Shown: positions 1 to 64,000 of the stretch, in pieces | How positions within the stretch are numbered: position 1 is the stretch's first letter | Layout of the letters: each line of letters starts with the position of its first letter | Origin: Laetmonice hystrix | Taxonomy: Eukaryota | Length of the DNA: 64,000 bases | Assembly: GCA_965235115.1 (NCBI GenBank) | Contig: OZ249436.1 | Location: 31,808,001-31,872,000 of the forward strand | Direction of reading: 5' to 3' | Position numbers and translations under genes: made by a program | The notes under the pieces: generated by a model | What the model was told of the DNA's origin: nothing | Seen by the model: only the letters and a program-made list of their open reading frames with translations | The model's database searches: none

Positions 1-229
1 GACGATGACGGAGCCCCACTCGAGCGGGCGCTGTTACCAGTGTTGGCTTCAGCAAAATAATGGCCTCTCGTCCTTCATTCATTTGTCACTCGAGCAGGGT
101 TTTCACAGGGTTTTTTTTCGAGTATAACGCAACTTATGTTAAGCTTTCTTCTCCGCGTTCATGGGAGAACGCGGAGCCAGCCTCACGGTCACCCCTCCTT
201 GCTCCGGCTTGTCTCGGCACACTTCGCAG

Positions 230-242
230 TTGCCGAGTTGGG
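230..242 (+). CDS. DAZAP1: Candidate DAZAP1 5' exon end (..VAELG|K): 13-nt exon, or 3' end of a first exon with ATG at 136
   Basis: Pyrimidine tract + cgcag|TTGCCGAGTTGGG|gtgagt. The phase-2 end GG joins the first G of 4193 to give ELG-KVF, like DEIG-KLF in DAZAP1. The frame is also open from ATG 136. Confidence 0.55.
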
Positions 243-629
243 GTGAGTGTGACGGTCTTGTGACAGTGTGAGGCTGAGGTTCTTCAAGTTCATGGTCGTG
301 GCGTGTTATGTGGTATCTATATTGGTAACTCATAAGATGATACTATATGAGTAGTTTTGTTGTATTTATTGAGCGTATATATTTTAATAGACATGCTCCA
401 GGCCATATATCGCTGGCGCTGTTTGGGGAAAGGGGGGGGGGGAGGGGGGGACAAGACGATGGTTATGCTTATGGCAAATTATAAAGTCTGAAAGGCCATG
501 ATTATGAACCGGAATCATGATGATGATGAGGTGGAGCAGCCTGGAAAATATTCACTGTGTTGCAACTTGGGCAATAATGCTTCCTTGCCGCCCCCTTTTC
601 GCCCTGGTTGGTACCTATAGTATAGAGTA

Positions 630-753
630 CAGGGGCGGATCTAGGGTCTATATTCAGGGGGGGGGGGTCCTAGGGGGGTCCAGCATAAAAAGGGCAAATC
701 GAGGGGGGAGGGGTCCCTTGTAAAAACAAAAGGCATTTTGGTTATAAAAAATT
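630..753 (+). mobile_element. Truncated copy of the MITE at 39165-39342
   Basis: Shares caggggcggatctagggtctat..ccagcataaaaagggcaaat..ggcattttggttataaaaa with 39165 onward. Confidence 0.75.
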
Positions 754-2979
754 AAAATATAAGAAATTATTTAGAACCTGATGTTCACAAACATACCACA
801 AGTTTAAAGATTGATAACACAAGTTGAAGAGAGTATGAAATTTGGGGTAAGTTGCAGCAGGTTTTACCCTACTGCTAAAACGTGCTACATGTGGAAATTA
901 ATTTTATGACTGAGTCCTGGAAATTTCTCTCAAGTCCTTGAAAAATCCTTGAATAGTGCTTGAGAATTGAGGAGGAACAAGTGTATGAACCTACCAGCCT
1001 CAGTCTCTAAACTCATGAATGAGCCGACATCTGTTATTCTGTAGACTTTGTAGTGCTGCACTGGATTTAAAGGGGCATGACTGCCTCTTGGCACCATTTT
1101 TTTTTTCTCACAGAGCTTTGACCTCTGGATTACACTATTTAAACTAACACTGACGGTGACCTATACTTCCGTGAAATGACAAAAGGAAGCAAGTCCAAAA
1201 GTTCAAGTTTCGAGAAATGGACATTTATATAAAACAAGTGCTTACAGTGCAGTTGGATGGACATGCTTCCTTCTGTCATGTGACTGATAGCTTCATAGAA
1301 GGATGTTTAGCAGAAATACACCCATTGCAGTCCTCGACATTTTAAGCATTTTGATGTACTGGCCCACAGGGCCAGTAGAAAATGAAAGTTACTGGCCCGG
1401 GTAATTGGTCCACTGGCCCGGGTATGGGGGGTCCTTTTTCTGCGTGTCCTTGTAGCAGACGACAAGATCATCAGAGTACATGGCACAAAAAAAGTGAGCG
1501 TCCAGTCCAGTGAATCATAGCAGAAGACAGTCCCACATGCATACGGACGTAAAGTAGCAGCCTGAATTTTGAATGCACACGTTTGACATTACTACGACCT
1601 CAGTGAAAATGGACGGAGCAGAAAAGTACCTACTGATACTACCGCTAAAGATCGCGATTGTGAGAGTATTTGGTGAATATTTGGAGCATTTGAGGAGTAC
1701 AGTGTATTTGATCGTGAGAGAGATTTACGAAAGTTACTGGCCCAGTTGGGCCAGTGATTTACAAAAATTACTGGCCCGGACCATGGAAAGTGTATCTGGC
1801 CGTTTCTGGTGGTGTGGAAAGGTCATGATTGATTCAGGAATTCTATTCTAATCTAACTAAGCAGGGGTTTAAACAATTTTTGGGGAGTTGTAGTAAAGTA
1901 AAGGTCATTATTGCCATCTCTTCATGCTTCTCTGACTTAAAGCAAAGATTGTCCATTTGTCCATTTAATTAGGGGTTGCACATGTACTAAAAAAGGAGAA
2001 CTTATCATGAGGACTTATATTACCACATTCAAGAAAAGTCCCCTTGACAATTTTAGGCAATTTGGGTGACCTTCTCAGTATGAACCTTGGGGAGATCGTT
2101 CGAACTGATGAAAATTCCCCATTTTAACCACCAACAACTGAAGTTGGGTTTCTAATTTTCCCTCTGTCCCAATGTCCATGGACAGTTATTTCTCAGAGGT
2201 GTACGAGTTGTCTCAAGAGTATCAAACTTTATAATCAGGGAAAGTCTGAATATGATGCACTTCAGGCAGATTTTTTATGATCATTCAAAATGGACACTTG
2301 GGGGGCCATCTTAAATTTGAATGTACATGTACCAGTAACTCATTTGGAGAAGTTTTCCTGATAATTTAATAATATTGATTTCTTTCTAACTGAAAGAGAA
2401 GAGGTGAGTGTTTCCTGCAGGATTTCCCCTTTTAGATGGACTACGCTGCTGTGCCCTCAGTTCTTCATAATATTGCAAAATGGCTATTTTAGTATTTACT
2501 GTCAAAATAACCATTTTGCAACTGGTAATTCATCATGTATCTGCCGTTAATCCGTAATACAGACCCACGGCACAGGAAGGATTGAATTATTGAAAAAGAA
2601 GAGACTGAATTAGGCATCACTTTCTACTCGAAATGTGCTCAGAATGCACCCCAGACAACGCGAGGCCATTGAGAAATTATGGGGTCCCAGGACCCCATGT
2701 GTAATGGGGTCCCAGTTGAAAAAATGGGGCCCCAAAATAAACTGAACCAAACATTGTTATATGGTGGGTACAGTCTCTTTGAGAAAATCAATTTTCTGGG
2801 ACTGTGGGAGTGGTTTCACCAAATATTTAAGGGCAGGATTCCACTTTAGTTTAAAGTCACCCATTCCAAAAGTAGGCACGTGTTTCTGTCAAAGGTAGCG
2901 TTTTTGAGATTACCTGATCCTATTACAAATTCTTTTCAACTATGACGGTATACACAAGTATGCACCTTTACCCTTGCAA

Positions 2980-3225
2980 CCCTCCCCCCCCCCCCCCCCC
3001 CTGCAAGCTACCGGGACCTCCCCGCCGACCCTCGCCTCCTCCCCAATCCTGCCCAACTGCCGCCCACCCTGGTCTCCTCCCCCCCCCCCCCCTGCCGCTC
3101 GACTGCCGGGACATGCCCGCACGCCCTTGCCTCCTCCCCAATCCTGCCCGACTTCCAGGACATCCCCACCCAACGTTGCCTCCTCCCTGTCCTGCCGACT
3201 CCCAGGACAACCCCGCCACCCTGGC
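2980..3225. repeat. C-rich degenerate tandem repeat
   Basis: Recurring cctcctccccaatcctgccc units with poly-C tracts; explains the stacked spurious ORFs here. Confidence 0.7.
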
Positions 3226-4192
3226 TGCCACAACGGCCAGGCCAAGCAAAACGCCGTGGCGCTAACGAGGTCCATTCAATGCGTACATGGGACGCGCCAG
3301 CTTCTTCATTTTTGCGTCCCCGCAATTTCATTGCGTAAATTGATACGGGCGTCGTAAGCGCAAACCCGGAATATTCACTTAATTTTATTTTTTTTCTAGA
3401 TCCCCCCCTCTCAACTCCCTCACGCACCTACCTCCTTGTGCGTGCCTCCAGCATGGGGCTGAATGTTGCTACGCCAAAAAAATTGATAATGTTGGCAGGT
3501 CTGGTTTCGCCATATTTGCAAACCTTTAGGCCTAAGGATATGTACATGCTGCCGCATATCCAAAGCCAAAGATGGCTCTTGCAATAAGGGCCTTTATTTC
3601 TGTGTCCTATGTTATTCCCTCCAAGATGCCAGCAGCGCAATGTACCATATCATACCTTTTCCTTACTGTGGAACATGAAATATATGAAAATTGTTATCAA
3701 ACAAAATTACTTTAAAATGTCCAAATAAAAGAATATACACCTTTGTACCTAATAGTAATACGATGCTGGCAGAAAAGTACACAGGATTTTTAAATACACA
3801 AACATAGAATTGCACCTGGCTGTATGTCCAAATTGCCCTGCATTTCTTCAGAATTCGGACTTCAGGGTGTTTTATCAAAAGTTGCATGCCTTGCCTCTTG
3901 TTTGTGTGGTTTTTATTTTGTTTGTGTGAATCATACCCCCCAAAAAGCATTTCTCTGGCCATTTCTATAGTCTTTTAGTTACCCAAGAAATTTCACAGAC
4001 ACTGAATTATCTTAAAGAATTTAACCAGTGGTGTATCTGGACCTTCATGCTTGCAAGAAAATTGATTCATAATTTTATGCATAGATATATCTATTTAAAA
4101 TAACGATCAAACATTTTATTCCCAAATCTGTGAAAATTGATTTGATGCTGATTTCCTGCAGTTTTTATCATGTATTTTCTTTTTGTTGTTAG

Positions 4193-4233
4193 GAAAGTAT
4201 TCATTGGTGGACTCAGCTGGGAAACAACTACAG
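4193..4233 (+). CDS. DAZAP1: DAZAP1 RRM1 RNP2 exon, copy a (KVFIGGLSWETTT)
   Basis: ttgttag|G..ACAG|gtgggt, 41 nt, phase 2 to 1. Confidence 0.9.
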
Positions 4234-7200
4234 GTGGGTATCTTATACTGTGGAACTATGTCAAATATATTACATTTTGTGCTTGGCAGGAAAGTCTTTG
4301 TTGGTGGACTATGCTGGGAAACTACCAATGGTATGTGATGAAACGATGATGTGTTATCTTACTGTTTGCTGTTGCAAAAGTTTTAAATTTAAAGGAGTGC
4401 CGATGTTCAAGATGTTTCAAATACTTTTCATGCTCCTTTTAGTTTTTCACCCTGTTTAAGGTCATGATCAATTAAATGTTAGTTTGAACTGAAGTTACAA
4501 AAATATTACCTATTGCTGCTTTAAAAAGTTCAGTTTGTATGTTTAAATAAATGGCAGATCTATGCAGGTCATGATGAGTTGACCGTCTGGTCCGATTCGG
4601 TGATATTACTCTGGTAGTAGAGGGAGTCGAGGTTTTTTGTTATTTTGTATTGTATGCAGCCGTTTTCCTATACCAGGAAGTTGGCCCTGTTTATTTTGTT
4701 AGACCGTGCTTCCATAGACATAGCAGTAGATGGGGAAACATACACAAACAGTGTAACATTGGTCAGATGGGGAGTGCATGTATGTACATCGTGTGTATGA
4801 GGTGTTGAGAGGATGGAGAGTATGTGTATTGTCACCATTACATACACACACGTGTGTTGTGAAAGCGGGTGTTGGGGCAGGGAGAGCTGTCCAAGGTCAG
4901 ACTGTAACCACCAAGGCACGTGACCTTACAGAAATACTGTGGTCATTAGTCCTCCAATGACTGACTGTGGAGTCGCTGAACATAGATCTGTGATTTGCTG
5001 TGGAAGTAACCTGTGATGTTTTTTCTAGGGGGTGGAACAGTAGGAACCTGATGAAGTCTGATAATAGGCCCCTACGAAGCGTAGCTTTTATCTTCACACT
5101 CACATGTGCGCATGGCCGGGTGCAGACCAATTCCCCACACACTGGCAGTGGACCTCTGTCCTAACAGCCTATTTCCAAATCTCATTACCCATTATATTAC
5201 GTGGAGGTTACTGGGCACACTCTGACATTTATAAATAATGCCAAACTCGTGGCACGAATACGGCATGTTGTAGTGTAGTACAGCATGGAGCCATTGGAGG
5301 GACCGTAAAGTCTAGTAAGTCCAGACCGAATGCAAGCTCAGGTTCATCCATGGCCTTACTCCAGTGGATAGGTCGCATCCTTTAAACGTTAGGGCAATGA
5401 TGTACATTGTGGTCTGTGAGTGACGTTAGGGTAAGGGGATCCAGGGAGCAGGGCTTGCCGTCCGGCCGTCCCACTGACCCCACCGGATCTGGTGGGAAAG
5501 CCGATGCTGTCTGAGCGGATACTACAGCTTGTGCCCACCAGCCAGGCACTTCACATAGGGGGCCGTGTACTTCCTAGGTCCTGGTGAACATGGCCGGCCA
5601 TATCCTTGTCACTGACATTGACACTTGGCCCACAGACACTCACTTTGTAATCAATCGTATGCGTTATATATTCAAAATAGAAAGTTTATAATCGGCATGG
5701 TCCCTATTCAAAGTTACATTAGTTGGATGCTTTTATTTATCTTTATGTGGCACCGATAGAAACCGCTGGCATTGAGTATCGCGTAATGGTGGTGTAAAGT
5801 TTGTTCCCTGCTGATAGACCCATATAGTTGAGATATTTTACCAATTGAAGTTCACACAGGGCAAGATATGCCCCCAGCATGTGGTAGAGAGCATTTGATA
5901 AGGAGCCCAGACCCGCCTCCCCCATTGGCCCCACGCCCCCCTCCCCGCCCCTACCCCGCCCCCAGCTCCCACCCCCTGGTTCATGCATCAGTTCCTGGCA
6001 GGCCCATGTTGAGACATGCCACCCTTATACAGTGATACTTGCAGCAAACAGTCGGGTCAACTGTTGACTAGTGTTAGTCCCTCCTCCCCTTGTCACCCAC
6101 ATGTGGGTCAGATCAACACATACGGCTCTCCCTCAGCACTGATAGCGATACAATACAGAAACCGGTCACAGGGGTCGCATGCACACAATGCCCTCCCTTA
6201 ATTTGATCCATCCACCAGAAAAGCCCCGACTAATGTGGGTGTTCATTAAGCACCATGTGTCATTGCCAAGCCAGGTCCTGATATCAGGTGCTTCTCCCAC
6301 CCCACTTTGGAAACAAAGAATAGCACAATGGGTTCTCATGAAACAGAACACTTTTAGATGAAAAACCGCTCCCACGTGTATAATCGTACTGTTGACATGA
6401 GGAATTCCTGATACCATTGCAACTAACTTCATCTGGTTGCCATGACACTGAGGAGCAGTTGGTTTTTAAAAATATACTTTAGTAACTGCGTTATTTAACC
6501 TCATCTTTGTTTATACTTATTGATAATTATAACAATAGTAGTATATCATGGTATATGCCCTAGTCATGTAAATAGGGTACATTAGAATATCGTATACATA
6601 TGAACTTATAATGAAGTACCACTGATATACATCCATGCATATTTGTAGTATTATTAATTAGCAAAGTTTGAATTTCAGAGTATAGGCACATTACATTTGG
6701 CACACTTGAAAAATCGAAACTTTCCGTCTATGGAGAAACTAGAACTTACTTTTATTGATGTGAATTGTAATTTATGGTTATATTGAAATGTATTCTACTG
6801 ACCCTGAAACAGTAGTGTCTTTACTCTAGAGGCACACAAAATTAATGTCTTCCCCTGCTGGCCCCCACCATAGGTGTGCCTTACTTACCTTTTAAAAAGA
6901 GCATACAGTTTGGTTCAAACTGCATTTTATAATCAAACCTTTTCTATGGAGCTTTAAACCTTCCGATCGGCCTACCGTATTCACCAGGCCCATGTATAAT
7001 AATTGACGGACATACAGGTTCTTTCTCATGGTACAATATGGATCTTCCTGTATTTACAGTATTGGACCGCTTTCATAGCTTTCACAGTTACGCATCAGTA
7101 GACATAATTACATTTATGTTGATTATACTATAGCCCTACATCCATAAATTTTAAATCGGTCTGCAGTAATGAATTATGTCTTGTATGGCTAGGAGGTCCA

Positions 7201-10200
7201 TGCGAGTCCAGCTGGTGCTCTTGTTGTATGGCGACACTGAACATTTGGGTTCTAACAGTAACCTAGAAGAGACCATCGTTTACTAAATTCTGCTTTTGTA
7301 GAGTTAGTGACTTACTATAATAGTAACATATGTTATGCACTAAGTTAGAGCAGATTCCTGCATAGCCTAACTTTCATTGCACCAGTGTGGCAATTGCTGA
7401 TTACAGCAACGTGGCTGGTTCCCTTTGCTGGAACGTTGGTTTAGGAAGGGAACAGCTGGGGTTGATTTGTTACCAGAAGGATGTGTTCAGTTTGACATGC
7501 CGGTACCGGTACTTGTGGTTATGAGGACCTGTTCTGCTCTTTGACAAGATCCGTGTCCTCATGTCCTTGTCTATGTCCGGGGTATGCAGGAACTGGTGTT
7601 TGTTTGCATGTGTTTCTCTTCCCTTGAGTAAACCTTTCAAGGCATGTTCACACGATGTCCTGATATATATCTTTACTAAATTGAGAAAAATATGTTCCAC
7701 GGGTTTTATGTTAATGGGGTCAGGATTCATGCTAGTTAATGTAAAACTGGAAGAGGGATGGGATGTGACTGTCATGAAATTTGCAGTGTACCTATATCCT
7801 TGTAAATATATATTAAACGTATTTTAGGCTGTCGGTATCGTGTTCGTAGGTGGGGACTGCTGACAAAGTGTTAAAACAAAATTATTTTTACAAACGTCTA
7901 ACTCTTGAAGCTTCAGATAACTAATTACTGGTATAAGTCAGGCATTTCCTGTCATCCCTGGAAATTCTAAGGTAGTTCTCTTTTATACTGTCGTTTCAGC
8001 ACTTAGACTGATGCAGTTGACTGGATTCTGAGGAGATTAAAGAATTCTATTCCTACCGTTCGGGGCGCATCTGGTCAGGAATTGACAGTGCACACAACAT
8101 GTTATTTACATAGCATAAAGCAAATAGTACCCCGGTACATGTTTTGGTTTTGTGTGATTTTGCTTAATTTCAGGTAATGTTTTTTCAAAGAAGCTCAAGA
8201 CTGATCGACAGTGCCAGAGAAAGTATAATATAAAACGTGTTGTTTGTTTCTTGTTTCAGAATCAATGCTTCAATACTTCAGTCGGTATGGAGAGGTGATA
8301 GACTGTGTTGTGATGAAAAACCAGCAGACAGGAAAGTCACGAGGGTTTGGTTTTGTAAAGTACCGTGATCCAAGCTGTGTATCAACTGTACTTGCCTCTG
8401 GACCACACATCCTTGATGGCAGACAGGTAATGCTCCACACTTGAAGTTACTCAATAATGATGTTATGTGAATTGTAAAAGGGTCCTTGGTTGTTCAGTTC
8501 ACGTAGGATACTACCTCGATCTACTATCAAATGTGGTCTCTAGATTAGGTCTACCAGTAGAATATCAAGCTGGATGATAAATTACATTTAGAAATGATTA
8601 TAAATGAAATTTTAATTACCATCCCGAAGGGATTAGCACATAGAGGTGTCATGTGGGAGATAGACTAGGGATTGGGTGTCAATCACACAGGCCCCATATG
8701 CTGGTAGTAGATGAACGGGTGATTCAGAGCTACCAGACGGTGTCAGATAGCGGTAATTACTCCCCACATCATAGATACCGCCTGCTGAAAGTATTTTAAG
8801 ATAGAATTCATTTGATAAATACGCAGTGTATAACGGTAGAGTATTGTAGGGAAATCTTGAAACTACTACAGGTACAGCATTAGCTGATGTATTGTTTTCA
8901 TGGGCCAAGTCCAAATGATTGTCAGTAAATACTATAAAGTTCACAAATGTCAGCCTTTAATCTTCGATTAGTTGACTGCATACCATTTAATGAACCTTTT
9001 TATTAGCGCAACAAAAATAAAATGTGAACTTAGTGACTGTGTGAAATGACTTTTAAAATGGGCTGGCACACGTGCTCCTGGAGTCACATCAGTGTGGTGA
9101 TAGTGTGAATATGCACCGTCATAGATGCTGGTGTGGAAGTAATTATTTGGAAGTAATTTTTATGGCAAATGTAAATATAGCCGTGGACCTGCCCTGAGGG
9201 TTGTCTGTTCTGTTGACTGGCTCTTGCGTGCTTCATGCGGGCTCCCCCATGACAAACACCCACCCACCCCTGGCCCTCATAACTGTCATGGAAACTTCAG
9301 TCCATTCACAACTATGGGGCTGAAGTCACAGCACTCTGATGACTTAATACTTGGCAAATGCAGCTTTTGTACCAACTTGCCAACAAGGGATATGACCCAT
9401 TTAGCCCGCAATGGGTATGTCTGTATAGGCCTGCGCAATAAGTAACAGGGCTTCAGTAGATTGGTTATTGTTACGGGAGAGCAGGGTTATCAGCTCGACC
9501 CCGTCATGTGTTTCATTTTCAGATACAGTAGAAGCAGAAGTCTGAAGAATGTTCATTTTACGAGTAACCATATAAGTTTCCTTTGAAATTGGTTTTCGAG
9601 CCGTCAGGCATCACCCTTATCCTTATCAGAAACACGTCTATGCACATTTATACCTTTTTTTCTTCTATGTAATCCAAACTGAAAATTGAAACATTACCAA
9701 CAATTCTCCCTGTCCCCTTGTGTAATTGTCTGCGGCAAGATTATCGTACTGTGAATCAATGATGTTCAGAAGTAATAAGAAGATTATGGTACTGTGAATC
9801 AATGACGTTCAGAAGTAATAAGAAGATTATCGTACTGTGAATCAATGAAGTTCAGCAGTAACCCTGAGTCACCAAAGTTCGTTTCATCACACTAGTATGA
9901 ATATACAAGAAGTCTACAGAATGCTAACATGGGTCCTGTTACTATACTTCGTTTTAGTTCCAATGTTATCAAACAGATTTAGGTTTCTGGGACATGTCTG
10001 ATAGGATATAGTTGTATGGTACTCGTCGTATGGCCGTGCTCTGGCCTGGGACATTCACCAGCACCCTTCAATTACTTGTAACTGCAGTTACTCCTCTCTT
10101 CACTATAGCAAAACTTTCCATTGGCATTATTCGTGGAAAATATCGGTGGAAAATATTGGCTGATACATATCAATTAACAATTTAGTAAATTGAAATTTGG

Positions 10201-13200
10201 CTCAGGTTACGCGTTTTTATGTGAATTTGGCTCAGGTTATGTGTTTTTTCTAATAAGAGAAGATCTTGGGGCAGCCAAGCTAAACAGTGATGTGGGTTTA
10301 AACCTTATGAAACCAGGACGAACGTCAATTACAATATGGGCTGTGTTTATATGATATTGTATGGTTTCAGTTATACGTGCCTGCTCTTTTTCAGATTGAT
10401 CCAAAGGCATGTAATCCAAGGTGTCAAAATAAAGTAAGTGCTGTAAGTTAGCGACTACATTACTTCTGTTTTAGTATTTATTGAAGTTCACTTATACACA
10501 GCTTTGGTCACATTATCTGGTGACTTCAGATAATGTAGACAAAATGTGACACTTCTAATATTCTGTTTACTAAGTATTCCATTTGTCTTCCTCAGGGTAC
10601 AAGTAAAAGCCAAGACCAGAAGAATAGGAACAAAATCTTTTTGGGCGGTCTCCCATCTAATTGCACAGAGTCGCAGCTCATGGATGTGTTTGGTCAGTTT
10701 GGAAAGGTATGCAGCTTTGTAGCGCTTTTTCAGTGACTAGAGCTGGATAAACTAGAGCTGGATAACCAGCTGGAGCTGGTTCAATAAAGACAGATCAAGA
10801 GGTTTTAACTTTGCTAAGTGCCAGCAAATATACACATCACATATTGCAATGTTGGGCTGATCAGCATCCTCCGGAGGCATTATTTCCTTGTTCTGTTAAA
10901 CGGTTAATATATTAGACAATGCACCAATATTAGCCCATCTAATGTTGTTTTCACCCCTTTGACAATAGGTAAATGATATTACAATCATGTGGGACCAGGA
11001 GAAACAGAAACCAAGAGGTGAGTGTGTGCCATCTTTCTGGTTAGTTCTCAAACCCATCCCCAGTACAAGGGTGATGTGAACTGAAGTGCCCTGCCTGTAA
11101 CGCTAAGCCAACTCACAGAAAAGATCGTCAGATCTGGATGTGTAATGGTAGTGCCCCTTTCAAGTAACCATTGGAGTACATGCATCACTCCAGCTTCCGT
11201 GGCTGTCTAGATCACTTCTTTTTAGATAGACACCCAAATGTGTCACTTCCTTGCTGTAATCAACCAATCAGAATACTGGCGTGTAAACATCAATAGGCTC
11301 TGATAAGATAAGTCATGTGCGAATCTAGCCATAATGCAGCACCATAGTTTTATGGTTATTTGCAGTGGATTTATAATCTAAGTGCACTCGACTACTGTAG
11401 ATCTAGTAAGCTACTAATATCTGAAGACGGTAGTGGATGTTGGTGCTGACTGTTGTACTGTGTACAGTTAACTATAACAGTGCCCGCTGCAGCGGAGAGA
11501 CGGCACGACATACAACTGCCTTGTTGGGGCTCACAGTACTCTGCTTTTTAGAGTAAGCTGTCCAACGGTTGTTGCATAATAGGCACAAAGCCACCTCCAC
11601 CCTATGTGTGTCCAAAAGGTCAATCAATCTTATTCCTGTTGTCAAAGTTGTGTGTAACATATTACATAATGATTAATTGATGCCGTCATGTTTTAAGGAT
11701 CTTAGATATATACCTGTTTGTACAGCTTTGGACATTATAGTAATTATACTGTAAGTAGAAATCAGTTGTATCTAATAATTCTTAATTTTTTGTTTAATGT
11801 TAGCATGCAGTGATGTTTGAACAAAGAGCAACTGGAAAATACAAATATTTTAAATTATTTGTCATAAATTTATTTAGTGATTTGAAATCTATATGATGCC
11901 TGGCAGATCATTGAGCTGATAAGTTTTCCAAAGTTAAGATCCACCTTTTGATATTGTTACAAATAGCCTGCCCATTAATAAAAAAAAAACGTAATGCTGC
12001 CTCTGGTTTCCGTCATCCCATCTCCCCCCCCCCCCACCTCTCCCCTTCATCAACCAATACTGAATGAGAACAGCACTGTTGCCAGGTTTCATGTGGGTTT
12101 GATATTATGTATAATGTTTTATCCGTGAACCACTGTGGCACTGAACACCTCCCAACCCCCCTACCAACTCGGTATTGACCTGTCCAGCCCACTTATTGAC
12201 TCTGAGTGTTGTCCCATCGCCGTTGACATATTGATTAACTCAAAGTCCAGGTTAGTCTTATGATGGGAGCTTCGGTCAAGAACCAGCAGGAGGGGGCCCA
12301 CCAACCTCTAGTACATTTGTATGCTCGCCATAGTAAGTAAGGTAACAGGATTCAGCATAGGATATTGATTATTGATAGTGTTTGAAAAAGGTGAACTTAG
12401 GGGAGGCAAACGTTTCTTTTGATTCCTCATTTCATGAGATTGACATCCATGGCAAGTTTCTGACTTGAGGATTGACCTTGCTACCCAGAGTTGGCAGGAG
12501 ATGTTCCTCTTCTAAGTGACCACTTGATAATCTGATTCATATCGCTTGGTCTCAAACAGGTATAACTTGACCTACTTGGGGTGCAGTAAGTTACAAGTTA
12601 ATAGGCCTGAATCATACTTGATGAATTGTTTTTTCGACATGGTGTAGCCTCTTTCTCTCAGGATAGACATGAGTTGGCCAATTCAATCTACATAATCTTG
12701 ATAAAGCTAGACAAGGGGGCGGTTCCAGTATCATATGCCATATATTTAAATGGTACTTCTCAAAGTCAGTCTGACCACTGATAAATACTAGCATAATGAT
12801 CTTCATGTCCATTCTGCTGTAAAAACTTCATATGAAGTGTCAATATCATATCTGGTCCTCGTCATGCGATTACATTCTTGGCCTTAGGAGCAGGCTAAGC
12901 CAACTCCTGGCTATTGGCATGACGACATGGTAGCGATAAGCAGTACACACCCCCTGAAAACTGGAACATGTTTGTGCACTGTTATCTGTAGACTTTGATA
13001 TCTAAAATGGCCTTATCAGGAGTGAAACGGACTGGCCTAGTTTCTATTCGTATTTTAGTTTCTGTAGATATGAACAGGTGTTAAATCCATGCATTACGGG
13101 TACATGAAATCCCCTTGTATAGAAGCCCCTACTCTGGAGTGTACAAGGTCCCAGACCATCTTAAATCTGTAGTTTTTAACCATGATTTATGTTCGCCCAT

Positions 13201-16200
13201 CCTTGTTCTGTGCCACACGGGTTTCTGTCAAGCAGGTGGAAGGAAGTCTGTGTTGTCAAATGGCACTGCTTGTATTTGACCTTGTTGTAGTGTTTTCTTC
13301 CTTTTCTCTAGGTGTGCTCGTTGATCTGTAGTCTAAGAATGCCTGCCTGTGCTCGGCTAACTTCTTACCTCGAGCCACTGCCACTCGCTTCACCAAAGAC
13401 ATAATCAGCGTCACAATGTAGAAACCACGCACAACAGCATGTGGCCCACATCAAATTGTATGGACACTGTTGGTCAAGAGGACGAACAATATCTTTAATT
13501 TAAGAATGGTCTCGAATTAAATAGTCACTTTTTCTGTACCTGATTAGAGACCGTCTAGGTTTTAGATAGATCAGAAGGAATTGGGATCTGACATACTCTG
13601 GAAACCAGTAGAATTTTAAGGTTAAACTTGTCCCAAACAAATTACAGGTGTAAGATGATATAATCTATGTGATGGAACCAGAACTAGACACAGTGTAGTA
13701 AATGTAGGTAAAGTGCTCACTAAATAAACCAATCTTTAACTATGATTGTAAACACCTAGTTAACATTTTAAACCCACGTAAAGTGTTATAAGCAAAGATA
13801 CCTGCCATCCAAGTTTCATGTACATGTAATTGTTGGTGAAGAGGTGTCCTTCCGCACTAGTGCATCTGTTTCACATGCTTCCTGTGTCAAACTGGTATCT
13901 TGTGTTTGTGTCCGTCTAGATAAAATCATTCTAATACTTGTGTAGCAGACTGATAACCAGAATATTGGCTAATTGCTGTATTTTAAGCATGTGAATGTAA
14001 CATTTTCTTAAATATTTAACACACCCGTTATTCTAAATAGAAAATACTTTACAGTACAGTAGACATTGGATGACCACTGGCTGATTAGTTTTGTTCTCAT
14101 CTTTTCCGGATTGCAAACTTAGATGAGGGAGTGATGGTGTGGCTGTAAGTATGGCTAGACAAGGCCTTGGCTCAGCTGGCAGTGAAACTGTACATATACA
14201 TTACACACATACCTGCATGTTATCTTGGACCCACATCGGTGGTGACAAACATTAAGGGCTCAAGGTGTGTGCTCCACCACATCTGCCTCAGTTTCAAGTC
14301 AGCCACTTGTCCCCCCTACCCTGCTATTGAGGACAAAATTACTGGCACTAGACCGAAAATGCGTTTACACAATGTATTATGGCACTTTTTAAAGTCTACC
14401 GGGTAATACCCGTGTCGCACATCATACGGGGCAAGTTACTTATTGGCTAAGGCTCTTTTATTTCATAAGGGTTGGTTGTTGGAGGGGAAAGGATATTCTC
14501 AGGTCAGTGCAAGACAGTGCCGGGGAAGTCCTTGTGCAATAAGACTGCAAACATTGACTAAGTCTACTTTGAAATTGCTGATTAAGGCGGCGTCTGGCAC
14601 CTTCACCGGTAAATTATCGACCAGTGCCAATGTTAATCCTTTGTGTATATAAACAGTCTATTAGCACTCTGGCCTTCTTATTCCTTTAGGATCAAGTAAG
14701 GTAAATTTTGAGCACTGCGAGTCAAAACTTGTCTGCCAAATTGCAGACGTGCCAAGTGTAGAAAATGTGCAACGCCTCGGATGTAATTTTTATCTGTCAC
14801 GTCACCTTTTCGTCAGCTGGCCATCTTTATCTTTCTAAACCATTATTATTAGAATATCTTCAGCCCCCGTATTTCTGATTTACGACGAAGTTTAAGCCTG
14901 GTTTACGTTTGGTGTTTAGACCAGTTTTTTCGCTTTCTGTCAGCTGGGGTCGGGCGGGGAGCTGAGATTCATGATCGCGTAGGGGGCAGATCCTGCACTT
15001 GTGTCCTCCTCTGCATGGCTTAGTGTTCCATCTAGCGGCAACATGTGTTGTGGTGTTGTGACGTGCTGTGGCGTTGGTGATGCGACGTGTTGCCGTGACG
15101 ACAGTAAGAGGTGGAGTCGAGCCCTGAGAATGTGCACCATCCATGTAGCCCTACTACAGCTCCTTCTTTTGGTTGCTATGGCAATTAGGCTTTGGGTTTT
15201 TGTCCTACGAGGACGACGAGAGCGTCGAGCGAGTTTGCCTACAACATTTTGTCCAGGTTGCGGGCAAAAAGGTTGAGTGGTTTTGCCTTCTAACACTTCG
15301 GGTTCTCTCTATGTCATGGCAAGACTGAACTAAAACAACACATGTCCCATGAGTATTTGTTTCCGTTTGTTTTCATACTTCTAGTAGTCTTGTTGAGAAG
15401 TTCTATAATATTAAGATTTGTTCAAACACTGCTATAAGTTAACCCGTTTTCCCCCAACTACACCCTGGTATTGTCTTCCTGTCGGTAATTGACTGTTCAC
15501 GGAGTTTCTAAGGAGAAAGGGTTGCTTTATGTCACCTTGCCCTGGCATAGCGAGAACTTTATACACCCACCTGTCCAAGAGAAGTTGGAAGTGAAACTAC
15601 CATGTGCTAATTACTTCACACTTCTCTTGATAGTGGGATGTGAAATCTCAACATAACAAGTTTGCTTTGGTCAAAAGAAAGTGTAGCTTGTCTCAAATTA
15701 TTTCCTGGTAGATATTCGTCAAAAGGTGCCTGAGCTTGTTACTACTACACAGGAATATTTAACGCAAAATTTGTTTGATTGCCTTCTGTTCAAAGTGTAT
15801 TCCCGAATTGGTCATTAGTGCCAAAAACTTTGATACAAGTTTTTTTTAACATCACTGTAATATGTTGAGTTACATTTCCCAATCATTAAATAATGTATTG
15901 ATAAGATAAAAAGGAAAAATTTGCAAAGTTGTATTCAAAGCATGACGTCATCGTTGACTGATTGGATGGGATTATACCGGTTTGAGGAAATCCTGTGTAG
16001 TTGTAACCAGCAAGTCCTTTTGGTTCGTTATGAGGAGGATAGGGTGTGATAACGTTGATGAAGTGCAACACTGAAGTGGCTTATAAGTAGCTCTGAATAG
16101 ATTAAAAAACAAACAAAAATGGACCAGTATGTACATGTATGGTAGCATTTAAGAATACCCCAGTCTATAATAATCTAGCCTTTGAACCATAGGCATTAAG

Positions 16201-19200
16201 CTCAGTATAATTAGATGGAATGCAAGTACAGTATTGATTAGAATCATCAGCAGTGTACTAATATTAGAGCTGAAGAACATGACAGACAGACAATTTGAGC
16301 ATACTAACATGACAAGAGAATTAGTAGATATTAGTACGTATAGTAATGTTTTTGAAAGAAAAGAACTTTAAGTGATATTTAAGTACACTGTGAAATACAT
16401 CATGTCACCTATAAATTGCCTAGAGACTGTATTGAGGTGTAGGGCTGTGTGATGTTTCGTAACAAGAGCGTCAATGGCAGGAACCCAAATATTGACCTTA
16501 GTGAACTGTACCGAGACACTGCTCAAACACAGAAATTAAGAAGGGCCTCCATTTGCCCATTCTGCACATCATTTTCTCAAACCGGCATTTGCCAACAGCT
16601 AATGGAGTTCATAGCGTGCAAGTTATAGCCTGTTCAAAGTATAGCCAGTTCAGATAAGAAAAAAATTCCATTTGAGGATTGTTGATCATTATTCAGTAAG
16701 TGTTAGCATATTAGCAGTATTTCTAGGCTCTCAATCAATCATATACGGAGTTCGCTTGCCCTTTTCTGACTCTCTTGTTGATGGAACATTGTATGTTTAT
16801 AGGAATATTCTGTGTGCATGGGTCTCTGGTTAAGAAAGACTTTAGCTGATAAATTCCAGAATTGGATAGACATTTCTTGACCTATTGATAAGAAAAATGT
16901 ATATCTTAAGACCAATTTGAATCACGTTTGCATGAACCCCTCCAGAATTTGTAAGCCTGATTTTTTTTTAAATAATAAATTTGGTGATGGAAAACAAAAA
17001 GGCCTATGGAAGCTGACTACAAACGTGAAGACAATATCAAGGGAGATAGGTCTATTGTTTAAACGTTTTTGACCCATGCAACAGAGTGCGCCTATATGTG
17101 TTACCCTATGTTGTTGTGTCGTGTAGGTTATGGTAGTATCGGCTGGTTGTAAAAAAACGCCCAATATTGCAGGTTGAATGCAAACGAGCTGAACCACGAG
17201 AGATAAAGGCCATGGAGCTGGGCCTGCCGACCGGGATGTTGGCTGGCGGGGCGCTCGGCATGCATGGGATGGCGCTCGGGGCAGGCATCATGTCCCACCC
17301 GTATCAGTCACTAGCAGCCCAACAGAGCCTCGCCGCACAAGGTAGGGCCACATACCTATAGCCAGTCAGGCTTGTTCAGGGCGGTAGGTTGTAGTCAATT
17401 CTTCATGAAATATTTAAAAAGGAAAGGTAATGTCACAGTGTACTACGTGATGGGAGTCCGTATGTCTTTTTGCAGCACCGTTTGTGATGATCTAGTTTAT
17501 TTTAAACTCGTTATTTCCTGTCCTGTTCAAAGTGTATCTTGAATACAATTTGCATTTGATCTTGTGTTAAGGACAAGGATCCTGGCTGTGACTTCTGTTA
17601 TTCGATAAATGGAGAAAGGAATCGTGTACCACTAATAAAATTGATGGAGTTGTCTTTCTGTTATTTTTTGAGTTTGTCAGGCTTCTTAGCATTTTTTTTA
17701 CTCTCTTTGGCTTAAATTTTATTTTGTCTGTTTTTTACAATGCTGGCTTTAAGTTTAACCCATGCATGCATATGTCCACGTATCTCTGATGTAGAAGAAG
17801 AGAATTTAGGTAAAAAGCACTTTTTTTTTGCCAGCCAGTAATTTTTTTTAGAAAAGAGGGAAAATAAAGACCTTAAGCTAGATTTAGATGTTTTAGTGGT
17901 TTCTTCTAGTTTTCTATAATAATTCAGAATTGCTGGCTGCAAATCGGTAATATTTTGGCAGACAAATGTTATATAATGGTGTATCAGGCATTGTAATGTG
18001 ACTTCTGTATGGTTAATTTAGTGCGAGTCGGGGATGCGTGGCGTGAGTATTGTGGGAGTGTCTTATTTTGTTGTCTGATTTGTTAACTTGCAGGCATAGC
18101 GCTGTTACCTGCAAGCCAACATCTAATACCACTAACCATACCAGGTATATGGTAACATCCACTTAATTCTATTCTTACTCCATTGCCGGTATTCGAGCCC
18201 TCGCTTATTGTGAGGACTGCACCGTACTCAATGTTGGGCTGGACAGTGATCAGTAAACCAGGCTGAACCCATCCTTGCATAAAAAGGCCTATCTTGCAGA
18301 GGTGTTGGGCCATTTAAACTAAAGGCACAGTTCTGGTCATTTGCTATGCTTTATAACATATTTTATTTAGCTCTTTTTATCTTATCCTTTTTATCTTCAA
18401 TTATTTGCAATCTTATTTATTTGCTGAGAATCATCCAGTATCCGGCAAAGATTTGGCTGTATGGTATACTTAAAAAGACGACTTGTTGGCACGACTGTTA
18501 AAGATTATTAATTGACAGAGATTTCATGTTATAGCCATGTAAGAATGGGGCCAGCTTAGAGGTTTAATTGTGTTAAGAAAGGTGATATTATTATATACAA
18601 ATATGTAGTGAAGTATGCCGAGTTAACCAAGTCGACATTTATTATGTGCATGACCATAGACAATCGGTAAGATTACTGTGGATATTAGAAAGAAAAATGG
18701 GGCTTCCGTACACAATAGTGAAGTGTTTATGTAACGTTCTATAATCTTGTACCAGTAATATTGCTTTGAGATTTGCCAGTATGGATGAAGCCTAAATGAC
18801 CAAATCCTGCTTAAAGAGTTGCCAAATCAAAGATTGAAAAGCAGTACCGATTAGTAGTGATTTGATGCAGTACTACCGAGAAGGTAGTTTTAATACCAGA
18901 TAGATATTTGAGTATGAGTATACACAACAACCCGGTAGTTCTGTCACAAGGCGTTTTCTTACCCGGAACGCTATGTCGGGGTAGAGTTGACTCTAGCGGT
19001 TAATTGTGGACTTTGCCCTCCTGCCGGTTTGTTTATGGGGGACACCACTAAAATAGAGCAGCTGATCCAGTATGGCAAGGTCATCTCATTGGCGCCACCT
19101 GGTGGATGCCATGTAAACACAGACAGATAACTTGGGTTTTCACTTCCTCAGACTTACAGCCTCTTTAAACTTGTTTATAGGAAATAATTTTTTCTAGGTT

Positions 19201-22200
19201 TTTAGAAACACTGAATTATTTTGGTTTAAATTGGCTTAGTACACCTTTAGTTTTACCAGGTGTCAGTCTGCATGAATACATATAAAGAGCACCCATATTT
19301 AAGTGCCAATGAATTATAGGTATATAATATAGGTAGGGGAATCGTCACAAATTGTATAGAATTGAAGTCTGGTGGGAAGACTGTTTCTTCATGGGATTAC
19401 CGGTACTCCTCTTCCTATCCCCTCCCCCCTCCCCCAACCCCACCCCACGTCCCTCACCCACCACCACATTAAAGTACCAAGTCACGTACACTAATGTTGA
19501 TATTGAGTGTTCCCATGATGAGTGCCAGTAACCTTCAGATTGTCCGAGCTGTTTGATGTAAGTCGTGTAGCTAAGTATACCATTGCAGGTATGTCGGGTG
19601 TTGGGAGTGCCGGTTTGTATGCCTCTACAGCTGGGGACAATGACGCAGCCAGTCCCTGGCAGACTTTAGCCATGTCTGGACCGCCAGCCTACCTCGCTCA
19701 TCCTGGGTCACAGCTTGGTGAGCACCCCATGCAAGTCCCAGACTATGGTGACTTGTAGCAACTTGAAGTATCTGCCAAACACTGTAATCGTAAAGAGGGT
19801 AAGGAGTATGGAAGCGGGCAGTGGAAAAGCTTGGATCGTCCTATGAATTGTACAGTTTGGTTATTGTTCATTGGTATTTTCAGGGAGGAAAGGGTGATAA
19901 GATACCGATGTGTAAATGTATAAGCAAAGATTCTAGTACAATCTTTGGTATAAGGCGTAAAGGGGTGTGGAGTAAGGTGGTTTCCTACTTATTTTGTTTA
20001 GACATAAGCGAAGTACCAGGTGTTAAAAAATATTTGTTGTTTGTCTATATCTGACATATAATGCCCACCAGCATTCGGGATATTACCGGTATATTGGGTT
20101 TGGGATATTATCTTTTTCCCAGCACAGTATTGAGAGTGTGCTGATTTTCAGGAGAATTTCCTTTTCTCCCTTCCCCTCTCCAACAGTGAAAGGTTATACT
20201 CGTCAGGAACAGTCCCACTCTATAGATCTTAAAGTGCAGTATGTGACGTATTGCTAGATGATAGGGGGGAGGGCAGCTCTCAAAACTAAAGGTGAAACTA
20301 ATCACATACCTTATAATCTCCCCTTAAAATATAAAAACTCCCCTGAAAATGTCTTTGCACTTCCTCACTTGTCATTGTTATGTTATGTCGTAACAGTAAA
20401 GCTTCATTGAAGAGCATTCATTCAAGTTTATAAAGCTCAGAACTGTGGACACTTTGCTTTTGTCAGAATGTTATGAGACAGGGAGCATTTTTCAATGAAC
20501 TTTAGAAAGCTGTTTGAATTTTGAAAGGGCTTTTGCTTACCGGTACTCATTTTGATAATGCCCTTTGAGAAAGCTGTATGACTTTTGAAGGGGGAGTTGT
20601 CTGCTCATTTTGATAAAGCCCATTGATAATGCCAACGCCGACTGGATCGAGTACAAGTTTATCTCAGTCGATGGTATATTATCTTTTCTAGGTCAGAGTG
20701 GCCTGAGTCTGGAATCGTACCCACCTGTCTCACAGCACGAGTCACAATCACCTCAGGTTACAGGTCAGTAATACCTACATCTTGTATTAACTGGTTATGT
20801 GATAGAAGCCACCAGGGACATGGTAACCAAGTGTCAAACAAGTTTATCGATAGGAGAGGCAGCAAGATTATTCAGAGTACCTCAATTATCAATGTTGAAA
20901 GAGTTTTGGTAAAGTGCCCAACATTTGGTGTTCTGTTCAATCTGTTTATTAACTGAAGCAAGAAATACTGGTACCTCGTATTTACTATATTATGAAGACA
21001 TGACAAGAACTCATGTAAGAAAAAAAATCTATTCCAAATAAATTTGTGAAAATTCAGCAGGTGATTCATGTCATCCCGCATCGATTGGAACTACTGAAAA
21101 AATAGTAGTTAAAATGTGATGTCGTTTTTTTACATCTTGACTATTAGGTTACATGTTTCCTGTGGAAAATGTGTTTTCCTGTGGCGTTTTCGAGGTGTTA
21201 TAATATATTAAAATTAGAAGTAGTTTAATACAATTGTTGAAAAGGTTCCATTGGTTGGTACTTTATCCGATATTTACATTTACCTGTACTTTGGAAGAGG
21301 TTATAAAGGGAGGCTGAGGACAGACCAAAGTAATTGATGCCCCAGCCCCCACTTTACAGCCACAGGCATGTTCAAACAGGAGTCGTCCAATGGTGAAGGA
21401 TGCAGCTATTTGATCGTCCTCATTTATCGCTGACAAACTTAAGACATTCCAGCTCAGCAATTTGTTGAGTACACTTGAAAGAACACTTAAGGGGCCGAAG
21501 GCCTTTTGTATATATGTTAATGTTTCCATTTCAATCATGTTTTCTTGGTTAACTTGGAAACGGTGAATTAACAAACCCAATGTGCACACAGGATCAGTTA
21601 TGTTTTAGGTTTAAAACGTCCGGTGAGATTACCTAATTTTGATTTAAAATTAAAAAAAAAGTGCAATTAGATTGCACAATGAGTGTGTCATTTTGGGTTG
21701 TGTTGTTTGCATGTTAGAAGGGTAAGGGTTTTGTTGTGTTGCAATACAGGCTATATATCAGCAAGTCCCCCAGCAAGCACAACGCCAGGACCTCAGAGCT
21801 CAGAAGAAACACAGATCCCGCAGAAGGCAGGACCCTATATGCTCTACACTAGTCAAACACCACAGTTAGGTAAGCAGTCGAGGCATCTCAGTGGAGCACA
21901 TTTTGTTTAGTGCAATTTACAGTGACTGTACCAAGGTCCACGTCAACCTTCAGGCCTGGCAATCTTTACACATACATTGTACCCCGTATATAATACAGTA
22001 GTGAGTACGTATTATTGTCACTTATTCAAATATGAGTGATGGTTAAAAACATCTGGGAACTGCATTGTAAATGATTTCCTGATGTGGGGGTTCTTGCAGC
22101 AGTCCGCCATTCAAGCTTTTATGTGATGCGCCGTTTACTAATGTAACTTGCTTTGCTTAACGTTTTACCTCATTGGCCGTAATCTCAGCAAATCTGGAAA

Positions 22201-23786
22201 GAACAGGGAAAATGCGCCTAACACTGAAATGCCTCCTTTGATAATACCACTAACAAACTTTCTTTCATTTCCCAGATTTGCTGAAAAACAAAATTGACCT
22301 GAGGATGGGTCTCAGCCATGACATTAAAGGTGTGGGCTCATGCAGTCATTTTTGGTGTGTGTCTGTTGACACTCATGTCAGGCTATAGTCATTGAGCAGT
22401 TAGCCCTCTTCTGAATGTCGGGCCGATTTCACAGGCCCACATGAAAAAGACTTCAATATGTATCCATCCTGCTAAAATATTCAGCTTTAATTCATTCAGC
22501 CTGGCATAGGTGTGCATAGCATCTAGGTACCCGGTGGATATACATATAGTCATGGCCAGCATGAATTTAATCCCTATAATGCGTAAGTTTATCCGCTCTA
22601 CTAAGTCTGGAACAAACTGTCACTTGCACAAACAACTAAGTCTGATAAGGCCTGGTTCTTCTAGCAATGAATACCACATTCCTCATTTGCTCAGTCATCA
22701 GTTCTTTTGACCTTTTATGCAATATTCATATGTAGGGTATTGCAGGTAATTCAGTGATCCCGTGATCTAATGGACAGATTTGGCTGTCTTGACAGAGATG
22801 GCATAGCGTAGGGGTTGGAGGTTGGGGTATAGGTAGTGTTGCCTGCATGAAAGGGAAGGGAGGGGGGGTTAAGCATCCTGCCTACTGATGTGGACCTAAG
22901 CTTCGACCACGACACAGAGACGGTGTCTTCAAGACCCCCCCCCCCCCCCTCCGTATTATGCCGTTTTAGACGCTAAGAGGCTAAGTGATTTGATGCAGTA
23001 CTCTGTGTTTGTGGAAGGTGACAGCATTTTCTGAAAATACTCCGTTAAGTTAAGATAGGGACGTTGAGGCCGGGAATAGCAGTGAGCCCGATTTGTCAGC
23101 AGTATGTAATGGTTATGTAATAGGTATCCTAGGCAGTTACCATCAGGAGGCGAGCAGCTATGGGCCCACACGTGGCTATGCCCAGGAAGGGGCGGTGCAC
23201 AGTACCATCCAGACACCGTACACAGCCAGTGTCACGTATGCCGCTGCTCCTGGTCTCGCTTTACAGCAAGGTGGGTCTCTATCCATGGCCAGGTCCACAT
23301 TCTCTCAGCTTGTCCTTCACCCTTCCTCACACCCTCCTTTTCTGGTTGTTGTTGTTGTTGTTTTGTTGACGTTGTTGTTTTTGCCTAGCATATTTCTTAA
23401 GGTATGTATGAGAAAACTTTAGGAGTGTGCTTGCAATAAAAGACTGCTGCTATTTGTGAATCATAGTTCTAAACGTGTAAGGCATCCCTACTACTCTTGA
23501 TATTTCAGAGTTTTACGTGCAAGAGACATGAAATGTAAGCTTTGGCTTTGAGGGAAGATGCTTGTAAAATTTTGAATTAGTAAGAGTATTGATGAGTGTG
23601 TAACACCTGTATGTTGCAGCGCCTTACATGAGCGCCTTGGGTAATGGTTACGGAGGACCAATCCCGCTTCCCTTTGCCTATGGCGGTCACGGCGACGCCA
23701 CGTCGGCGGCCGCCTACAATGCAGCCCTACAGGCTGCTGCCCGTAGTACCTCAGTAGCTCAGGGTTTCCATCCATATCGCAGATGA
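4193..23786 (+). CDS. DAZAP1: DAZ-associated protein 1 / Hrp48-like hnRNP, two RRMs plus low-complexity tail (multi-exon span; true start codon uncertain or upstream)
   Basis: Phase-consistent GT-AG exons: 4193-4233 (or 4290-4330), 8260-8426, 10395-10433, 10596-10706, 10969-11017, 15189-15271, 17173-17341, 18094-18144, 19589-19717/19747, 20692-20763, 21750-21869, 23133-23270, 23620-23786. They give KVFIGGLSW..RGFGFVKY..IDPK..KIFLGGLP..RGFGFLSY..VECKRAEPR and the C-terminus QGFHPYRR*, the DAZAP1 PY-NLS-type end. Confidence 0.93.
4290..4330 (+). CDS. DAZAP1: DAZAP1 RRM1 RNP2 exon, copy b (KVFVGGLCWETTN)
   Basis: ttggcag|G..AATG|gtatgt, 41 nt, same phases as copy a, 56-nt spacer. Confidence 0.85.
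8260..8426 (+). CDS. DAZAP1: DAZAP1 exon, RRM1 core with RNP1
   Basis: ESMLQYFSRYGEVIDCVVMK..SRGFGFVKYRDPSCV..LDGRQ, ag/gt boundaries. Confidence 0.95.
9737..9862. repeat. 43-bp tandem repeat, about 3 copies (intronic)
   Basis: aagattatcgtactgtgaatcaatga.gttcagaagtaataag repeated. Confidence 0.9.
10395..10433 (+). CDS. DAZAP1: DAZAP1 exon (IDPKACNPRCQNK)
   Basis: tttcag|..|gtaagt, phase 0-0, end of RRM1. Confidence 0.9.
10596..10706 (+). CDS. DAZAP1: DAZAP1 exon, RRM2 RNP2
   Basis: GTSKSQDQKNRNKIFLGGLPSNCTESQLMDVFGQFGK, ag/gt boundaries. Confidence 0.93.
10969..11017 (+). CDS. DAZAP1: DAZAP1 exon (VNDITIMWDQEKQKPR)
   Basis: caatag|..|gtgagt, 49 nt, phase 0 to 1. Confidence 0.92.
15189..15271 (+). 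CDS. DAZAP1: DAZAP1 exon, RRM2 RNP1
   Basis: GFGFLSYEDDESVERVCLQHFVQVAGKK, 83 nt, phase 1 to 0. Confidence 0.92.
17173..17341 (+). CDS. DAZAP1: DAZAP1 exon, end of RRM2 plus Gly/Ala/Met-rich region
   Basis: VECKRAEPREIK.., ttgcag|..|gtaggg. Confidence 0.92.
18094..18144 (+). CDS. DAZAP1: DAZAP1 probable cassette exon (GIALLPASQHLIPLTIP)
   Basis: ttgcag|..CCAG|gtatat, 51 nt, symmetric phase 1, open frame. Confidence 0.6.
19589..19747 (+). CDS. DAZAP1: DAZAP1 tail exon with two in-frame donors (after 19717 and 19747)
   Basis: GMSGVGSAGLYAST..; donors gtgagc and gtgact are both phase 1. Confidence 0.75.
20692..20763 (+). CDS. DAZAP1: DAZAP1 tail exon (GQSGLSLESYPPVSQHESQSPQVT)
   Basis: ttctag|..|gtcagt, 72 nt, symmetric phase 1. 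Confidence 0.7.
21750..21869 (+). CDS. DAZAP1: DAZAP1 tail exon (GYISASPPAST..)
   Basis: atacag|..|gtaagc, 120 nt, symmetric phase 1. Confidence 0.8.
   Translation, partial: AIYQQVPQQAQRQDLRAQKKHRSRRRQDPICSTLVKHHS
23133..23270 (+). CDS. DAZAP1: DAZAP1 tail exon (GSYHQEASSYGPTRGY..)
   Basis: cctag|..CAAG|gtgggt, 138 nt; in-frame alternative acceptor 9 nt upstream at 23124. Confidence 0.85.
23620..23786 (+). CDS. DAZAP1: DAZAP1 last coding exon ending QGFHPYRR*
   Basis: ttgcag|, open to TGA 23784-23786; C-terminal motif matches DAZAP1. Confidence 0.92.
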
Positions 23787-26700
23787 CTGACGGACATGTA
23801 CCTCGAAACACCTGTCATGGACGACCCAGCAAACTTTCAAGCCAATTCAGGTTATTGATGAGGCGTCTTGCCCAATTGGAGGATTTGCAGCCAGATGTCC
23901 CATTTGCAATTGGATGTTAAGATGTTGGAATTGTTGGGCACAGTCCAAGAACCTTCCTAGTTGATTTAAAAAAGGTCTTAACTGCATCCAGCTTTATATC
24001 CAGTGAAAATTAGTTACCTTTTAAAAAGAAGTATTTCATTTGTTACTATTTTGACATTCACGTTCCAAGTTGCACTGCAGTGAGTGTGAGGTGAGATTGC
24101 AATGGAAAATACGTTTATTGATAGAAGACAGGTTTGAAAATCTGTTATCTATTGGGGGGGGGGGGGACATGGTGAACAGCTTGGACTTGAGCATGTCTGA
24201 AGTTTCACAATACCGGTTTGATGTAATATCATAGTAATGGTGGCTTGAAAGTGGATATAATTACTTTAATAGTTTATATATAATTGTCACACTTAAATGA
24301 TCCCTTCCATGTTGGTGGTGCATGCCATTGTTGTATATTTCCAGTTGGTTGGTGGCCAAATGCACTGGTTATGAATTCCGTTAATTCATTTCAGGAACCA
24401 TTCATTTTCAGTTTGAGGGCCACTGTGAGTCTAGAGTCAGGGTTTTCTAAAAACTCACAGGTGGCCACATTGAGAAAAAGAGATTTTCTTATTCCTATCT
24501 CTTGACCAGTCCCAGGTGTGTTGATCTATTGTACTTATGATGTGAAAGGGAATGTGACGTGAAAATGTTGGAGGTTGTTTGGTCGGCTTTTAAGGTCAGC
24601 ACTGTAAACACAAAAGTGAGAGCAAAATTGAAGTTAGAGTTGTATCTAGTTGTATCTGCTTGTGTACCGTACCTTCCTAGTGCCGCAGTTTCTAACACTG
24701 GTGTCGGATCCAGGTAGTTTAAGATGTTCTAACTTCTATAACTTTTACAAGTTCCATTGAAGCCATTGAAGCTAGTACTGTTGGTGGTGACACTGGCATT
24801 TAGTTATCATTTCTAGACTTCCATGAAGGTGCATGTCCCAGAAAGAAAGCAATACCAAATGTGCCTTTAAAAAATGTGTCTTTGCCGAACGACGTGTATA
24901 TATTTTGAAAGTATTTGTATTTCTTCAGTATGACCTCATTACTGATATCGCCAGGGAAGCCTGCAGGCTGTTAATGTTAGTATTTAGTAGTGCGATGAGG
25001 CATGTTCCCATACAGTCAGATGCACGGATACGTCCGAAGGATACATGTTTCAATACATCTACAAGTCGCAATGACTGAGAACCAGTCGCGAGGCTTGCCA
25101 GGCCTATGTGATTGACGTCAACGATACAAGAAAACCGACCGTACATTCCGTGTATAGTTGCCCCGCCAGATGAGGGACCTTGTCACTGGTCCAGAATTGC
25201 TAACCTTTTATAAAGGAGTGTGAGGTCCTCGAGTGGAGGTTTTATGGGGTTTAGCTTTAAGGTGTGATTAAAAAAAAAGTCGCCAGGTTGAATTGAATGT
25301 TGCATTGTACGGAAGACAAGCAGAGTGAAGTTGTAGAATAACTTTGGAAGTGTTCAGTGGTCATGTGAAAAGGGCGTGGTTATAGCACTTTAATTGAATT
25401 TGGATAGTGAAGTGTGTTTAATATTATCAATGTTGGAAGTATACAGTAGCTTCCCGCAGCAGGGAGTACTGATGTACTGTACCGAGGATTCCAAGATGTA
25501 AACAGAAGTATGTGTGCTGATACTGCCAAAGTTCCAGAGACTGCGAAGAATATGAAAAAAGGACGCGTCCTTACAGAAGCATTCCCTGTGGCAACAACAT
25601 AGTGCAATATTGGGTTCTCTATATCTGTTATTATTATTATTATTACGGATTGCTAAATTCTGTTAGGTAATGTCTGAGCTGCTGTACCTTATCACACCTG
25701 TCAATGAACCATTCATTATAAACGTTTGGATATTTTGGCGACATTCACTGGCGTTTCTGAAGGAAAGGTCATTCAGATGACAGACGCCAAGGTATGCTGT
25801 CTCATTGTATTGTTCATGGAAAGGCCTGTCGAGAGATACTTTATTATTATAACAATGTTTATTTCGGGCAGTTAAATTAAATAACCTTTTACATTAGTTG
25901 AGGGTTTTCTTTAAATTCAGTGCCGCTAAAATCAGTAATTTCATTGTCAGTTGTTTCCTGGCAGAGAGCATGCCAACTTTGTTATTGCTTTTCTGTAAAT
26001 GAAGCTACATGTATATTTGCAGAAAGTTGATGAAAAGGGACGCTATTAGTAGGCATAAGATGAACCTATGTGATAAAAAGCGTAAAGGACTACTTAGTTT
26101 TCACGTGGCCCTTTAGCGTTACAGGCGTGGTTGTGGAGAAGGCACACTGGGCGATATTCAAGCACAGGGTGATAAAGTCATTCCAAATAGATTTGTAGCA
26201 GTTTGTGCCAGCAGCTCCACTGGTCACTGAATCGTGCCAAAATATTACAAGATAGCTTTTTTCTAGCAGGCAGACGCAATACAAGTTTGTTGTATAAATT
26301 CGACTAGTCCCGTTTGATTTTTTGACACATGTAATTATATGTTATCTTATATTTTCTGGTCTGTAATAGAAGTCATGAAAACATTACAGAGAACGTCCTG
26401 AGAACTAGTCATTCTTAACCACGTGGAAATACCAAAGAAATACGTTTATCAGCATTGTAGTAATTAGAATACGCGTTGGTTGCAGTAGTGGGCAGAGCAC
26501 CACACCGAGTCAGTGGCATTGATCCAGGATTGTTCCAAAAGGTAGTACAGGTGACTTGACAAGCTTACCATATTAGTATTTGTGTTGCTGTTATTTGTTG
26601 TGTGCCAAGACGACTACAGATGTGTTGTGTTATATATCTTGTATGCTTCATTGTATAACCTTTTCCAGATCATTATGTCAGTGAAAATCATTCATCGGTG

Positions 26701-27270
26701 TATGGAATTGGTTCTTAGCGTTTAAATCGGCAAATAATTTCAGAATTTATCGTGTCCAAAAGTGTGTTCTAATATGAACCAAAGGTTGATTTGTGTTTGC
26801 CTTGTAAAGTCCCGCGTATGGCACACAGCGGTGTTGCAGTGTCCCTATATACAATAGCCCCTATGTCTCATTTCATCGCTAACGGACGGAGCAATTTGTT
26901 ACATTTATGTACCCTGGCATAAATAATTTCTTTGTAATACACATGTACCTGTAGTTTATCATATATACGATTGGTACTTTCTTGCCATATATCATTCATT
27001 TTTGCTTGAGGTGTCGTTGCCAGTGTAAATTTGGTAAATGGTTTTCTGGATACCGTGTTCTGTACTTGTTTCACCTTCAGGGTTGTACTTAGGATAGTCT
27101 GCAAACGCAAGTAAAATCATTCACTGAAAAAAAAAATTACGGTGCTCGAAACCAATGACAGCTCATTCAAGATCATTTAGTTCTAGTCCATTTGATTATG
27201 CAGTTTGAAGAATTGATTTTGCAATTGCATAATATTTTCTATAAAGGTTGAAAATAAATAAATTTAAAAA
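23787..27270 (+). other. Probable long 3' UTR of DAZAP1
   Basis: Repeat-poor, U-rich stretch ending near AATAAA 27253-27258, after which TE-like sequence begins. Confidence 0.4.
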
Positions 27271-27501
27271 ATATGATTGTATTGCCTCTGCCTTTTTTGA
27301 TTAGTGAAATTAAAATTCATGATTTGAGGGGGATGGGGTTACGTAGTGATTTGGGACAAGACAGTTACAGGCCTACTGGCCCTATAATTCCTGTATTTCC
27401 CTATTTTTGGGCGTTCCCCTATACATGTATTTCCCTATACATATGCTGGAATTTGGCCTATATAGGCCTAAGCCGTATATATTTGAATTGCCGTCATACA
27501 G

Positions 27502-27638
27502 GGGGGCGTTTCTCTAAGGAAAGATGTCTGCGCAGAGTCTTTCAAAAGAGTCTTTTCGAAACCAGTGTTAAAGAATAGAGTGTTATAGAAACACGACCTC
27601 GCCGCCTCAGTCTTTTTGGGCTTTATAGAAACGCACCC
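27502..27638. mobile_element. Small PIF/Harbinger-like MITE
   Basis: Imperfect TIR ggggcgtttct / agaaacgcaccc flanked by CAG / CTG. Confidence 0.4.
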
Positions 27639-29289
27639 CTGGTTATGTCGCGGTTATGTCGGACCCAAGTTTGAGGTAAAGCAGTCTCAACCCCCTTTTC
27701 TGCACCCCCCCCCAGCCGTTTATAATAGGCCCTATAATATTATGGCGTCCGGGGGCCCTCCCCTTGGAAAAAAAATAATGAAAAGGCCATGTGCGCAGAT
27801 CTATACTGACAAAGTTTCAGAGACTGCGAAAAACATGGCCTGGGGACAGGGTCTATTCGGCTATGTAGGCTAAAGTCGGGTCGGGCGCACCTCACTGGGG
27901 TCGGGGGCACCAGTCCACTTTACTCGGCCACCAGTCCTCGCGGGAAAAAGGGGGCTGGTAATCCACAGTACTAAGCCTGCACATTGAAGGTGGCGCCATC
28001 TCTTGAGGAAGAGATACCTGGGGGGGGGGGCAGGAGGGATCTGTAGGTATCAGTAGGACGATTAATATTATGAGGTTTAGATGGATCCTGTGCCTCAGAT
28101 GGTAGGGAGGTATTCTAAAAAGTTTGCAACAGAATCCGGACAAGTTTGGGATGTTAGAAGTAGATCTGTAGCTATGATTTAAAACTGTGCTGGAGCGAAA
28201 CGATATTAATCGACACAGACTGACAGCAGAGTCACGTATGTAATTTACCTTAGTGGGACCTGAATATTAAAGCGTCAACAGCTCTTTCCTCAGACGGTCC
28301 AGGTCAAGCTTTACTTATTATTAATCTTATGTCAGAAGTTAGGTAAGTAAAATATCAATTAGGCCTTTGCATCGAATATAATATTGGCTGGGGAACCAGG
28401 TGTACAGTTATGACCATAGTTATCGTTCTTCGTTGCCGGTTTAATGTTGGATTGAGGGTGACGACAGCACAGCCACAGCACTGGCCACTGCCACAGGGCA
28501 CAGCCACAGACCACAGACACAGTGCCAGTGGCAGTGCACAATGCAATGGTGGCACAGGGAAAATGATGAAAATAAATTCCCCGCAGGGAAAACACAGGGA
28601 ATTGGGAAAGATCTTAAAACACAAATCTTGATAGCTAAGGGTAAAAATTAGGCAAAAGAAGGAAGTCAGTAAAAAGTCAGCATTGACATTGTTGACTTGA
28701 ATTTATTTGATTTATTCAAAACAGCTGCCATATTTGATCACAGCACTGAGTGGCAGCCATGTCGGATCACAGGGAAAATTTATCGCGAGCCAGGGAAAAC
28801 GGGCTGCGACAGCTCGCGATGAGATACTCAATTGCGAGAAAATATGCGAATTAGCGACAATTTTCACTTGGAATTACACTGAATTGGTACCGGTACTTAT
28901 GACATGTTTGCACTGGGAATAAATTGCGACATTCAGATGACGAATGTGGTGCAATTTTTTTGTCGCAATCGAGACACCCATGACGACTCTGCGACTATTT
29001 TGAGAGAAAATTTGAGATACTGGCTTTACTGTCTGTCAGTGCAGTCTCGGTCACCCGACTCTCTTGCTGTGTAAGAGTCTGGGCAAGTTTGTGCAAAATT
29101 GCATAATTTGGATTTGTTCGTCGCAGGGTGGTGTGGTAGCACATCCATGTCCCCAATGCGTGCTCCCATGTCGTAAGCGGATGATTGACAATTTGACTAA
29201 GCCTTAAACACATGATCAACACCAATTATGCAGATACAATGTTTGTTTCGCAAAAGTCACCTAATCACATCGGGCGCTCCTTGCTAAAT

Positions 29290-29970
29290 TTCCAGTAAAT
29301 TGACCAATCAGCAGTGAGCAAACCAAAAACTGAAACCTTGTAAAACGAGCCACTTATGAACTCAACGCTCGTGAACAACTCGTAGACGGAAAACTGTCCA
29401 CTCGCTATGCCCAGAGTGGGACTCTGGCGCAGCAGCCATCTTCATACAGAATTCCCGTTATGGAAGTGGGTTTGTGTGCGTGTCACATTAGACTGCAAAC
29501 TGGAAACACCATAGCAACTGTCGAGATGGTGGTGGACTGCCAAAAAGGGTCAATATATTTTCTAGTCCAACTAAGTTTATGGAGAAGGATTTTGATACCC
29601 AGTAAGCCAGGACGTACACGTCTGTGGTTGTAGTACCTATTCTATTTCATTCTCCTCGTGGTTTCCTGGCATTGGGTCTGTCCCAAGTTTAAACTGCTAC
29701 TATAGAACAGCCAATCAGAAAATTCTGGCCACTAGCCAATCCATGCTCTGCTACAGCTGCTGCGCTATGGACCTACCCTGGCTATGCTGTTGGTGGATTC
29801 GCCAGATGGACTAGAACACCTCAGAGATAGGAACTTGTCAAGACCCTCGGCTCAGGCTGCTGAGGGTCTTGGAACCCCTAGCTTGCCGGTCCCGTCTGTG
29901 ATTTCATGGTCGGCCAGTTTGGCCAATCAAAGGGGATGGGGCTGAGGTCTAACTGACCGACAAGTAAGGA
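29290..29970 (+). promoter_or_regulatory. Candidate promoter / first-exon region of gene 2
   Basis: Several CCAAT boxes, a YY1-like gcagccatctt and possible donors (gtaagc ~29602, gtaagg ~29964); no direct TSS evidence. Confidence 0.3.
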
Positions 29971-31225
29971 TTTACAATGAAAGTTGCATATATGTTATGG
30001 ACAAAAATAGCCAGGTTTTGTACGCTGCTTGAACACCTTGAAAAGTGCTTGAGTTTTTACATTTCATTTTCTAGGGCTTTAAAGGGCTTGAAAGACGAAA
30101 ATCAGGGTAGGTTTTTTGGAAAAGTTCTTGAAGATTGAAAAAAGCAACATGAAAAAGAGGTTGATGTCAGGGAGCTACTACTGTATTTATTTAGATGGCT
30201 GCACCCAAATGATAGCCACAGGGAGGATTTGGACCTCATGGTCAGGGAAGAAGTTTCCTGGAATTGCTGCTAGGTCCTCCCAGATCTGCTTTCAAAACAT
30301 CTTTTGGAAAAACTAGAGGGCTATTCATTCATCAATGTTGCATTTGCATGGCAGGTTTGCCCCCAGAACCCCCACCCTCACTTTTAACTGATCACAGATG
30401 GACACATGCCCAGTCTAGTTCATACAGTATCCACTAGGTGTCTCACTGAGCGAGCTGCCCTTGCACTGCTAGGTATCAAGGTATTTGCTAGGTATTATGG
30501 TAAGATGCTGGGGGTTGAACCATACAATACAAAAATTACATAATTTTGCCAGATAAAATTAAATTCAATATGAAATTAATTTAATACATTTATATCGGGT
30601 GGATAAAAAAAACGCCCCGAACTTTAAACTTTAATATTTCAGAAACTATGCATTATAATTCAATAAAATTTCTCTTAATATCATTTCATCATATTATCTC
30701 TGGTATGTTAAAGTTTCAGCTCAATAGCTTTTATATTAATCCCGGGGCACTAAAAACAAAAATCAGTGTCTAAAAACGCAATGCCGGAATTAGGTCAAAT
30801 ATCATGCAGCTGCCAGGTGTCCAATTTGACACCTGTTTGATTCACCGCATTGTACCTTGGGTAAAACAAAATTCAATATTTAGTTTTTGCATGTTTTACA
30901 ATATGTATCATGTTGTGGACTATTCCTAGTACTTTTAGAGAAAAACAGATGTTTAATGTGCCAAACCCTACAGAGAAACTGCAACATTAGGACGATATGA
31001 CTGTAACGAGAAGTTCAAGGGAAATCGTATCATTATCACGTTTAGCAACACGTTCAGAACGTTGCGTATTTCCCAATGTTGGGAAGATATTTCCCTATCA
31101 GAGATCAGGAAGTGCATTGGCTCATGGAAAAAGAAACTAAGAGCAGTATGGAGTGAAAACGGGGGACCGATTGATCACCTACTCTAGTGTGAGGCCAGGG
31201 ACAACTCGCTTTAGCCCGGCATTCT

Positions 31226-33295
31226 GGGCAGTTCTCCATCAGAGAAAGCTAAAACACGAAAAATTTAAAATTGTCCAGTCCCCTAATAACCATGTCTGCT
31301 TAATAGGTGAGACCTTATAGGATATGGTGCTGAAAACCATTTTCCATTACCTTATCCCAAAAATTTGTGGCGTCACTTTGAATTTTCATCATTTTTATGG
31401 CCTTCTAAATAAGCTTTTACCTCAATTTTGACAGTACCAGCCCATATATCTTGAAATATATCTTCCACACTTTAATTACTCAAAATGATAACTTCAACCT
31501 GCATGGTTACCAATAACTTTAGGCACTGGGCTCTAGCTCTTTCATGGTTGTAATAAGGGGAGGTGACATTCTACCAAGAAAATGTGTAATTCCGTTACCA
31601 AAAATGATGAAAAAGTTTCAACAGAGAGAATATTTCCTTGAATAAATCGATATCCTTCAGAATCCTCTTTTGATTGTGACATAAATGAATAATGATCAGA
31701 GAGTTTTCCCTCTAACTTCACATATTTCTGTAGAAAAGTGGTAACGGAATTACATTAGTAACGGAATTACATACGGTAACGGAATTAGTTATCATCAATG
31801 TCAGCAATTCCATCATTTTGTCCAGTTATAGCAATAAAAATATGAAAGTTAGCTCATTTTCACTGGGTATTATAACAAACATCATCATTAGAATCAGTTT
31901 ACAAGTTTTTTTTAAGTTAAGAACCTAGGAAAGCAATCGCTTGATTTTGTGTTTCTTCATGAAATATTATTGTCTCTCATTTAATTAATTCTGAGGATAG
32001 ACGTTCCATTTAGTTGCTATTTGCTGCCCAATGACTTCTACTTCTATGATATGCGAACTCTCCATGTTCAGGTGAAAAAATATCTATATCATCAAAATTT
32101 ACACGTTTCATTATAGCTAAAACTTTAGTAAAAGTGGAAAAATAAAGGGGATACACATAGAAAATGGAAATGATATTGAAATCACGCTCTCTAAGAGCTT
32201 TCTTTTGATATAAAATTTATGCAGATAATTTGGGGCGAAGTGATGTACCAAAATCATCAACAGAGAAAACACAGGCCTTGGTAATCACCTCTCCGAAAAA
32301 CAAGGGTGCTTTCTCCCACGTCCTCGTCTTTTGATGTTCTATGAACACGTATTTATAATAGATCAATATTCCAGGAAGGAGATCCTTTATACTTGAATTA
32401 TTATTATTGGTGTTCAGATTGAATTTCAAATGCAATGTCGCTAAAATACGATATTGACATGAATACTAACTGTGATAATATTATTTCAACTTGTTGGTCA
32501 GGCACTATCTAGACAAACTTTGTGAATTTGAAAAAAAATGTTATAATGCTTCGTTATTTGCTCCTGAATGCTGGAAATCATGTATAGTATCCTATACATT
32601 TCACATGGAAAATGAAACAAAGAGGTATTAATGAAAACATTTACGTATAAGTGTCACTGGTGTGTAATATATCAATACAAATTACTTACGGAAAGTCTGT
32701 CACCAAATATTGTAATTCCGTTACCAAGGTACCATTGGCAGTATGGTTATTTGTCCTTGAACGTTAGAAATTTACTCCAGTCATTGACTAACAGACACCA
32801 TTAATGCAGTTGGCATCCAAATAAAGAGTTCTAAATTAAATTATAAACATTGGTATTGCAATGTTTCGGACAAGTAATTCCGTTACCAAATTTTGTAATT
32901 CCGTTACCATGTACCTGATTTTTTGAATAAGCCACATTCATAAGTTAATTGTAATTTCAATATTTTAGTATTTTAAACACGGAGATAACATCTTCAGCTC
33001 TTCAAACATAATTTTTTTCGAATTTGGAGTCATAGAATTCACAGGAATTCTGATAAAACTGCAAAGAAAAAAAAAAAGCCAAATTCTCTGCGTAATTCCG
33101 TTACCACAGCATTTGGGCTTGTAGGTCCTAACCTGCACCACCTATATCAAAGATGCATTTTCTGTTCAATAGAGTACATCCGGTAGTATAGTAATAAACC
33201 ATGTTTAACATGATCTGAATAATTTCTTATCCACGGAAGAGCAAAATGCAGTGAAATTTTGCTCTGATTGTAATTCCGTTACCGGAGAATTGCCC
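31226..33295. mobile_element. Non-autonomous DNA transposon, Sola2-like, nested in the mariner
   Basis: TIR GGGCAGTTCTCC / GGAGAATTGCCC, 4-bp TSD TTCT (31222-25, 33296-99), many internal GTAATTCCGTTACC motifs. Superfamily inferred from GRG termini and 4-bp TSD. Confidence 0.75.
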
Positions 33296-33453
33296 TTCTA
33301 CTTTTGTACAATGATTTTTGTTTTTAGCCCCACGGAAATGTTATCCAAGCTATTGAGTTGTAACATTAACAACTAAGAGACAACATCATGAACTGATATT
33401 AAGAAAAATTTCATTGAATTACAATCATTACTTTTTGAAATATTGAAGTTTAA

Positions 33454-33793
33454 AAGGTGCTATTCGTCTCGCACAGAATGGCATTTCTTCTATCATACAT
33501 TGTGCACATAGTACTAGAAAAAATTCCTACCAATACCGTTGGCCTAATAAACCTTCTATTAGTTTGTGTGCAGCATTTGAAACCTATCTCGGTGCGCACC
33601 GAGATAGAGCCATTTCCTATGGTGGGGCGTGTCAGGGTCTCCACAGGCCTTCTGAGAGAGCCCCATTTGTGCCGTTATCCATGAAAAATTTTGATTTCCT
33701 TTGTTGTGAATCTATTTCCATGATAGGTGGGATCACATAAACGTCAACAAAATTAAAAATAAAAAAATTGAATTTTTGTTCACGAATAGCACC
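33454..33793. mobile_element. Kolobok-like MITE in the mariner right TIR
   Basis: TTAA TSD, TIR GGTGCTATTCGT / ACGAATAGCACC; removing it restores the mariner TIR. Confidence 0.75.
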
Positions 33794-34077
33794 TTAAAGT
33801 TCGGGGCGTTTTTTTTTATCCACCCGATATAACAAATACTTCCATTTTTAAAAAGTAAGTTGGTGTGCGAGTGTAGTGACCCCTGGTGGTGAGTGGAGGA
33901 ACTATCCTGTACTCTGGCTCTGGGAGGGTAGGGTATGGATAGATGGCCACACCACTATCTTTGGGTGGGAGTACAAGGCGGGAAAATACGGCGATCTATT
34001 GGGTAGATACAGTATCTGCTGTTGTTGATCAATGCTAAAACCACAGATTAAAATTGTCAAATTATACTATGGGTTTT

Positions 34078-34157
34078 ACGTGGTACATGTGGCAAATTAA
34101 TTTTATGAGTCCAGGAAAATTCTCTCAAGTCCTTGAGAAGTCCTTGAAAATTGACGA
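34078..34157 (+). repeat. DNA-transposon end fragment, also present at ~881-993
   Basis: tacatgtgg..aaattaattttatga..tctctcaagtccttga..gaggaacaagtgta.gaacc shared; a related opposite end lies near 30012. Confidence 0.6.
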
Positions 34158-34340
34158 GGAACAAGTGTAGGAACCCTCGTAGCAACTATATTTTAACAAT
34201 ACATGTATTGTAGTGAACATTTTTAAACTGAAAAGTTATACGTGTACATGTATTGTTATAATTGATGCTAATATTTTGGTTTCATTATTTAAGTTCCAGG
34301 TCAAGGTTCAAACTTCAGAAGGAATGATCTCTCTCTGACC

Positions 34341-35204
34341 ATGATGCCTGATAAGGAACAAGTGAAGAATCTCCTTGTTGAAACAGTGACACTTCTATGT
34401 AAGAACAGCCTTGGATACAAAGACCACCTACGTGTTGAGGGGCTCTTAGGTGTGGCAATTGATGACAAGGATGTCTTTTTTCTTCATATCAGTGAAAACT
34501 TTCTAAATACACCTGCAGTTTCACAGACTTCAGATCCTTCAACAAGCACAGAAACAGTAAAAGACCAGAATATAGGCTCTGATTCAAATTATCAAGATCA
34601 TGAGGAGCATTTTATGCAAAAATCCAAAAATCCTGTTGACTCTGTTAAGTTAAAAGATGAACCCACAGATTCAGACGATGATTTGGTCATGATTCCAAGT
34701 CCTGAACTTCGCCCTCCAGACATGGTGGCCCAACGTGCAAGCAGAATAGCTGGCCAGCGTCGACCCCCCTCAAGCCCACGACCTAAGTCTCCAATACGTT
34801 CTGCAAGTTATGCTAACAGAAACGATATATCGGTGTACCGAAACAGCTTTGCTGAGACAACTGAGTTGGGGCATGATATGCAATATGTTATACAAAGTGA
34901 TTCCGATGAGCCACCAGAAAAACGTTTGGCTTTAGAAAGAAATGAAACTACCTTTGATGTGACAAGACAAGAGAGGTATTTGGACAGTGCGGCCAAAGAT
35001 ACAGAAAACAGCTCAGAAAGAGATGCTAGGTACCAACAATCTGGATGGACAGATGTACCACCAGGTGGCAGCACGACAATCAAGGTTGAGATGCCTGAAG
35101 GGAATTCACAGTATGAGAGTGAAGAACAAGGACTGACACATTCAACGCCCTATGTATGGACGGTCGCACCCACGAGTGAAGAGGGTGACCAACAGACCAG
35201 GGAG
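34341..35204 (+). CDS. Gene 2 shared exon: N-terminal domain (EQVKNLLVETVTLLCKNSL..VEGLLGVAIDDKDVFFLHISE) plus acidic/disordered linker
   Basis: ATG in acc-ATG context after acceptors at 34293/34299; 288 codons to GAG|gtaaga (phase 0); VKLKDEP and IKVE SUMO-like motifs. Confidence 0.85.
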
Positions 35205-35561
35205 GTAAGACTCAGGGCCCAGGCCCATCCTTTCCCTGACCAGTCCTTTACACACTTAGTTTACCATTCCAGGACTCCAGCTGGGTTCTTAAAGTTCACA
35301 CCATCTTATATAAAAATTATCACTTCAAGATCATATGCATAATATGCAATTTTTGCTTAGATTTTCTTGATAGAAATGATTAATATAGAAAGAAGGTGGA
35401 ATGTACTGTTCAATTACAGCAGGGATCCTGGATTGAATGTCACCTTTTTGTAAGTAGGGTCACATAAAACAAATTGCATTGTTATCATTCATGACTTACC
35501 TTTTACATCTTCAGTGGGGAGAATTTGTTTTTAAAAATAATTTGTTGGCGTTTTGGAATAG

Positions 35562-36990
35562 GATTTCCAAAGATATATTGCCCAATCCTGGAACAAAAAT
35601 ACGGTGAAAAAGACAAATTCGGTGACAAAGAAATTTGAGGCGTTCGTCACAAAGCAGGGATTTCAGAAGAAGCTGGTTGAATTTCTTCCAAAGGAACTCG
35701 ATGCTCTGATCGGTAAGTGGTATTAATTTTGAAACAAAATCATAATATTTATACTTGCTGCCATTTAAATTTCTATCGTCCTAAGGCCTACCTATTATAT
35801 TACAGTCCTCCCTCGCTATAGCGCCAGCCTTGGGACATAGGCGCCGTTGGCGGTATAGCGAGGGTGGCGTTATAGCGAGGTATATATATGCATGGACGCC
35901 AATCTTGAACCTGTACACCCAGCCAACCACCGTTCCCCGTATTTTTTAATGGGCATGGGCCTGGTCAATTTGGTCCAGCCCGAGTTACCACCCTGTGTAC
36001 ACCTTGTGCATTACAAAAGAAGTTTACTTCATCTCTGTAAGTCTAATAAAGGGAAATTGATCACAAAGTCCTTTAAAGTTTAGGTATTATTCGCTCTGAC
36101 CATATTCAGACATGATTGTGAACTGAACTGACCTCAAACGTGATGAAACCCTGCTTCCCGCCCACACTGGTGCCTCACCAAGTTCATTGCGTAACACGTA
36201 ATGACCTAATAATATGCACTGGCGCTACACGCTGGCGGTATAACGAGGGCGAATCTAATAGGTTTTAATATATTTGGACATGGAAGAGGCCTGGCGGATG
36301 GCGATAGCGAGAGTTGGCGGTACCTATGGGGAAAATACATTGGGATTTCTGTGCAAATACATTTTGGCGTTATATGCGAGGGTGGCGGTAAAACGGGGGG
36401 CGCTATAGCGAGGGAGGACTGTATATTATATTATTTTAAAATCATTTCCAGGTCAGTGGATCCTTAATGAAAGGAAACCAGACGGAGAGGAATATGAACC
36501 AGATACCCTAACTTCGAACCATAGGGCCTTGGATCGCTATTTAAAAGAAGAGGGTTTCGAGAAATGCGCATCAAGGGAGATTTTGGCGGCAAAAAGAAAA
36601 CATCTGAAAAGCTTGGGTCTTGGAAATAGAAAAAATAAGGCAGAAGCTCTGACTGTCGACGATGAAGAAAAGCTCTGGGAGAGTGGAAGTTTGGGGAGAA
36701 GTAATGCAGACATCCTACAGAGAACCGTATGGTTTCTTCTCACAAAGCAGTTAGGGTTTCGAGGATCCTCTGAGGCCCGGCAGCTATCTTACGGAGATCT
36801 AGAGGGAAAGCATGACATTGACGGTTCCGTATATTTTGAATGGACTGAAAACGCGTCAGAAATAAGACAGGGAGTCTCCAGTTCAGCCAGATCATTTAAC
36901 CCCAAACTTTTCCAAAATACCGACGATCCATCGAGATGCCCAGTCACCCTTGTAAAAGAGTTCTTAACCCACCGGCCAATGACAATGTAG
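35562..36990 (+). CDS. Gene 2 alternative 3' module: Crypton tyrosine-recombinase-derived (DUF3504/ZMYM/QRICH1-like), exons 35562-35712 and 36452-36990
   Basis: Phase 0 acceptor; NKNTVKKT..ELDALI|GQW..RKPDGEEYEPDTL..LDRYLKE..GLGNRKNKAEALT..EEKLWESG.LG..GFRG..EARQL..RCPV. TAG at 36988-90, with homology continuing to ~37095. Confidence 0.8.
35803..36421. mobile_element. Tc1/pogo-type MITE inside the intron of the Crypton module
   Basis: TA|CAGTCCTCCCTCGCTATAGCGCC ... GGCGCTATAGCGAGGGAGGACTG|TA. Confidence 0.9.
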
Positions 36991-38516
36991 CAGCCAGATA
37001 GTCCTTTTTTCCTCCAGGTGAATAGGGCCAATACAGTGCAGGATGCTATCTGGTATAAAGCCCGTCCAATTGGAGTGAATGCGTTGAACTCATTAAGCCC
37101 TAGTTGGTTTACAAGTTATGTGATGTTTATGATTTGTCCTTACTATAACAATGTATCACGAAAATAAACTGTGGCGTTTCACAAAAGAATATGTCTGCAT
37201 TGCGGTTGTTTGATATATAAATACCGGGGTACTTCTGAAGTTCGTCTGTCACTTTTTGCAATATAAATGTTCGATTTGTACTAGCGAAAATAGATTTCGA
37301 ATATTGTCAGCATTAATTTATTCTTGGAAAAATCGCGGATATATTTGTTTATGGAATTCTGGAACTATATTCATTGCGGCCTGTTACCAAGGGTGTGCTC
37401 GCTTCCTTCGCTTCAAGGAATTGCACGAGAATGCAAGGAATTAATTGAGAAGGCCAGAAATTTCAGTGTGACGGTCAGGAATTCCACTGCGAACTGAAGG
37501 AAAGGAATTTGACTGTGAAGCAATGTAATTGTCTGTGAAGACAAGGAATTTCACTATGAAGCGACGTAATTGTCTGTGAAGCCAAGGAATTTCACTGAGA
37601 AACAGACATTTTCTGTTAGTACAGCAGTTTCTACATCTGTCAGTACAGCAGTTTGTACATCTGGGCCACCGTAGTACAGTGCCACAGGCTTGCTACCTTC
37701 GTGTATCAATGGTATCTAAGTCAGTGCACCTCCTGGAAAACTTTCTTGTGGCAAGCAGATGCGAAAAACTGATACAACCCTATATGGCAAGCAGACGTGA
37801 AAAAACGATACAGTGGCCTCTAAAAAATAGGCTGAGCATATGTGAAAACTGATAGGCCTACAGTGGGCAACTGAGGTAGCAAGCCTTTCTAGGGCCCTCT
37901 GACAGCCAGATAAACGAACGCGGGTCAAAGGTGGATGAATGTGACGGTCGACAAACGTCGACAAACTCTAACATATTAGTAGCTGTATGACAAAAAGCAA
38001 TACATTGATATTGTCATGGAATTTCCTTGTATTTTCATGAAGCATAATTAAGCACAGAGGGAAGTCAAAATAGAACACAAAACCACCAGGGTACCAGTGA
38101 TACAAGTCTGTGAAGTTTGAAGAGGCCCTGTCGAGTCAAAAAGAGACTCCTCAAAAGAGAGCTACTCCTGCTTGTACTCATTGTTTCACACGATTTTTTT
38201 AAGAAAAAAAACTTGACGATTTCGAAAGATTTGAGCCTTCACCTTAGTTTAGCATGGAGAGAATGAAGTGATGACTTCCTTTATCATCACTTCCAGGAAT
38301 TTATTGCATTAGCATTTCTAAGTATATTTCCTAAATATTGACTTTTAAGATTATGGAATTGTGAGAGCGTTATAAGCTAAGTTTTAAGCGTATTTTAAGC
38401 TACCAAGTTTGACAGAGCTATATTAACATAAAACATGCTGTTGTCAAAGAAGTAGACATAGATTATAAAAAAAAATCTATTTTGTTTTACAATTCGTCTT
38501 TTTATTTTTTTTTTAG

Positions 38517-38574
38517 ATTATTCAGCATCAGACTGGAGGTATACCACATACGGATCATATCAGTCTCAAGACAG
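38517..38574 (+). CDS. Gene 2 linker exon (IIQHQTGGIPHTDHISLKT), phase 0 to 1
   Basis: Long poly-T tract + ag, donor ACAG|gtagtg; supplies the phase needed for exon 41060. Confidence 0.65.
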
Positions 38575-39164
38575 GTAGTGCTAAGGAACATTTAAATAAT
38601 TAAGGGTTAACTTGATTTTACAATGAGTAAGCCTTTACTATATGTCAGATGACTGAAGCTAGCCCAGCATACTAACTTTTTTTCATAAAGAGCAGGAAAT
38701 CTAATCATGGAACTTCAGTATTCTTAGTGTAGATAAACCAATAATTCTACATCCAATGTTGGCAGTTCCTTCCGATTTTCCTGTACTACCCCAAACGCTT
38801 TCAACATAAAACACAATCCATATCAGAGGTGTTGTATGCCTTTTGATCTGAGAAAAAAACAGGAAAAATTAACATGTATTCGTCAGTCGTGCTCCATCGA
38901 CCTGTTGTGCATTTGCGAGTTGAGGTTCTCAGCCTCTGATACTTTTCATAGCTGTAACCGACAATGACGACCCGTCCTAATACTTATGGTATGGGTACCC
39001 GGTAACGACTAAACTGTCAACTCTGATGCAATGTTCAAATCGGAAAATAGCCGATGTCCAGACCAAACGTCCAAAGACTTATTTGTCTTGTCAGCAAGCC
39101 TGGTAATATCTGGTAATACCTGGTAATTTCCGACTAAAGCTGTGGCAGTGGACGGGGGACGTTG

Positions 39165-39342
39165 CAGGGGCGGATCTAGGGTCTATCTTCAGGGGGGGTC
39201 CTAGGGGGGGTCCAGCATAAAAAGGGCAAATAGAGGGGGGTCCGTGGTAAAAACAAAAGGCATTTTGGTTATAAAAAAATTAATTTGGCAAATTTGAGGG
39301 GGGGTCCGGACGTCGCCGACACCCCCCCTGGATCCGCCACTG
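39165..39342. mobile_element. CAG..CTG MITE with 5-bp TSD CGTTG
   Basis: TIR CAG(G/T)GGCGGATC, flanking CGTTG on both sides. Confidence 0.8.
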
Positions 39343-39702
39343 CGTTGGCTGTTGCAGCAGGTAATGCAGACAGTGTCTTTTTACAGTACAAGTACATGTT
39401 AGGGAATCTCCTTCCGCGTGGGGCAAGAACGTGAGAATGCACGAGATAATATGTGCTGACGTCACGGTCTATGGTTGTAAACACTGGGTCTATCGGCCAG
39501 CCGCCTGTAATTTGTGATAATTTGTGGTATCAGGTCAGTTCCTTGGTAAATAATTTCAAATGATATCGTTTGAGTCAGACAGAACCAGTTTGTGATTTTT
39601 GAAGGGGATGTAGAACTATTGGTTTAAAAAAGCAGTTTTTCGTTATGAAAATAACTTTAATAAGCAGTAAAAGCAAATTGCAATATACATGTATGCAATA
39701 TA

Positions 39703-40990
39703 CAGTGCGTATGAAAAAAAGGTAATCCAAATTCAGGGGGCTAATATGCCAAGATAATTATGTGTGACAATCCACATCTTGGTGTACCAATTAAGAGGAG
39801 CCCATCAGCTATCCATTGATACCTTTTGTGCATACCGGTAATACAGTAAACTCCGCCTAAGTCGAAACTTTTGGGACCAGCGTTTTTGTGTGGGCTTAGA
39901 GAAATGACGAGATGCACATAAGTCACCATTATGTCGATTGATGCATAAGATGACATATGGACTCCATGTGTATATCGATACACTGTAGCTATACACCGTC
40001 AGCACAAATTATGATAACACTGACGGCTATATAGGGCATCTCCAGTTAAATATACATGTTTACACGTAGCTGCAGTGTATTTCATGCTACTCAAAGAAAT
40101 TCCATCAACTCAAGAGAAACGAAAGAAAATCTACGGTAGGTAGCAGAACGTCACATTTGTGACGTTCGGAGGCTCATAATCTACCAGCGCCATGATTAGA
40201 ACACGGTGAGAAACAGATACCCGCTTGAAAGGTTCATTTTCCAGTACTACTGACCGGGCGGCCAGGCTTACGTTATAACTCGGGATTCTCCGTGTCGACT
40301 TAGAGGTAGAAATTTATATGTATAAACGTTACTTGGGGCCAGATTCGATGCGTCGGTTTAGGCCAAGTGGCGACTTACAAGTATCGGCTTTGACGATGTA
40401 TTCTACATAGAATTAACATTAGACCAAATCGGGACTTTGGGAATTGCGTCGACTTAGGTGATATGTCGGCTGTCACACATTACCGAGTATTCATTTATTG
40501 AAAATGACCAGTTCGAATTGTTTTTTCCCAAAGTTTGAAGAACCGGCGCAAGTCGGTCTGAAATGGAAGCAACACTTATTGACTGCCAAGTTGATTATGT
40601 AAGATTTGGACGGTGGGTTGGTTATCATTGGTTACATCATCCTGTCCTTCAAGGTGGGTATTTAAGAGGGGCCAGGTTACATGATATCCTTTGTGAATGA
40701 AGTCCAGTCATTCCTAAGAATATCTTGTTTGTTCTTCATTTTAGGTTGGAAAACGTCAGTTGCATTACTGACTTGCACCGCTTCCTCAGACTTGGAGAAA
40801 GGCGAAATGAACAGGGCATTTATACTAAATATCTACTTGGTCATGTGCGACGGCAGATACGCACGAAAGGTATTAATGGAAGGCCGAGGTGCTCCTCTTA
40901 ATTGGTGGCCGACATGTAACTTGTCACAGTAAATGACCTTCACATATTAACCCCTTGAATCCGGATTACCTTTTTTTTGGATACGCACTG
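39703..40990. mobile_element. Tc1-like non-autonomous element containing a nested pogo-like fragment (39844 to ~40468)
   Basis: TA|CAGTGCGTAT..AAAAAAAGGTAATCC..ATTCA.GGGG and its reverse complement |TA; the inner element starts TA|CAGTAAACTCCGCCTAAGTCG and lacks its right tip. Confidence 0.8.
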
Positions 40991-41059
40991 TATAAATACT
41001 GTATCCCAATCAATTCTACCATTCTTCTTTATTTCCAAGTTTCAAATATCAAATTTCAG

Positions 41060-42012
41060 CGTCCAGTGCCAACCATTGTAATAGAAGTCTAAACGGAGCC
41101 CCGCAAATATCTCACAACCATCTACGCTCACTGCTCAGCATGCCAATCTCAACCGCCGCAGAGACACCCACCTGTACTAATGCACCACTAGTACAGGTAG
41201 ACATCCCATCATTCGACTTGGAGCCCGCTGGACCAGGGATTCGTATTAGTAGGCCGACACAAGCAGAAACCCCAGACCTCTGTTGTGTTCTGCCTAATGA
41301 AACAGAGCCAAAGATTTTCACCAGTGTGCAAAAGGCTCACACCCAATTGTGCTCACTGCTTTTGACAGGAAGTTTACCAGATCAAGGCACACCTGCGACC
41401 AGCACATCACCTACACACAGAGACCTCCCTCATGTACAGTCAGGAAGTTCAGGGTCACCTGCGGGAACATCAACCAATACACAGAACGCAGAAAGGGACC
41501 TCGCTCATATAATACCTCACCAGTCAGGCACACCCACAGAGAGAGCAGCAGTAAGGACAGACTCCTCTGACTTGTCACCAAGTGGGTCAGGAACAGCCAA
41601 TAGCACCCAAGCAGCAACCCCAGTCCCATGGTTAAATCCACAAGTAACAGTGTCGGATACAATTAGCAGTTTACAAACAAAGTCCCACCTCCGCGCATTG
41701 CTTTCCACGATGACCACACCAAGCCAAGGGACACCTACCAGCCCAGAAGCATTAGGGAAGAATACTCCTGTGCTCCCACATTCTTCAGGGACACCCAAGA
41801 GGAACCGATCAATTCACATAGATCTCACTGGGTCACCGCCGCAGAGCCCAGAGACACCACCCGAAATATCCAACAGTAAACCAGCAGAAGATATTACCAC
41901 CCAAAGTTTATCACCACGGCTTGGCGGGGGTTATTGTCCAATATGTTGTACAGACGTTGGCTCTGAAACCGTGCTTAAAATGCACATGATCTTTCGGCAC
42001 GGCAAGCATTGA
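41060..42012 (+). CDS. Gene 2 alternative terminal exon A: S/T/P-rich region plus one C2H2 finger
   Basis: tttcag| phase 1, in frame with ORF 41140-42012; CPICCTDVGSETVLKMHMIFRH. Confidence 0.75.
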
Positions 42013-42203
42013 CTTTAATCTTAACATGGTTAAATTATAATTGTTGCACCAAACAAATCCAAGTACCAGTCAATTACGAGAGAAGAAACCTCTGTTACTT
42101 TGTGGGACTTGAAGATAACTACCTTGGACGTTTGCGTCCAATTTGTTTTCGATTAACCAATCACAGCGCTCCCTTTGATTAGACTTCATTAGTTTCTAGC
42201 CTA

Positions 42204-42351
42204 CAGTAGCGTACCCGGGGGGGGGGGGGTGCTTGGGTTGCTCAAATTTTTTTTTTGCGCTTGTTGCCCATAGCCCCCTCCCAATTTGCAGCGCCTATGA
42301 CGTTGGTTATTTCCAGCACCCCCCTGGGTCCAGTTTCTGGGTACGCCACTG
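42204..42351. mobile_element. CAG..CTG MITE with 5-bp TSD GCCTA
   Basis: CAGTAGCGTACCC / GGGTACGCCACTG, GCCTA on both sides. Confidence 0.8.
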
Positions 42352-44461
42352 GCCTATGTGCGTAGTTAAGACACCTGTGTACCAACTACCTCTTCGAATC
42401 CAAGGCGAGCGGTGATATTTTCATAGATCAAAGCTACATGCCTAGGTTATGTACGTGGATAAATAATAAGACTGCATTGTTGCCTTTTCTTTTAAAGAAT
42501 ATCAACTGACTTCAACGATAGGTTCAAGGTTTATAACTCGAAAACCTGCCGCTGAAGCTTCCCAGTAGCTGTTCCCTGATCCGAACCCATACCTTGCCGA
42601 ATGAACAGTAACTGACCAAACCCTATACATGTATAGTACAGTATATTTCCCCCTTCTCTAGATTAAGAATGTTCAAGTGGATTTGACTTATGAATACCGC
42701 CAACACCCATCCTGGCTGTCGGCCCACTGACCCTTGTTTTGGTTGAAGATCGTCAGCCCCAGATGGCAATTGTCGGCCAATATAAGATAAAGTGGGCAGT
42801 TGTTTTTACATCAGTCTTTAAGAAAAGTTTTCTTGTTCATAATGGCATGTTATAACACAAACATGCACGTACGTGCTATGATAAAACTGCTGACAACGTG
42901 CGTGTGCGAGTGTAGCGGCCCCTGGTGGCAAATGGCGGAACTAACCTCCGGCCTGGCATGGGATGATTTTGCTTGGCTTTGGAAAGAGCGCCGCACCCCG
43001 AACTTTAAGCTGGGACCATGGGGTAAAAAAATGCGGTGATCTTTCTGGTATACGGTACACACCAAAGCCGGCTCCAAGGACAACTTAGACTTAGTACCAG
43101 ACACCGCTGAATTGGAGATACTGTATAAAAATGCCCAATAACTTTATTCCTTCGGCAAGGAAATTCATTGTGACTGTGTACTATTCATCAGTGTAACTCT
43201 TACAAATAGAGATGACAACCAGTTGAAGAAATTGTGCCATCTAATGATAACCCAAAAATGTTGCATCATAACAATAGAAAATAGAAAATGTCTGCCATGA
43301 AATTTTTGTGAGCAAGGTGTGTACGGAACTTAGATCTAAACTTGAAAACAGCAAGAGTTATAATTCCCTTTCCATGGTGATCTTGGAAGTACTGGTTTCT
43401 TTCACCCTTATAGATTAAACTAGATTTTTGCTATAGTAGGCCTTAATTCCTAAAACATGTATTTATCATTTAAAGTGATACATTTAGAGATATTTCGCTA
43501 ATCAGTATTTTCCAATGTCATTTACAGTTTGAATAAACAATATTGATAACCATAATTACATGTATAGGAAATGATCATTTTTTAGCCTTAGCTTAGAAAG
43601 CAGTAGTTTCTGTAGATCTTTGATACAGGTATTACGTCAAGCTTGTGCTGTGTTTGTGCTCACTGCAAGGGCTAGTTATACGAGTGAGGAGGGCTATTAA
43701 TTAGGTGGTATTTTGGTTGAAAGTAACAAAAACAAGTTCTTTCGCTGTTTTGGTGATGTGGTCTTTCAATCAAATTGATTGATAAACAAAAGGCGCAAGA
43801 CTATCCTCATTTTCCGTCAGAAATCAGCATTTCAGAGCAAGCCCCGTTAGACTGGGAATGGGATGCGCGCATCCATCGTCGGTTTGTTTACAGAGACGTA
43901 TGAGACGCACATGGTACCTATCCATGAGGTCAAGAGGCGGTTCAAACAAATGCCTCATTTTTCTGTATGGAATTCAGAATATAACTCTAGAATTAGCTTT
44001 AACTGTCAGGAGAAAAGTCAATCCGTGCCCTACAAAGTGTGCCTTTAAGAAAATGAGTCACTGTGTAATAAACTAATAAGCAAATTGTTTCCAATTGTTG
44101 AACAGTCTATATCCCAAGTTTACAGCAGTTCCTATTAGAGTTTCACAAGAAATATTCCAAAACATATTTGTTTGTAAAAAAAAACCTATAAGATAAAACA
44201 AGGGGTGTTTTTATTTTTATTTTATTTTTTATTTTTTGGTATGAAGATTTGTGAGGTGCTAGGAGTTCTTCGGTGTAATTTATACGTAAATGAAGCCTAA
44301 ATATGTAGGGACGGACTTACTGATATTGGCTTAGGGTATATAGAAAGCTTCTTGCGTACATTTTTATTGAAATCATGGCTTGCCCAGTAGTTAGAGAGAT
44401 TTGATAAAGCATGGCATGCACCTTTAAACTTAAAAACTGATTTATAATAACCCTGTTACAG

Positions 44462-44917
44462 GCAGAAAGGAAGGAGGGTGGGCCCTGCAACAATCGTAGA
44501 AGGAACCACTTCAAAAGTAGATGGGTTGAGGAGACATCTAAGACAGCGAGCCTGGCCACGGCCCCAACGCGCAAGCCCTCAGTGCCAGGATGGCCGCCCG
44601 TAACCCTGCATCAGGACGTGGGCAAGTCCGTGTTTCACGGCATTCTTGGGACGGACTTTTACAGTACTTGTCCAGTTTGTCAGAAGATGTGCAACACGCC
44701 GTCCCAACTCAGGGTGCACATGAGGGTGCACACTGGGGAGAAGCCCTACAGGTGCACAGTTTGCGGAGCCTCCTTTTCGCAGTCTGGACACCTTCACCAG
44801 CATAAGAGGAGTCACTCGGCAGACCGGCCGTACAAATGTGATATCTGTGGTGCAGCATTTAATTTGTCACATAACCTCAACAGACACCAGAAGGTACACA
44901 TCAAAGAGACTGACTGA
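44462..44917 (+). CDS. Gene 2 alternative terminal exon B: three C2H2 fingers
   Basis: ttacag| phase 0, open into CPVC..H TGEKPY CTVC..H SADRPY CDIC..H; ATTAAA at 44947. Confidence 0.85.
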   Translation, partial: AERKEGGPCNNRRRNHFKSRWVEETSKTASLATAPTRKPSVPGWPPVTLHQDVGKSVFHGILGTDFYSTCPVCQKMCNTPSQLRVHMRVHTGEKPYRCTVCGASFSQSGHLHQHKRSHSADRPYKCDICGAAFNLSHNLNRHQKVHIKETD

Positions 44918-46883
44918 CTAACGGGGCCTAGCGCCTGGGGTATTGCATTAAATGTAAATGTAACTTCCTTAAAGACAACTTTATAAATATCGTTTGGAAT
45001 CTTCACTCCGCCCTTATACGTGTCGCGGACATTCGTTTGTAGCAGGCATCTAATTTAACTGTTCCTTAATGCTTTGGGTTATGAAAGACTGATTTGCCGA
45101 AATCGGGAACCCCATCCAACTGATTACACCACGTCACCTTGAAGAATATGACAAAAAAGAAAGCACCATGTTCTTTCATGACTTGCAAAAAGGTGATAGA
45201 ACCGAAGGCATATGAATATTATGCCGTTCCACCTTGATTATGCCACCAGTTAACTGGTCAGACGCAGCCGGAATGTACAAGATTCGTAGAGTTTAAGGTG
45301 AAAAGGTACCAGGTGAAATGGCGGGCACTAAAAAGCCAGGGGTCTGCGCTATGTGACAGCAGATATCAAGGTACATGTACTTTGAAGGTAGGGTCATTTG
45401 TTGATTAAGAAATTAATTTCTTTTTTTTGGCGTTATTTGTTGATTAGAAAATTAGTTTATTATTTTTTTGCATGGACGTCAGAAAATACAGAGTTAGAAT
45501 TATAGTATGGTGTATAGTCCAGAGAGAAACGTTTAGTTTGACTCGATACCTTGACCATCTCTGGACTTGGCGACTGGGTTTGAAAACGGATTGGGTGGAC
45601 TAACAGACTGGGTTGGAAGATGTTCAGTCTGATCCTTATTTTCATATCACTGGGTGAGGTATCTTCTATTGTCGGTATATAATAATTGACGACATATTAC
45701 GATATTGTTGCTCAAAATATACCGTTTTTATGCCATTATTGAAAACTTTGATATTGGACCTTCATGGGACACGTTGAGATTGTTGTCTACCGACCTGGAG
45801 GCGGAGGAAAAGCAAGTGCTTAATTAGCAAGGTCGAATTAGAAGATCCCGCGGGGGGGGGGGGGGGGAAATGTCCACGGGACAGCCGGCAGGGGGCTCAG
45901 TTGCGGAGGGGGGGGGGGGGGTAGGAGTAGAAGAACCAGAACGATCCCCATTCCCATAAGATTAAAAATATTTTTTAATTACTACTATTTGCAATTTTAT
46001 CTGGAACAATATACATTTTTATTGTATGCTTCATAACACTGACCCCCAGAATCTTACCGTTTACCGTCTTGACACGTGGCAATACAAGGGACTAGACTGG
46101 CCATTGCATGGCCATCTGTGAAGGCTTTAAAAATGAGGGTTGCAGGGGCGATCATTGAATAGCCCTCTGAAGTTTCTTCAAAAGATGAACATTTTGAAAA
46201 GCCAAGAAAACGTTGTAGCTATATTGTGGCTAGGTATGGTTTGTCCAGTATACGGGGTCAGATCAGGAAATAGCTCAACCATTCCAAGAACCTTTTTCGC
46301 CTGACCATGAGGTCCAAATCCCCGCATGTGGCTATCTTTTGGGTGAAGCGATGTATTGGGTAGTATTTTGGGTAATTACTATTGAAAAACATAACGTCGT
46401 GAAGGTGATCATTCGAGTTTGAGGGACAGCTTTGTCTCCAAAATGTAGAAAAGAATCGATACCAAATCAACAGTCGAACTAGACCTACTGGTACTTTTAA
46501 TAAGAGACTTGCAGATATACGAATGTGTTTGTGATGATTTCATTTACCGAATGTTACGTGGATAACTTAACAAGTCCGCAAAGATTAGATGCTCAATCGC
46601 TTATTGTTTTCTGAAATACGTTCATGGAAATATTTTATTATAAAGAAAGCGGGGTGATATTTGGTTTCACACACATAATCAACTTGGCAATTTTTTAAAA
46701 TACTATAATGATCACTTCCTGTACAGGGGGAGGAGCAGTTATGGCATTTGTATATAGGCAGGATGTAATTTTATTAGCAGGACGGGAAGATTTAATTGAA
46801 ATGATACAAAAATTAGTATTCCCAATGATACATGAATGGACTGGCCCCGCATCCTGAGTGACAGTCTGTCCTTGCTCTTCCAG

Positions 46884-47204
46884 AAGTGTCCAGGAACCAG
46901 TGATGATCAGGCAGTAATGCGGCATTCCTATGAGCCTATCCCAAGTGTACCAGCTGAGTTGTTTGGGTACAACTCCAGTTCAAACCCTAGGGCAAATAGG
47001 TTTCAGCCGGGCAAACGGTCGCAGGGCAAACCGCACGTATGTGAGACCTGTGGAAGTGACTTTACAACTGTGGGTAACCTGAGGCAGCACCAGAGGATAC
47101 ATGCCGTAGTGAAACCATACCAGTGTTCTGACTGTGGGAAGAGCTTTGTCAGGAGGAACCATCTAACCCAGCATTGGCTAAGGCGGCATTCTACTAGGCG
47201 GTGA
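46884..47204 (+). CDS. Gene 2 alternative terminal exon C: two C2H2 fingers
   Basis: cttgctcttccag| phase 0; CETC..HQRIH..KPYQ CSDC..HWLRRH; AATAAA at 47599. Confidence 0.85.
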   Translation, partial: KCPGTSDDQAVMRHSYEPIPSVPAELFGYNSSSNPRANRFQPGKRSQGKPHVCETCGSDFTTVGNLRQHQRIHAVVKPYQCSDCGKSFVRRNHLTQHWLRRHSTRR

Positions 47205-48066
47205 CGTCATTGGTTAGTGGATGCCAAGTGAAAACGAATTGATTCGTTGAATGCACTCTTGTTTTTCGACAGCAATAGGCTATGAATACTTTTGATACTG
47301 CTAAGGCATTTTTTTAAGACAGATTAGGATTTTTTTCCATATCTGTAAGGAGAACATGCTAACATTTGTTGTTGCTGTTTGCAAGTAGAAACAATTAACT
47401 CCACAGATACCGATTTCACGTCCCGAAGTTGTTTGAAAGGCGAAGGGGAAACCCTTCCATCACTAAAGAAGCAAGCATTGGACTTTTCTGAGTTTCTTTT
47501 TTTATAAAAACCATAGGTTGCGTTATTCCTGGAAAAAATCCATTCAGTCCTACACATGTGAATGTCTTTAAACTCCATATAATTATGTCCACACGACGAA
47601 TAAATTTTGTAAAAGAAAATCTTTGTTTTTCTGGGGTTGGTGGATGGACACTAATATTAGTATGGTAAAAAGTTATTTGCGGTTTTGCATCATATGAAAG
47701 CTTAAAAACAAAAGTTGGAGAACTTAGATTAGGGTAGTAACGAGCCCAATTTCATTATTTGAACCAGAGGTTCATGGACACCATTGGCGATTATAAGTTG
47801 GCACTGGCATAGATTTGGATTACGAATCAGTAGGCCTATCGGTCCATGATGGCATCGATGATTCATTTGGAATATGAAATAGATAACAGGACCTCTCCCG
47901 AAAGGTTTGGGGGAGCAACCAAAAATTGACAACATATTTCAATTAGGCCTACCAATAGTACCTTACTGTGGTACGGTAGTTCAAATTCTCACTGATAAAT
48001 TATTAGTTATTTTAGTTTATTAATTATTTCGTGCATTATTTTATGGATTTGCTGTTGGTCTTGCAG

Positions 48067-48417
48067 GTATCGAATCAGCCCTCCAGAGGCCGGGAGACAG
48101 ATGTGCCTGCCGCAAACCATGGTGTGAAGGACGGACGACATCGGTGTACATTCTGCGGCCGGTTCTTCCGAAACACCTCCCGTCTCACCATTCACCTGCG
48201 CTCACACACAGGCGAAAAGCCGTATTCCTGCGAGACGTGTGGAGCAAGGTTCTCGCAGTCGTCACACCTGGGCCAGCACGTAGTCATTCACACCGGCTTA
48301 AAACCGTACAGGTGTTTTCTGTGTCAAAAAAGTTTCTATCGGAGAAGCTATCTTATCAGACATTGTACTCTGCAACATTCCACGGCAACCCTGCCCCCCA
48401 TGGCGGGGTCCGAGTAA
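48067..48417 (+). CDS. Gene 2 alternative terminal exon D: three C2H2 fingers
   Basis: tcttgcag| phase 0; CTFC..H TGEKPY CETC..H TGLKPY CFLC..H; AATAAA at 48999. Confidence 0.85.
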   Translation, partial: VSNQPSRGRETDVPAANHGVKDGRHRCTFCGRFFRNTSRLTIHLRSHTGEKPYSCETCGARFSQSSHLGQHVVIHTGLKPYRCFLCQKSFYRRSYLIRHCTLQHSTATLPPMAGSE

Positions 48418-49497
48418 TTCATCATGGTCCAGGGAGTATGTCACGGGCTGTATGTACTTAAGACCTGCTGGTACCGTAGACGTGTGATGGTGTAAATTTG
48501 GATGTACAGATCTGCAGGACACTTCTATTAAAGGGGCCTGGTCAATTAAAAGCCACAACATCGACCCCCTCTCATATTAAACAACCTAGATTTACCTGCA
48601 ATCTCGTAATAATTCGAAAGCAAAACAACTGTGCATGTAGTTGTAATATGGAGGCTCCACGCAGCCACACCGATTTGCCATGGCGGTGGTTTGTAACTTG
48701 TAATTTTCTTACATTTGTTGATCGCCATATTGAAATAATTATGTTGGTATTAAAGGATGAAAGGTACGTTTCATATTTGGGGGAATTGACGGAGTCCCTT
48801 TCATTTTGTCATGACCAGAAAAAAAAAATAACCCCGATACACTGGCTATAATTGAAGCCATGAGGCGTTGTGTCATAGACATAGACCTATACCATACTAG
48901 GTTATAGGATATAGTTCTTTCTATGTCTATGGTTTAATGCAGTACAATTTAATAAGGTATAGTCAATAGTTTTTTATTAATAGACTTATTAATATAACAA
49001 TAAAGCTGTACAATTTCCCTATGTACCATGTCCGTGTTTTTAGTCTTCGGATTTCAACGGCGACGGGAAACCAAGCCCAATAAGGCAAGAGATCGATTTG
49101 CAATAGTTGGGGGACCAACAGGATGTGAGTTTGGGGCGCGGCATCCGTTTTGTTGTTGTTTTTGTTTTTCTAAAACCGAACAAGATTTCGTTTAAGGAAA
49201 GAAGTATCGAAGTAGGCCTATTTAAGCATGAGGGAATAGCGTATATAGCCTAGGCATACTTGGAGGGCCCCTCCCGCCTCCCATTGGCCTTTGATCCACA
49301 CTGGGCCTACCCTAACCGCTAATGAGACTCTGCCCCAAGTTAGCGCCAGGACCTGCCAAATCTTTTTGCTTACCAAATGGGAGAAACTCCCACTTGAGGT
49401 AATCCCAGTCGGGAGATAATTCGCGACGAAACGGTACCAGTGATCAGACGTCTTGTAAATACAAGTATAGGCTATTGATGTATAGCATGCAGAGATA

Positions 49498-49752
49498 CAC
49501 TCTGAAGAAATAAGGGTTCTTAGAGGTTCTTTGTAGAACTTTGGACGTCCACCTGGAACCAAAGGGTTCTATACGAAGTAAAAGGGCTCCTTGTAGAAAA
49601 GTTAGGTTTCACATGGAACCAAAAGGTTCTGTACGGGGGAGAAGGGTTCCTTGTAGGAAAATTAGGTTCCAAGTGGAACCAAAGGGTTCTATACGGAATA
49701 AAAGGGTTCCTGTTATGAAGGTAAAGTTCCACATTAAACCTATAGGTTCTTT
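49498..49752 (+). mobile_element. End of a CACT-terminated (EnSpm/CACTA-like) element with ~60-bp subterminal repeats
   Basis: CACTCTGAAGAAATAAGGGTTCT followed by 3-4 units containing GGAACCAAAGGGTTCT; related fragment at ~58755-58890. Confidence 0.55.
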
Positions 49753-51240
49753 AGGCCCCTATACTCAGAAGAAGGTTGTTCGATCAATATTAATTTAAGG
49801 ATCTTGACACTCTATGACCTCTGTTTGAAAAGGTGAGGCACACGTTTGAACAGATGCAATTTGTCATTTATTATTACAGTGATAAATATATTGAAAAAAA
49901 TATGTTTAGCATACACCACCTGCCTGTAAGGATTAGGAACCTTTATAAACCGCTTAGCCGTGGTATATCCGTCGCACTTCATTATCCATACGCAGTCGAT
50001 GGACTACACAACGTTGGGCCCTGAACGAGTATAATGTGACGCTCTCTGACGTCAGCAGAGGGATTATTTTGCCATCTATACCTCCCTAGGAAGGGTTATT
50101 AATCGAAAACGTGACCTATCGATGACGTCTGCATAAATTAAAAGTTCACCAACTCCAATTCAGTCTCCGCCGACGTTTACCAAAGCCTGAACATGCTTCT
50201 GGAAAGGAAATGTCATGAAAATGATCTACGCCCTGGAACTGAAGATTGGCTGTATCTTGCCAACATTTACGTTAGATTGTGTTTGTTTACATGTCGAAGC
50301 GAGCCTTGTCGCACCTGCCAGCTACTGTCAGCTCACAAGGTGGGCGGGGCATAAAGACAGTTCCACCAATAAGATTAGAGGTTTGAAAATTTGCATATGG
50401 GCCGAAAGCATTATGGGATGCCGATGGATGACACAACGGAATGGTCACGGGAAGGCGGAACTGGCATGCACCAACAAACGCCAAAAAATGGGAGTAAATT
50501 ATGTAGTGTCAAGTGCTTTATTTAATATAAAATTTGGTTTAAAAAGGCATCAGACCCTGGCCCTTGGTGGTCACCCTCGGGTCTGGCGTCAGATAACCAT
50601 TCCCTCGGGGCTTCGAGGCCAAACAGTACAGGGAGGCCAAACAGTACAGTGAGTGAGGAGTCCCTACATGGTACTGGTTGGCCTAGTACCCAAGCAAAGA
50701 GTACAGTGAGGTAGTAGAAATGGAAGGTATAGGCGAGGGGCATCTACTGTTAACATTTCGAGAGTATACTGAAATGGGAAGTATACATTTCACAGCCATT
50801 TATCTGTAGCGAACGTACGTGACGGAAATGTTTTACAGTAATTTTGAATACTTTCAAGAAGCACACGATATTTATACAAAGCCAACACATGGAGGCAATC
50901 ATATTCCATGGTTTTGATATAGAAATATTTCGATGCCCCTTAAACAGTGAAGACTGAAGTGCTCTCTTTTTTATGAGCGAACGTACGTGATGAATACTAG
51001 GCAAAAATTCCAGTAGCGAATTACAATACTAGATATGCATACAAACATTGCAATAAAGACGTAATATTATATATCCCTACAGTACTGGCTACCGTTGTAT
51101 GCAAGCAGACAGTACAGGGAGGCCAAACAATACAGTGAGGGCAAACAGTACAGTGTGGCCAAACACTCTCATTTCGGAAGATGTGTGTAGGGGGGAGGGT
51201 CCATTGTCCTGCTCGACCACCAAAGCTCCTTTTTTAGGGG

Positions 51241-51337
51241 AGTCGCGGTGGCCGAGTGGGCATGGGTGTCGACACCTTATGCTATGCGAATGGGTGCAGT
51301 AATCTTGGGGCCGGGGTTCGATTCCTGTAGAGGACTA
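51241..51337 (+). pseudogene. tRNA-like / tRNA-SINE head, copy 1
   Basis: A box TGGCCGAGTGG 51249-59 and B box GGTTCGATTCC 51315-25; acceptor and anticodon stems pair poorly. Confidence 0.5.
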
Positions 51338-51573
51338 TACAACTTTTCTCTTTAGGGACATTGTCAAAGTAATTGGGTTACCCCTGATGCCCGTGCATTT
51401 CAAAAGAAAAATACAGTCTACGCCAGTGCCAGGATTACCTTAACAGTCAATGTTCGGTAGAAATCATGTGTAGCTCTATCTAGGAAAATATGGATTCCGT
51501 CTTATTTCGGAAGATGTGTGTAGGGGGGAGGGTCCATTGTCCTGCTCGACCACCAAAGCTCCTTTTTTAGGGG

Positions 51574-51670
51574 AGTCGCGGTGGCCGAGTGGGCATGGGT
51601 GTCGACACCTTATGCTATGCGAATGGGTGCAGTAATCTTGGGGCCGGGGTTCGATTCCTGTAGAGGACTA
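51574..51670 (+). pseudogene. tRNA-like / tRNA-SINE head, copy 2
   Basis: Same sequence as 51241-51337. Confidence 0.5.
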
Positions 51671-51882
51671 TACAACTTTTCTCTTTAGGGACATTGTCAA
51701 AGTAATTGGGTTACCCCTGATGCCCGTGCATTTCAAAAGAAAAATACAGTGAGAGCTGCCCACATGGACTGACTAGCCTTATACTCGAGCAAACACTACA
51801 GTGAGGGTTCCCTACATGTATTGACTGGCCTTATGACGCCTCACTGTAGTGTTTGCTCGAGTATAAGGCCAGTCAATACATA

Positions 51883-53926
51883 CACAGGAACGGCCGAGTG
51901 TGTGATACGGGATTCTGTATTAGACGAGGCGGCAAGCGCGGAGTAATATCAGCACGAGTGCGAAGCACGAGTGCGAAGCACGAGTGCTGATGTGAATCTC
52001 CGCGCTTGCCGCCGAGTCTGATACAGAATCCCGTTATCACACACGAGTTTGTTCCTGTATTTATTATACCTTTTTCATAAATTAATTAATGGTAATATAT
52101 TTAAGTTGGATTAATTGTTTCTAACTTAGTGAAAATGCGCTGTATTGGCGACTATTTTATGTGACGCCGGGACATAACTATGACGATGAATTATGACGTA
52201 GGTCATTTTGACGACATCGGTCATGGTAACAATTCAACAAACGGATTGTGACGTCAGGTAACAGTCGAACAAATGAATTGTGACGTAGCTATTAAAACAC
52301 GCACTCTCCGTTCATTGGTGGAAAAAATGAGGTCGGGCCATATCTGGGTCAGTAAACAGTGGTGATACAGGAATTCAAGTAGGCCAAACACGAGTCACAT
52401 GGTACAAATGCCGGATGTCTATTGGTACAAAACTTGGTCGAACTATTTTTAGGTCAGTGGACAGGGGTAATACAGATTTTTTTATCACACTCGTAGCTCA
52501 GCCAATCAGCGCTCGTTATTTCGTGCAAAGCTATAATAAATACACAGGAACGACCGAGTGTGTGATACGGGATTCTGTATCAGACGAGGCGGCAAGCGCG
52601 GAGTAATATCAGCACGAGTGCGAAGCACGAGTGCTGATGTGAATCTCCGCGCTTGCCGCCGAGTCTGATACAGAATCCCGTTATGACACACGAGTTTGTT
52701 CCTGTATTTATTATACCTTTTTCATAAATTAATTAATGGTAATATATTTAAGTTGGATTAATTGTTTCTAACTTAGTGAAAATGCGCTCTATTGGCGACT
52801 ATTTTATGTGACGCCGGGACATAACTATGACGATGAATTATGACGCAGGTCATTTTGACGACATCGTTCATGGTAACAATTCAACAAAGGGATTGTGACG
52901 TAAGGTAACAGTGGAACAAATGAATTGTGACGTAGCTATTAAAACACGCACTCTCCGTTCATTGGTGGACAAATGAGGTCGAACGATATCTGGGTCAGTA
53001 AACAGTGGTGATACAGGATTTAAAGTAGGCCAAATACGAGTCACATGGTACAAATGCCGGATGTCTATTGGTACAAAACTGGGTCGAACTATTTTTAGGT
53101 CAGTGGACAGGGGTAATACAGATTTTTTTATCACACTCGTAGCTCAGCCAATCAGCGCTCGTTATTTCGTGCAAAGGTATAATAAATACACAGGAACGAC
53201 CGAGTGTGTGATACGGGATTCTGTATCAGACGAGGCGGCAAGCGCGGAGTAATATCAGCACGAGTGCGAAGCACGAGTGCTGATGTAAATCTCCGCGCTT
53301 GCCGCCGAGTCTGATACAGAATCCCGTTATCACACCCGAGTTTGTTCCTGTATTTATTATACCTTTTTCATAACTTAATTAATGGTAATATATTTAAGTT
53401 GGATTAATTGTTTCTAACTTAGTGAAAATGCGCTCTATTGGCGACTATTTTATGTGACGCCGGGACATAACTATGACGATGAATTATGACGCATGTCATT
53501 TCGACGACATCGTTCATGGTAACAATTCAACAAAGGGATTGTGACGTAAGGTAACAGTGGAACAAATGAATTGTGACGTAGCTATTAAAACACGCACTCT
53601 CCGTTCATTGGTGGACAAATGAGGTCGAACGATATCTGGGTCAGTAAACAGTGGTGATACAGGATTTAAAGTAGGCCAAATACGAGTCACATGGTACAAA
53701 TGCCGGATGTCTATTGGTACAAAACTGGGTCGAACTATTTTTAGGTCAGTGGACAGGGCATTCTCCTACCGCAGCGCCATCTCTCTTCATTCAAAGCGCA
53801 AGCGACGCGCAAGCGCAGTATCGCCGGAAGTAGTCAGAGTGTGGACAGGGGTAATACAGATTTTTTTATCACACTCGTAGCTCAGCCAATCAGCGCTCGT
53901 TATTTCGTGCAAAGGTATAATAAATA
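51883..53926 (+). mobile_element. Three head-to-tail copies (~646-bp unit) of a palindromic, TIR-less, Crypton-like non-autonomous element
   Basis: Units start at 51883, 52543 and 53189. Each has a long hairpin centred on GCACGAGTGCGAAGCACGAGTGC and ends (G/C)TATAATAAATA. No TSD or TIR. Confidence 0.7.
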
Positions 53927-54053
53927 TAGAGAGCCATCACTGCAGTGTTTGCTCCAGTATGACTCCAGTCAATACATGTAGACAGCCCTCACTGTAGAGT
54001 TTGCTCGAGCAAACACTACAGTGGGGGCTGCCAACATGGAATGACAGGCCTTA

Positions 54054-54264
54054 AGTGCTGAACCCACCAAGGCGATTCCCCTTGCGACGGCCATGCGATT
54101 TTTGATTTAATGGTGGAATTTCACTCGGAAATTTTTCTTGGCTGGCCTTCTCCGTTTCAGGAAATGGGTTCCATCCTTTAATCTCAAAATTACAGTAAAA
54201 TAAAAGTGTGATGTCAAAATCGCATGGGCGTCGCAAGGGGAATCGCCTTGGTGGGTTCAGCACT
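54054..54264. mobile_element. PIF/Harbinger (Tourist-like) MITE
   Basis: ~45-bp TIR AGTGCTGAACCCACCAAGGCGATTCCCCTTGCGACG; TTA TSD inside a satellite monomer (ggcc-TTA-tactcgag). Confidence 0.88.
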
Positions 54265-54997
54265 TTATACTCGAGCAAACACTACAGTGCCCACTGAAGA
54301 AGAACGCAATGACATTCATTGGAAAAATGTCAAGTTGGCACACACACTCTCAACTTCTCAAAGCAGACAGAAACGTGGAGATGCTACAAAACCTGCTACA
54401 TGTATATCTGTACACATAGACCATATTTATTAATGTCACCTGATTTCATGTTTCCATGCCTTTATTGTCCAGGAGGCAGGCGATACGTTTGGTCGACCAT
54501 TTACTCCCATCTAATCTGTTTCCCCTACAGACCGTCTCGGAGCGTCAGACCACGTTGTCAGGTAGTCCCAATGGCAATTTGCCCTAAAGGTTTAATTAAC
54601 AATTGCAAATGAAATGGCCGTACGGCTTTTCTACATCAGATATCCCATATAGGCCTAACGTTTACAGAGATGTTGCAGGCAAACGCCGGCGTGCTGTACT
54701 GAAGCGGCACCCCCGACTCCCTACATGTATATCTGTAGTAAAGTAAAGACTGTACTGATAAAGACCAGATTGCATTGTCACTCATGCATGAGATGAGAGA
54801 GTGCCTCAATGGAGAAAAAAGACTGCCAGGGTTTAATACAAACGAGATGCAATGTATTCTTACAAGTATTTGTACAGAGTAGTGAGTTGGTTTCATACTT
54901 AAGGTATTTATATTGACTAGTCATTAAGTTTTTCAACACTCTATTCCGTTACCATACCGTGTATTGTAATGTGAATGAATAAAATGATTTATATATA

Positions 54998-57840
54998 TTG
55001 ACTGGCCTTATGACGCCTCACTGTAGTGTTTCCTCAAGTATAAGGCCATACAGTACATGTTGGGAGCCCTCACCTTAGTGTTTGCTCGAGTATAAGGCCA
55101 GTCAATACATGTAGGGAGTCCTCACTGTTTCCTTCCGTCTAAGCTCATTCAATACATGTAGAGAGCCCTCACTGTAGTGTTTGGTCGAGCAAACACTACA
55201 GTGAGGGCTGCCAACATGGAATGACCAGTCTTATACTCGAGCAAACTCTGCAGTGAGGGTTCTCTACATGTATGGGCTGGCCTTATTGTCGATCAAACAC
55301 TACAGTGAGGGTTCTCTCTATGTAATGACTGGCCTTGGGCTGGAGCAAACAGTACAGTAAGGGCTCCCTACATGTATTGAGTGGCCTTATACTTGCGGAA
55401 ACACTACAGTGAGGCGTCATAAGCGATAAGGCCAGGCAATACATGTAGGGAGTCGGAGGTGCCGCTTCAGTAGATGCCCCTCGATTATACCTTTCATTTC
55501 CGCTACTTGCACCCTCCCCCGCGATTAAGATGTAAATTTTTGGCTTAGCATTGCAGAACCCTATATCTCCGCGAAGCTCCGAAGCAGGTGTCTGCGGCAG
55601 CCCGGCCAGGTATACGTGGTGATTTCATCAGAAGCCGGAAGGTGGCAGTGGTCGGCGGCTCGGCCAGGTATACGTGCCGTGGTGATTGCAAACACTAGCA
55701 AACACTACAGTGAGGGCTGCCCACATGGACTGCCTGGCCTTATACTCGAGCAGACACCACAGTGAGGGCTCCCAACATGTACTGCCTGGCCTTATACTCG
55801 AGCAAACACTTCAGGGAGGGCTCCCCACATGTATTGACTGGCCTTATACTCGAGCAAACACTACAGTGAGGGCTCTCTACATGTAATGGCTGGCCTTAGA
55901 CTGGAGCAAACACTAAAGTGAGGGCCTCCTACATGTATTGACTGGCCTCAGAATGGAGTAAACACGACAGTGAGGACCTCCTACGTGTACTGGCTGGCCT
56001 TAGACTGGAGCAGACACTACAGTGAGGGTTATCTAGATGTATTGACAGTGAAGGCTGCCCACATAGACTGACTGGCCCTATACTCGATCAAACACTAGAG
56101 TGAGGGTGCCCTACATGTAGTGGCTAGCCTGAGACTGAAACAAACACTACAGTGAGGGCTACCCAGATATACTGACTGGCCTTATAGTCGAGCAGACACT
56201 ACAGTGAGGGCTCTCCACATAATATTGACTGGCCTTAGACTGGAGCAAACACTACAGTGAGAGCCGCCCACATGGACTGCCTGGCCTTATACTTGAGCAG
56301 ACACTACTGTGAGGGCTCCCTACATGTATTGACTGTCCTTGGACTGGAGCAAACAATACAGTGAGGGATCTCTACTTGTATTGACTAGCCTTATTGTCGA
56401 GTAAACATGGAAATGTTGGTATAAAACCTGCTATTTCTGTACACATGCACCATATTTATTAATGTCACCTGATTTCATGTTTCCATGCCTTTATTGTCCA
56501 GGAGGCAGGCGATACGTTTGGTCGACCATTTACTCCCATCTAATCTGTTTCCCCTACAGACCGTCTGTAATCGTCCGATCACGTTGTAAAGGAGTCCCAA
56601 TGGCAATGTGTCGTAAAGGTTTAATCATTAACAATGGCAAATGAAATGGTCGGACGGCTTTTCCACATACACATATGATTTCCCATCCCCAAGTATAACG
56701 TTTACAGAGATGTTTCAGGCAAACGCCGCCGTGCTGTACTGAAGCGGCACCTCCGACTGCACTGCCACCTTCCGCCTTCCAATGCAATCACCACGGCACG
56801 TATACCTGGCCGAGCCGCCGACCACTGCCACCTTCCGGCTTCTGATGAAATCACCACGTATACCTGGCCGGGCTACCGCAGACACCTGCTTCGGAGCTTC
56901 GCGGAGATATAGGGTTCTGCAATGCATGACAAGCCTTATACTCGAGCAAACACTGCAGTGAGGGTTCTCTACATGTATTGGCTGGCCTTATTGCCGTGCA
57001 AACAACTACAGTGAGGGTTTCCTCCATGTAATGACTGGCCTTGGGCTGGAGCAAACACTATAGTAAGGGCTCCCTACATGTATTGAGTGGCCATATACTC
57101 AAGCAAACACTACAGTGAGGGTTCCCAACATGTACTGTCTGGCCTTATACTCGAGAAAACACTACAGTGGGGGCTCTCTACATGTAATGGCTGGCCTTAG
57201 ACTAGCTGGAGCAAACACTAAAGTGAGGGCCTCCTACATGTATTGACTGGCCTCAGAATGGAGTAAACACGACAGTGAGGACCTCCTACGCGTGTATTGG
57301 CTGGCTTTAGACTAGAGCAGACAGTGAGGGTTATCTATAGATGTATTGACAGTGAGGGCTGCCCACATAGACTGACTGGCCCTATACTCGATCAAACACT
57401 AGAGTGAGGGTGCCCTACATGTATTGGCTAGCCTGAGAATGAAACAAACACTACAGTGAGGGCTACCCAGATATACTGACTGGCCTTATAGTCGATCAGA
57501 CACTACAGTGAGGGCCCTCTACATATATTGACTGGCCTTAGACTGGAGCAAACACTACAGTGAGGGCTGCCCACATGGACTGCCTGGCCTTATACTCGAG
57601 CAGACACTACTGTGAGGGCTCCCTACATGTATTGACTGTCCTTGGACTGGAGCAAACACTACAGTAAGGGCTCCCTACATGTCTTGAGTGGCCTTATACT
57701 CGAGCAAACACTACAGTCAGGGCTCCCAACATGTACTGCCTGGCCTTATACTCGAGCAAACACTACAGGGAGGGCGTCCCACATGTACTGACTGGCCTTA
57801 TACGCGAGCCAACACTACAGTGAGGGCTCTCTACATACAA
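54998..57840. repeat. 52-bp minisatellite arrays in both orientations, with outliers at 51745-51880 and 53927-54290
   Basis: Unit ggccttatactcgagcaaacactacagtgagggctccctacatgtattgact, e.g. starts at 55736 and 55788. Confidence 0.92.
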
Positions 57841-59365
57841 GGCCGGGCTGCCGCGGACACCTGCTGCGGCGCTTCGCGGATATAGGATTCTGCAATGCTA
57901 AGCCAAAAATTTGCATTTTAATCCGGGGGGGGGGGGGTGCAAGTAGTGGAAATGAAAGGTATAGCCAAGGGGCATCTACTGTTAAACTTTGGGGAAGATA
58001 CTCAAATAGGAAGTATACATTTCACAACCATTTATCTATATATAGCGAATGTACGCGTGACGGAAAAGATTTACAGTTATTTTCAATACTTTCAAGAAGC
58101 ACATGATATTTATAGAATGCCAACACATGGAAGTAGACACATTACATGGTTTTGATGTAGAAATACTTCAGTGTCCCTTAAAAGACTGAGTGCTCTCTTT
58201 TCTATGAGCGAACGTACGTGACCGAGACTAGGCGAAAATTCCAGTAGCGAATTACAATACCATGATATGCATACAAACACTGCAATAATGACGTAACATT
58301 ATGTCACACAGATGCATTTAGCGTTTTAAATCATTCCCTGGCCAGTACAAGCATAGGCTACTTGTGCCCACTGAAGAAGGCAGCAATATGACATTCATAG
58401 GAAAAATGTCAAGTTGGCACACACTCTCAGCTTCTCAAAGCAGACAGAAACGTGGGGATGTTGGTATAAAACCTGCTATTTCTGTACACACAGGCCTATT
58501 TATTAATGTTACCTGATTTCATGTTTCCATGCCTTTACTGTCCAGGAGGCAGGCGATACGTTTGGTCGACCATTTACTCCCATCTAATCTGTTTCCCCTA
58601 TAGACCGTTTCTAATCGTTCGACCATGTTGTAAATGTAGTCCCAATGGTAATTTGCCGTAAAGGTTTAATAATTAACAATGGCAAATGAAATGGTCGGAC
58701 GCCTTTTCCACATCAGATATTCAGTATTGGCTTATTTTATGTCTATTATAGACCCCAAAAAAAGGGTTCTTTATAGAACCCCATCGTTCTTTTAAGAACC
58801 TGGTGTTTGAACTTCCCGGAAGAACTTTAAATAAAGGTTCCCTGTTGGAGAGAACCTTTGACGATTCCACGCTGAACCTTTCTCAGGGTTCCATAATAGT
58901 CGAGTAGCCGCCCTTACCATTTCTAGGCCTACCTGGAAATCCTGTTAAATTAGGCCTAATAAGTCATTCTCATGGAAGATCATGAACAAATTTGTTTTTT
59001 TCTCTGTTATTTCATCTTTTTGGCATAGACTAATGCGTAATGATGCAAGTTTGATATGCCTAGGCCTAGGTAACCTATTTCAAACTAAAACTTTTCATAA
59101 TTAGGCCTATTCATAGAGCACATAGGGCATGGGTGGTCTGGGGGAATTAGGCCTAGATCTACTCTTTGGCCTAATTGCAAAATCGAGAGGGGGCACCTGT
59201 GGGGGCACCAACCTTGACGGGGGGGGGGGGGCACGTGCACCCCAAGCCCCCCCCCCCCCCCCCCCCCCTGGCTACGCCACTGCCGGGGCTAACCTGCCTG
59301 CATGTCGCCGCCTTTCCGGCAGGCGAAGCCGACTTGAAAATTCTGTTTTGCTGAAATATTTAGCC

Positions 59366-59556
59366 CAGGCCCGTACCCAGGATTGGCCTGGGGGGGGGGG
59401 GGGGGTCCATCTTTTGTATTCAGTTCGTGGGGCCTACAGCCGTAGCCTGAGCCTGGGTAACGTTAGGTGCGAGGCCCCCTCCCTCCGGGGGGGGGGGGGG
59501 GGGTCCGGAACCCCTGGAACCCCCCCCCCTGCCTCAGTGGTCTGGGTACGGGCCTG
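59366..59556. mobile_element. CAG..CTG MITE with 5-bp TSD TAGCC
   Basis: CAGGCCCGTACCCAG / CTGGGTACGGGCCTG, TAGCC on both sides. Confidence 0.82.
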
Positions 59557-60197
59557 TAGCCTCTACTCTATAGTCTAATGTGAAATGTAACGTGGAACTC
59601 GGTATTAAATTAATTCGGCAAGCTTGCTTTGTGGATGATCGTGTATAGCCTATAGGCCTATTTAAAAAAAAACGCCCCTGATTTAGGCCTAGATTTTATC
59701 TGTATAGGCTAGTCTAAACTATAGCAGGCTCGACACCAACTAAGCGAGAGCGGGTCATCAGCTGATCAGGCAAGCAAGGTCGTTGAAGGTGGGCGGCCTA
59801 CGACTACTACGAGTACGACTGCGTCGAGTGGTCTGAAATTGTGATTAGCGAGCTGTATCGGTTCCATGGGCCCTAGACCTAATCATGCTACTCGTTCACA
59901 CTAAATAAATTTACGCTTAGATTCGGAATATGACTGCATGATACTGGTCAGTCATGTAGATTTCCCACCCGATACTCGCGATGGGTTTCTTTTAGGCCGC
60001 GTGTCGGCCTATCATAGCCTATGTTGCAAGTCGGTCTCATTAGCACAGTCTCGGTTAGTAAACTGCAACATTGTTACAGTGTGTGTTTGGGGGGACGAAA
60101 CCCGTTACGATCAACGCGGCATTTTGTCGTCCGCGCATCTGTGACACAGACACATGGATGGCGTAGACCTACGTCTTTGTGGATATTATACATAACA

Positions 60198-62717
60198 ATG
60201 GGAGACTCGATGAAAAGGTTCCCGGAGAAGTTGTGGGACGCCGTAAACGACACAGATAAAGGCGACTTGATCTCTTGGAATGCAGACGGAACTGCTATAA
60301 TCGTAGATGAGCATCGTTTCGAAGCAGAGGTGATGCATGTTTATCCAGGGTTGGTGCAGATACCTTCTTTCCCGAACTTTCGCCGCCAGTTACGCGAGTA
60401 CAGCTTCGGATGGAAATCGGAAAAAAGCCCAGTGACATCTCAATTTTGTTTTTATCATGAAAACTTCAGACGTGGCTACGTGGAACTGTTGTCACACGTG
60501 TTAACCAGACGTAAAGCAACCAAAGCCGCAAGAGAATTGGATGGTTCAGACGATGGGCATCAACAACAACGTCATGTGGATAAATCTACGTCGTCGTTTC
60601 TGAAAAACAAGTCAAACTACTCAAAGGATGGCGGAAGTTGTCGGGCAAACGTTCGCGTGATGAGAGGGAAGATCGCTAAGTTTGGCAAGGGACGAAACAG
60701 TCGGCGAAATCGGGTGGAAACTAGGAAGTTACTGACTGAAATCATTACTAACAGATACATGATGTCTGAGGCACACGACGAGGGTCCCGATGGTTGTAGT
60801 GGTCACTACCATCCCGATTTTCTCTACCACCTCGGCCTGGGTCTGCATCACGGCCGGCCGCACGTTCACGGACCGGCGCCGGGCGGGGAGGCGGTCCTCG
60901 TGCCAACGTCGACGGAGGATTTTGCCAGGTTGTATCCCGACGCTTTTTGCAGCGCCCATGGCCATGTCACTGCCGGTGGCGATTTGTCATGTGCCTTCTC
61001 TGCTCCAACTTTTGTCAATAGCCAAGGACAAGGTGTTCATGAAAGTCCAAGATACGCCAATCTGCCGCCAATCGGTGCCCTGCAGTACCAGTTTACGGGT
61101 TGCGGTCACCATGGGCAGCCTCACGCCCAGCCTGTGCCCATGATTCCCAGCAGTAACAGCCACATGCAGGTGCAGCCCCATGGAAACTACAAGTACACGG
61201 CAGCAGTCCATGGCAGTCAGCAAGGTTCCCAGTATCCACGTGGTCCTTCCACGTCACCAGTCTCTCACAGTTCACCAGGGATGACGGGTGGCAGCAGCAG
61301 CACCACCAGTGTATCCTCACCACTGCCCAGCCAGATTTCAACCACCCCTCTGGCTGGACACCTCCCACATTTCCCATCACACCCTCTCATGGCATGGTGT
61401 TCCCCCTCCACATCCTCTGACGGCTCTGGGCCATGTATTTCTGGATGTTTGTGTCATCTCTTGAGCCAAACAGAGCAGATCTTTAGCCCATCGCAGATGC
61501 ACCTGCCAGGTGGAAATTCAGATTTACCTAGCCCAAATACCCCTACTTTGAGGGCTGTGTTCCAAGACCCAGCTTTTGGATTAAGTGATGGTCAAGTAGC
61601 AGCAATGCATGAATTTCAATCCACCGAGTACCATGCAGGTCACTATATAGATCAACCCTTTGTGGAAGTTTCAAATGGTGTGGGTAATATTGTCCCAATC
61701 ACAGGTAACCACTTTCAGGAGTATTCAACAACAGTAAGCACCGCAATGCCTTGTCATATAACTGATGCAGTTGACATGCCAATGGCACTGCAAGTGGCCC
61801 AGGAAGTCAGTGTCTCTTCTAATGATTCAGAAGGGTTGGAGACAAGACGACTTTCTAACAGTCAATCCGGATCCAGGGGGGACAACCAGAATATAGATTT
61901 TGAGCAGAATTTTTATCTCACAACAGAGCAGAATATCAATATGATGGATGCTGAGACTGGACATTTGATACCAATGAGGAGGCAAGTTGAAGAACATTGT
62001 TCTGAAAGTTCATTAAACCTGCATTCCAGTAATGCTGCAATAACAGCAAAAGGTACATCAGCTTCTTCTGTAGAGGGTACAGGCCAGGCATGCCTCCATG
62101 ATGCGGGATCTCCAACCAGCTCTACTGACAGCACCCTTTGCATACCGTTAATAGATTCAGAACTACCATCAACACCATTCAAGCCAGATGAAGACGATGT
62201 TTCACCTGAAAAACAAAGTCCTGTTAAAATTGTGAACCGCCCAGTTGTTGTAATGCCAGTGAACCAAGACCTGGATGGATCATACTTTACAGATGCAGAC
62301 CAGTTTTCTGAAGGTGTGTCAATTACGAAATTTGGGCTTGATGATAGTGGTTCTGAATTTAGTGACAGTGAATACGAACTAAAGGAATGTGACCTGACGG
62401 GGGAAGAGTATGATGATGCCGCAGACATCATGAGTGTGATCAGTGCAGAAACAGATAGTGTCGCACCAGCAGGCGAACCTAAGCCAAATTGTGTAACAGA
62501 GAGCAACCAGCCAGCTGTTGCTGTTGAAGCAGAAGGCACTGCTACAGAAACTGATAAATATGAATGTGACAGTAAGCTGAAGGTTAAAGAGGAAAAGACC
62601 AAGGAACCTGCTGTGGATTTACCTGCAAATGGTCAAAGTGGCATCAAATCAGTGAATTCTGTTTTAGATACAAAATATCAGTATAAATGTACAGGAGAGG
62701 AGAGCAAGACCTCATAA
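60198..62717 (+). CDS. Intronless protein with divergent HSF-type DNA-binding domain (HSF5/HSFY-like) and a long disordered His/Ser-rich then acidic tail
   Basis: RFPEKLWDAVN..ISWNADGTAIIV..FEAEVM..NFRRQLREYSF..FYHENFRRG..LLSHV. The ORF is open from 60021; ATG 60198 (aca-ATG-g) just before the domain is preferred. Confidence 0.85.
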   Translation: MGDSMKRFPEKLWDAVNDTDKGDLISWNADGTAIIVDEHRFEAEVMHVYPGLVQIPSFPNFRRQLREYSFGWKSEKSPVTSQFCFYHENFRRGYVELLSHVLTRRKATKAARELDGSDDGHQQQRHVDKSTSSFLKNKSNYSKDGGSCRANVRVMRGKIAKFGKGRNSRRNRVETRKLLTEIITNRYMMSEAHDEGPDGCSGHYHPDFLYHLGLGLHHGRPHVHGPAPGGEAVLVPTSTEDFARLYPDAFCSAHGHVTAGGDLSCAFSAPTFVNSQGQGVHESPRYANLPPIGALQYQFTGCGHHGQPHAQPVPMIPSSNSHMQVQPHGNYKYTAAVHGSQQGSQYPRGPSTSPVSHSSPGMTGGSSSTTSVSSPLPSQISTTPLAGHLPHFPSHPLMAWCSPSTSSDGSGPCISGCLCHLLSQTEQIFSPSQMHLPGGNSDLPSPNTPTLRAVFQDPAFGLSDGQVAAMHEFQSTEYHAGHYIDQPFVEVSNGVGNIVPITGNHFQEYSTTVSTAMPCHITDAVDMPMALQVAQEVSVSSNDSEGLETRRLSNSQSGSRGDNQNIDFEQNFYLTTEQNINMMDAETGHLIPMRRQVEEHCSESSLNLHSSNAAITAKGTSASSVEGTGQACLHDAGSPTSSTDSTLCIPLIDSELPSTPFKPDEDDVSPEKQSPVKIVNRPVVVMPVNQDLDGSYFTDADQFSEGVSITKFGLDDSGSEFSDSEYELKECDLTGEEYDDAADIMSVISAETDSVAPAGEPKPNCVTESNQPAVAVEAEGTATETDKYECDSKLKVKEEKTKEPAVDLPANGQSGIKSVNSVLDTKYQYKCTGEESKTS

Positions 62718-64000
62718 AGGTGTACTTGAGCCAAGTTATGAGACAGGCTGAGATTTTTGGTGTTATTGTATTGTTGGAATTCAAGAATCGTTCTTATCAG
62801 GTTGTGCACAGATTGCTTAGTCAACATCCAATGACCAAGTATGTCAAGACAAAATGTTCCTAACAACAATCATGGTATCAATGAGTCCTTAACTTTAGAC
62901 GGTTTTTGACAGATCACTCGAGATTATAATTGAGAAAGGAAAAGTAATATCAGATCATAAAATTAAATGAGATGTGGGCTTTCTAACATGTTCTGGAGCC
63001 ATGAGGAGCTTAATGCTAAATCTCAGAGATGAACTGCCATTCCCCTTTTCTTTCTTTTTTTCAGATCAAAAATGCTGTGTTGGAAACCGTGTAGCCTTTT
63101 GGTGTTACTGGTTGCCTTTTGATGTTGATTAAGATGGCCATGGCAAACATTTTACAGTGTGCCAAGATTACTGCTAACATCACTATGAAACTATGAAAAT
63201 TGGAAGATAAACAGATCATGTCTTTGATTGATTGATATCCCCATACTTTCCAGTATTGTAATCAGTAATTCTGTGTATTGTAATAACCTTTTATTACGGC
63301 AGATGAAGAACAAAATAATGTATTATGATGCAAACTGTGTGAATCAGGTAAATGTACATAGTTGTATAAGATTTTTTACATTAATCTCATAGATTCTTGA
63401 TTGAGGGCAAATATGAAAGCCAAGACTTTAAAAAATTATATGTCAGGAAAATAGAATTACCAGAAATGGAACATTTAATAGAATTATGTGTACTGGTACA
63501 CACCCTGATTATTTGGTCGCTTAACTTCCCATCCGAATGAAGTCATTCTGGTAAACCAAGTTAGAAGCGTTCTAAAAAGTGAAACGGGAACAAAGATGAT
63601 GGCGATAAATGTGTTGAAGTATTAATTATTAAGTAAACTGTGACTCAGTTTTTCGAAACTATTATACTACTTTGGTTTCATGTTTATAACAGTTTTTTCT
63701 TAGAATTAAAGATTAAATGTGTTTCACAACATTTGTCTTGTTCTAAGTTCAATAACTTTCAGTAATTTTGCGTATATATACCCTCTTTTTCTGGAATCAG
63801 CCTTCAATTTTCTCTAAAAAGCCTAAAAATGATGATTTAATTATTTTGTTACACAATTCCTGAAATGTTATACAGAAATCCTCAAAATTCATAAGTACAT
63901 CACTCAGTTGGTTTCAAGATTAATCTGCCAACTGCTACGCTTTTGTCACGTTGTGCCCTCAGCCCTCCAATATTATTATGTAAAACGGCTATTTACCGTA

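Follow-up and report, generated by a model that had tools for sequence, protein, structure and literature searches.

The U2AF1 gene contains tandem exons Ab and 3 of 67 nt, which are described as encoding peptides with seven residue differences, as conserved across vertebrates, and as proven at the RNA level (PMC5224494). In the account of the OGDH exons 4a and 4b, a steric threshold of about 50 nt from donor to branch point is quoted for vertebrates (PMC7969005). RNA contacts have been described for RRM1 of Hrp48, where the residue that shifts most when RNA binds is W16 of the β1-α1 loop, and K8, F10, and W16 contact RNA in a simulated complex (bioRxiv 10.1101/2024.03.26.586676).

The DNA analysed here is a 64,000-nt stretch of the Laetmonice hystrix genome, called the window. 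It contains a DAZAP1/Hrb27C gene with two tandem copies, 2a and 2b, of the short exon that encodes RNP2 of RRM1. The reading that seems more probable than its rivals taken together is that exon 2 was tandem-duplicated long ago, and that the copies have been kept as mutually exclusive coding exons by a steric block with nonsense-mediated decay (NMD) as back-up.

The DAZAP1/Hrb27C gene in the window

The features of the gene were as follows (window positions unless stated otherwise):

G000:C1:31807588-31807634, 367 nt upstream of the window: candidate coding exon 1, 47 nt, ending in phase 2
1..4192, plus strand: 3' part of intron 1, the whole intron being 4558 nt
4193..4233, plus strand: exon 2a, 41 nt, KVFIGGLSWETTT, β-1/RNP2 and β1-α1 loop of RRM1
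4234..4289, plus strand: spacer between 2a and 2b, 56 nt, GT...AG, no internal AG
4290..4330, plus strand: exon 2b, 41 nt, KVFVGGLCWETTN
8260..8426, plus strand: exon 3, 167 nt, remainder of RRM1 with RNP1 (PF00076)
10395..10433, plus strand: exon 4, 39 nt
10596..10706, plus strand: exon 5, 111 nt, linker and RNP2 of RRM2, single copy
10969..11017, plus strand: exon 6, 49 nt
15189..15271, plus strand: exon 7, 83 nt, RNP1 of RRM2
17173..17341, plus strand: exon 8, end of RRM2 and start of the low-complexity tail, putative donor
23111..23275, plus strand: probable later exon for the C-terminal tail, approximate limits, from tblastn matches of the homologues P0118, P0004, and P0081

Exons 2a to 8 were recovered by a purpose-written spliced aligner with two annelid queries, and exons 2a to 7 with a third. 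The candidate exon 1 was the sole return of a phase- and motif-filtered scan of the 40 kb upstream and of window positions 1-4190. A second twin exon candidate, at 10783-10812, was ruled out; it has neither splice sites nor an equal-length partner.

A search of solved structures with exon 3 gave human DAZAP1 as the best match (2dh8, E 6e-23), followed by yeast 2cjk and, in third place, Drosophila Hrp48 (9en7). The top named protein matches, among the best 120 of 380, were annelid Hrb27C/DAZAP1. The best matches were thus to DAZAP1/Hrb27C rather than to Musashi or hnRNP A/B/D; Musashi-like and squid-like genes are located elsewhere in the genome. In a tree of 23 rows, the protein was placed in a group (support 98/98) with Capitella, Lamellibrachia, Helobdella, and five further rows; Owenia was outside, and the nearest neighbour was P0118. 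The gene encodes two tandem RRMs followed by a low-complexity tail, which is partly resolved. The 41-nt RNP2 exon followed by an unbroken exon with the rest of RRM1 is common to the loci L026, L060, L059, L078, L037, and L090, unlike the Musashi-like gene, in which the exon for the rest of RRM1 is split. On sequence grounds, the gene is a DAZAP1/Hrb27C orthologue that groups with the annelid orthologues.

An RNP2 pattern had 11 matches in the genome (control 10), two of which were the 2a/2b pair. No retrocopy recording a spliced junction was found in a genome search with exon 3, in which 24 candidates were scored; identity above 62% was seen only at the DAZAP1 locus. Two RRM genes in the same genome (L006, G000:C5:20242193; L008, G000:C20:5022664), which we take to be RBM24/38-like, share the same RNP2-RNP1 peptide, and one of them is apparently intronless.

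Other features were seen in the window. The plus-strand region 34293-48417 has a 349-codon frame without a Pfam match, then several separate frames with C2H2 zinc fingers or DUF3504 at their ends (36409-36990, 40996-42012, 44441-44917, 46836-47204, and 48016-48417). This layout resembles a constant head joined to alternative last exons. At 52331-53252 (plus strand), two near-identical 91-codon frames lie about 646 nt apart, probably as a tandem repeat. At 60018-62717 (plus strand), there is a single, apparently intronless open frame of 899 codons with an HSF-type DNA-binding domain (PF00447).

Reading frames, constraint, and residue differences of the two exons

The first-pass annotation had described two 41-nt paralogous exons of identical phase with a 56-nt spacer, and both coordinates and lengths were reproduced (2a at 4193-4233, 2b at 4290-4330). 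Each exon is preceded by AG and followed by GT. A third copy of exon 2 was absent from the window, where the best other ungapped match was 24/41. A two-exon IUPAC pattern had a single match in the window and none in 100 shuffles. Three contigs, one from each of three runs (all of one sample, possibly the source sample and not independent), span 3756-4337 with 6 to 8 differences from the window; in the X1 contig, all six differences lie outside both exons. Because these sample contigs span both exons, the pair is real DNA and no assembly artefact as far as the contigs tell, and the second haplotype also carries an intact pair. At window position 4286, in the 2b acceptor, the contigs of all three runs have A in place of G, with the same acceptor score.

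With a single exon, 2a or 2b, the frame stays open through both RRMs. Inclusion of both leads to a TGA at 8296-8298 in exon 3, just as the first-pass annotation had stated, 128 nt before the end of that exon. Skipping of both leads to a TGA at 8366-8368, 58 nt ahead of the exon 3 end, and a transcript that retains the spacer meets a stop at the exon 3 junction. At least five exon junctions lie downstream of the stops of double inclusion and double skipping, and the stop after spacer retention is upstream of several junctions. Under the 50-55-nt rule, a stop that far upstream of a junction makes a transcript a target of NMD. Since their stops lie upstream of several junctions, the double, skipped, and spacer-retained forms are all predicted NMD targets.

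Both double inclusion and spacer retention end in premature stops, and these might be the main purpose of 2b: as a poison element, its inclusion with 2a, or retention of the spacer, would send transcripts to NMD and make the protein self-limiting. Such NMD-exon feedback is described as common in RNA-binding-protein genes (PMC6547761). A poison element needs no reading frame, yet the differences between the copies are biased to synonymous sites of the RRM frame, and the short spacer would hamper double inclusion; this role as the main one is therefore very unlikely. Double inclusion could also run through another donor, 4 nt downstream of that of 2a; at 45 + 41 nt, it would leave the frame open and give a protein with a doubled β-1 segment. 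This donor ranks at the 2nd percentile, its use would leave an intron of 52 nt, and the doubled segment would be an extra strand, for which the RRM fold has no room. Such a product is hardly to be expected at all.

The copies are identical at 32 of 41 nt. The first-pass annotation had spoken of many synonymous differences; these number 5 of 13 codons, beside three non-synonymous differences (I/V, S/C, and T/N). Third positions differ at 6 of 13 sites, the first two codon positions at 3 of 26 (Fisher p 0.024), and dN/dS between the copies is 0.10 (13 codons). In simulations with 2b neutral since the duplication, at least five synonymous codon differences together with at most two changed residues occurred in no more than 1.3% of runs, whichever divergence was set, and in 0.6% when intact splice dinucleotides were also required; with both copies constrained, the pattern occurred in up to 49% of runs (all joint frequencies under a simple mutation model over 13 codons, not formal p-values). 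Exon 2b has no indel and no stop. Splice sites were scored against a matrix trained on 140 introns from the same genome. The acceptor and donor of 2a are both at the 83rd percentile, and those of 2b are in the normal range, at the 61st and 22nd percentiles, respectively.

The flanks of 2a and 2b showed no homology (P 0.41 and 0.78), and an apparent similarity of the spacer to the intron after 2b was attributed to chance (P 0.41). The two copies are no nearer to each other than to the orthologous exons of nine other loci (26-33/41). The duplication of exon 2 is judged to be old on both counts: flank alignment is lost, and the mutual similarity of the copies does not exceed that to these orthologous exons.

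The residues at the three variable sites were surveyed in 450 proteins from DAZAP1 searches, a redundant and insect-heavy set; two of the searches were covered to the best 120 of 380 and the best 120 of 1596 matches. The whole motif was present in 326 of them; the other 124 were fragments or lacked it. The first site is Val in 261 and Ile in 65 homologues, the second is Ser in all 326 and never Cys, and the third is Gln in 285, Asn in 2 (one of them P0118), and Thr in none. One residue per copy was never seen in the family: Thr in 2a and Cys in 2b. At the two sites apart from its Cys, 2b is nearer to the family consensus than 2a, and it keeps the consensus Val. Among 117 genomic exons of the same type (at least 117 loci), the Ser/Cys site is Ser in 68, Asn in 47, His in 2, and Cys in 0.

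The first-pass annotation had proposed that exon choice swaps residues on and beside the RNP2 strand, including Ser to Cys. The Ser to Cys change is indeed unusual, as the survey showed; the functional weight implied for the swap is too high, as the Lys, Phe, and Trp at the Hrp48 RNA contacts (K8, F10, and W16) are identical in 2a and 2b, and both Ile and Val occur in the family. The I/V site of RRMs faces the core, and the S/C site adjoins the RNA-stacking Trp. The S/C difference is the only change with a plausible effect on binding. The overall effect on the protein is probably small, because 2a and 2b do not differ in the RNA-contacting residues, and the unusual residues are limited to Cys in 2b and Thr in 2a.

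This Cys is one base from the Ser codon of 2a, and it could be a first sign of decay. Exon 2b might then be a relic, once functional and now silent or nearly so. Its weaker donor and the absence of the pair from all other organisms examined (see below) would fit such a relic. Neutrality since the duplication is nevertheless improbable on the simulations above, and 2b is free of indels and stops and intact on the second haplotype. A relic is considered unlikely, although a copy that died only recently would pass all of the constraint tests. Exon 2b looks constrained rather than dead, and is probably functional. Because its splice sites are stronger, 2a is probably the major or default exon; 2b would probably be the minor one, perhaps a tissue- or stage-restricted form.

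The spacer and the proposed means of exclusion

Myosin genes of the same genome served as the yardstick for intron length (16 regions, 200 kb, two homologues aligned to each). They gave 277 distinct intron calls, of which 140 were kept because both queries agreed or both flanks scored at least 15. The kept introns had a minimum of 96 nt and a median of 316 nt, with none below 96 nt. The 137 dropped calls include eight below 90 nt (31, 44, 50, 64, 73, 75, 77, and 80 nt), each based on a single query and with a weak flank; that of 77 nt was narrowly below the cut. As a control, kept introns were shortened in silico; the method found 129 of 134 at a length of 56 nt and 133 of 134 at 44 nt, which shows that it can detect short introns. 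In a myosin gene (L174, G000:C1:61138273-61138380 and 61137740-61137835), the same myosin-head positions (about 117-152) were matched by two neighbouring stretches, possible twin exons.

The 56-nt spacer is shorter than all 140 kept introns. These come from a single gene family, whose length floor is not necessarily a mechanical limit. All adenines of the spacer, excluding that of the AG, lie 7-41 nt from the 2a donor. As candidate branch points they fall below the threshold of about 50 nt, which is a vertebrate value and may not be that of this worm. As to docking and selector pairings of competing RNA structures, no stable structure emerged locally: the fold of 4140-4400 was no better than that of shuffles (z -1.15).

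The pair could also be exclusive in appearance only. Both exons would be alternative and the spacer spliceable, with double-inclusion transcripts removed by NMD, as in U2AF1. The exon length is no multiple of three, and double inclusion puts a stop 128 nt ahead of the exon 3 end. The donor of the spacer is strong and its acceptor normal, and adenines lie at a distance of 16-27 nt from that acceptor. The median intron of Capitella is given as 57 nt (PMC7854359), so a length of 56 nt is not unspliceable in annelids as such. Against this, the spacer is far below the 140 measured introns and has stayed short while the other introns of the gene are 162-4558 nt; the spacer of a squid-like paralogue, described next, is even shorter. 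Exclusion through NMD alone is regarded as improbable.

The exon 3 search of the genome also found twin 128-nt RNP1 exons in RRM1 of a squid-like hnRNP A/B-D gene (G000:C1:2760397-2760270 and 2760225-2760098, minus strand; L130, L004, and L005), the label squid-like being given by sequence likeness. The twins are identical at 84 of 128 nt, with 19 synonymous versus 12 non-synonymous codon differences, and their 44-nt spacer has a CTAAC motif. Like the DAZAP1 pair, they are equal-length exons of RRM1, not a multiple of three, with a very short spacer and a synonymous bias. Unlike it, they double the next exon of the domain, and the protein change is larger (12 residues). Five comparable metagenome loci each had a single RNP1 exon. 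The squid-like duplication is interpreted as independent of that of DAZAP1 exon 2. Two further hnRNP A/B-D-like genes are intronless and open, with frames of 318 and 404 codons (L002/L139, G000:C18:12863787; L003/L136, G000:C7:15305422, respectively). The 404-codon frame has three RRM-like repeats. Both genes are probably retrogenes, and their CTLKT motif resembles the first squid-like twin exon.

The steric reading is strengthened by these two independent twin pairs in RRM1, whose spacers are both below the measured floor. Under the favoured explanation, steric exclusion backed by NMD, the 56-nt spacer would not, in this genome, have room for U1 at the 2a donor together with U2 at the 2b branch point. 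Exon 1 would be joined to just one of 2a and 2b, which is joined in turn to exon 3. Any transcript that has both exons, neither of them, or the retained spacer would carry a premature stop and be removed by NMD. The two proteins would differ at I/V in RNP2, at S/C before the RNA-stacking Trp, and at T/N at the start of helix 1. They would probably recognise the same motif and differ modestly in affinity or stability. A bolder and unlikely idea is that, in this worm lineage, two hnRNP A/B-D-type regulators, DAZAP1 and the squid-like one, independently made RRM1 two-state through sterically locked twin exons; the family-unique 2b Cys beside the RNA-stacking Trp would make RNA binding of the 2b isoform sensitive to oxidation or thiol modification, and so form a splice-selected redox switch on a translational regulator.

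Occurrence of the pair and relation to known systems

The tandem two-exon pattern (spacer 45-105 nt) had no match in the metagenome contigs. The single-exon pattern was found at at least 117 loci; flanks were wide for 80 and measured about 300 nt on each side for 37, and no tandem copy was seen among the loci listed; many of them are of fungal type or of Musashi/squid type by likeness. Ten loci were chosen as DAZAP1-like by sequence, and six of them, annelid-type loci, span the whole of intron 2 and exon 3, with exon 3 identical to that of the window at 75-87%. None of the six has a second copy of exon 2; one of them, L026, spans exons 1-3. Isoform sets, covered through 59 of 61 members of ten mollusc and Owenia clusters and 121 of 566 members of ten mollusc and arthropod clusters, showed no second RNP2 form in molluscs. 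The isoforms listed for oyster, mussel, clam, cuttlefish, and Owenia have a single RNP2 form per cluster. Two arthropod clusters that pool several species show one-residue RNP2 differences. Short homologues were mostly exon-3 fragments.

The first-pass annotation had suggested looking for both exons in the DAZAP1 loci of other spiralians, and the pair was found neither in the six distant annelid-type loci nor in the mollusc isoform sets; the arthropod isoform sets lacked it too. The pair looks lineage-restricted against these comparison loci, which are all distant. No report of a DAZAP1, Hrb27C, or squid exon pair was found in the literature searched, although genome-wide exon lists in supplements could hold one. 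Conservation, the usual support for an exon pair, is lacking in this comparison, because there is no second copy in 6/6 annelid-type loci and no Cys form among the 326 homologues or the at least 117 exons. The mutually exclusive splicing proposed in the first-pass annotation thus gains from the anatomy (exons not a multiple of three, stops with both or neither, the signature of purifying selection, and a spacer below the intron floor), and loses from the absence of the pair in every other organism examined. Mutually exclusive use is well supported by the anatomy.

If both exons are used, the gene would have an isoform switch within the RNA-binding surface of a conserved splicing and translation regulator, of a kind found neither in the other animals examined nor in the literature searched. 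The pair would then be a natural test of the shortest donor-to-branch-point distance for an annelid spliceosome, and of the role of the near-invariant Ser before the stacking Trp in DAZAP1/Musashi-type RRMs. The surprise is limited, since the mechanism is textbook and the predicted protein difference small.

The worm gene resembles the DAZAP1/Hrp48 family (2dh8 and 9en7) in its two RRMs, the RNP2 exon, the 167-nt exon 3 of orthologous loci, and the same Lys, Phe, and Trp. All other DAZAP1/Hrp48 loci and isoform sets examined have a single RNP2 exon and Ser before the Trp, whereas the worm gene has two RNP2 exons and a Cys in 2b. Like U2AF1 Ab/3 as described (PMC5224494), the DAZAP1 pair consists of tandem, equal-length exons, not a multiple of three, over RNP2 of an RRM-type domain, with few residue differences; both lie in genes of RNA-processing factors, and both or neither exon leads to stops and NMD, which is predicted here. 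The U2AF1 exons lie in the UHM that binds U2AF65, whereas the DAZAP1 pair lies in a canonical RNA-binding RRM (PMC5224494). The DAZAP1 exons are also shorter (41 nt), with three differences and a 56-nt spacer, and come from one genome, where they are known from DNA alone. In OGDH 4a/4b (PMC7969005), the branch point is under about 50 nt from the upstream donor; the candidate adenines of the DAZAP1 pair, at 41 nt or less, would fall in the same range. OGDH has mapped, distant branch points in a longer intron, whereas the whole intron is short here and the branch points are candidates (PMC7969005). On its anatomy, the DAZAP1 pair fits the class of duplicated mutually exclusive exons. By analogy, it probably works like U2AF1 Ab/3, and probably also like the sterically locked OGDH 4a/4b.

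What the first reader, a model, noticed from the sequence alone, without database searches (positions are those of the whole stretch)
34341..48417. One shared non-BTB N-terminal exon with at least five alternative DNA-binding 3' ends (lola/mod(mdg4)-like cassette locus)
Seen: the shared exon ends in phase 0 at 35204. Downstream modules each have an acceptor, their own stop codon and a downstream poly(A)-type hexamer. They are a Crypton module (35562, phase 0), a linker plus 1-finger exon (38517 phase 0 to 1, then 41060 phase 1) and three zinc-finger exons (44462, 46884, 48067, all phase 0) with different recognition helices. Known: insect BTB-ZF genes (lola, mod(mdg4), broad, fruitless, tramtrack) use this layout. 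Inference: this is a convergent system built on a different ~55-aa N-terminal domain, which I recall from uncharacterised annelid ZF proteins. It would make a family of factors with a common interaction domain and swappable specificity.
Basis: partly seen in the sequence, partly recalled or inferred. Interest (0 to 1): 0.9.

Follow-up and report, generated by a model that had tools for sequence, protein, structure and literature searches.

The report
Worm gene family swaps DNA-reading ends
In this animal, probably an annelid worm, about forty related gene-regulator genes start with the same unnamed small protein domain, and at least ten are followed by interchangeable zinc-finger endings (five endings of mixed type in this gene, over eighty in one relative), a layout described in fly genes that use an unrelated domain.

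Summary
The window is a small member of a large system. The genome holds 38 exons with the same 55-aa domain, which has no Pfam match; 26 of 29 end in a phase-0 donor. One paralog is followed by at least 85 same-strand zinc-finger cassettes, two others by at least 35 and 12. In 115 of 132 cassettes the best acceptor is phase 0 and in frame, and 79 of 79 two-finger cores differ at DNA-contact positions. Relatives give seven read-through versus spliced pairs, one ending in FLYWCH. Structural look-alikes are annelid and mollusc clusters named up to 'isoform X25'. It chains finger exons after their stops (45370 to 46884, 47212 to 48067), so private poly(A) sites are not the rule. No single constant exon was seen with two different ends. 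Cis versus trans splicing is open. The scan noted lola-like arrays on other DNA (mostly BTB genes), none with this domain; nine literature searches found no description.

The parts
34300..35204 (+). Constant coding exon: acceptor AG ending at 34299, ATG at 34341, 288 codons, phase-0 donor
   Evidence: RNA-like contig 25 of run X4 follows 34814-35202 and then continues for 101 letters elsewhere
34347..34505 (+). Unnamed N-terminal domain (residues 3-55): helix 3-23, beta hairpin 29-40 and 44-55
   Evidence: AlphaFold2 mean pLDDT 84; no Pfam family; 1123 relatives at E<=0.001; 38 matches in own genome
35562..35712 (+). Crypton-derived end, exon 1 (phase 0 in, phase 1 out)
   Evidence: By elimination a possible partner of RNA contig 25 (inference)
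36452..36990 (+). Crypton-derived end, exon 2: partial DUF3504 (profile 3-119 of 162). Stop at 36988-36990, with DUF3504-like residues continuing behind it, so the domain is cut short
   Evidence: Next-best genomic match 46% identical; RNA-like contig 36456-37055 with no differences
38517..38574 (+). 58-nt linker exon (phase 0 in, phase 1 out)
   Evidence: Strongest acceptor of 852 AGs; depth 0 in run X4 in this bin, which shows nothing either way
41060..42012 (+). Ser/Thr/Pro-rich exon ending in one atypical C2H2-like finger
   Evidence: No Pfam hit; no other genomic match to its last 70 residues
44462..44917 (+). Finger cassette A, three C2H2 fingers (contacts TSQV, QGHQ, LHNR)
45002..45370 (+). 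Non-coding RNA piece behind cassette A, ending in a donor at 45370 that is spliced to 46884. A TATAAATA box lies about 20 nt upstream of its start
   Evidence: run X4 record 29; GT-AG check; sequence
46884..47212 (+). Finger cassette B, two fingers (TGNQ, RNHQ), stop at 47204; donor at 47212 spliced to 48067
48067..48597 (+). Finger cassette C, three fingers (NSRI, QSHQ, RSYR), stop at 48417, no Met before its fingers; RNA contig ends at 48597 after ATTAAA at 48576

Best explanation
This gene belongs to a family of about 40 transcription-factor genes in this genome, and the family is also present in other annelids and probably in molluscs. Each gene has one constant exon (55-aa alpha-beta-beta domain plus an acidic disordered linker) ending in a phase-0 donor. 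At least ten paralogs are followed by DNA-binding end exons; in the three arrays read these are phase-0 exons of one to three C2H2 fingers, each with its own stop, while other ends are Crypton-derived DUF3504 or, in a relative, FLYWCH. The donor is spliced to one acceptor per mRNA, and that cassette supplies the C-terminus. Cassettes further downstream often stay in the 3' UTR or are chained by post-stop splicing, because many have no room for a poly(A) site. Cassettes multiply by local tandem duplication and diverge faster at DNA-contact positions. Shown: the anatomy, phase bias, purifying selection, and splicing of constant exon to a finger exon in relatives. Inferred: that one gene uses many ends, that choice is by competing 3' splice sites in cis (about 0.55 against 0.25 for trans-splicing), and that the domain multimerises so that short finger modules act in combination.
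For: Phase-0 donor best in 26 of 29 paralog exons; one of 30 ran off its locus. Paralog L004 has 85 finger ORFs in 76 kb, 85 of 85 on its strand, 73 of 85 with the best frame-blind acceptor in phase 0 inside the ORF; all AGs split 673/625/578 and second-best sites 34/27/24. A second stretch holds 12 '+' cassettes behind L013 and 35 '-' cassettes behind L006, 42 of 47 phase 0. No further domain exon was found inside these arrays. Same-strand finger ORFs lie within about 30 kb downstream of L002, L003, L005, L007 and L016, L009 and L021. 17 of 72 spacers from stop to next acceptor are 150 nt or less, and 21 of 73 cassettes have no Met before the first finger, so they cannot all be genes. Contact fingerprints are distinct in 79 of 79 and 31 of 31 two-finger cores; dN/dS is 0.24 in the framework and 0.47 at contacts over 11 pairs. 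Read-through versus continued protein pairs split at the exon end: P0151/P0225, P0136/P0253, P0284/P0216, P0286/P0152, P0407/P0345, P0409/P0414 and P0008/P0009. Three homologous constant exons, P0345, P0395 and P0371, continue after the same motif into three unrelated ends. Paralog L011 has a phase-0 acceptor before a QRICH1 plus DUF3504 frame. Mollusc clusters with TM 0.81-0.83 over residues 1-60 are named 'isoform X9' and 'isoform X25' and carry C2H2 in 81% and 46% of members. Tandem copies of the domain in P0010, P0011 and P0106 fit a domain that pairs (inference).
Against: No RNA joint from 35204 to a finger exon was displayed. Contig 29 runs unbroken through 46884 and 48067 from other donors, which suggests direct joins are absent or minor in that one sample; depth sums also leave no room for contig 25 to continue into 38517, 44462 or 46884 (inference). 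None of the retrieved proteins showed one identical constant exon with two different DNA-binding ends. Cassettes in an array are tandem duplicates, so the 115 of 132 count is not 132 independent events. 'Isoform X25' does not say where the isoforms differ. No selector sequence or docking pair was found. 25 of 73 cassettes in the largest array begin AG|ATG, which would also allow stand-alone translation. Only three of 38 arrays were read, one of them in part.
Confidence: 0.8

Rival explanations
1. Same products, but made by trans-splicing as in mod(mdg4) and lola. Internal promoters transcribe runs of cassettes, and the constant exon is joined to them from another transcript.
For: RNA contig 29 begins at 45002, about 20 nt after a TATAAATA box and 85 nt after the stop of cassette A, with essentially no depth over cassette A's fingers. 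Choosing among more than 80 acceptors from one donor without a selector motif is the problem trans-splicing solves in flies (PMC4387717, abstract, passages and one section read).
Against: All cassettes lie on the strand of their constant exon, whereas mod(mdg4) exons use both strands. Strong donors are not depleted in spacers, 23 sense against 14 antisense, whereas their lack is required in mod(mdg4). No shared pseudo-donor motif was seen in the first 0.4-1.2 kb of 29 introns. The contig itself shows cis-type joints. A contig start may be a graph break or a filter effect.
Confidence: 0.25
2. The family system is real, but this locus is a reduced or decaying member. Only one or two ends (Crypton-derived, perhaps cassette A) are used, and the others are left-over or 3' UTR sequence.
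For: The constant exon lacks the PGCSxW motif found in 117 of 254 relatives. The DUF3504 part is cut by a stop. The RNA sample shows cassettes B and C only downstream of a stop or of a non-coding exon.
Against: All three finger exons keep intact fingers, linkers, phase-0 acceptors and distinct contact residues although they have no close relatives, about 50% identity at best for cassette A. Cassette C has no Met before its fingers, so its open frame needs an upstream coding donor.
Confidence: 0.2
3. The finger exons are small independent genes (own promoters, or an operon resolved by a spliced leader) that happen to cluster near the domain exons.
For: 52 of 73 cassettes in the largest array have a Met before the first finger and 25 start with ATG. 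Cassette B has an upstream non-coding exon and an in-frame Met.
Against: A non-coding leader would not fix the phase, yet 115 of 132 best acceptors are phase 0. Spacers go down to 48 nt. Array strand always matches the nearest upstream domain exon, including two arrays that face each other. Domain-to-finger spliced products exist in relatives.
Confidence: 0.06

Closest known systems
Drosophila lola (and tramtrack, broad, fruitless): Tramtrack-group BTB-zinc-finger genes
   Same: Common N-terminal exon(s) with a domain and a long linker; many alternative 3' exons with one or two C2H2 fingers. For lola, 17 of 20 isoforms have different C-terminal fingers (PMC11426971, passages read).
   Different: No BTB: a 55-aa helix plus hairpin with no Pfam hit in 44 members. 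TTK-type BTB was reported absent from Annelida and Mollusca (same paper). Here there are 38 paralogs in one genome and at least 85 cassettes behind one of them.
Drosophila mod(mdg4)
   Same: Over 30 variable 3' exons on common exons, mostly FLYWCH; a relative here ends in FLYWCH (P0009). An internal transcript start is possible at 45002.
   Different: mod(mdg4) uses BTB, both strands, trans-splicing, a U1-binding intron motif and donor-free 3' regions (PMC4387717). Here cassettes are on one strand, donors are not depleted, and trans-splicing is untested.
Effector-domain zinc-finger families (KRAB, SCAN, ZAD, FiNZ)
   Same: Lineage-restricted N-terminal domain on fast-evolving C2H2 fingers in a clustered, expanding family (own knowledge; bioRxiv 10.1101/2022.11.29.518450 seen as a search listing only).
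   Different: Those families diversify by whole-gene duplication with one long finger exon. Here the short finger exon is what is duplicated, behind a shared exon.
Crypton-derived host proteins (ZMYM2/3/4, QRICH1, KCTD1 group; DUF3504)
   Same: DUF3504 in the window (partial) and QRICH1 plus full DUF3504 behind paralog L011.
   Different: Here the module sits as a putative alternative end on the unnamed domain. The link of DUF3504 to Crypton and to these genes is own knowledge plus the Pfam names.
Clustered protocadherin, UGT1 and sDscam variable-exon arrays
   Same: Tandem array of dozens of paralogous variable exons sharing a constant part (own knowledge).
   Different: Those put the variable exons 5' with their own promoters. 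Here they are 3' and encode DNA specificity.

Membership tests
Tramtrack-group BTB-ZF genes (lola, mod(mdg4), ttk, br, fru) | N-terminal BTB domain | tested here: not met
   No BTB hit for the 288-aa exon at E<=0.1 or in 44 domain members at E<=5. The model is one helix and two strands in 53 residues.
Tramtrack-group BTB-ZF genes (lola, mod(mdg4), ttk, br, fru) | Common exon followed by several same-phase 3' exons, each with a DNA-binding module and a stop | tested here: met
Tramtrack-group BTB-ZF genes (lola, mod(mdg4), ttk, br, fru) | Two or more different ends joined to the same common exon in RNA | tested here: inconclusive
   One RNA-like run, with only 15 of 173 joints displayed. Relatives give one end per constant exon. 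Isoform-numbered names in molluscs.
Tramtrack-group BTB-ZF genes (lola, mod(mdg4), ttk, br, fru) | Short C2H2 (1-3 fingers) or FLYWCH ends | tested here: met
Tramtrack-group BTB-ZF genes (lola, mod(mdg4), ttk, br, fru) | N-terminal domain forms multimers | not testable with these tools
   Needs a bench test. Tandem copies in three relatives are only a hint.
mod(mdg4)-type trans-splicing | No strong 5' splice sites between the 3' exons | tested here: not met
   Strong donor words 23 sense against 14 antisense, 10 against 11, and 6 against 3 in three spacer sets. Two post-stop donors are used in RNA.
mod(mdg4)-type trans-splicing | Conserved U1-pairing pseudo-donor in the last common intron | tested here: inconclusive
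   Best matches 7-10 of 11 at scattered places in the first 0.4-1.2 kb of 29 paralog introns, with no control and no orthologues.
mod(mdg4)-type trans-splicing | Exons joined from different transcripts or alleles | not testable with these tools
   No raw RNA reads were offered.
Dscam-type docking-site/selector choice | One intron element complementary to a selector before each variable exon | tested here: not met
   L004 only. Best 30-nt intron bin pairs with 36, 17 and 9 of 73 upstream pieces (7-, 8-, 9-mers); same-sense control 36, 19, 7; shuffled maxima up to 37, 16, 9. No shared k-mer in more than 9 of 73.
KRAB / SCAN / ZAD zinc-finger genes | KRAB, SCAN or ZAD domain | tested here: not met
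   No such Pfam hit. Only one conserved Cys in the domain.
Crypton-derived DUF3504 proteins | DUF3504 domain, with QRICH1 domain upstream | tested here: inconclusive
   Window: DUF3504 3-119 of 162, E 2e-15, QRICH1 not found. Paralog L011: both present.
MADS-box fold | Helix plus beta-hairpin dimer with a basic N-terminal arm | tested here: inconclusive
   MEF2D and SEPALLATA3 appear at Z 3.8 (rmsd 8.8, 50 aligned) and Z 3.7 (rmsd 3.5, 44 aligned), tied with unrelated folds. No SRF-TF Pfam hit.

The most novel reading that the evidence does not exclude
An undescribed system shared by annelids and molluscs makes hundreds of transcription factors per genome from a few dozen genes. An unnamed multimerising domain is spliced, in cis or in trans, to one of up to about 90 tandem finger cassettes or captured transposon domains. 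This is an independent and larger invention of the lola/mod(mdg4) design, which gene annotation misses because cassettes lack start exons. It could give a cell-type or neuron identity code, or a fast-evolving response to mobile DNA.
Probability: 0.65. Interest if true: 0.92.

Novelty: new variant of a known kind. Interest (0 to 1): 0.86.

Why it matters
The constant-exon plus variable-finger design was tied to arthropod Tramtrack-type BTB genes. Here it appears on an unrelated, unnamed domain, in dozens of paralogs, with arrays several times larger than lola's. It would be a clear case of convergent evolution of a gene architecture. It would also change transcription-factor counts in annelids and molluscs: at least 132 cassettes lie in 200 kb here. 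It offers a natural test of how one 5' splice site chooses among more than 80 acceptors with no visible selector, and adds a new N-terminal domain to the short list known on C2H2 families.

Tried and rejected
No RNA holder was listed on record; run X4 was judged RNA-like only from GT-AG joints and empty intron bins. Pfam gave nothing for the domain; the best stray was STN1_2 in 7 of 44 members. PDB by sequence: no match at E<=10. Fold searches: Foldseek none at E<=0.001; VIA best Z 4.1, none at 5 or more, which shows neither a known nor a new fold. Atlas by features was blank twice. Four-copy complex prediction: no verdict, score 0.01, alignment not used. A conserved donor just after cassette stops was not found in 132 paralog cassettes. 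Docking or selector pairing and shared upstream k-mers were not found. Donor depletion in spacers was not found, and no sharp CpG peaks mark internal promoters. FLYWCH matches near domain exons in this genome: none of 13. A one-finger cassette query found only its own array. The tree of 101 two-finger cores is poorly resolved (51 columns, bootstrap unsettled); it shows clustering by array but no origin for the window's three cassettes. The HSF frame at 60018 was considered as a sixth end: it has its own Met and only middling phase-0 acceptors, so it is left open. Earlier notes by place and by sequence gave nothing on this domain. Literature searches listed no paper on this domain or on such arrays in annelids or molluscs. 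The library lacks most subscription papers and I opened no supplements, where such a family could be tabulated.
Full report
Observation. The window is an animal genome stretch (G000:C1:31808001-31872000; 627 Mb in 35 contigs). An exon from 34300 carries an ATG at 34341 and 288 codons to a GAG|GTAAGA donor at 35204, phase 0. Downstream on the same strand lie five modules: a two-exon Crypton-derived part (35562-35712, 36452-36990), a 58-nt exon plus a long exon with one atypical finger (38517-38574, 41060-42012), and three C2H2 exons (44462, 46884, 48067). Joined by coordinates, all five products are open to their own stop. The eight fingers all differ at positions -1, 2, 3 and 6.

RNA. No run was on record as RNA. 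Of four runs laid on 30001-49900, X1-X3 behave as DNA and X4 as RNA. One X4 contig reads 45002-45370, 46884-47212 and 48067-48597, and both joints are GT-AG. So the acceptors of cassettes B and C are used, but from donors behind the stops of cassettes A (44917) and B (47204). By that route cassette C is out of frame and has no Met. A second contig follows the constant exon to 35202 and goes on for 101 letters that were not displayed. The two missing letters are AG, which the tool gave to the downstream piece in both displayed joints, so I infer a splice at 35204. Depth sums exclude 38517, 44462 and 46884 as its partner, and word uniqueness excludes 48067 and 36452, leaving 35562 or 41060 (inference). 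No direct joint from 35204 to a finger exon was displayed; 158 joints were hidden and contigs drop rare forms. This is one sample.

The domain. Residues 3-55 have no Pfam family and no PDB sequence match, but 1123 relatives at E<=0.001 among 50%-identity clusters. AlphaFold2 gives a helix and a beta hairpin at pLDDT 84; fold searches gave only weak generic matches. The named relatives are two annelids, Ridgeia piscesae and Paralvinella palmiformis. The Atlas structure search with a Ridgeia member returns five clusters at TM 0.77-0.85 over residues 1-60, one annelid and four mollusc. Two are named 'zinc finger and BTB domain-containing protein 3 isoform X9' and 'zinc finger protein 37 homolog isoform X25'; both list C2H2 families and no BTB family. 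These are automatic names and leads only. The linkers carry psi-K-x-E words (SUMO consensus, own knowledge) and, in some relatives, PLxL[ST] words (CtBP-binding type, own knowledge).

The family in this genome. Two searches each found 38 matches, mostly on C1. Nearly all are single frames of about 200-480 codons, and in 26 of 29 the best donor in the last 210 nt of the frame is phase 0. I read 200 kb around three paralogs. Behind L004 lie 85 finger frames in 76 kb, all on its strand; two more were seen. Behind L013 lie 12, mostly single fingers. Behind L006, on the other strand and facing L013, lie at least 35, with 17 kb unread. The best acceptor is phase 0 and inside the frame in 73 of 85 and 42 of 47, while all AGs split about evenly among phases. 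Spacers have medians of 356-905 nt and go down to 48 nt; 31 of 72 in the largest array hold an AATAAA. All 79 and all 31 regular two-finger cores have distinct contact fingerprints. Across 11 close pairs, dN/dS is 0.24 in the framework and 0.47 at contacts. Position-only searches put same-strand finger frames behind L002, L003, L005, L007, L009, L016 and L021. The other loci were not read.

Relatives. Most retrieved proteins stop shortly after a Val-Ser/Gly/Arg/Cys pair, the read-through of a phase-0 GT; this holds in 116 of the 117 that carry the PGCSxW motif, with no control run. Seven pairs share the constant part and split at that point into a read-through and a form that continues into C2H2 or FLYWCH. 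For P0414 the cassette's own genomic reading (P0415) begins at the same point. Three homologous constant exons continue into three unrelated ends (P0345, P0395, P0371). I found no identical constant exon with two different DNA-binding ends, which is the main gap.

How it most likely works. One phase-0 donor is joined to one of many acceptors; the chosen cassette ends the protein, and later cassettes often remain in the 3' UTR (0.8 for the system). Cis choice is favoured by the one-strand arrays and undepleted donors. Trans-splicing stays open because of the contig that starts behind a TATA-like box at 45002 and the lack of any selector. One to three fingers read only 3-9 bases, so a multimerising N-terminal domain would give combined specificity. 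That step is inference from BTB, ZAD and SCAN proteins and from tandem copies in three relatives.

Comparison and novelty. It works like lola and mod(mdg4) but is not a member of that family: there is no BTB, and Tramtrack-type BTB was reported absent from annelids and molluscs (PMC11426971, passages read). Mod(mdg4) features were taken from PMC4387717 (abstract, passages and section 8). Other papers were seen as listings only. Nine searches found no description of this domain or of such arrays; supplements were not opened. Earlier scan notes describe lola-like arrays on other DNA, mostly with BTB, and none matched this domain by sequence. Verdict: a real, probably undescribed convergent system, of which this window is a small and slightly atypical member. 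New variant of a known kind, interest 0.86.

Noticed in passing
G000:C1:29172071-29253111 (L004, L031-L039): The best example of the system: one constant exon followed by at least 85-87 mostly two-finger cassettes. It deserves study in its own right.
   Followed up: yes
G000:C1:29327427-29426855 (L013 '+', L006 '-'): Two family members face each other with arrays of 12 and at least 35 cassettes. L003/L019 and L020/L028 also face each other; L005/L009 and L010/L011 are back to back.
   Followed up: partly
L031-L039: 25 of 73 cassettes begin AG|ATG and 72 of 73 begin with A or G; the ATG state needs 17 changes on a weak tree. Unexplained: splice-site preference, ancestry, or finger-only proteins.
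   Followed up: partly
L051 (G000:C1:20800414-20801520): Intact QRICH1 plus DUF3504 frame behind a phase-0 acceptor about 2 kb after the constant exon of L011.
   Followed up: partly
window 60018-62717 +: 899-codon single frame with an HSF-type DNA-binding domain (E 4e-14) and its own Met; probably a separate intronless gene, though a phase-0 AG at 60150 exists.
   Followed up: partly
G000:C8:24.4-29.4 Mb and C19:12.08-12.13 Mb: Large clusters of long poly-finger frames with no match to this domain nearby: a second, conventional zinc-finger expansion.
   Followed up: no
window 55016-57837; 51141-51740: 52-bp minisatellite arrays, and a direct duplication of about 240 nt (51165 and 51505).
   Followed up: no
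window 30866-31223 and 33300-33800: Two copies of a very high-copy repeat (summed depth above 350,000 against about 60) upstream of the constant exon.
   Followed up: no
P0152 / P0286: The read-through form continues with Ala, not Val, at the exon end, which would fit a GC donor in that relative.
   Followed up: no
P0010, P0011, P0106 and others: Relatives with two tandem copies of the domain.
   Followed up: no

Follow-up and report, generated by a model that had tools for sequence, protein, structure and literature searches.

A Crypton-derived exon pair behind the shared exon of a Laetmonice hystrix zinc-finger gene: a candidate DUF3504 capture interrupted by a stop codon, with an uninterrupted counterpart in a paralog

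Two exons derived from a Crypton tyrosine recombinase (YR), together termed copy A, lie directly downstream of the shared coding exon of a candidate isoform-switching zinc-finger gene in Laetmonice hystrix, and a paralogous gene of the same family carries a second, uninterrupted Crypton exon, termed B. Our leading explanation, which we hold tentatively and at somewhat under an even chance, is that copy A is a real capture that was once under selection and is now truncated. The stretch of DNA analyzed here (the window) is 64,000 nt long and corresponds to C1:31808001-31872000, where C1 is contig OZ249436.1; the genome searched comprised 627 Mb in 35 contigs. All exons of the window described below are on its + strand.

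The host gene opens with a shared coding exon (34300-35204), which encodes a head domain of ~55 a.a. in its first part (34341-34508), followed by a low-complexity stretch, and ends in a phase 0 donor, GAG/GTAAG, at 35204. Neither the shared exon nor the head domain matched a Pfam family at E<=0.1. The head domain was matched 39 times in the genome, by 765 of the 8000 scored candidate proteins (the annelid Ridgeia piscesae is a named example) and by 1846 sequences among the 50%-identity representatives; P0126, at 44% identity over 310 columns, is an apparent orthologue of the shared exon. The predicted structure of the 55 a.a. is helix-strand-strand. A fold search with it over 48161 chains was uninformative (best Z 3.9, none at Z>=5), the ESM Atlas gave no usable match, none of the 15 candidates from a single-sequence search was a long head-domain protein, and a dimer prediction, with a score of 0.01, was not counted as evidence. 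Further downstream, three zinc-finger exons share phase 0 acceptors at 44462, 46884 and 48067: the first (44462-45370) encodes three C2H2 fingers with a stop at 44915-44917 and a donor at 45370 in its 3' UTR, the second (46884-47212) two C2H2 fingers with a stop at 47202-47204 and a donor at 47212, and the third (48067-48597) three C2H2 fingers with a stop at 48415-48417 and a 3' end given only by the end of an RNA-like contig. A 58-nt exon (38517-38574, phase 0 to 1), known only by prediction, would feed a predicted alternative exon (41060-42012, phase 1) with one C2H2-like finger. One common exon is thus followed by several same-phase alternative DNA-binding exons, although direct junctions from the shared exon to the zinc-finger exons were absent among the joints listed. 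A comparable design is found in Drosophila lola, in which a BTB head encoded by common 5' exon(s) is combined with many alternative 3' DNA-binding exons. The mod(mdg4) gene of Drosophila is likewise described as having common 5' exon(s) and many alternative 3' exons (PMC13490949). The heads of these two genes are BTB/POZ domains, in contrast to the ~55-a.a. head without a Pfam match here.

Crypton exon 1 (35562-35712, 151 nt; phase 0 in, phase 1 out) encodes the start of the N-terminal recombinase domain and matched residues 54-106 of P0001 (tblastn, E 2e-4). It ends in the phase 1 donor G/GTAAGT at 35712, and Crypton exon 2 (36452-37168) begins at the acceptor TTTCCAG/G at 36452. The GT-AG intron between them (35713-36451) measures 116 nt once an unstranded MITE (35801-36423, 623 nt, perfect 25-nt terminal inverted repeats, best copy 97% identical) is subtracted. 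Aligned to intact Crypton proteins, the two exons meet with neither gap nor overlap, and the intron position is lacking in all five external Crypton proteins and in the fossil copies L003, L013 and L014, although intron gain is by itself no proof of domestication, as stated in PMC13465315. The transposon domain is encoded on exons separate from the host domain, in the same strand and phase, as in host-transposase fusions. Exon 2 matched DUF3504 in Pfam (E 1.9e-15, model 3-119 of 162), and the homology extends from 36652 to 37095. The GFRG motif at 36754-36765 holds the first catalytic Arg, the only residue of the R-H-R-Y tetrad that is kept; the part with HxxR, H/W and Tyr is absent, and tblastn with five intact Crypton proteins gave no significant match to it anywhere in the window. 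The loss of the catalytic Tyr, the second Arg and the His is typical of domesticated DUF3504 domains. An earlier note on this DNA, made from the letters alone, had described two exons with canonical splice sites in the correct phase, a retained GFRG arginine and a missing C-terminal catalytic region, and this anatomy was borne out in each respect.

The point at which the homology stops is itself informative. Human QRICH1 aligns to the Crypton profile at residues 516-758 of 776, ending at a WY..P.G/S...L motif. The homology of copy A stops at the same motif (37095), and the well-conserved part of B also ends there. Judged from these alignments, the missing catalytic end is the usual shape of a domesticated DUF3504, and by itself no sign of decay.

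We then consider where copy A came from. The nearest proteins (six matches) were five full-length, tetrad-bearing Cryptons at 42-46% identity and one fragment; P0001 sits in a cluster of 18 members that vary in length, a pattern expected for a multi-copy element. The genome contains 34 DUF3504 matches, and a multi-exon locus matching QRICH1 and DUF3504 lies on a separate contig (C6, 30.31 Mb), which is probably the WOC/ZMYM orthologue. A phmmer search of copy A against QRICH1 in the PDB gave no match at E<=1. Since tetrad-bearing Cryptons are nearest and the C6 locus is separate, copy A is, by sequence comparison, derived from a Crypton and not a piece of WOC; it is closer to transposon-borne YRs than to WOC/QRICH1, and did not qualify as a WOC/ZMYM/QRICH1 orthologue. 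The Crypton origin and DUF3504 assignment proposed in the earlier note were thus upheld, and of its proposal of an independent exaptation, the separation from WOC/ZMYM gained support from the probable orthologue on another contig. Copy A shares with active CryptonA elements a YR/DUF3504 protein akin to animal Cryptons, but neither the full R-H-R-Y tetrad nor dispersed copies. At the DNA level, exon 1 matched only itself in the genome, exon 2 matched itself and one 30-nt stretch beyond the exon, and neither dispersed related copies nor a parent element of the two exons was found; all of the 64 non-self DNA matches of the region fell on the MITE (40 of 346 candidates scored). Copy A is therefore single copy, and the pattern that the earlier note had named as counting against a capture, many near-identical copies and no splicing, is not what we observed.

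The module is not open throughout, however. The frame that the earlier note had drawn as far as 37095 is ended by an in-frame TAG at 36988-36990, inside DUF3504 and followed by CAGCCA (together 36988-36996). Homology to DUF3504 continues past the stop (model 124-156, E 0.011), so that the TAG cuts off the last ~35 homologous residues, corresponding to roughly the final 40 residues of the QRICH1 alignment. Up to the stop, copy A encodes about three quarters of DUF3504, and the truncated spliced product would be about 517 a.a. In addition, exon 2 has an 8-residue in-frame deletion near 36560, the conserved ERxTKT motif is lost, and 70-78% of the conserved columns are kept, versus 73-98% in left-out relatives. 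A second stop, TAA at 37165-37167, is overlapped by AATAAA (37163-37168), and exon 2 consequently looks like, and probably is, the terminal exon; a TAG in a terminal exon need not cause nonsense-mediated decay of the mRNA.

The sequence behind the stop raises the alternative that the capture is functional with a leaky stop, in which readthrough of UAG-CAGCCA would yield a protein of ~576 a.a. spanning DUF3504 model 3-156 beside the short form. We regard this as improbable. The context is an exact CARYYA consensus, shared by only 2 of the 838 + strand TAGs of the window (the TAG at 36988 included), this consensus gave ~15% readthrough in a reporter for UGA and UAG alike (PMC4132726), and homology is high beyond the stop. 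On the other hand, the proline here is common to the relatives L002 and P0003, and any Gln codon yields CAR, so the motif may simply follow from a Gln-Pro protein sequence; none of the four zinc-finger exon stops carries it, and a recent nonsense change accounts for the downstream homology equally well.

To ask what is transcribed, we used contigs from four runs of one sample (X1-X4), placed on the window, of which X4 was taken as RNA solely from its spliced contig. X4 behaves as RNA, in that its record 29 joins 45002-45368, 46882-47211 and 48066-48597 at GT-AG sites. Record 27 of X4 spans 36456-37055 with 0 differences, TAG included; the TAG is therefore transcribed. The uninterrupted passage of this contig, without gap or difference, rules out that a micro-intron or RNA editing removes the TAG. 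The contigs of X1, X2 and X4 all cross the TAG with 0 differences, which excludes an assembly error, and the X3 contig has 2 differences at sites not given, so that heterozygosity is possible.

The splicing of the shared exon into this region is more indirect. Record 25 of X4 follows the shared exon as far as its donor at 35204 and then carries 101 further letters. From the contig depth, 19.6 x (15+101)/547 = 4.16, as compared with a depth of 4.15 for the bin 35188-35734, and five other bins were reproduced alike; this agreement indicates that the 101 letters fall in that bin. It is thus very likely that the shared exon is spliced to an acceptor inside 35188-35734, a statement that comes from the depth arithmetic only and fits 35562 and 35515 equally, and a junction row for the Crypton exons was absent among the joints listed. 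The competing 3' splice site (35513-35514, + strand) would begin an exon at 35515 that is out of frame and reaches a stop after 30 codons, and its pyrimidine tract is the stronger (14/17 versus 9/17 at 35562). The interval 35230-35636 contains 21 AG sites, of which 35562 is the one that gives the complete Crypton frame (229 codons); exon 1 contains two further in-frame sites. Similarly, record 27 begins with one unaligned letter at 36455, which also fits an acceptor at 36457; this one would not continue the frame of exon 1 (342-a.a. product). The same arithmetic places no X4 contig in the interval from where record 25 ends to 36456, and this gap was not counted as evidence. Taken together, the earlier note's view of copy A as an alternative 3' module of a zinc-finger isoform gene is consistent with the position, the phase and the RNA-like contigs on exon 2, but the intact module that it envisaged is not supported, because the TAG removes the last ~35 homologous residues and the selection statistics given below are weak (P 0.09-0.24).

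These transcripts also bear on a different explanation, that the exons act as RNA, with the first acceptor(s) and the poly(A) site diverting transcripts from the zinc-finger exons and thereby tuning isoform output. The Crypton exons are the first module past the shared donor, AATAAA follows at 37163, and record 25 leaves the donor toward the Crypton region. Moreover, the zinc-finger exons are chained by donors in their own 3' UTRs (record 29), and whichever acceptor is used first therefore determines the protein. We nevertheless consider this role unlikely, as it leaves unexplained both the 266 frameshift-free codons of copy A and the intactness of exon B, which is preceded by at least one other candidate exon in its own gene.

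Returning to a captured coding module, we compared the lesions in copy A with those in its relatives. A frameshift-aware alignment gave 0 frameshifts and 1 stop in the 266 codons of copy A, as compared with 16 frameshifts and 2 stops in 1733 codons for the eight other genomic copies of its group, six of which carry 1-4 frameshifts. The Poisson probabilities for copy A (0.086 for frameshifts, 0.24 for all lesions) are suggestive without reaching significance, and the copies are of different ages. A BLOSUM test of conservative changes (P 0.0017 for A, 0.068 for B) was set aside, because conservative changes may predate the capture.

This weakness leaves room for a less demanding account, to which we assign a low, though the highest competing, probability: copy A would be an intronic Crypton fossil, an old low-copy insertion that is carried along in the host gene's transcript and spliced opportunistically, either non-productively through 35515 or 36457 or neutrally, with no selection on the protein. 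The stop, the deletion and the 3' truncation are all expected of a fossil, as are the weak selection statistics, conservative changes that could date from transposon life, and the stronger pyrimidine tract at the out-of-frame 35515. Cryptons are, moreover, described as low-copy in most hosts (PMC3212892), so that a single copy proves little. What a fossil does not readily account for is the exact in-frame intron, which has strong splice sites and a position that relatives lack, the freedom from frameshifts where six of the eight same-group copies have 1-4, the QRICH1-like boundary followed by a poly(A) signal, and a second independent locus within the gene family.

That second locus, exon B, is located at C1:20800414-20801449, with a head exon (C1:20797294) 3 kb upstream on the shared strand. 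B has a phase 0 acceptor and 345 codons without a stop or frameshift, so that its frame over DUF3504 is uninterrupted, in contrast to that of copy A. Its catalytic residues are also lost: the first Arg is changed to Tyr, a 13-residue deletion covers the HSW motif, and TGH is changed to TGP (the later His to Pro). B is single copy in the genome, is 25-27% identical to A, and matched both QRICH1 and DUF3504 in Pfam above the cut-off. The top Foldseek match of its model was chain 9hjt_H, QRICH1 in 9HJT (E 2.5e-8, TM 0.34, rmsd 15.4 Å), followed by Cre structures, for a model of low confidence (pLDDT 63). In a 19-row tree, for which 12 of the 19 genomic loci, those with a segment of at least 170 a.a., were used and 7 were dropped, and in which ZMYM proteins were not included, B falls in a 10-row clade that excludes A (100/99, branch 1.24). 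The nine copies of B's clade carry 26 lesions in 2937 codons, and the probability of none in B is 0.06.

A DUF3504 exon was found at 1 of the 39 other head-exon loci (2 of 40 in total), for which the chance of a second is ~0.004; all 38 other head-exon candidates lacked a further Crypton exon within 10 kb downstream. Outside this genome, fusions of the head with DUF3504 were absent from 236 head-domain proteins, most of which are single-exon gene calls, and Cryptons from 67 metagenome loci on short contigs, so that both tests are weak. As judged from a stop-free DUF3504 exon of another clade and this low chance, the gene family probably captured a Crypton domain twice, from different Crypton clades. 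Paralog B fits the captured module of the earlier note better than the flagged copy A, and if copy A is only a fossil, the value of the finding shifts to B.

Combining these observations, the course of events that we tentatively prefer would be as follows. In a zinc-finger gene that switches isoforms, a CryptonA transposon may have inserted in the first intron that follows the shared head exon and become an alternative polyadenylated 3' module, through splicing from 35204 to 35562 and from 35712 to 36452. The catalytic end of the recombinase would have been lost at the boundary matching human QRICH1, and the remainder was probably retained for a period in the role of a non-catalytic DUF3504 module that would act on DNA or serve zinc-finger partners as a cofactor. 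The sequenced allele would since have been hit by the nonsense codon, leaving an isoform of ~517 a.a. that is decaying or weakened and whose domain is incomplete, whereas a paralogous gene would independently have taken up another Crypton that is still intact.

As for what an intact module might do, the PDB title of 9HJT describes Zincore (SEPHS1:QRICH1) binding to ZFP91 on DNA, and the QRICH1-SEPHS1 complex is presented as a zinc-finger coregulator (9HJT title; Bianchi et al. 2025 as cited). As both host genes otherwise end in C2H2 fingers, the intact module may, by analogy, have a role as a cofactor or in clamping DNA. The DNA-binding module of the earlier note would be a variant on an equal footing with this role, both being equally conjectural. 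A bolder version is that the family twice built a Zincore-like cofactor, in which a head+DUF3504 protein would join head+zinc-finger isoforms via the head and stabilize them on DNA, the full-length dose here being set by readthrough of UAG-CARYYA; this we consider a long shot.

The capture of Cryptons as alternative exons is already known. The closest case is KIAA1958, whose isoforms a and b have Crypton-derived dead DUF3504 domains on alternative exons with only 26% identity (Kojima and Jurka 2011, PMC3212892). As in KIAA1958, two strongly diverged (25-27% here), catalytically dead domains are found on alternative exons. The KIAA1958 domains, as described there, belong to jawed vertebrates, lie together in one gene, and are intronless and highly conserved (PMC3212892), whereas here each capture sits in a gene of its own, the two genes being paralogs that otherwise end in C2H2 tails, and copy A is interrupted by both an intron and a stop. 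The same paper reports KCTD1b as a further Crypton capture as an alternative exon, and a Crypton YR in an intron of ATF7IP that is predicted to be spliced into this transcription regulator and is intact in some species and frameshifted in others (PMC3212892). Copy A resembles the latter as an intronic Crypton YR with predicted splicing into a host regulator. It differs in that the zebra finch ORF is intact, with catalytic activity left open by the paper and no transcript support at the time (PMC3212892), whereas copy A has lost the catalytic end and is covered by RNA-like contigs on exon 2. With WOC/ZMYM2-4/QRICH1, the present exons share the motif at which DUF3504 ends, the match of B to Pfam QRICH1 and DUF3504, and a C2H2 link suggested by the gene context. 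Unlike those constitutive, ancient domains in a separate gene, there are no MYM fingers here, and A and B group with Crypton copies of their own genome or with intact Cryptons, in the tree without ZMYM proteins. More broadly, host-transposase fusions have a transposon domain on its own exon, recurrently captured by alternative splicing (Cosby et al., bioRxiv 10.1101/2020.05.07.082677), and the present exons are similar in having a transposon domain on its own exon, putatively joined to a host regulatory domain, recurrently. Those fusions concern tetrapods and transposases, often with KRAB, and the word Crypton is absent from the main text (bioRxiv 10.1101/2020.05.07.082677). A report of this host family with Crypton exons, of the lineage or of the recurrence was not found in print; the supplements of PMC3212892, with their DUF3504 accessions, may bear on novelty here.

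Four animal Crypton domestications, all very old, were counted by Kojima and Jurka (PMC3212892). Two more captures in one invertebrate family, one intact and one damaged, would, if true, mean that the recruitment of DUF3504 is repeatable and lineage-specific. Both captures would end near the QRICH1 boundary and both would reside in C2H2-tailed genes, so that the two could be compared, as a natural pair, to learn why a dead recombinase persists. With them one could also test directly whether Crypton YRs have an inherent affinity for zinc-finger proteins.

A candidate for domestication in this gene family is exon B, a DUF3504/QRICH1-domain exon that lies downstream of a paralogous copy of the shared 5' coding exon (the head exon) on the forward strand of the same contig, C1 (20800414-20801449; positions 7414-8449 of locus L033). 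Exon B contains no stops, is catalytically dead and has a phase 0 acceptor, and it is a better candidate than exon A, the Crypton exons flagged in the window by the earlier note. Elsewhere in the assembly, a DUF3504 ORF of 322 aa without frameshift or stop is encoded on the reverse strand of contig C20 (13852978-13853943; locus L002); its HxxR and H motifs are altered. A probable acceptor is located where this ORF begins, with same-strand ORFs upstream, and the locus may be a third case of an exonized Crypton, here within an unrelated gene. The QRICH1 and DUF3504 matches spread over multiple exons on the forward strand of contig C6 (30308741-30310896) probably represent the WOC/ZMYM orthologue.

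In the host gene, the zinc-finger exons are joined in series by an RNA-like contig (window 44915-48597), and 3' UTR donors at 45370 and 47212 follow the zinc-finger exon stops. Since a donor comes after each stop, the later zinc-finger exons lie within the UTR of the earlier ones and are not mutually exclusive terminal exons. The window also harbors a second inverted-repeat element (39699-40994; arms 39699-39834 and 40858-40994, 77-91% complementary), ending 65 nt upstream of the predicted 41060 acceptor, and short tandem arrays at 37414-37660 (41-nt and 24-nt units) and 49548-49753 (60-nt units). Separately, an intronless 899-codon ORF on the forward strand (60018-62717) encodes an HSF-type DNA-binding domain (E 3.9e-14).

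The unnamed domain encoded by the head exon occurs twice per chain in proteins of other organisms (P0007-P0011, P0160 and P0161). In the paralogs L141, L144, L146, L147 and L149-L151, the head exon is followed 3' by ORFs of ~230 aa without zinc fingers; the two scanned against Pfam, both from L144, gave no match. Another head exon, near 67.9755 Mb on C1, has 2 kb 3' of it a forward-strand ORF with a piggyBac-type zinc finger (L159, 2129-3181; Pfam zf-Tnp_2, E 1.1e-7), which may represent a second kind of transposon-derived tail.
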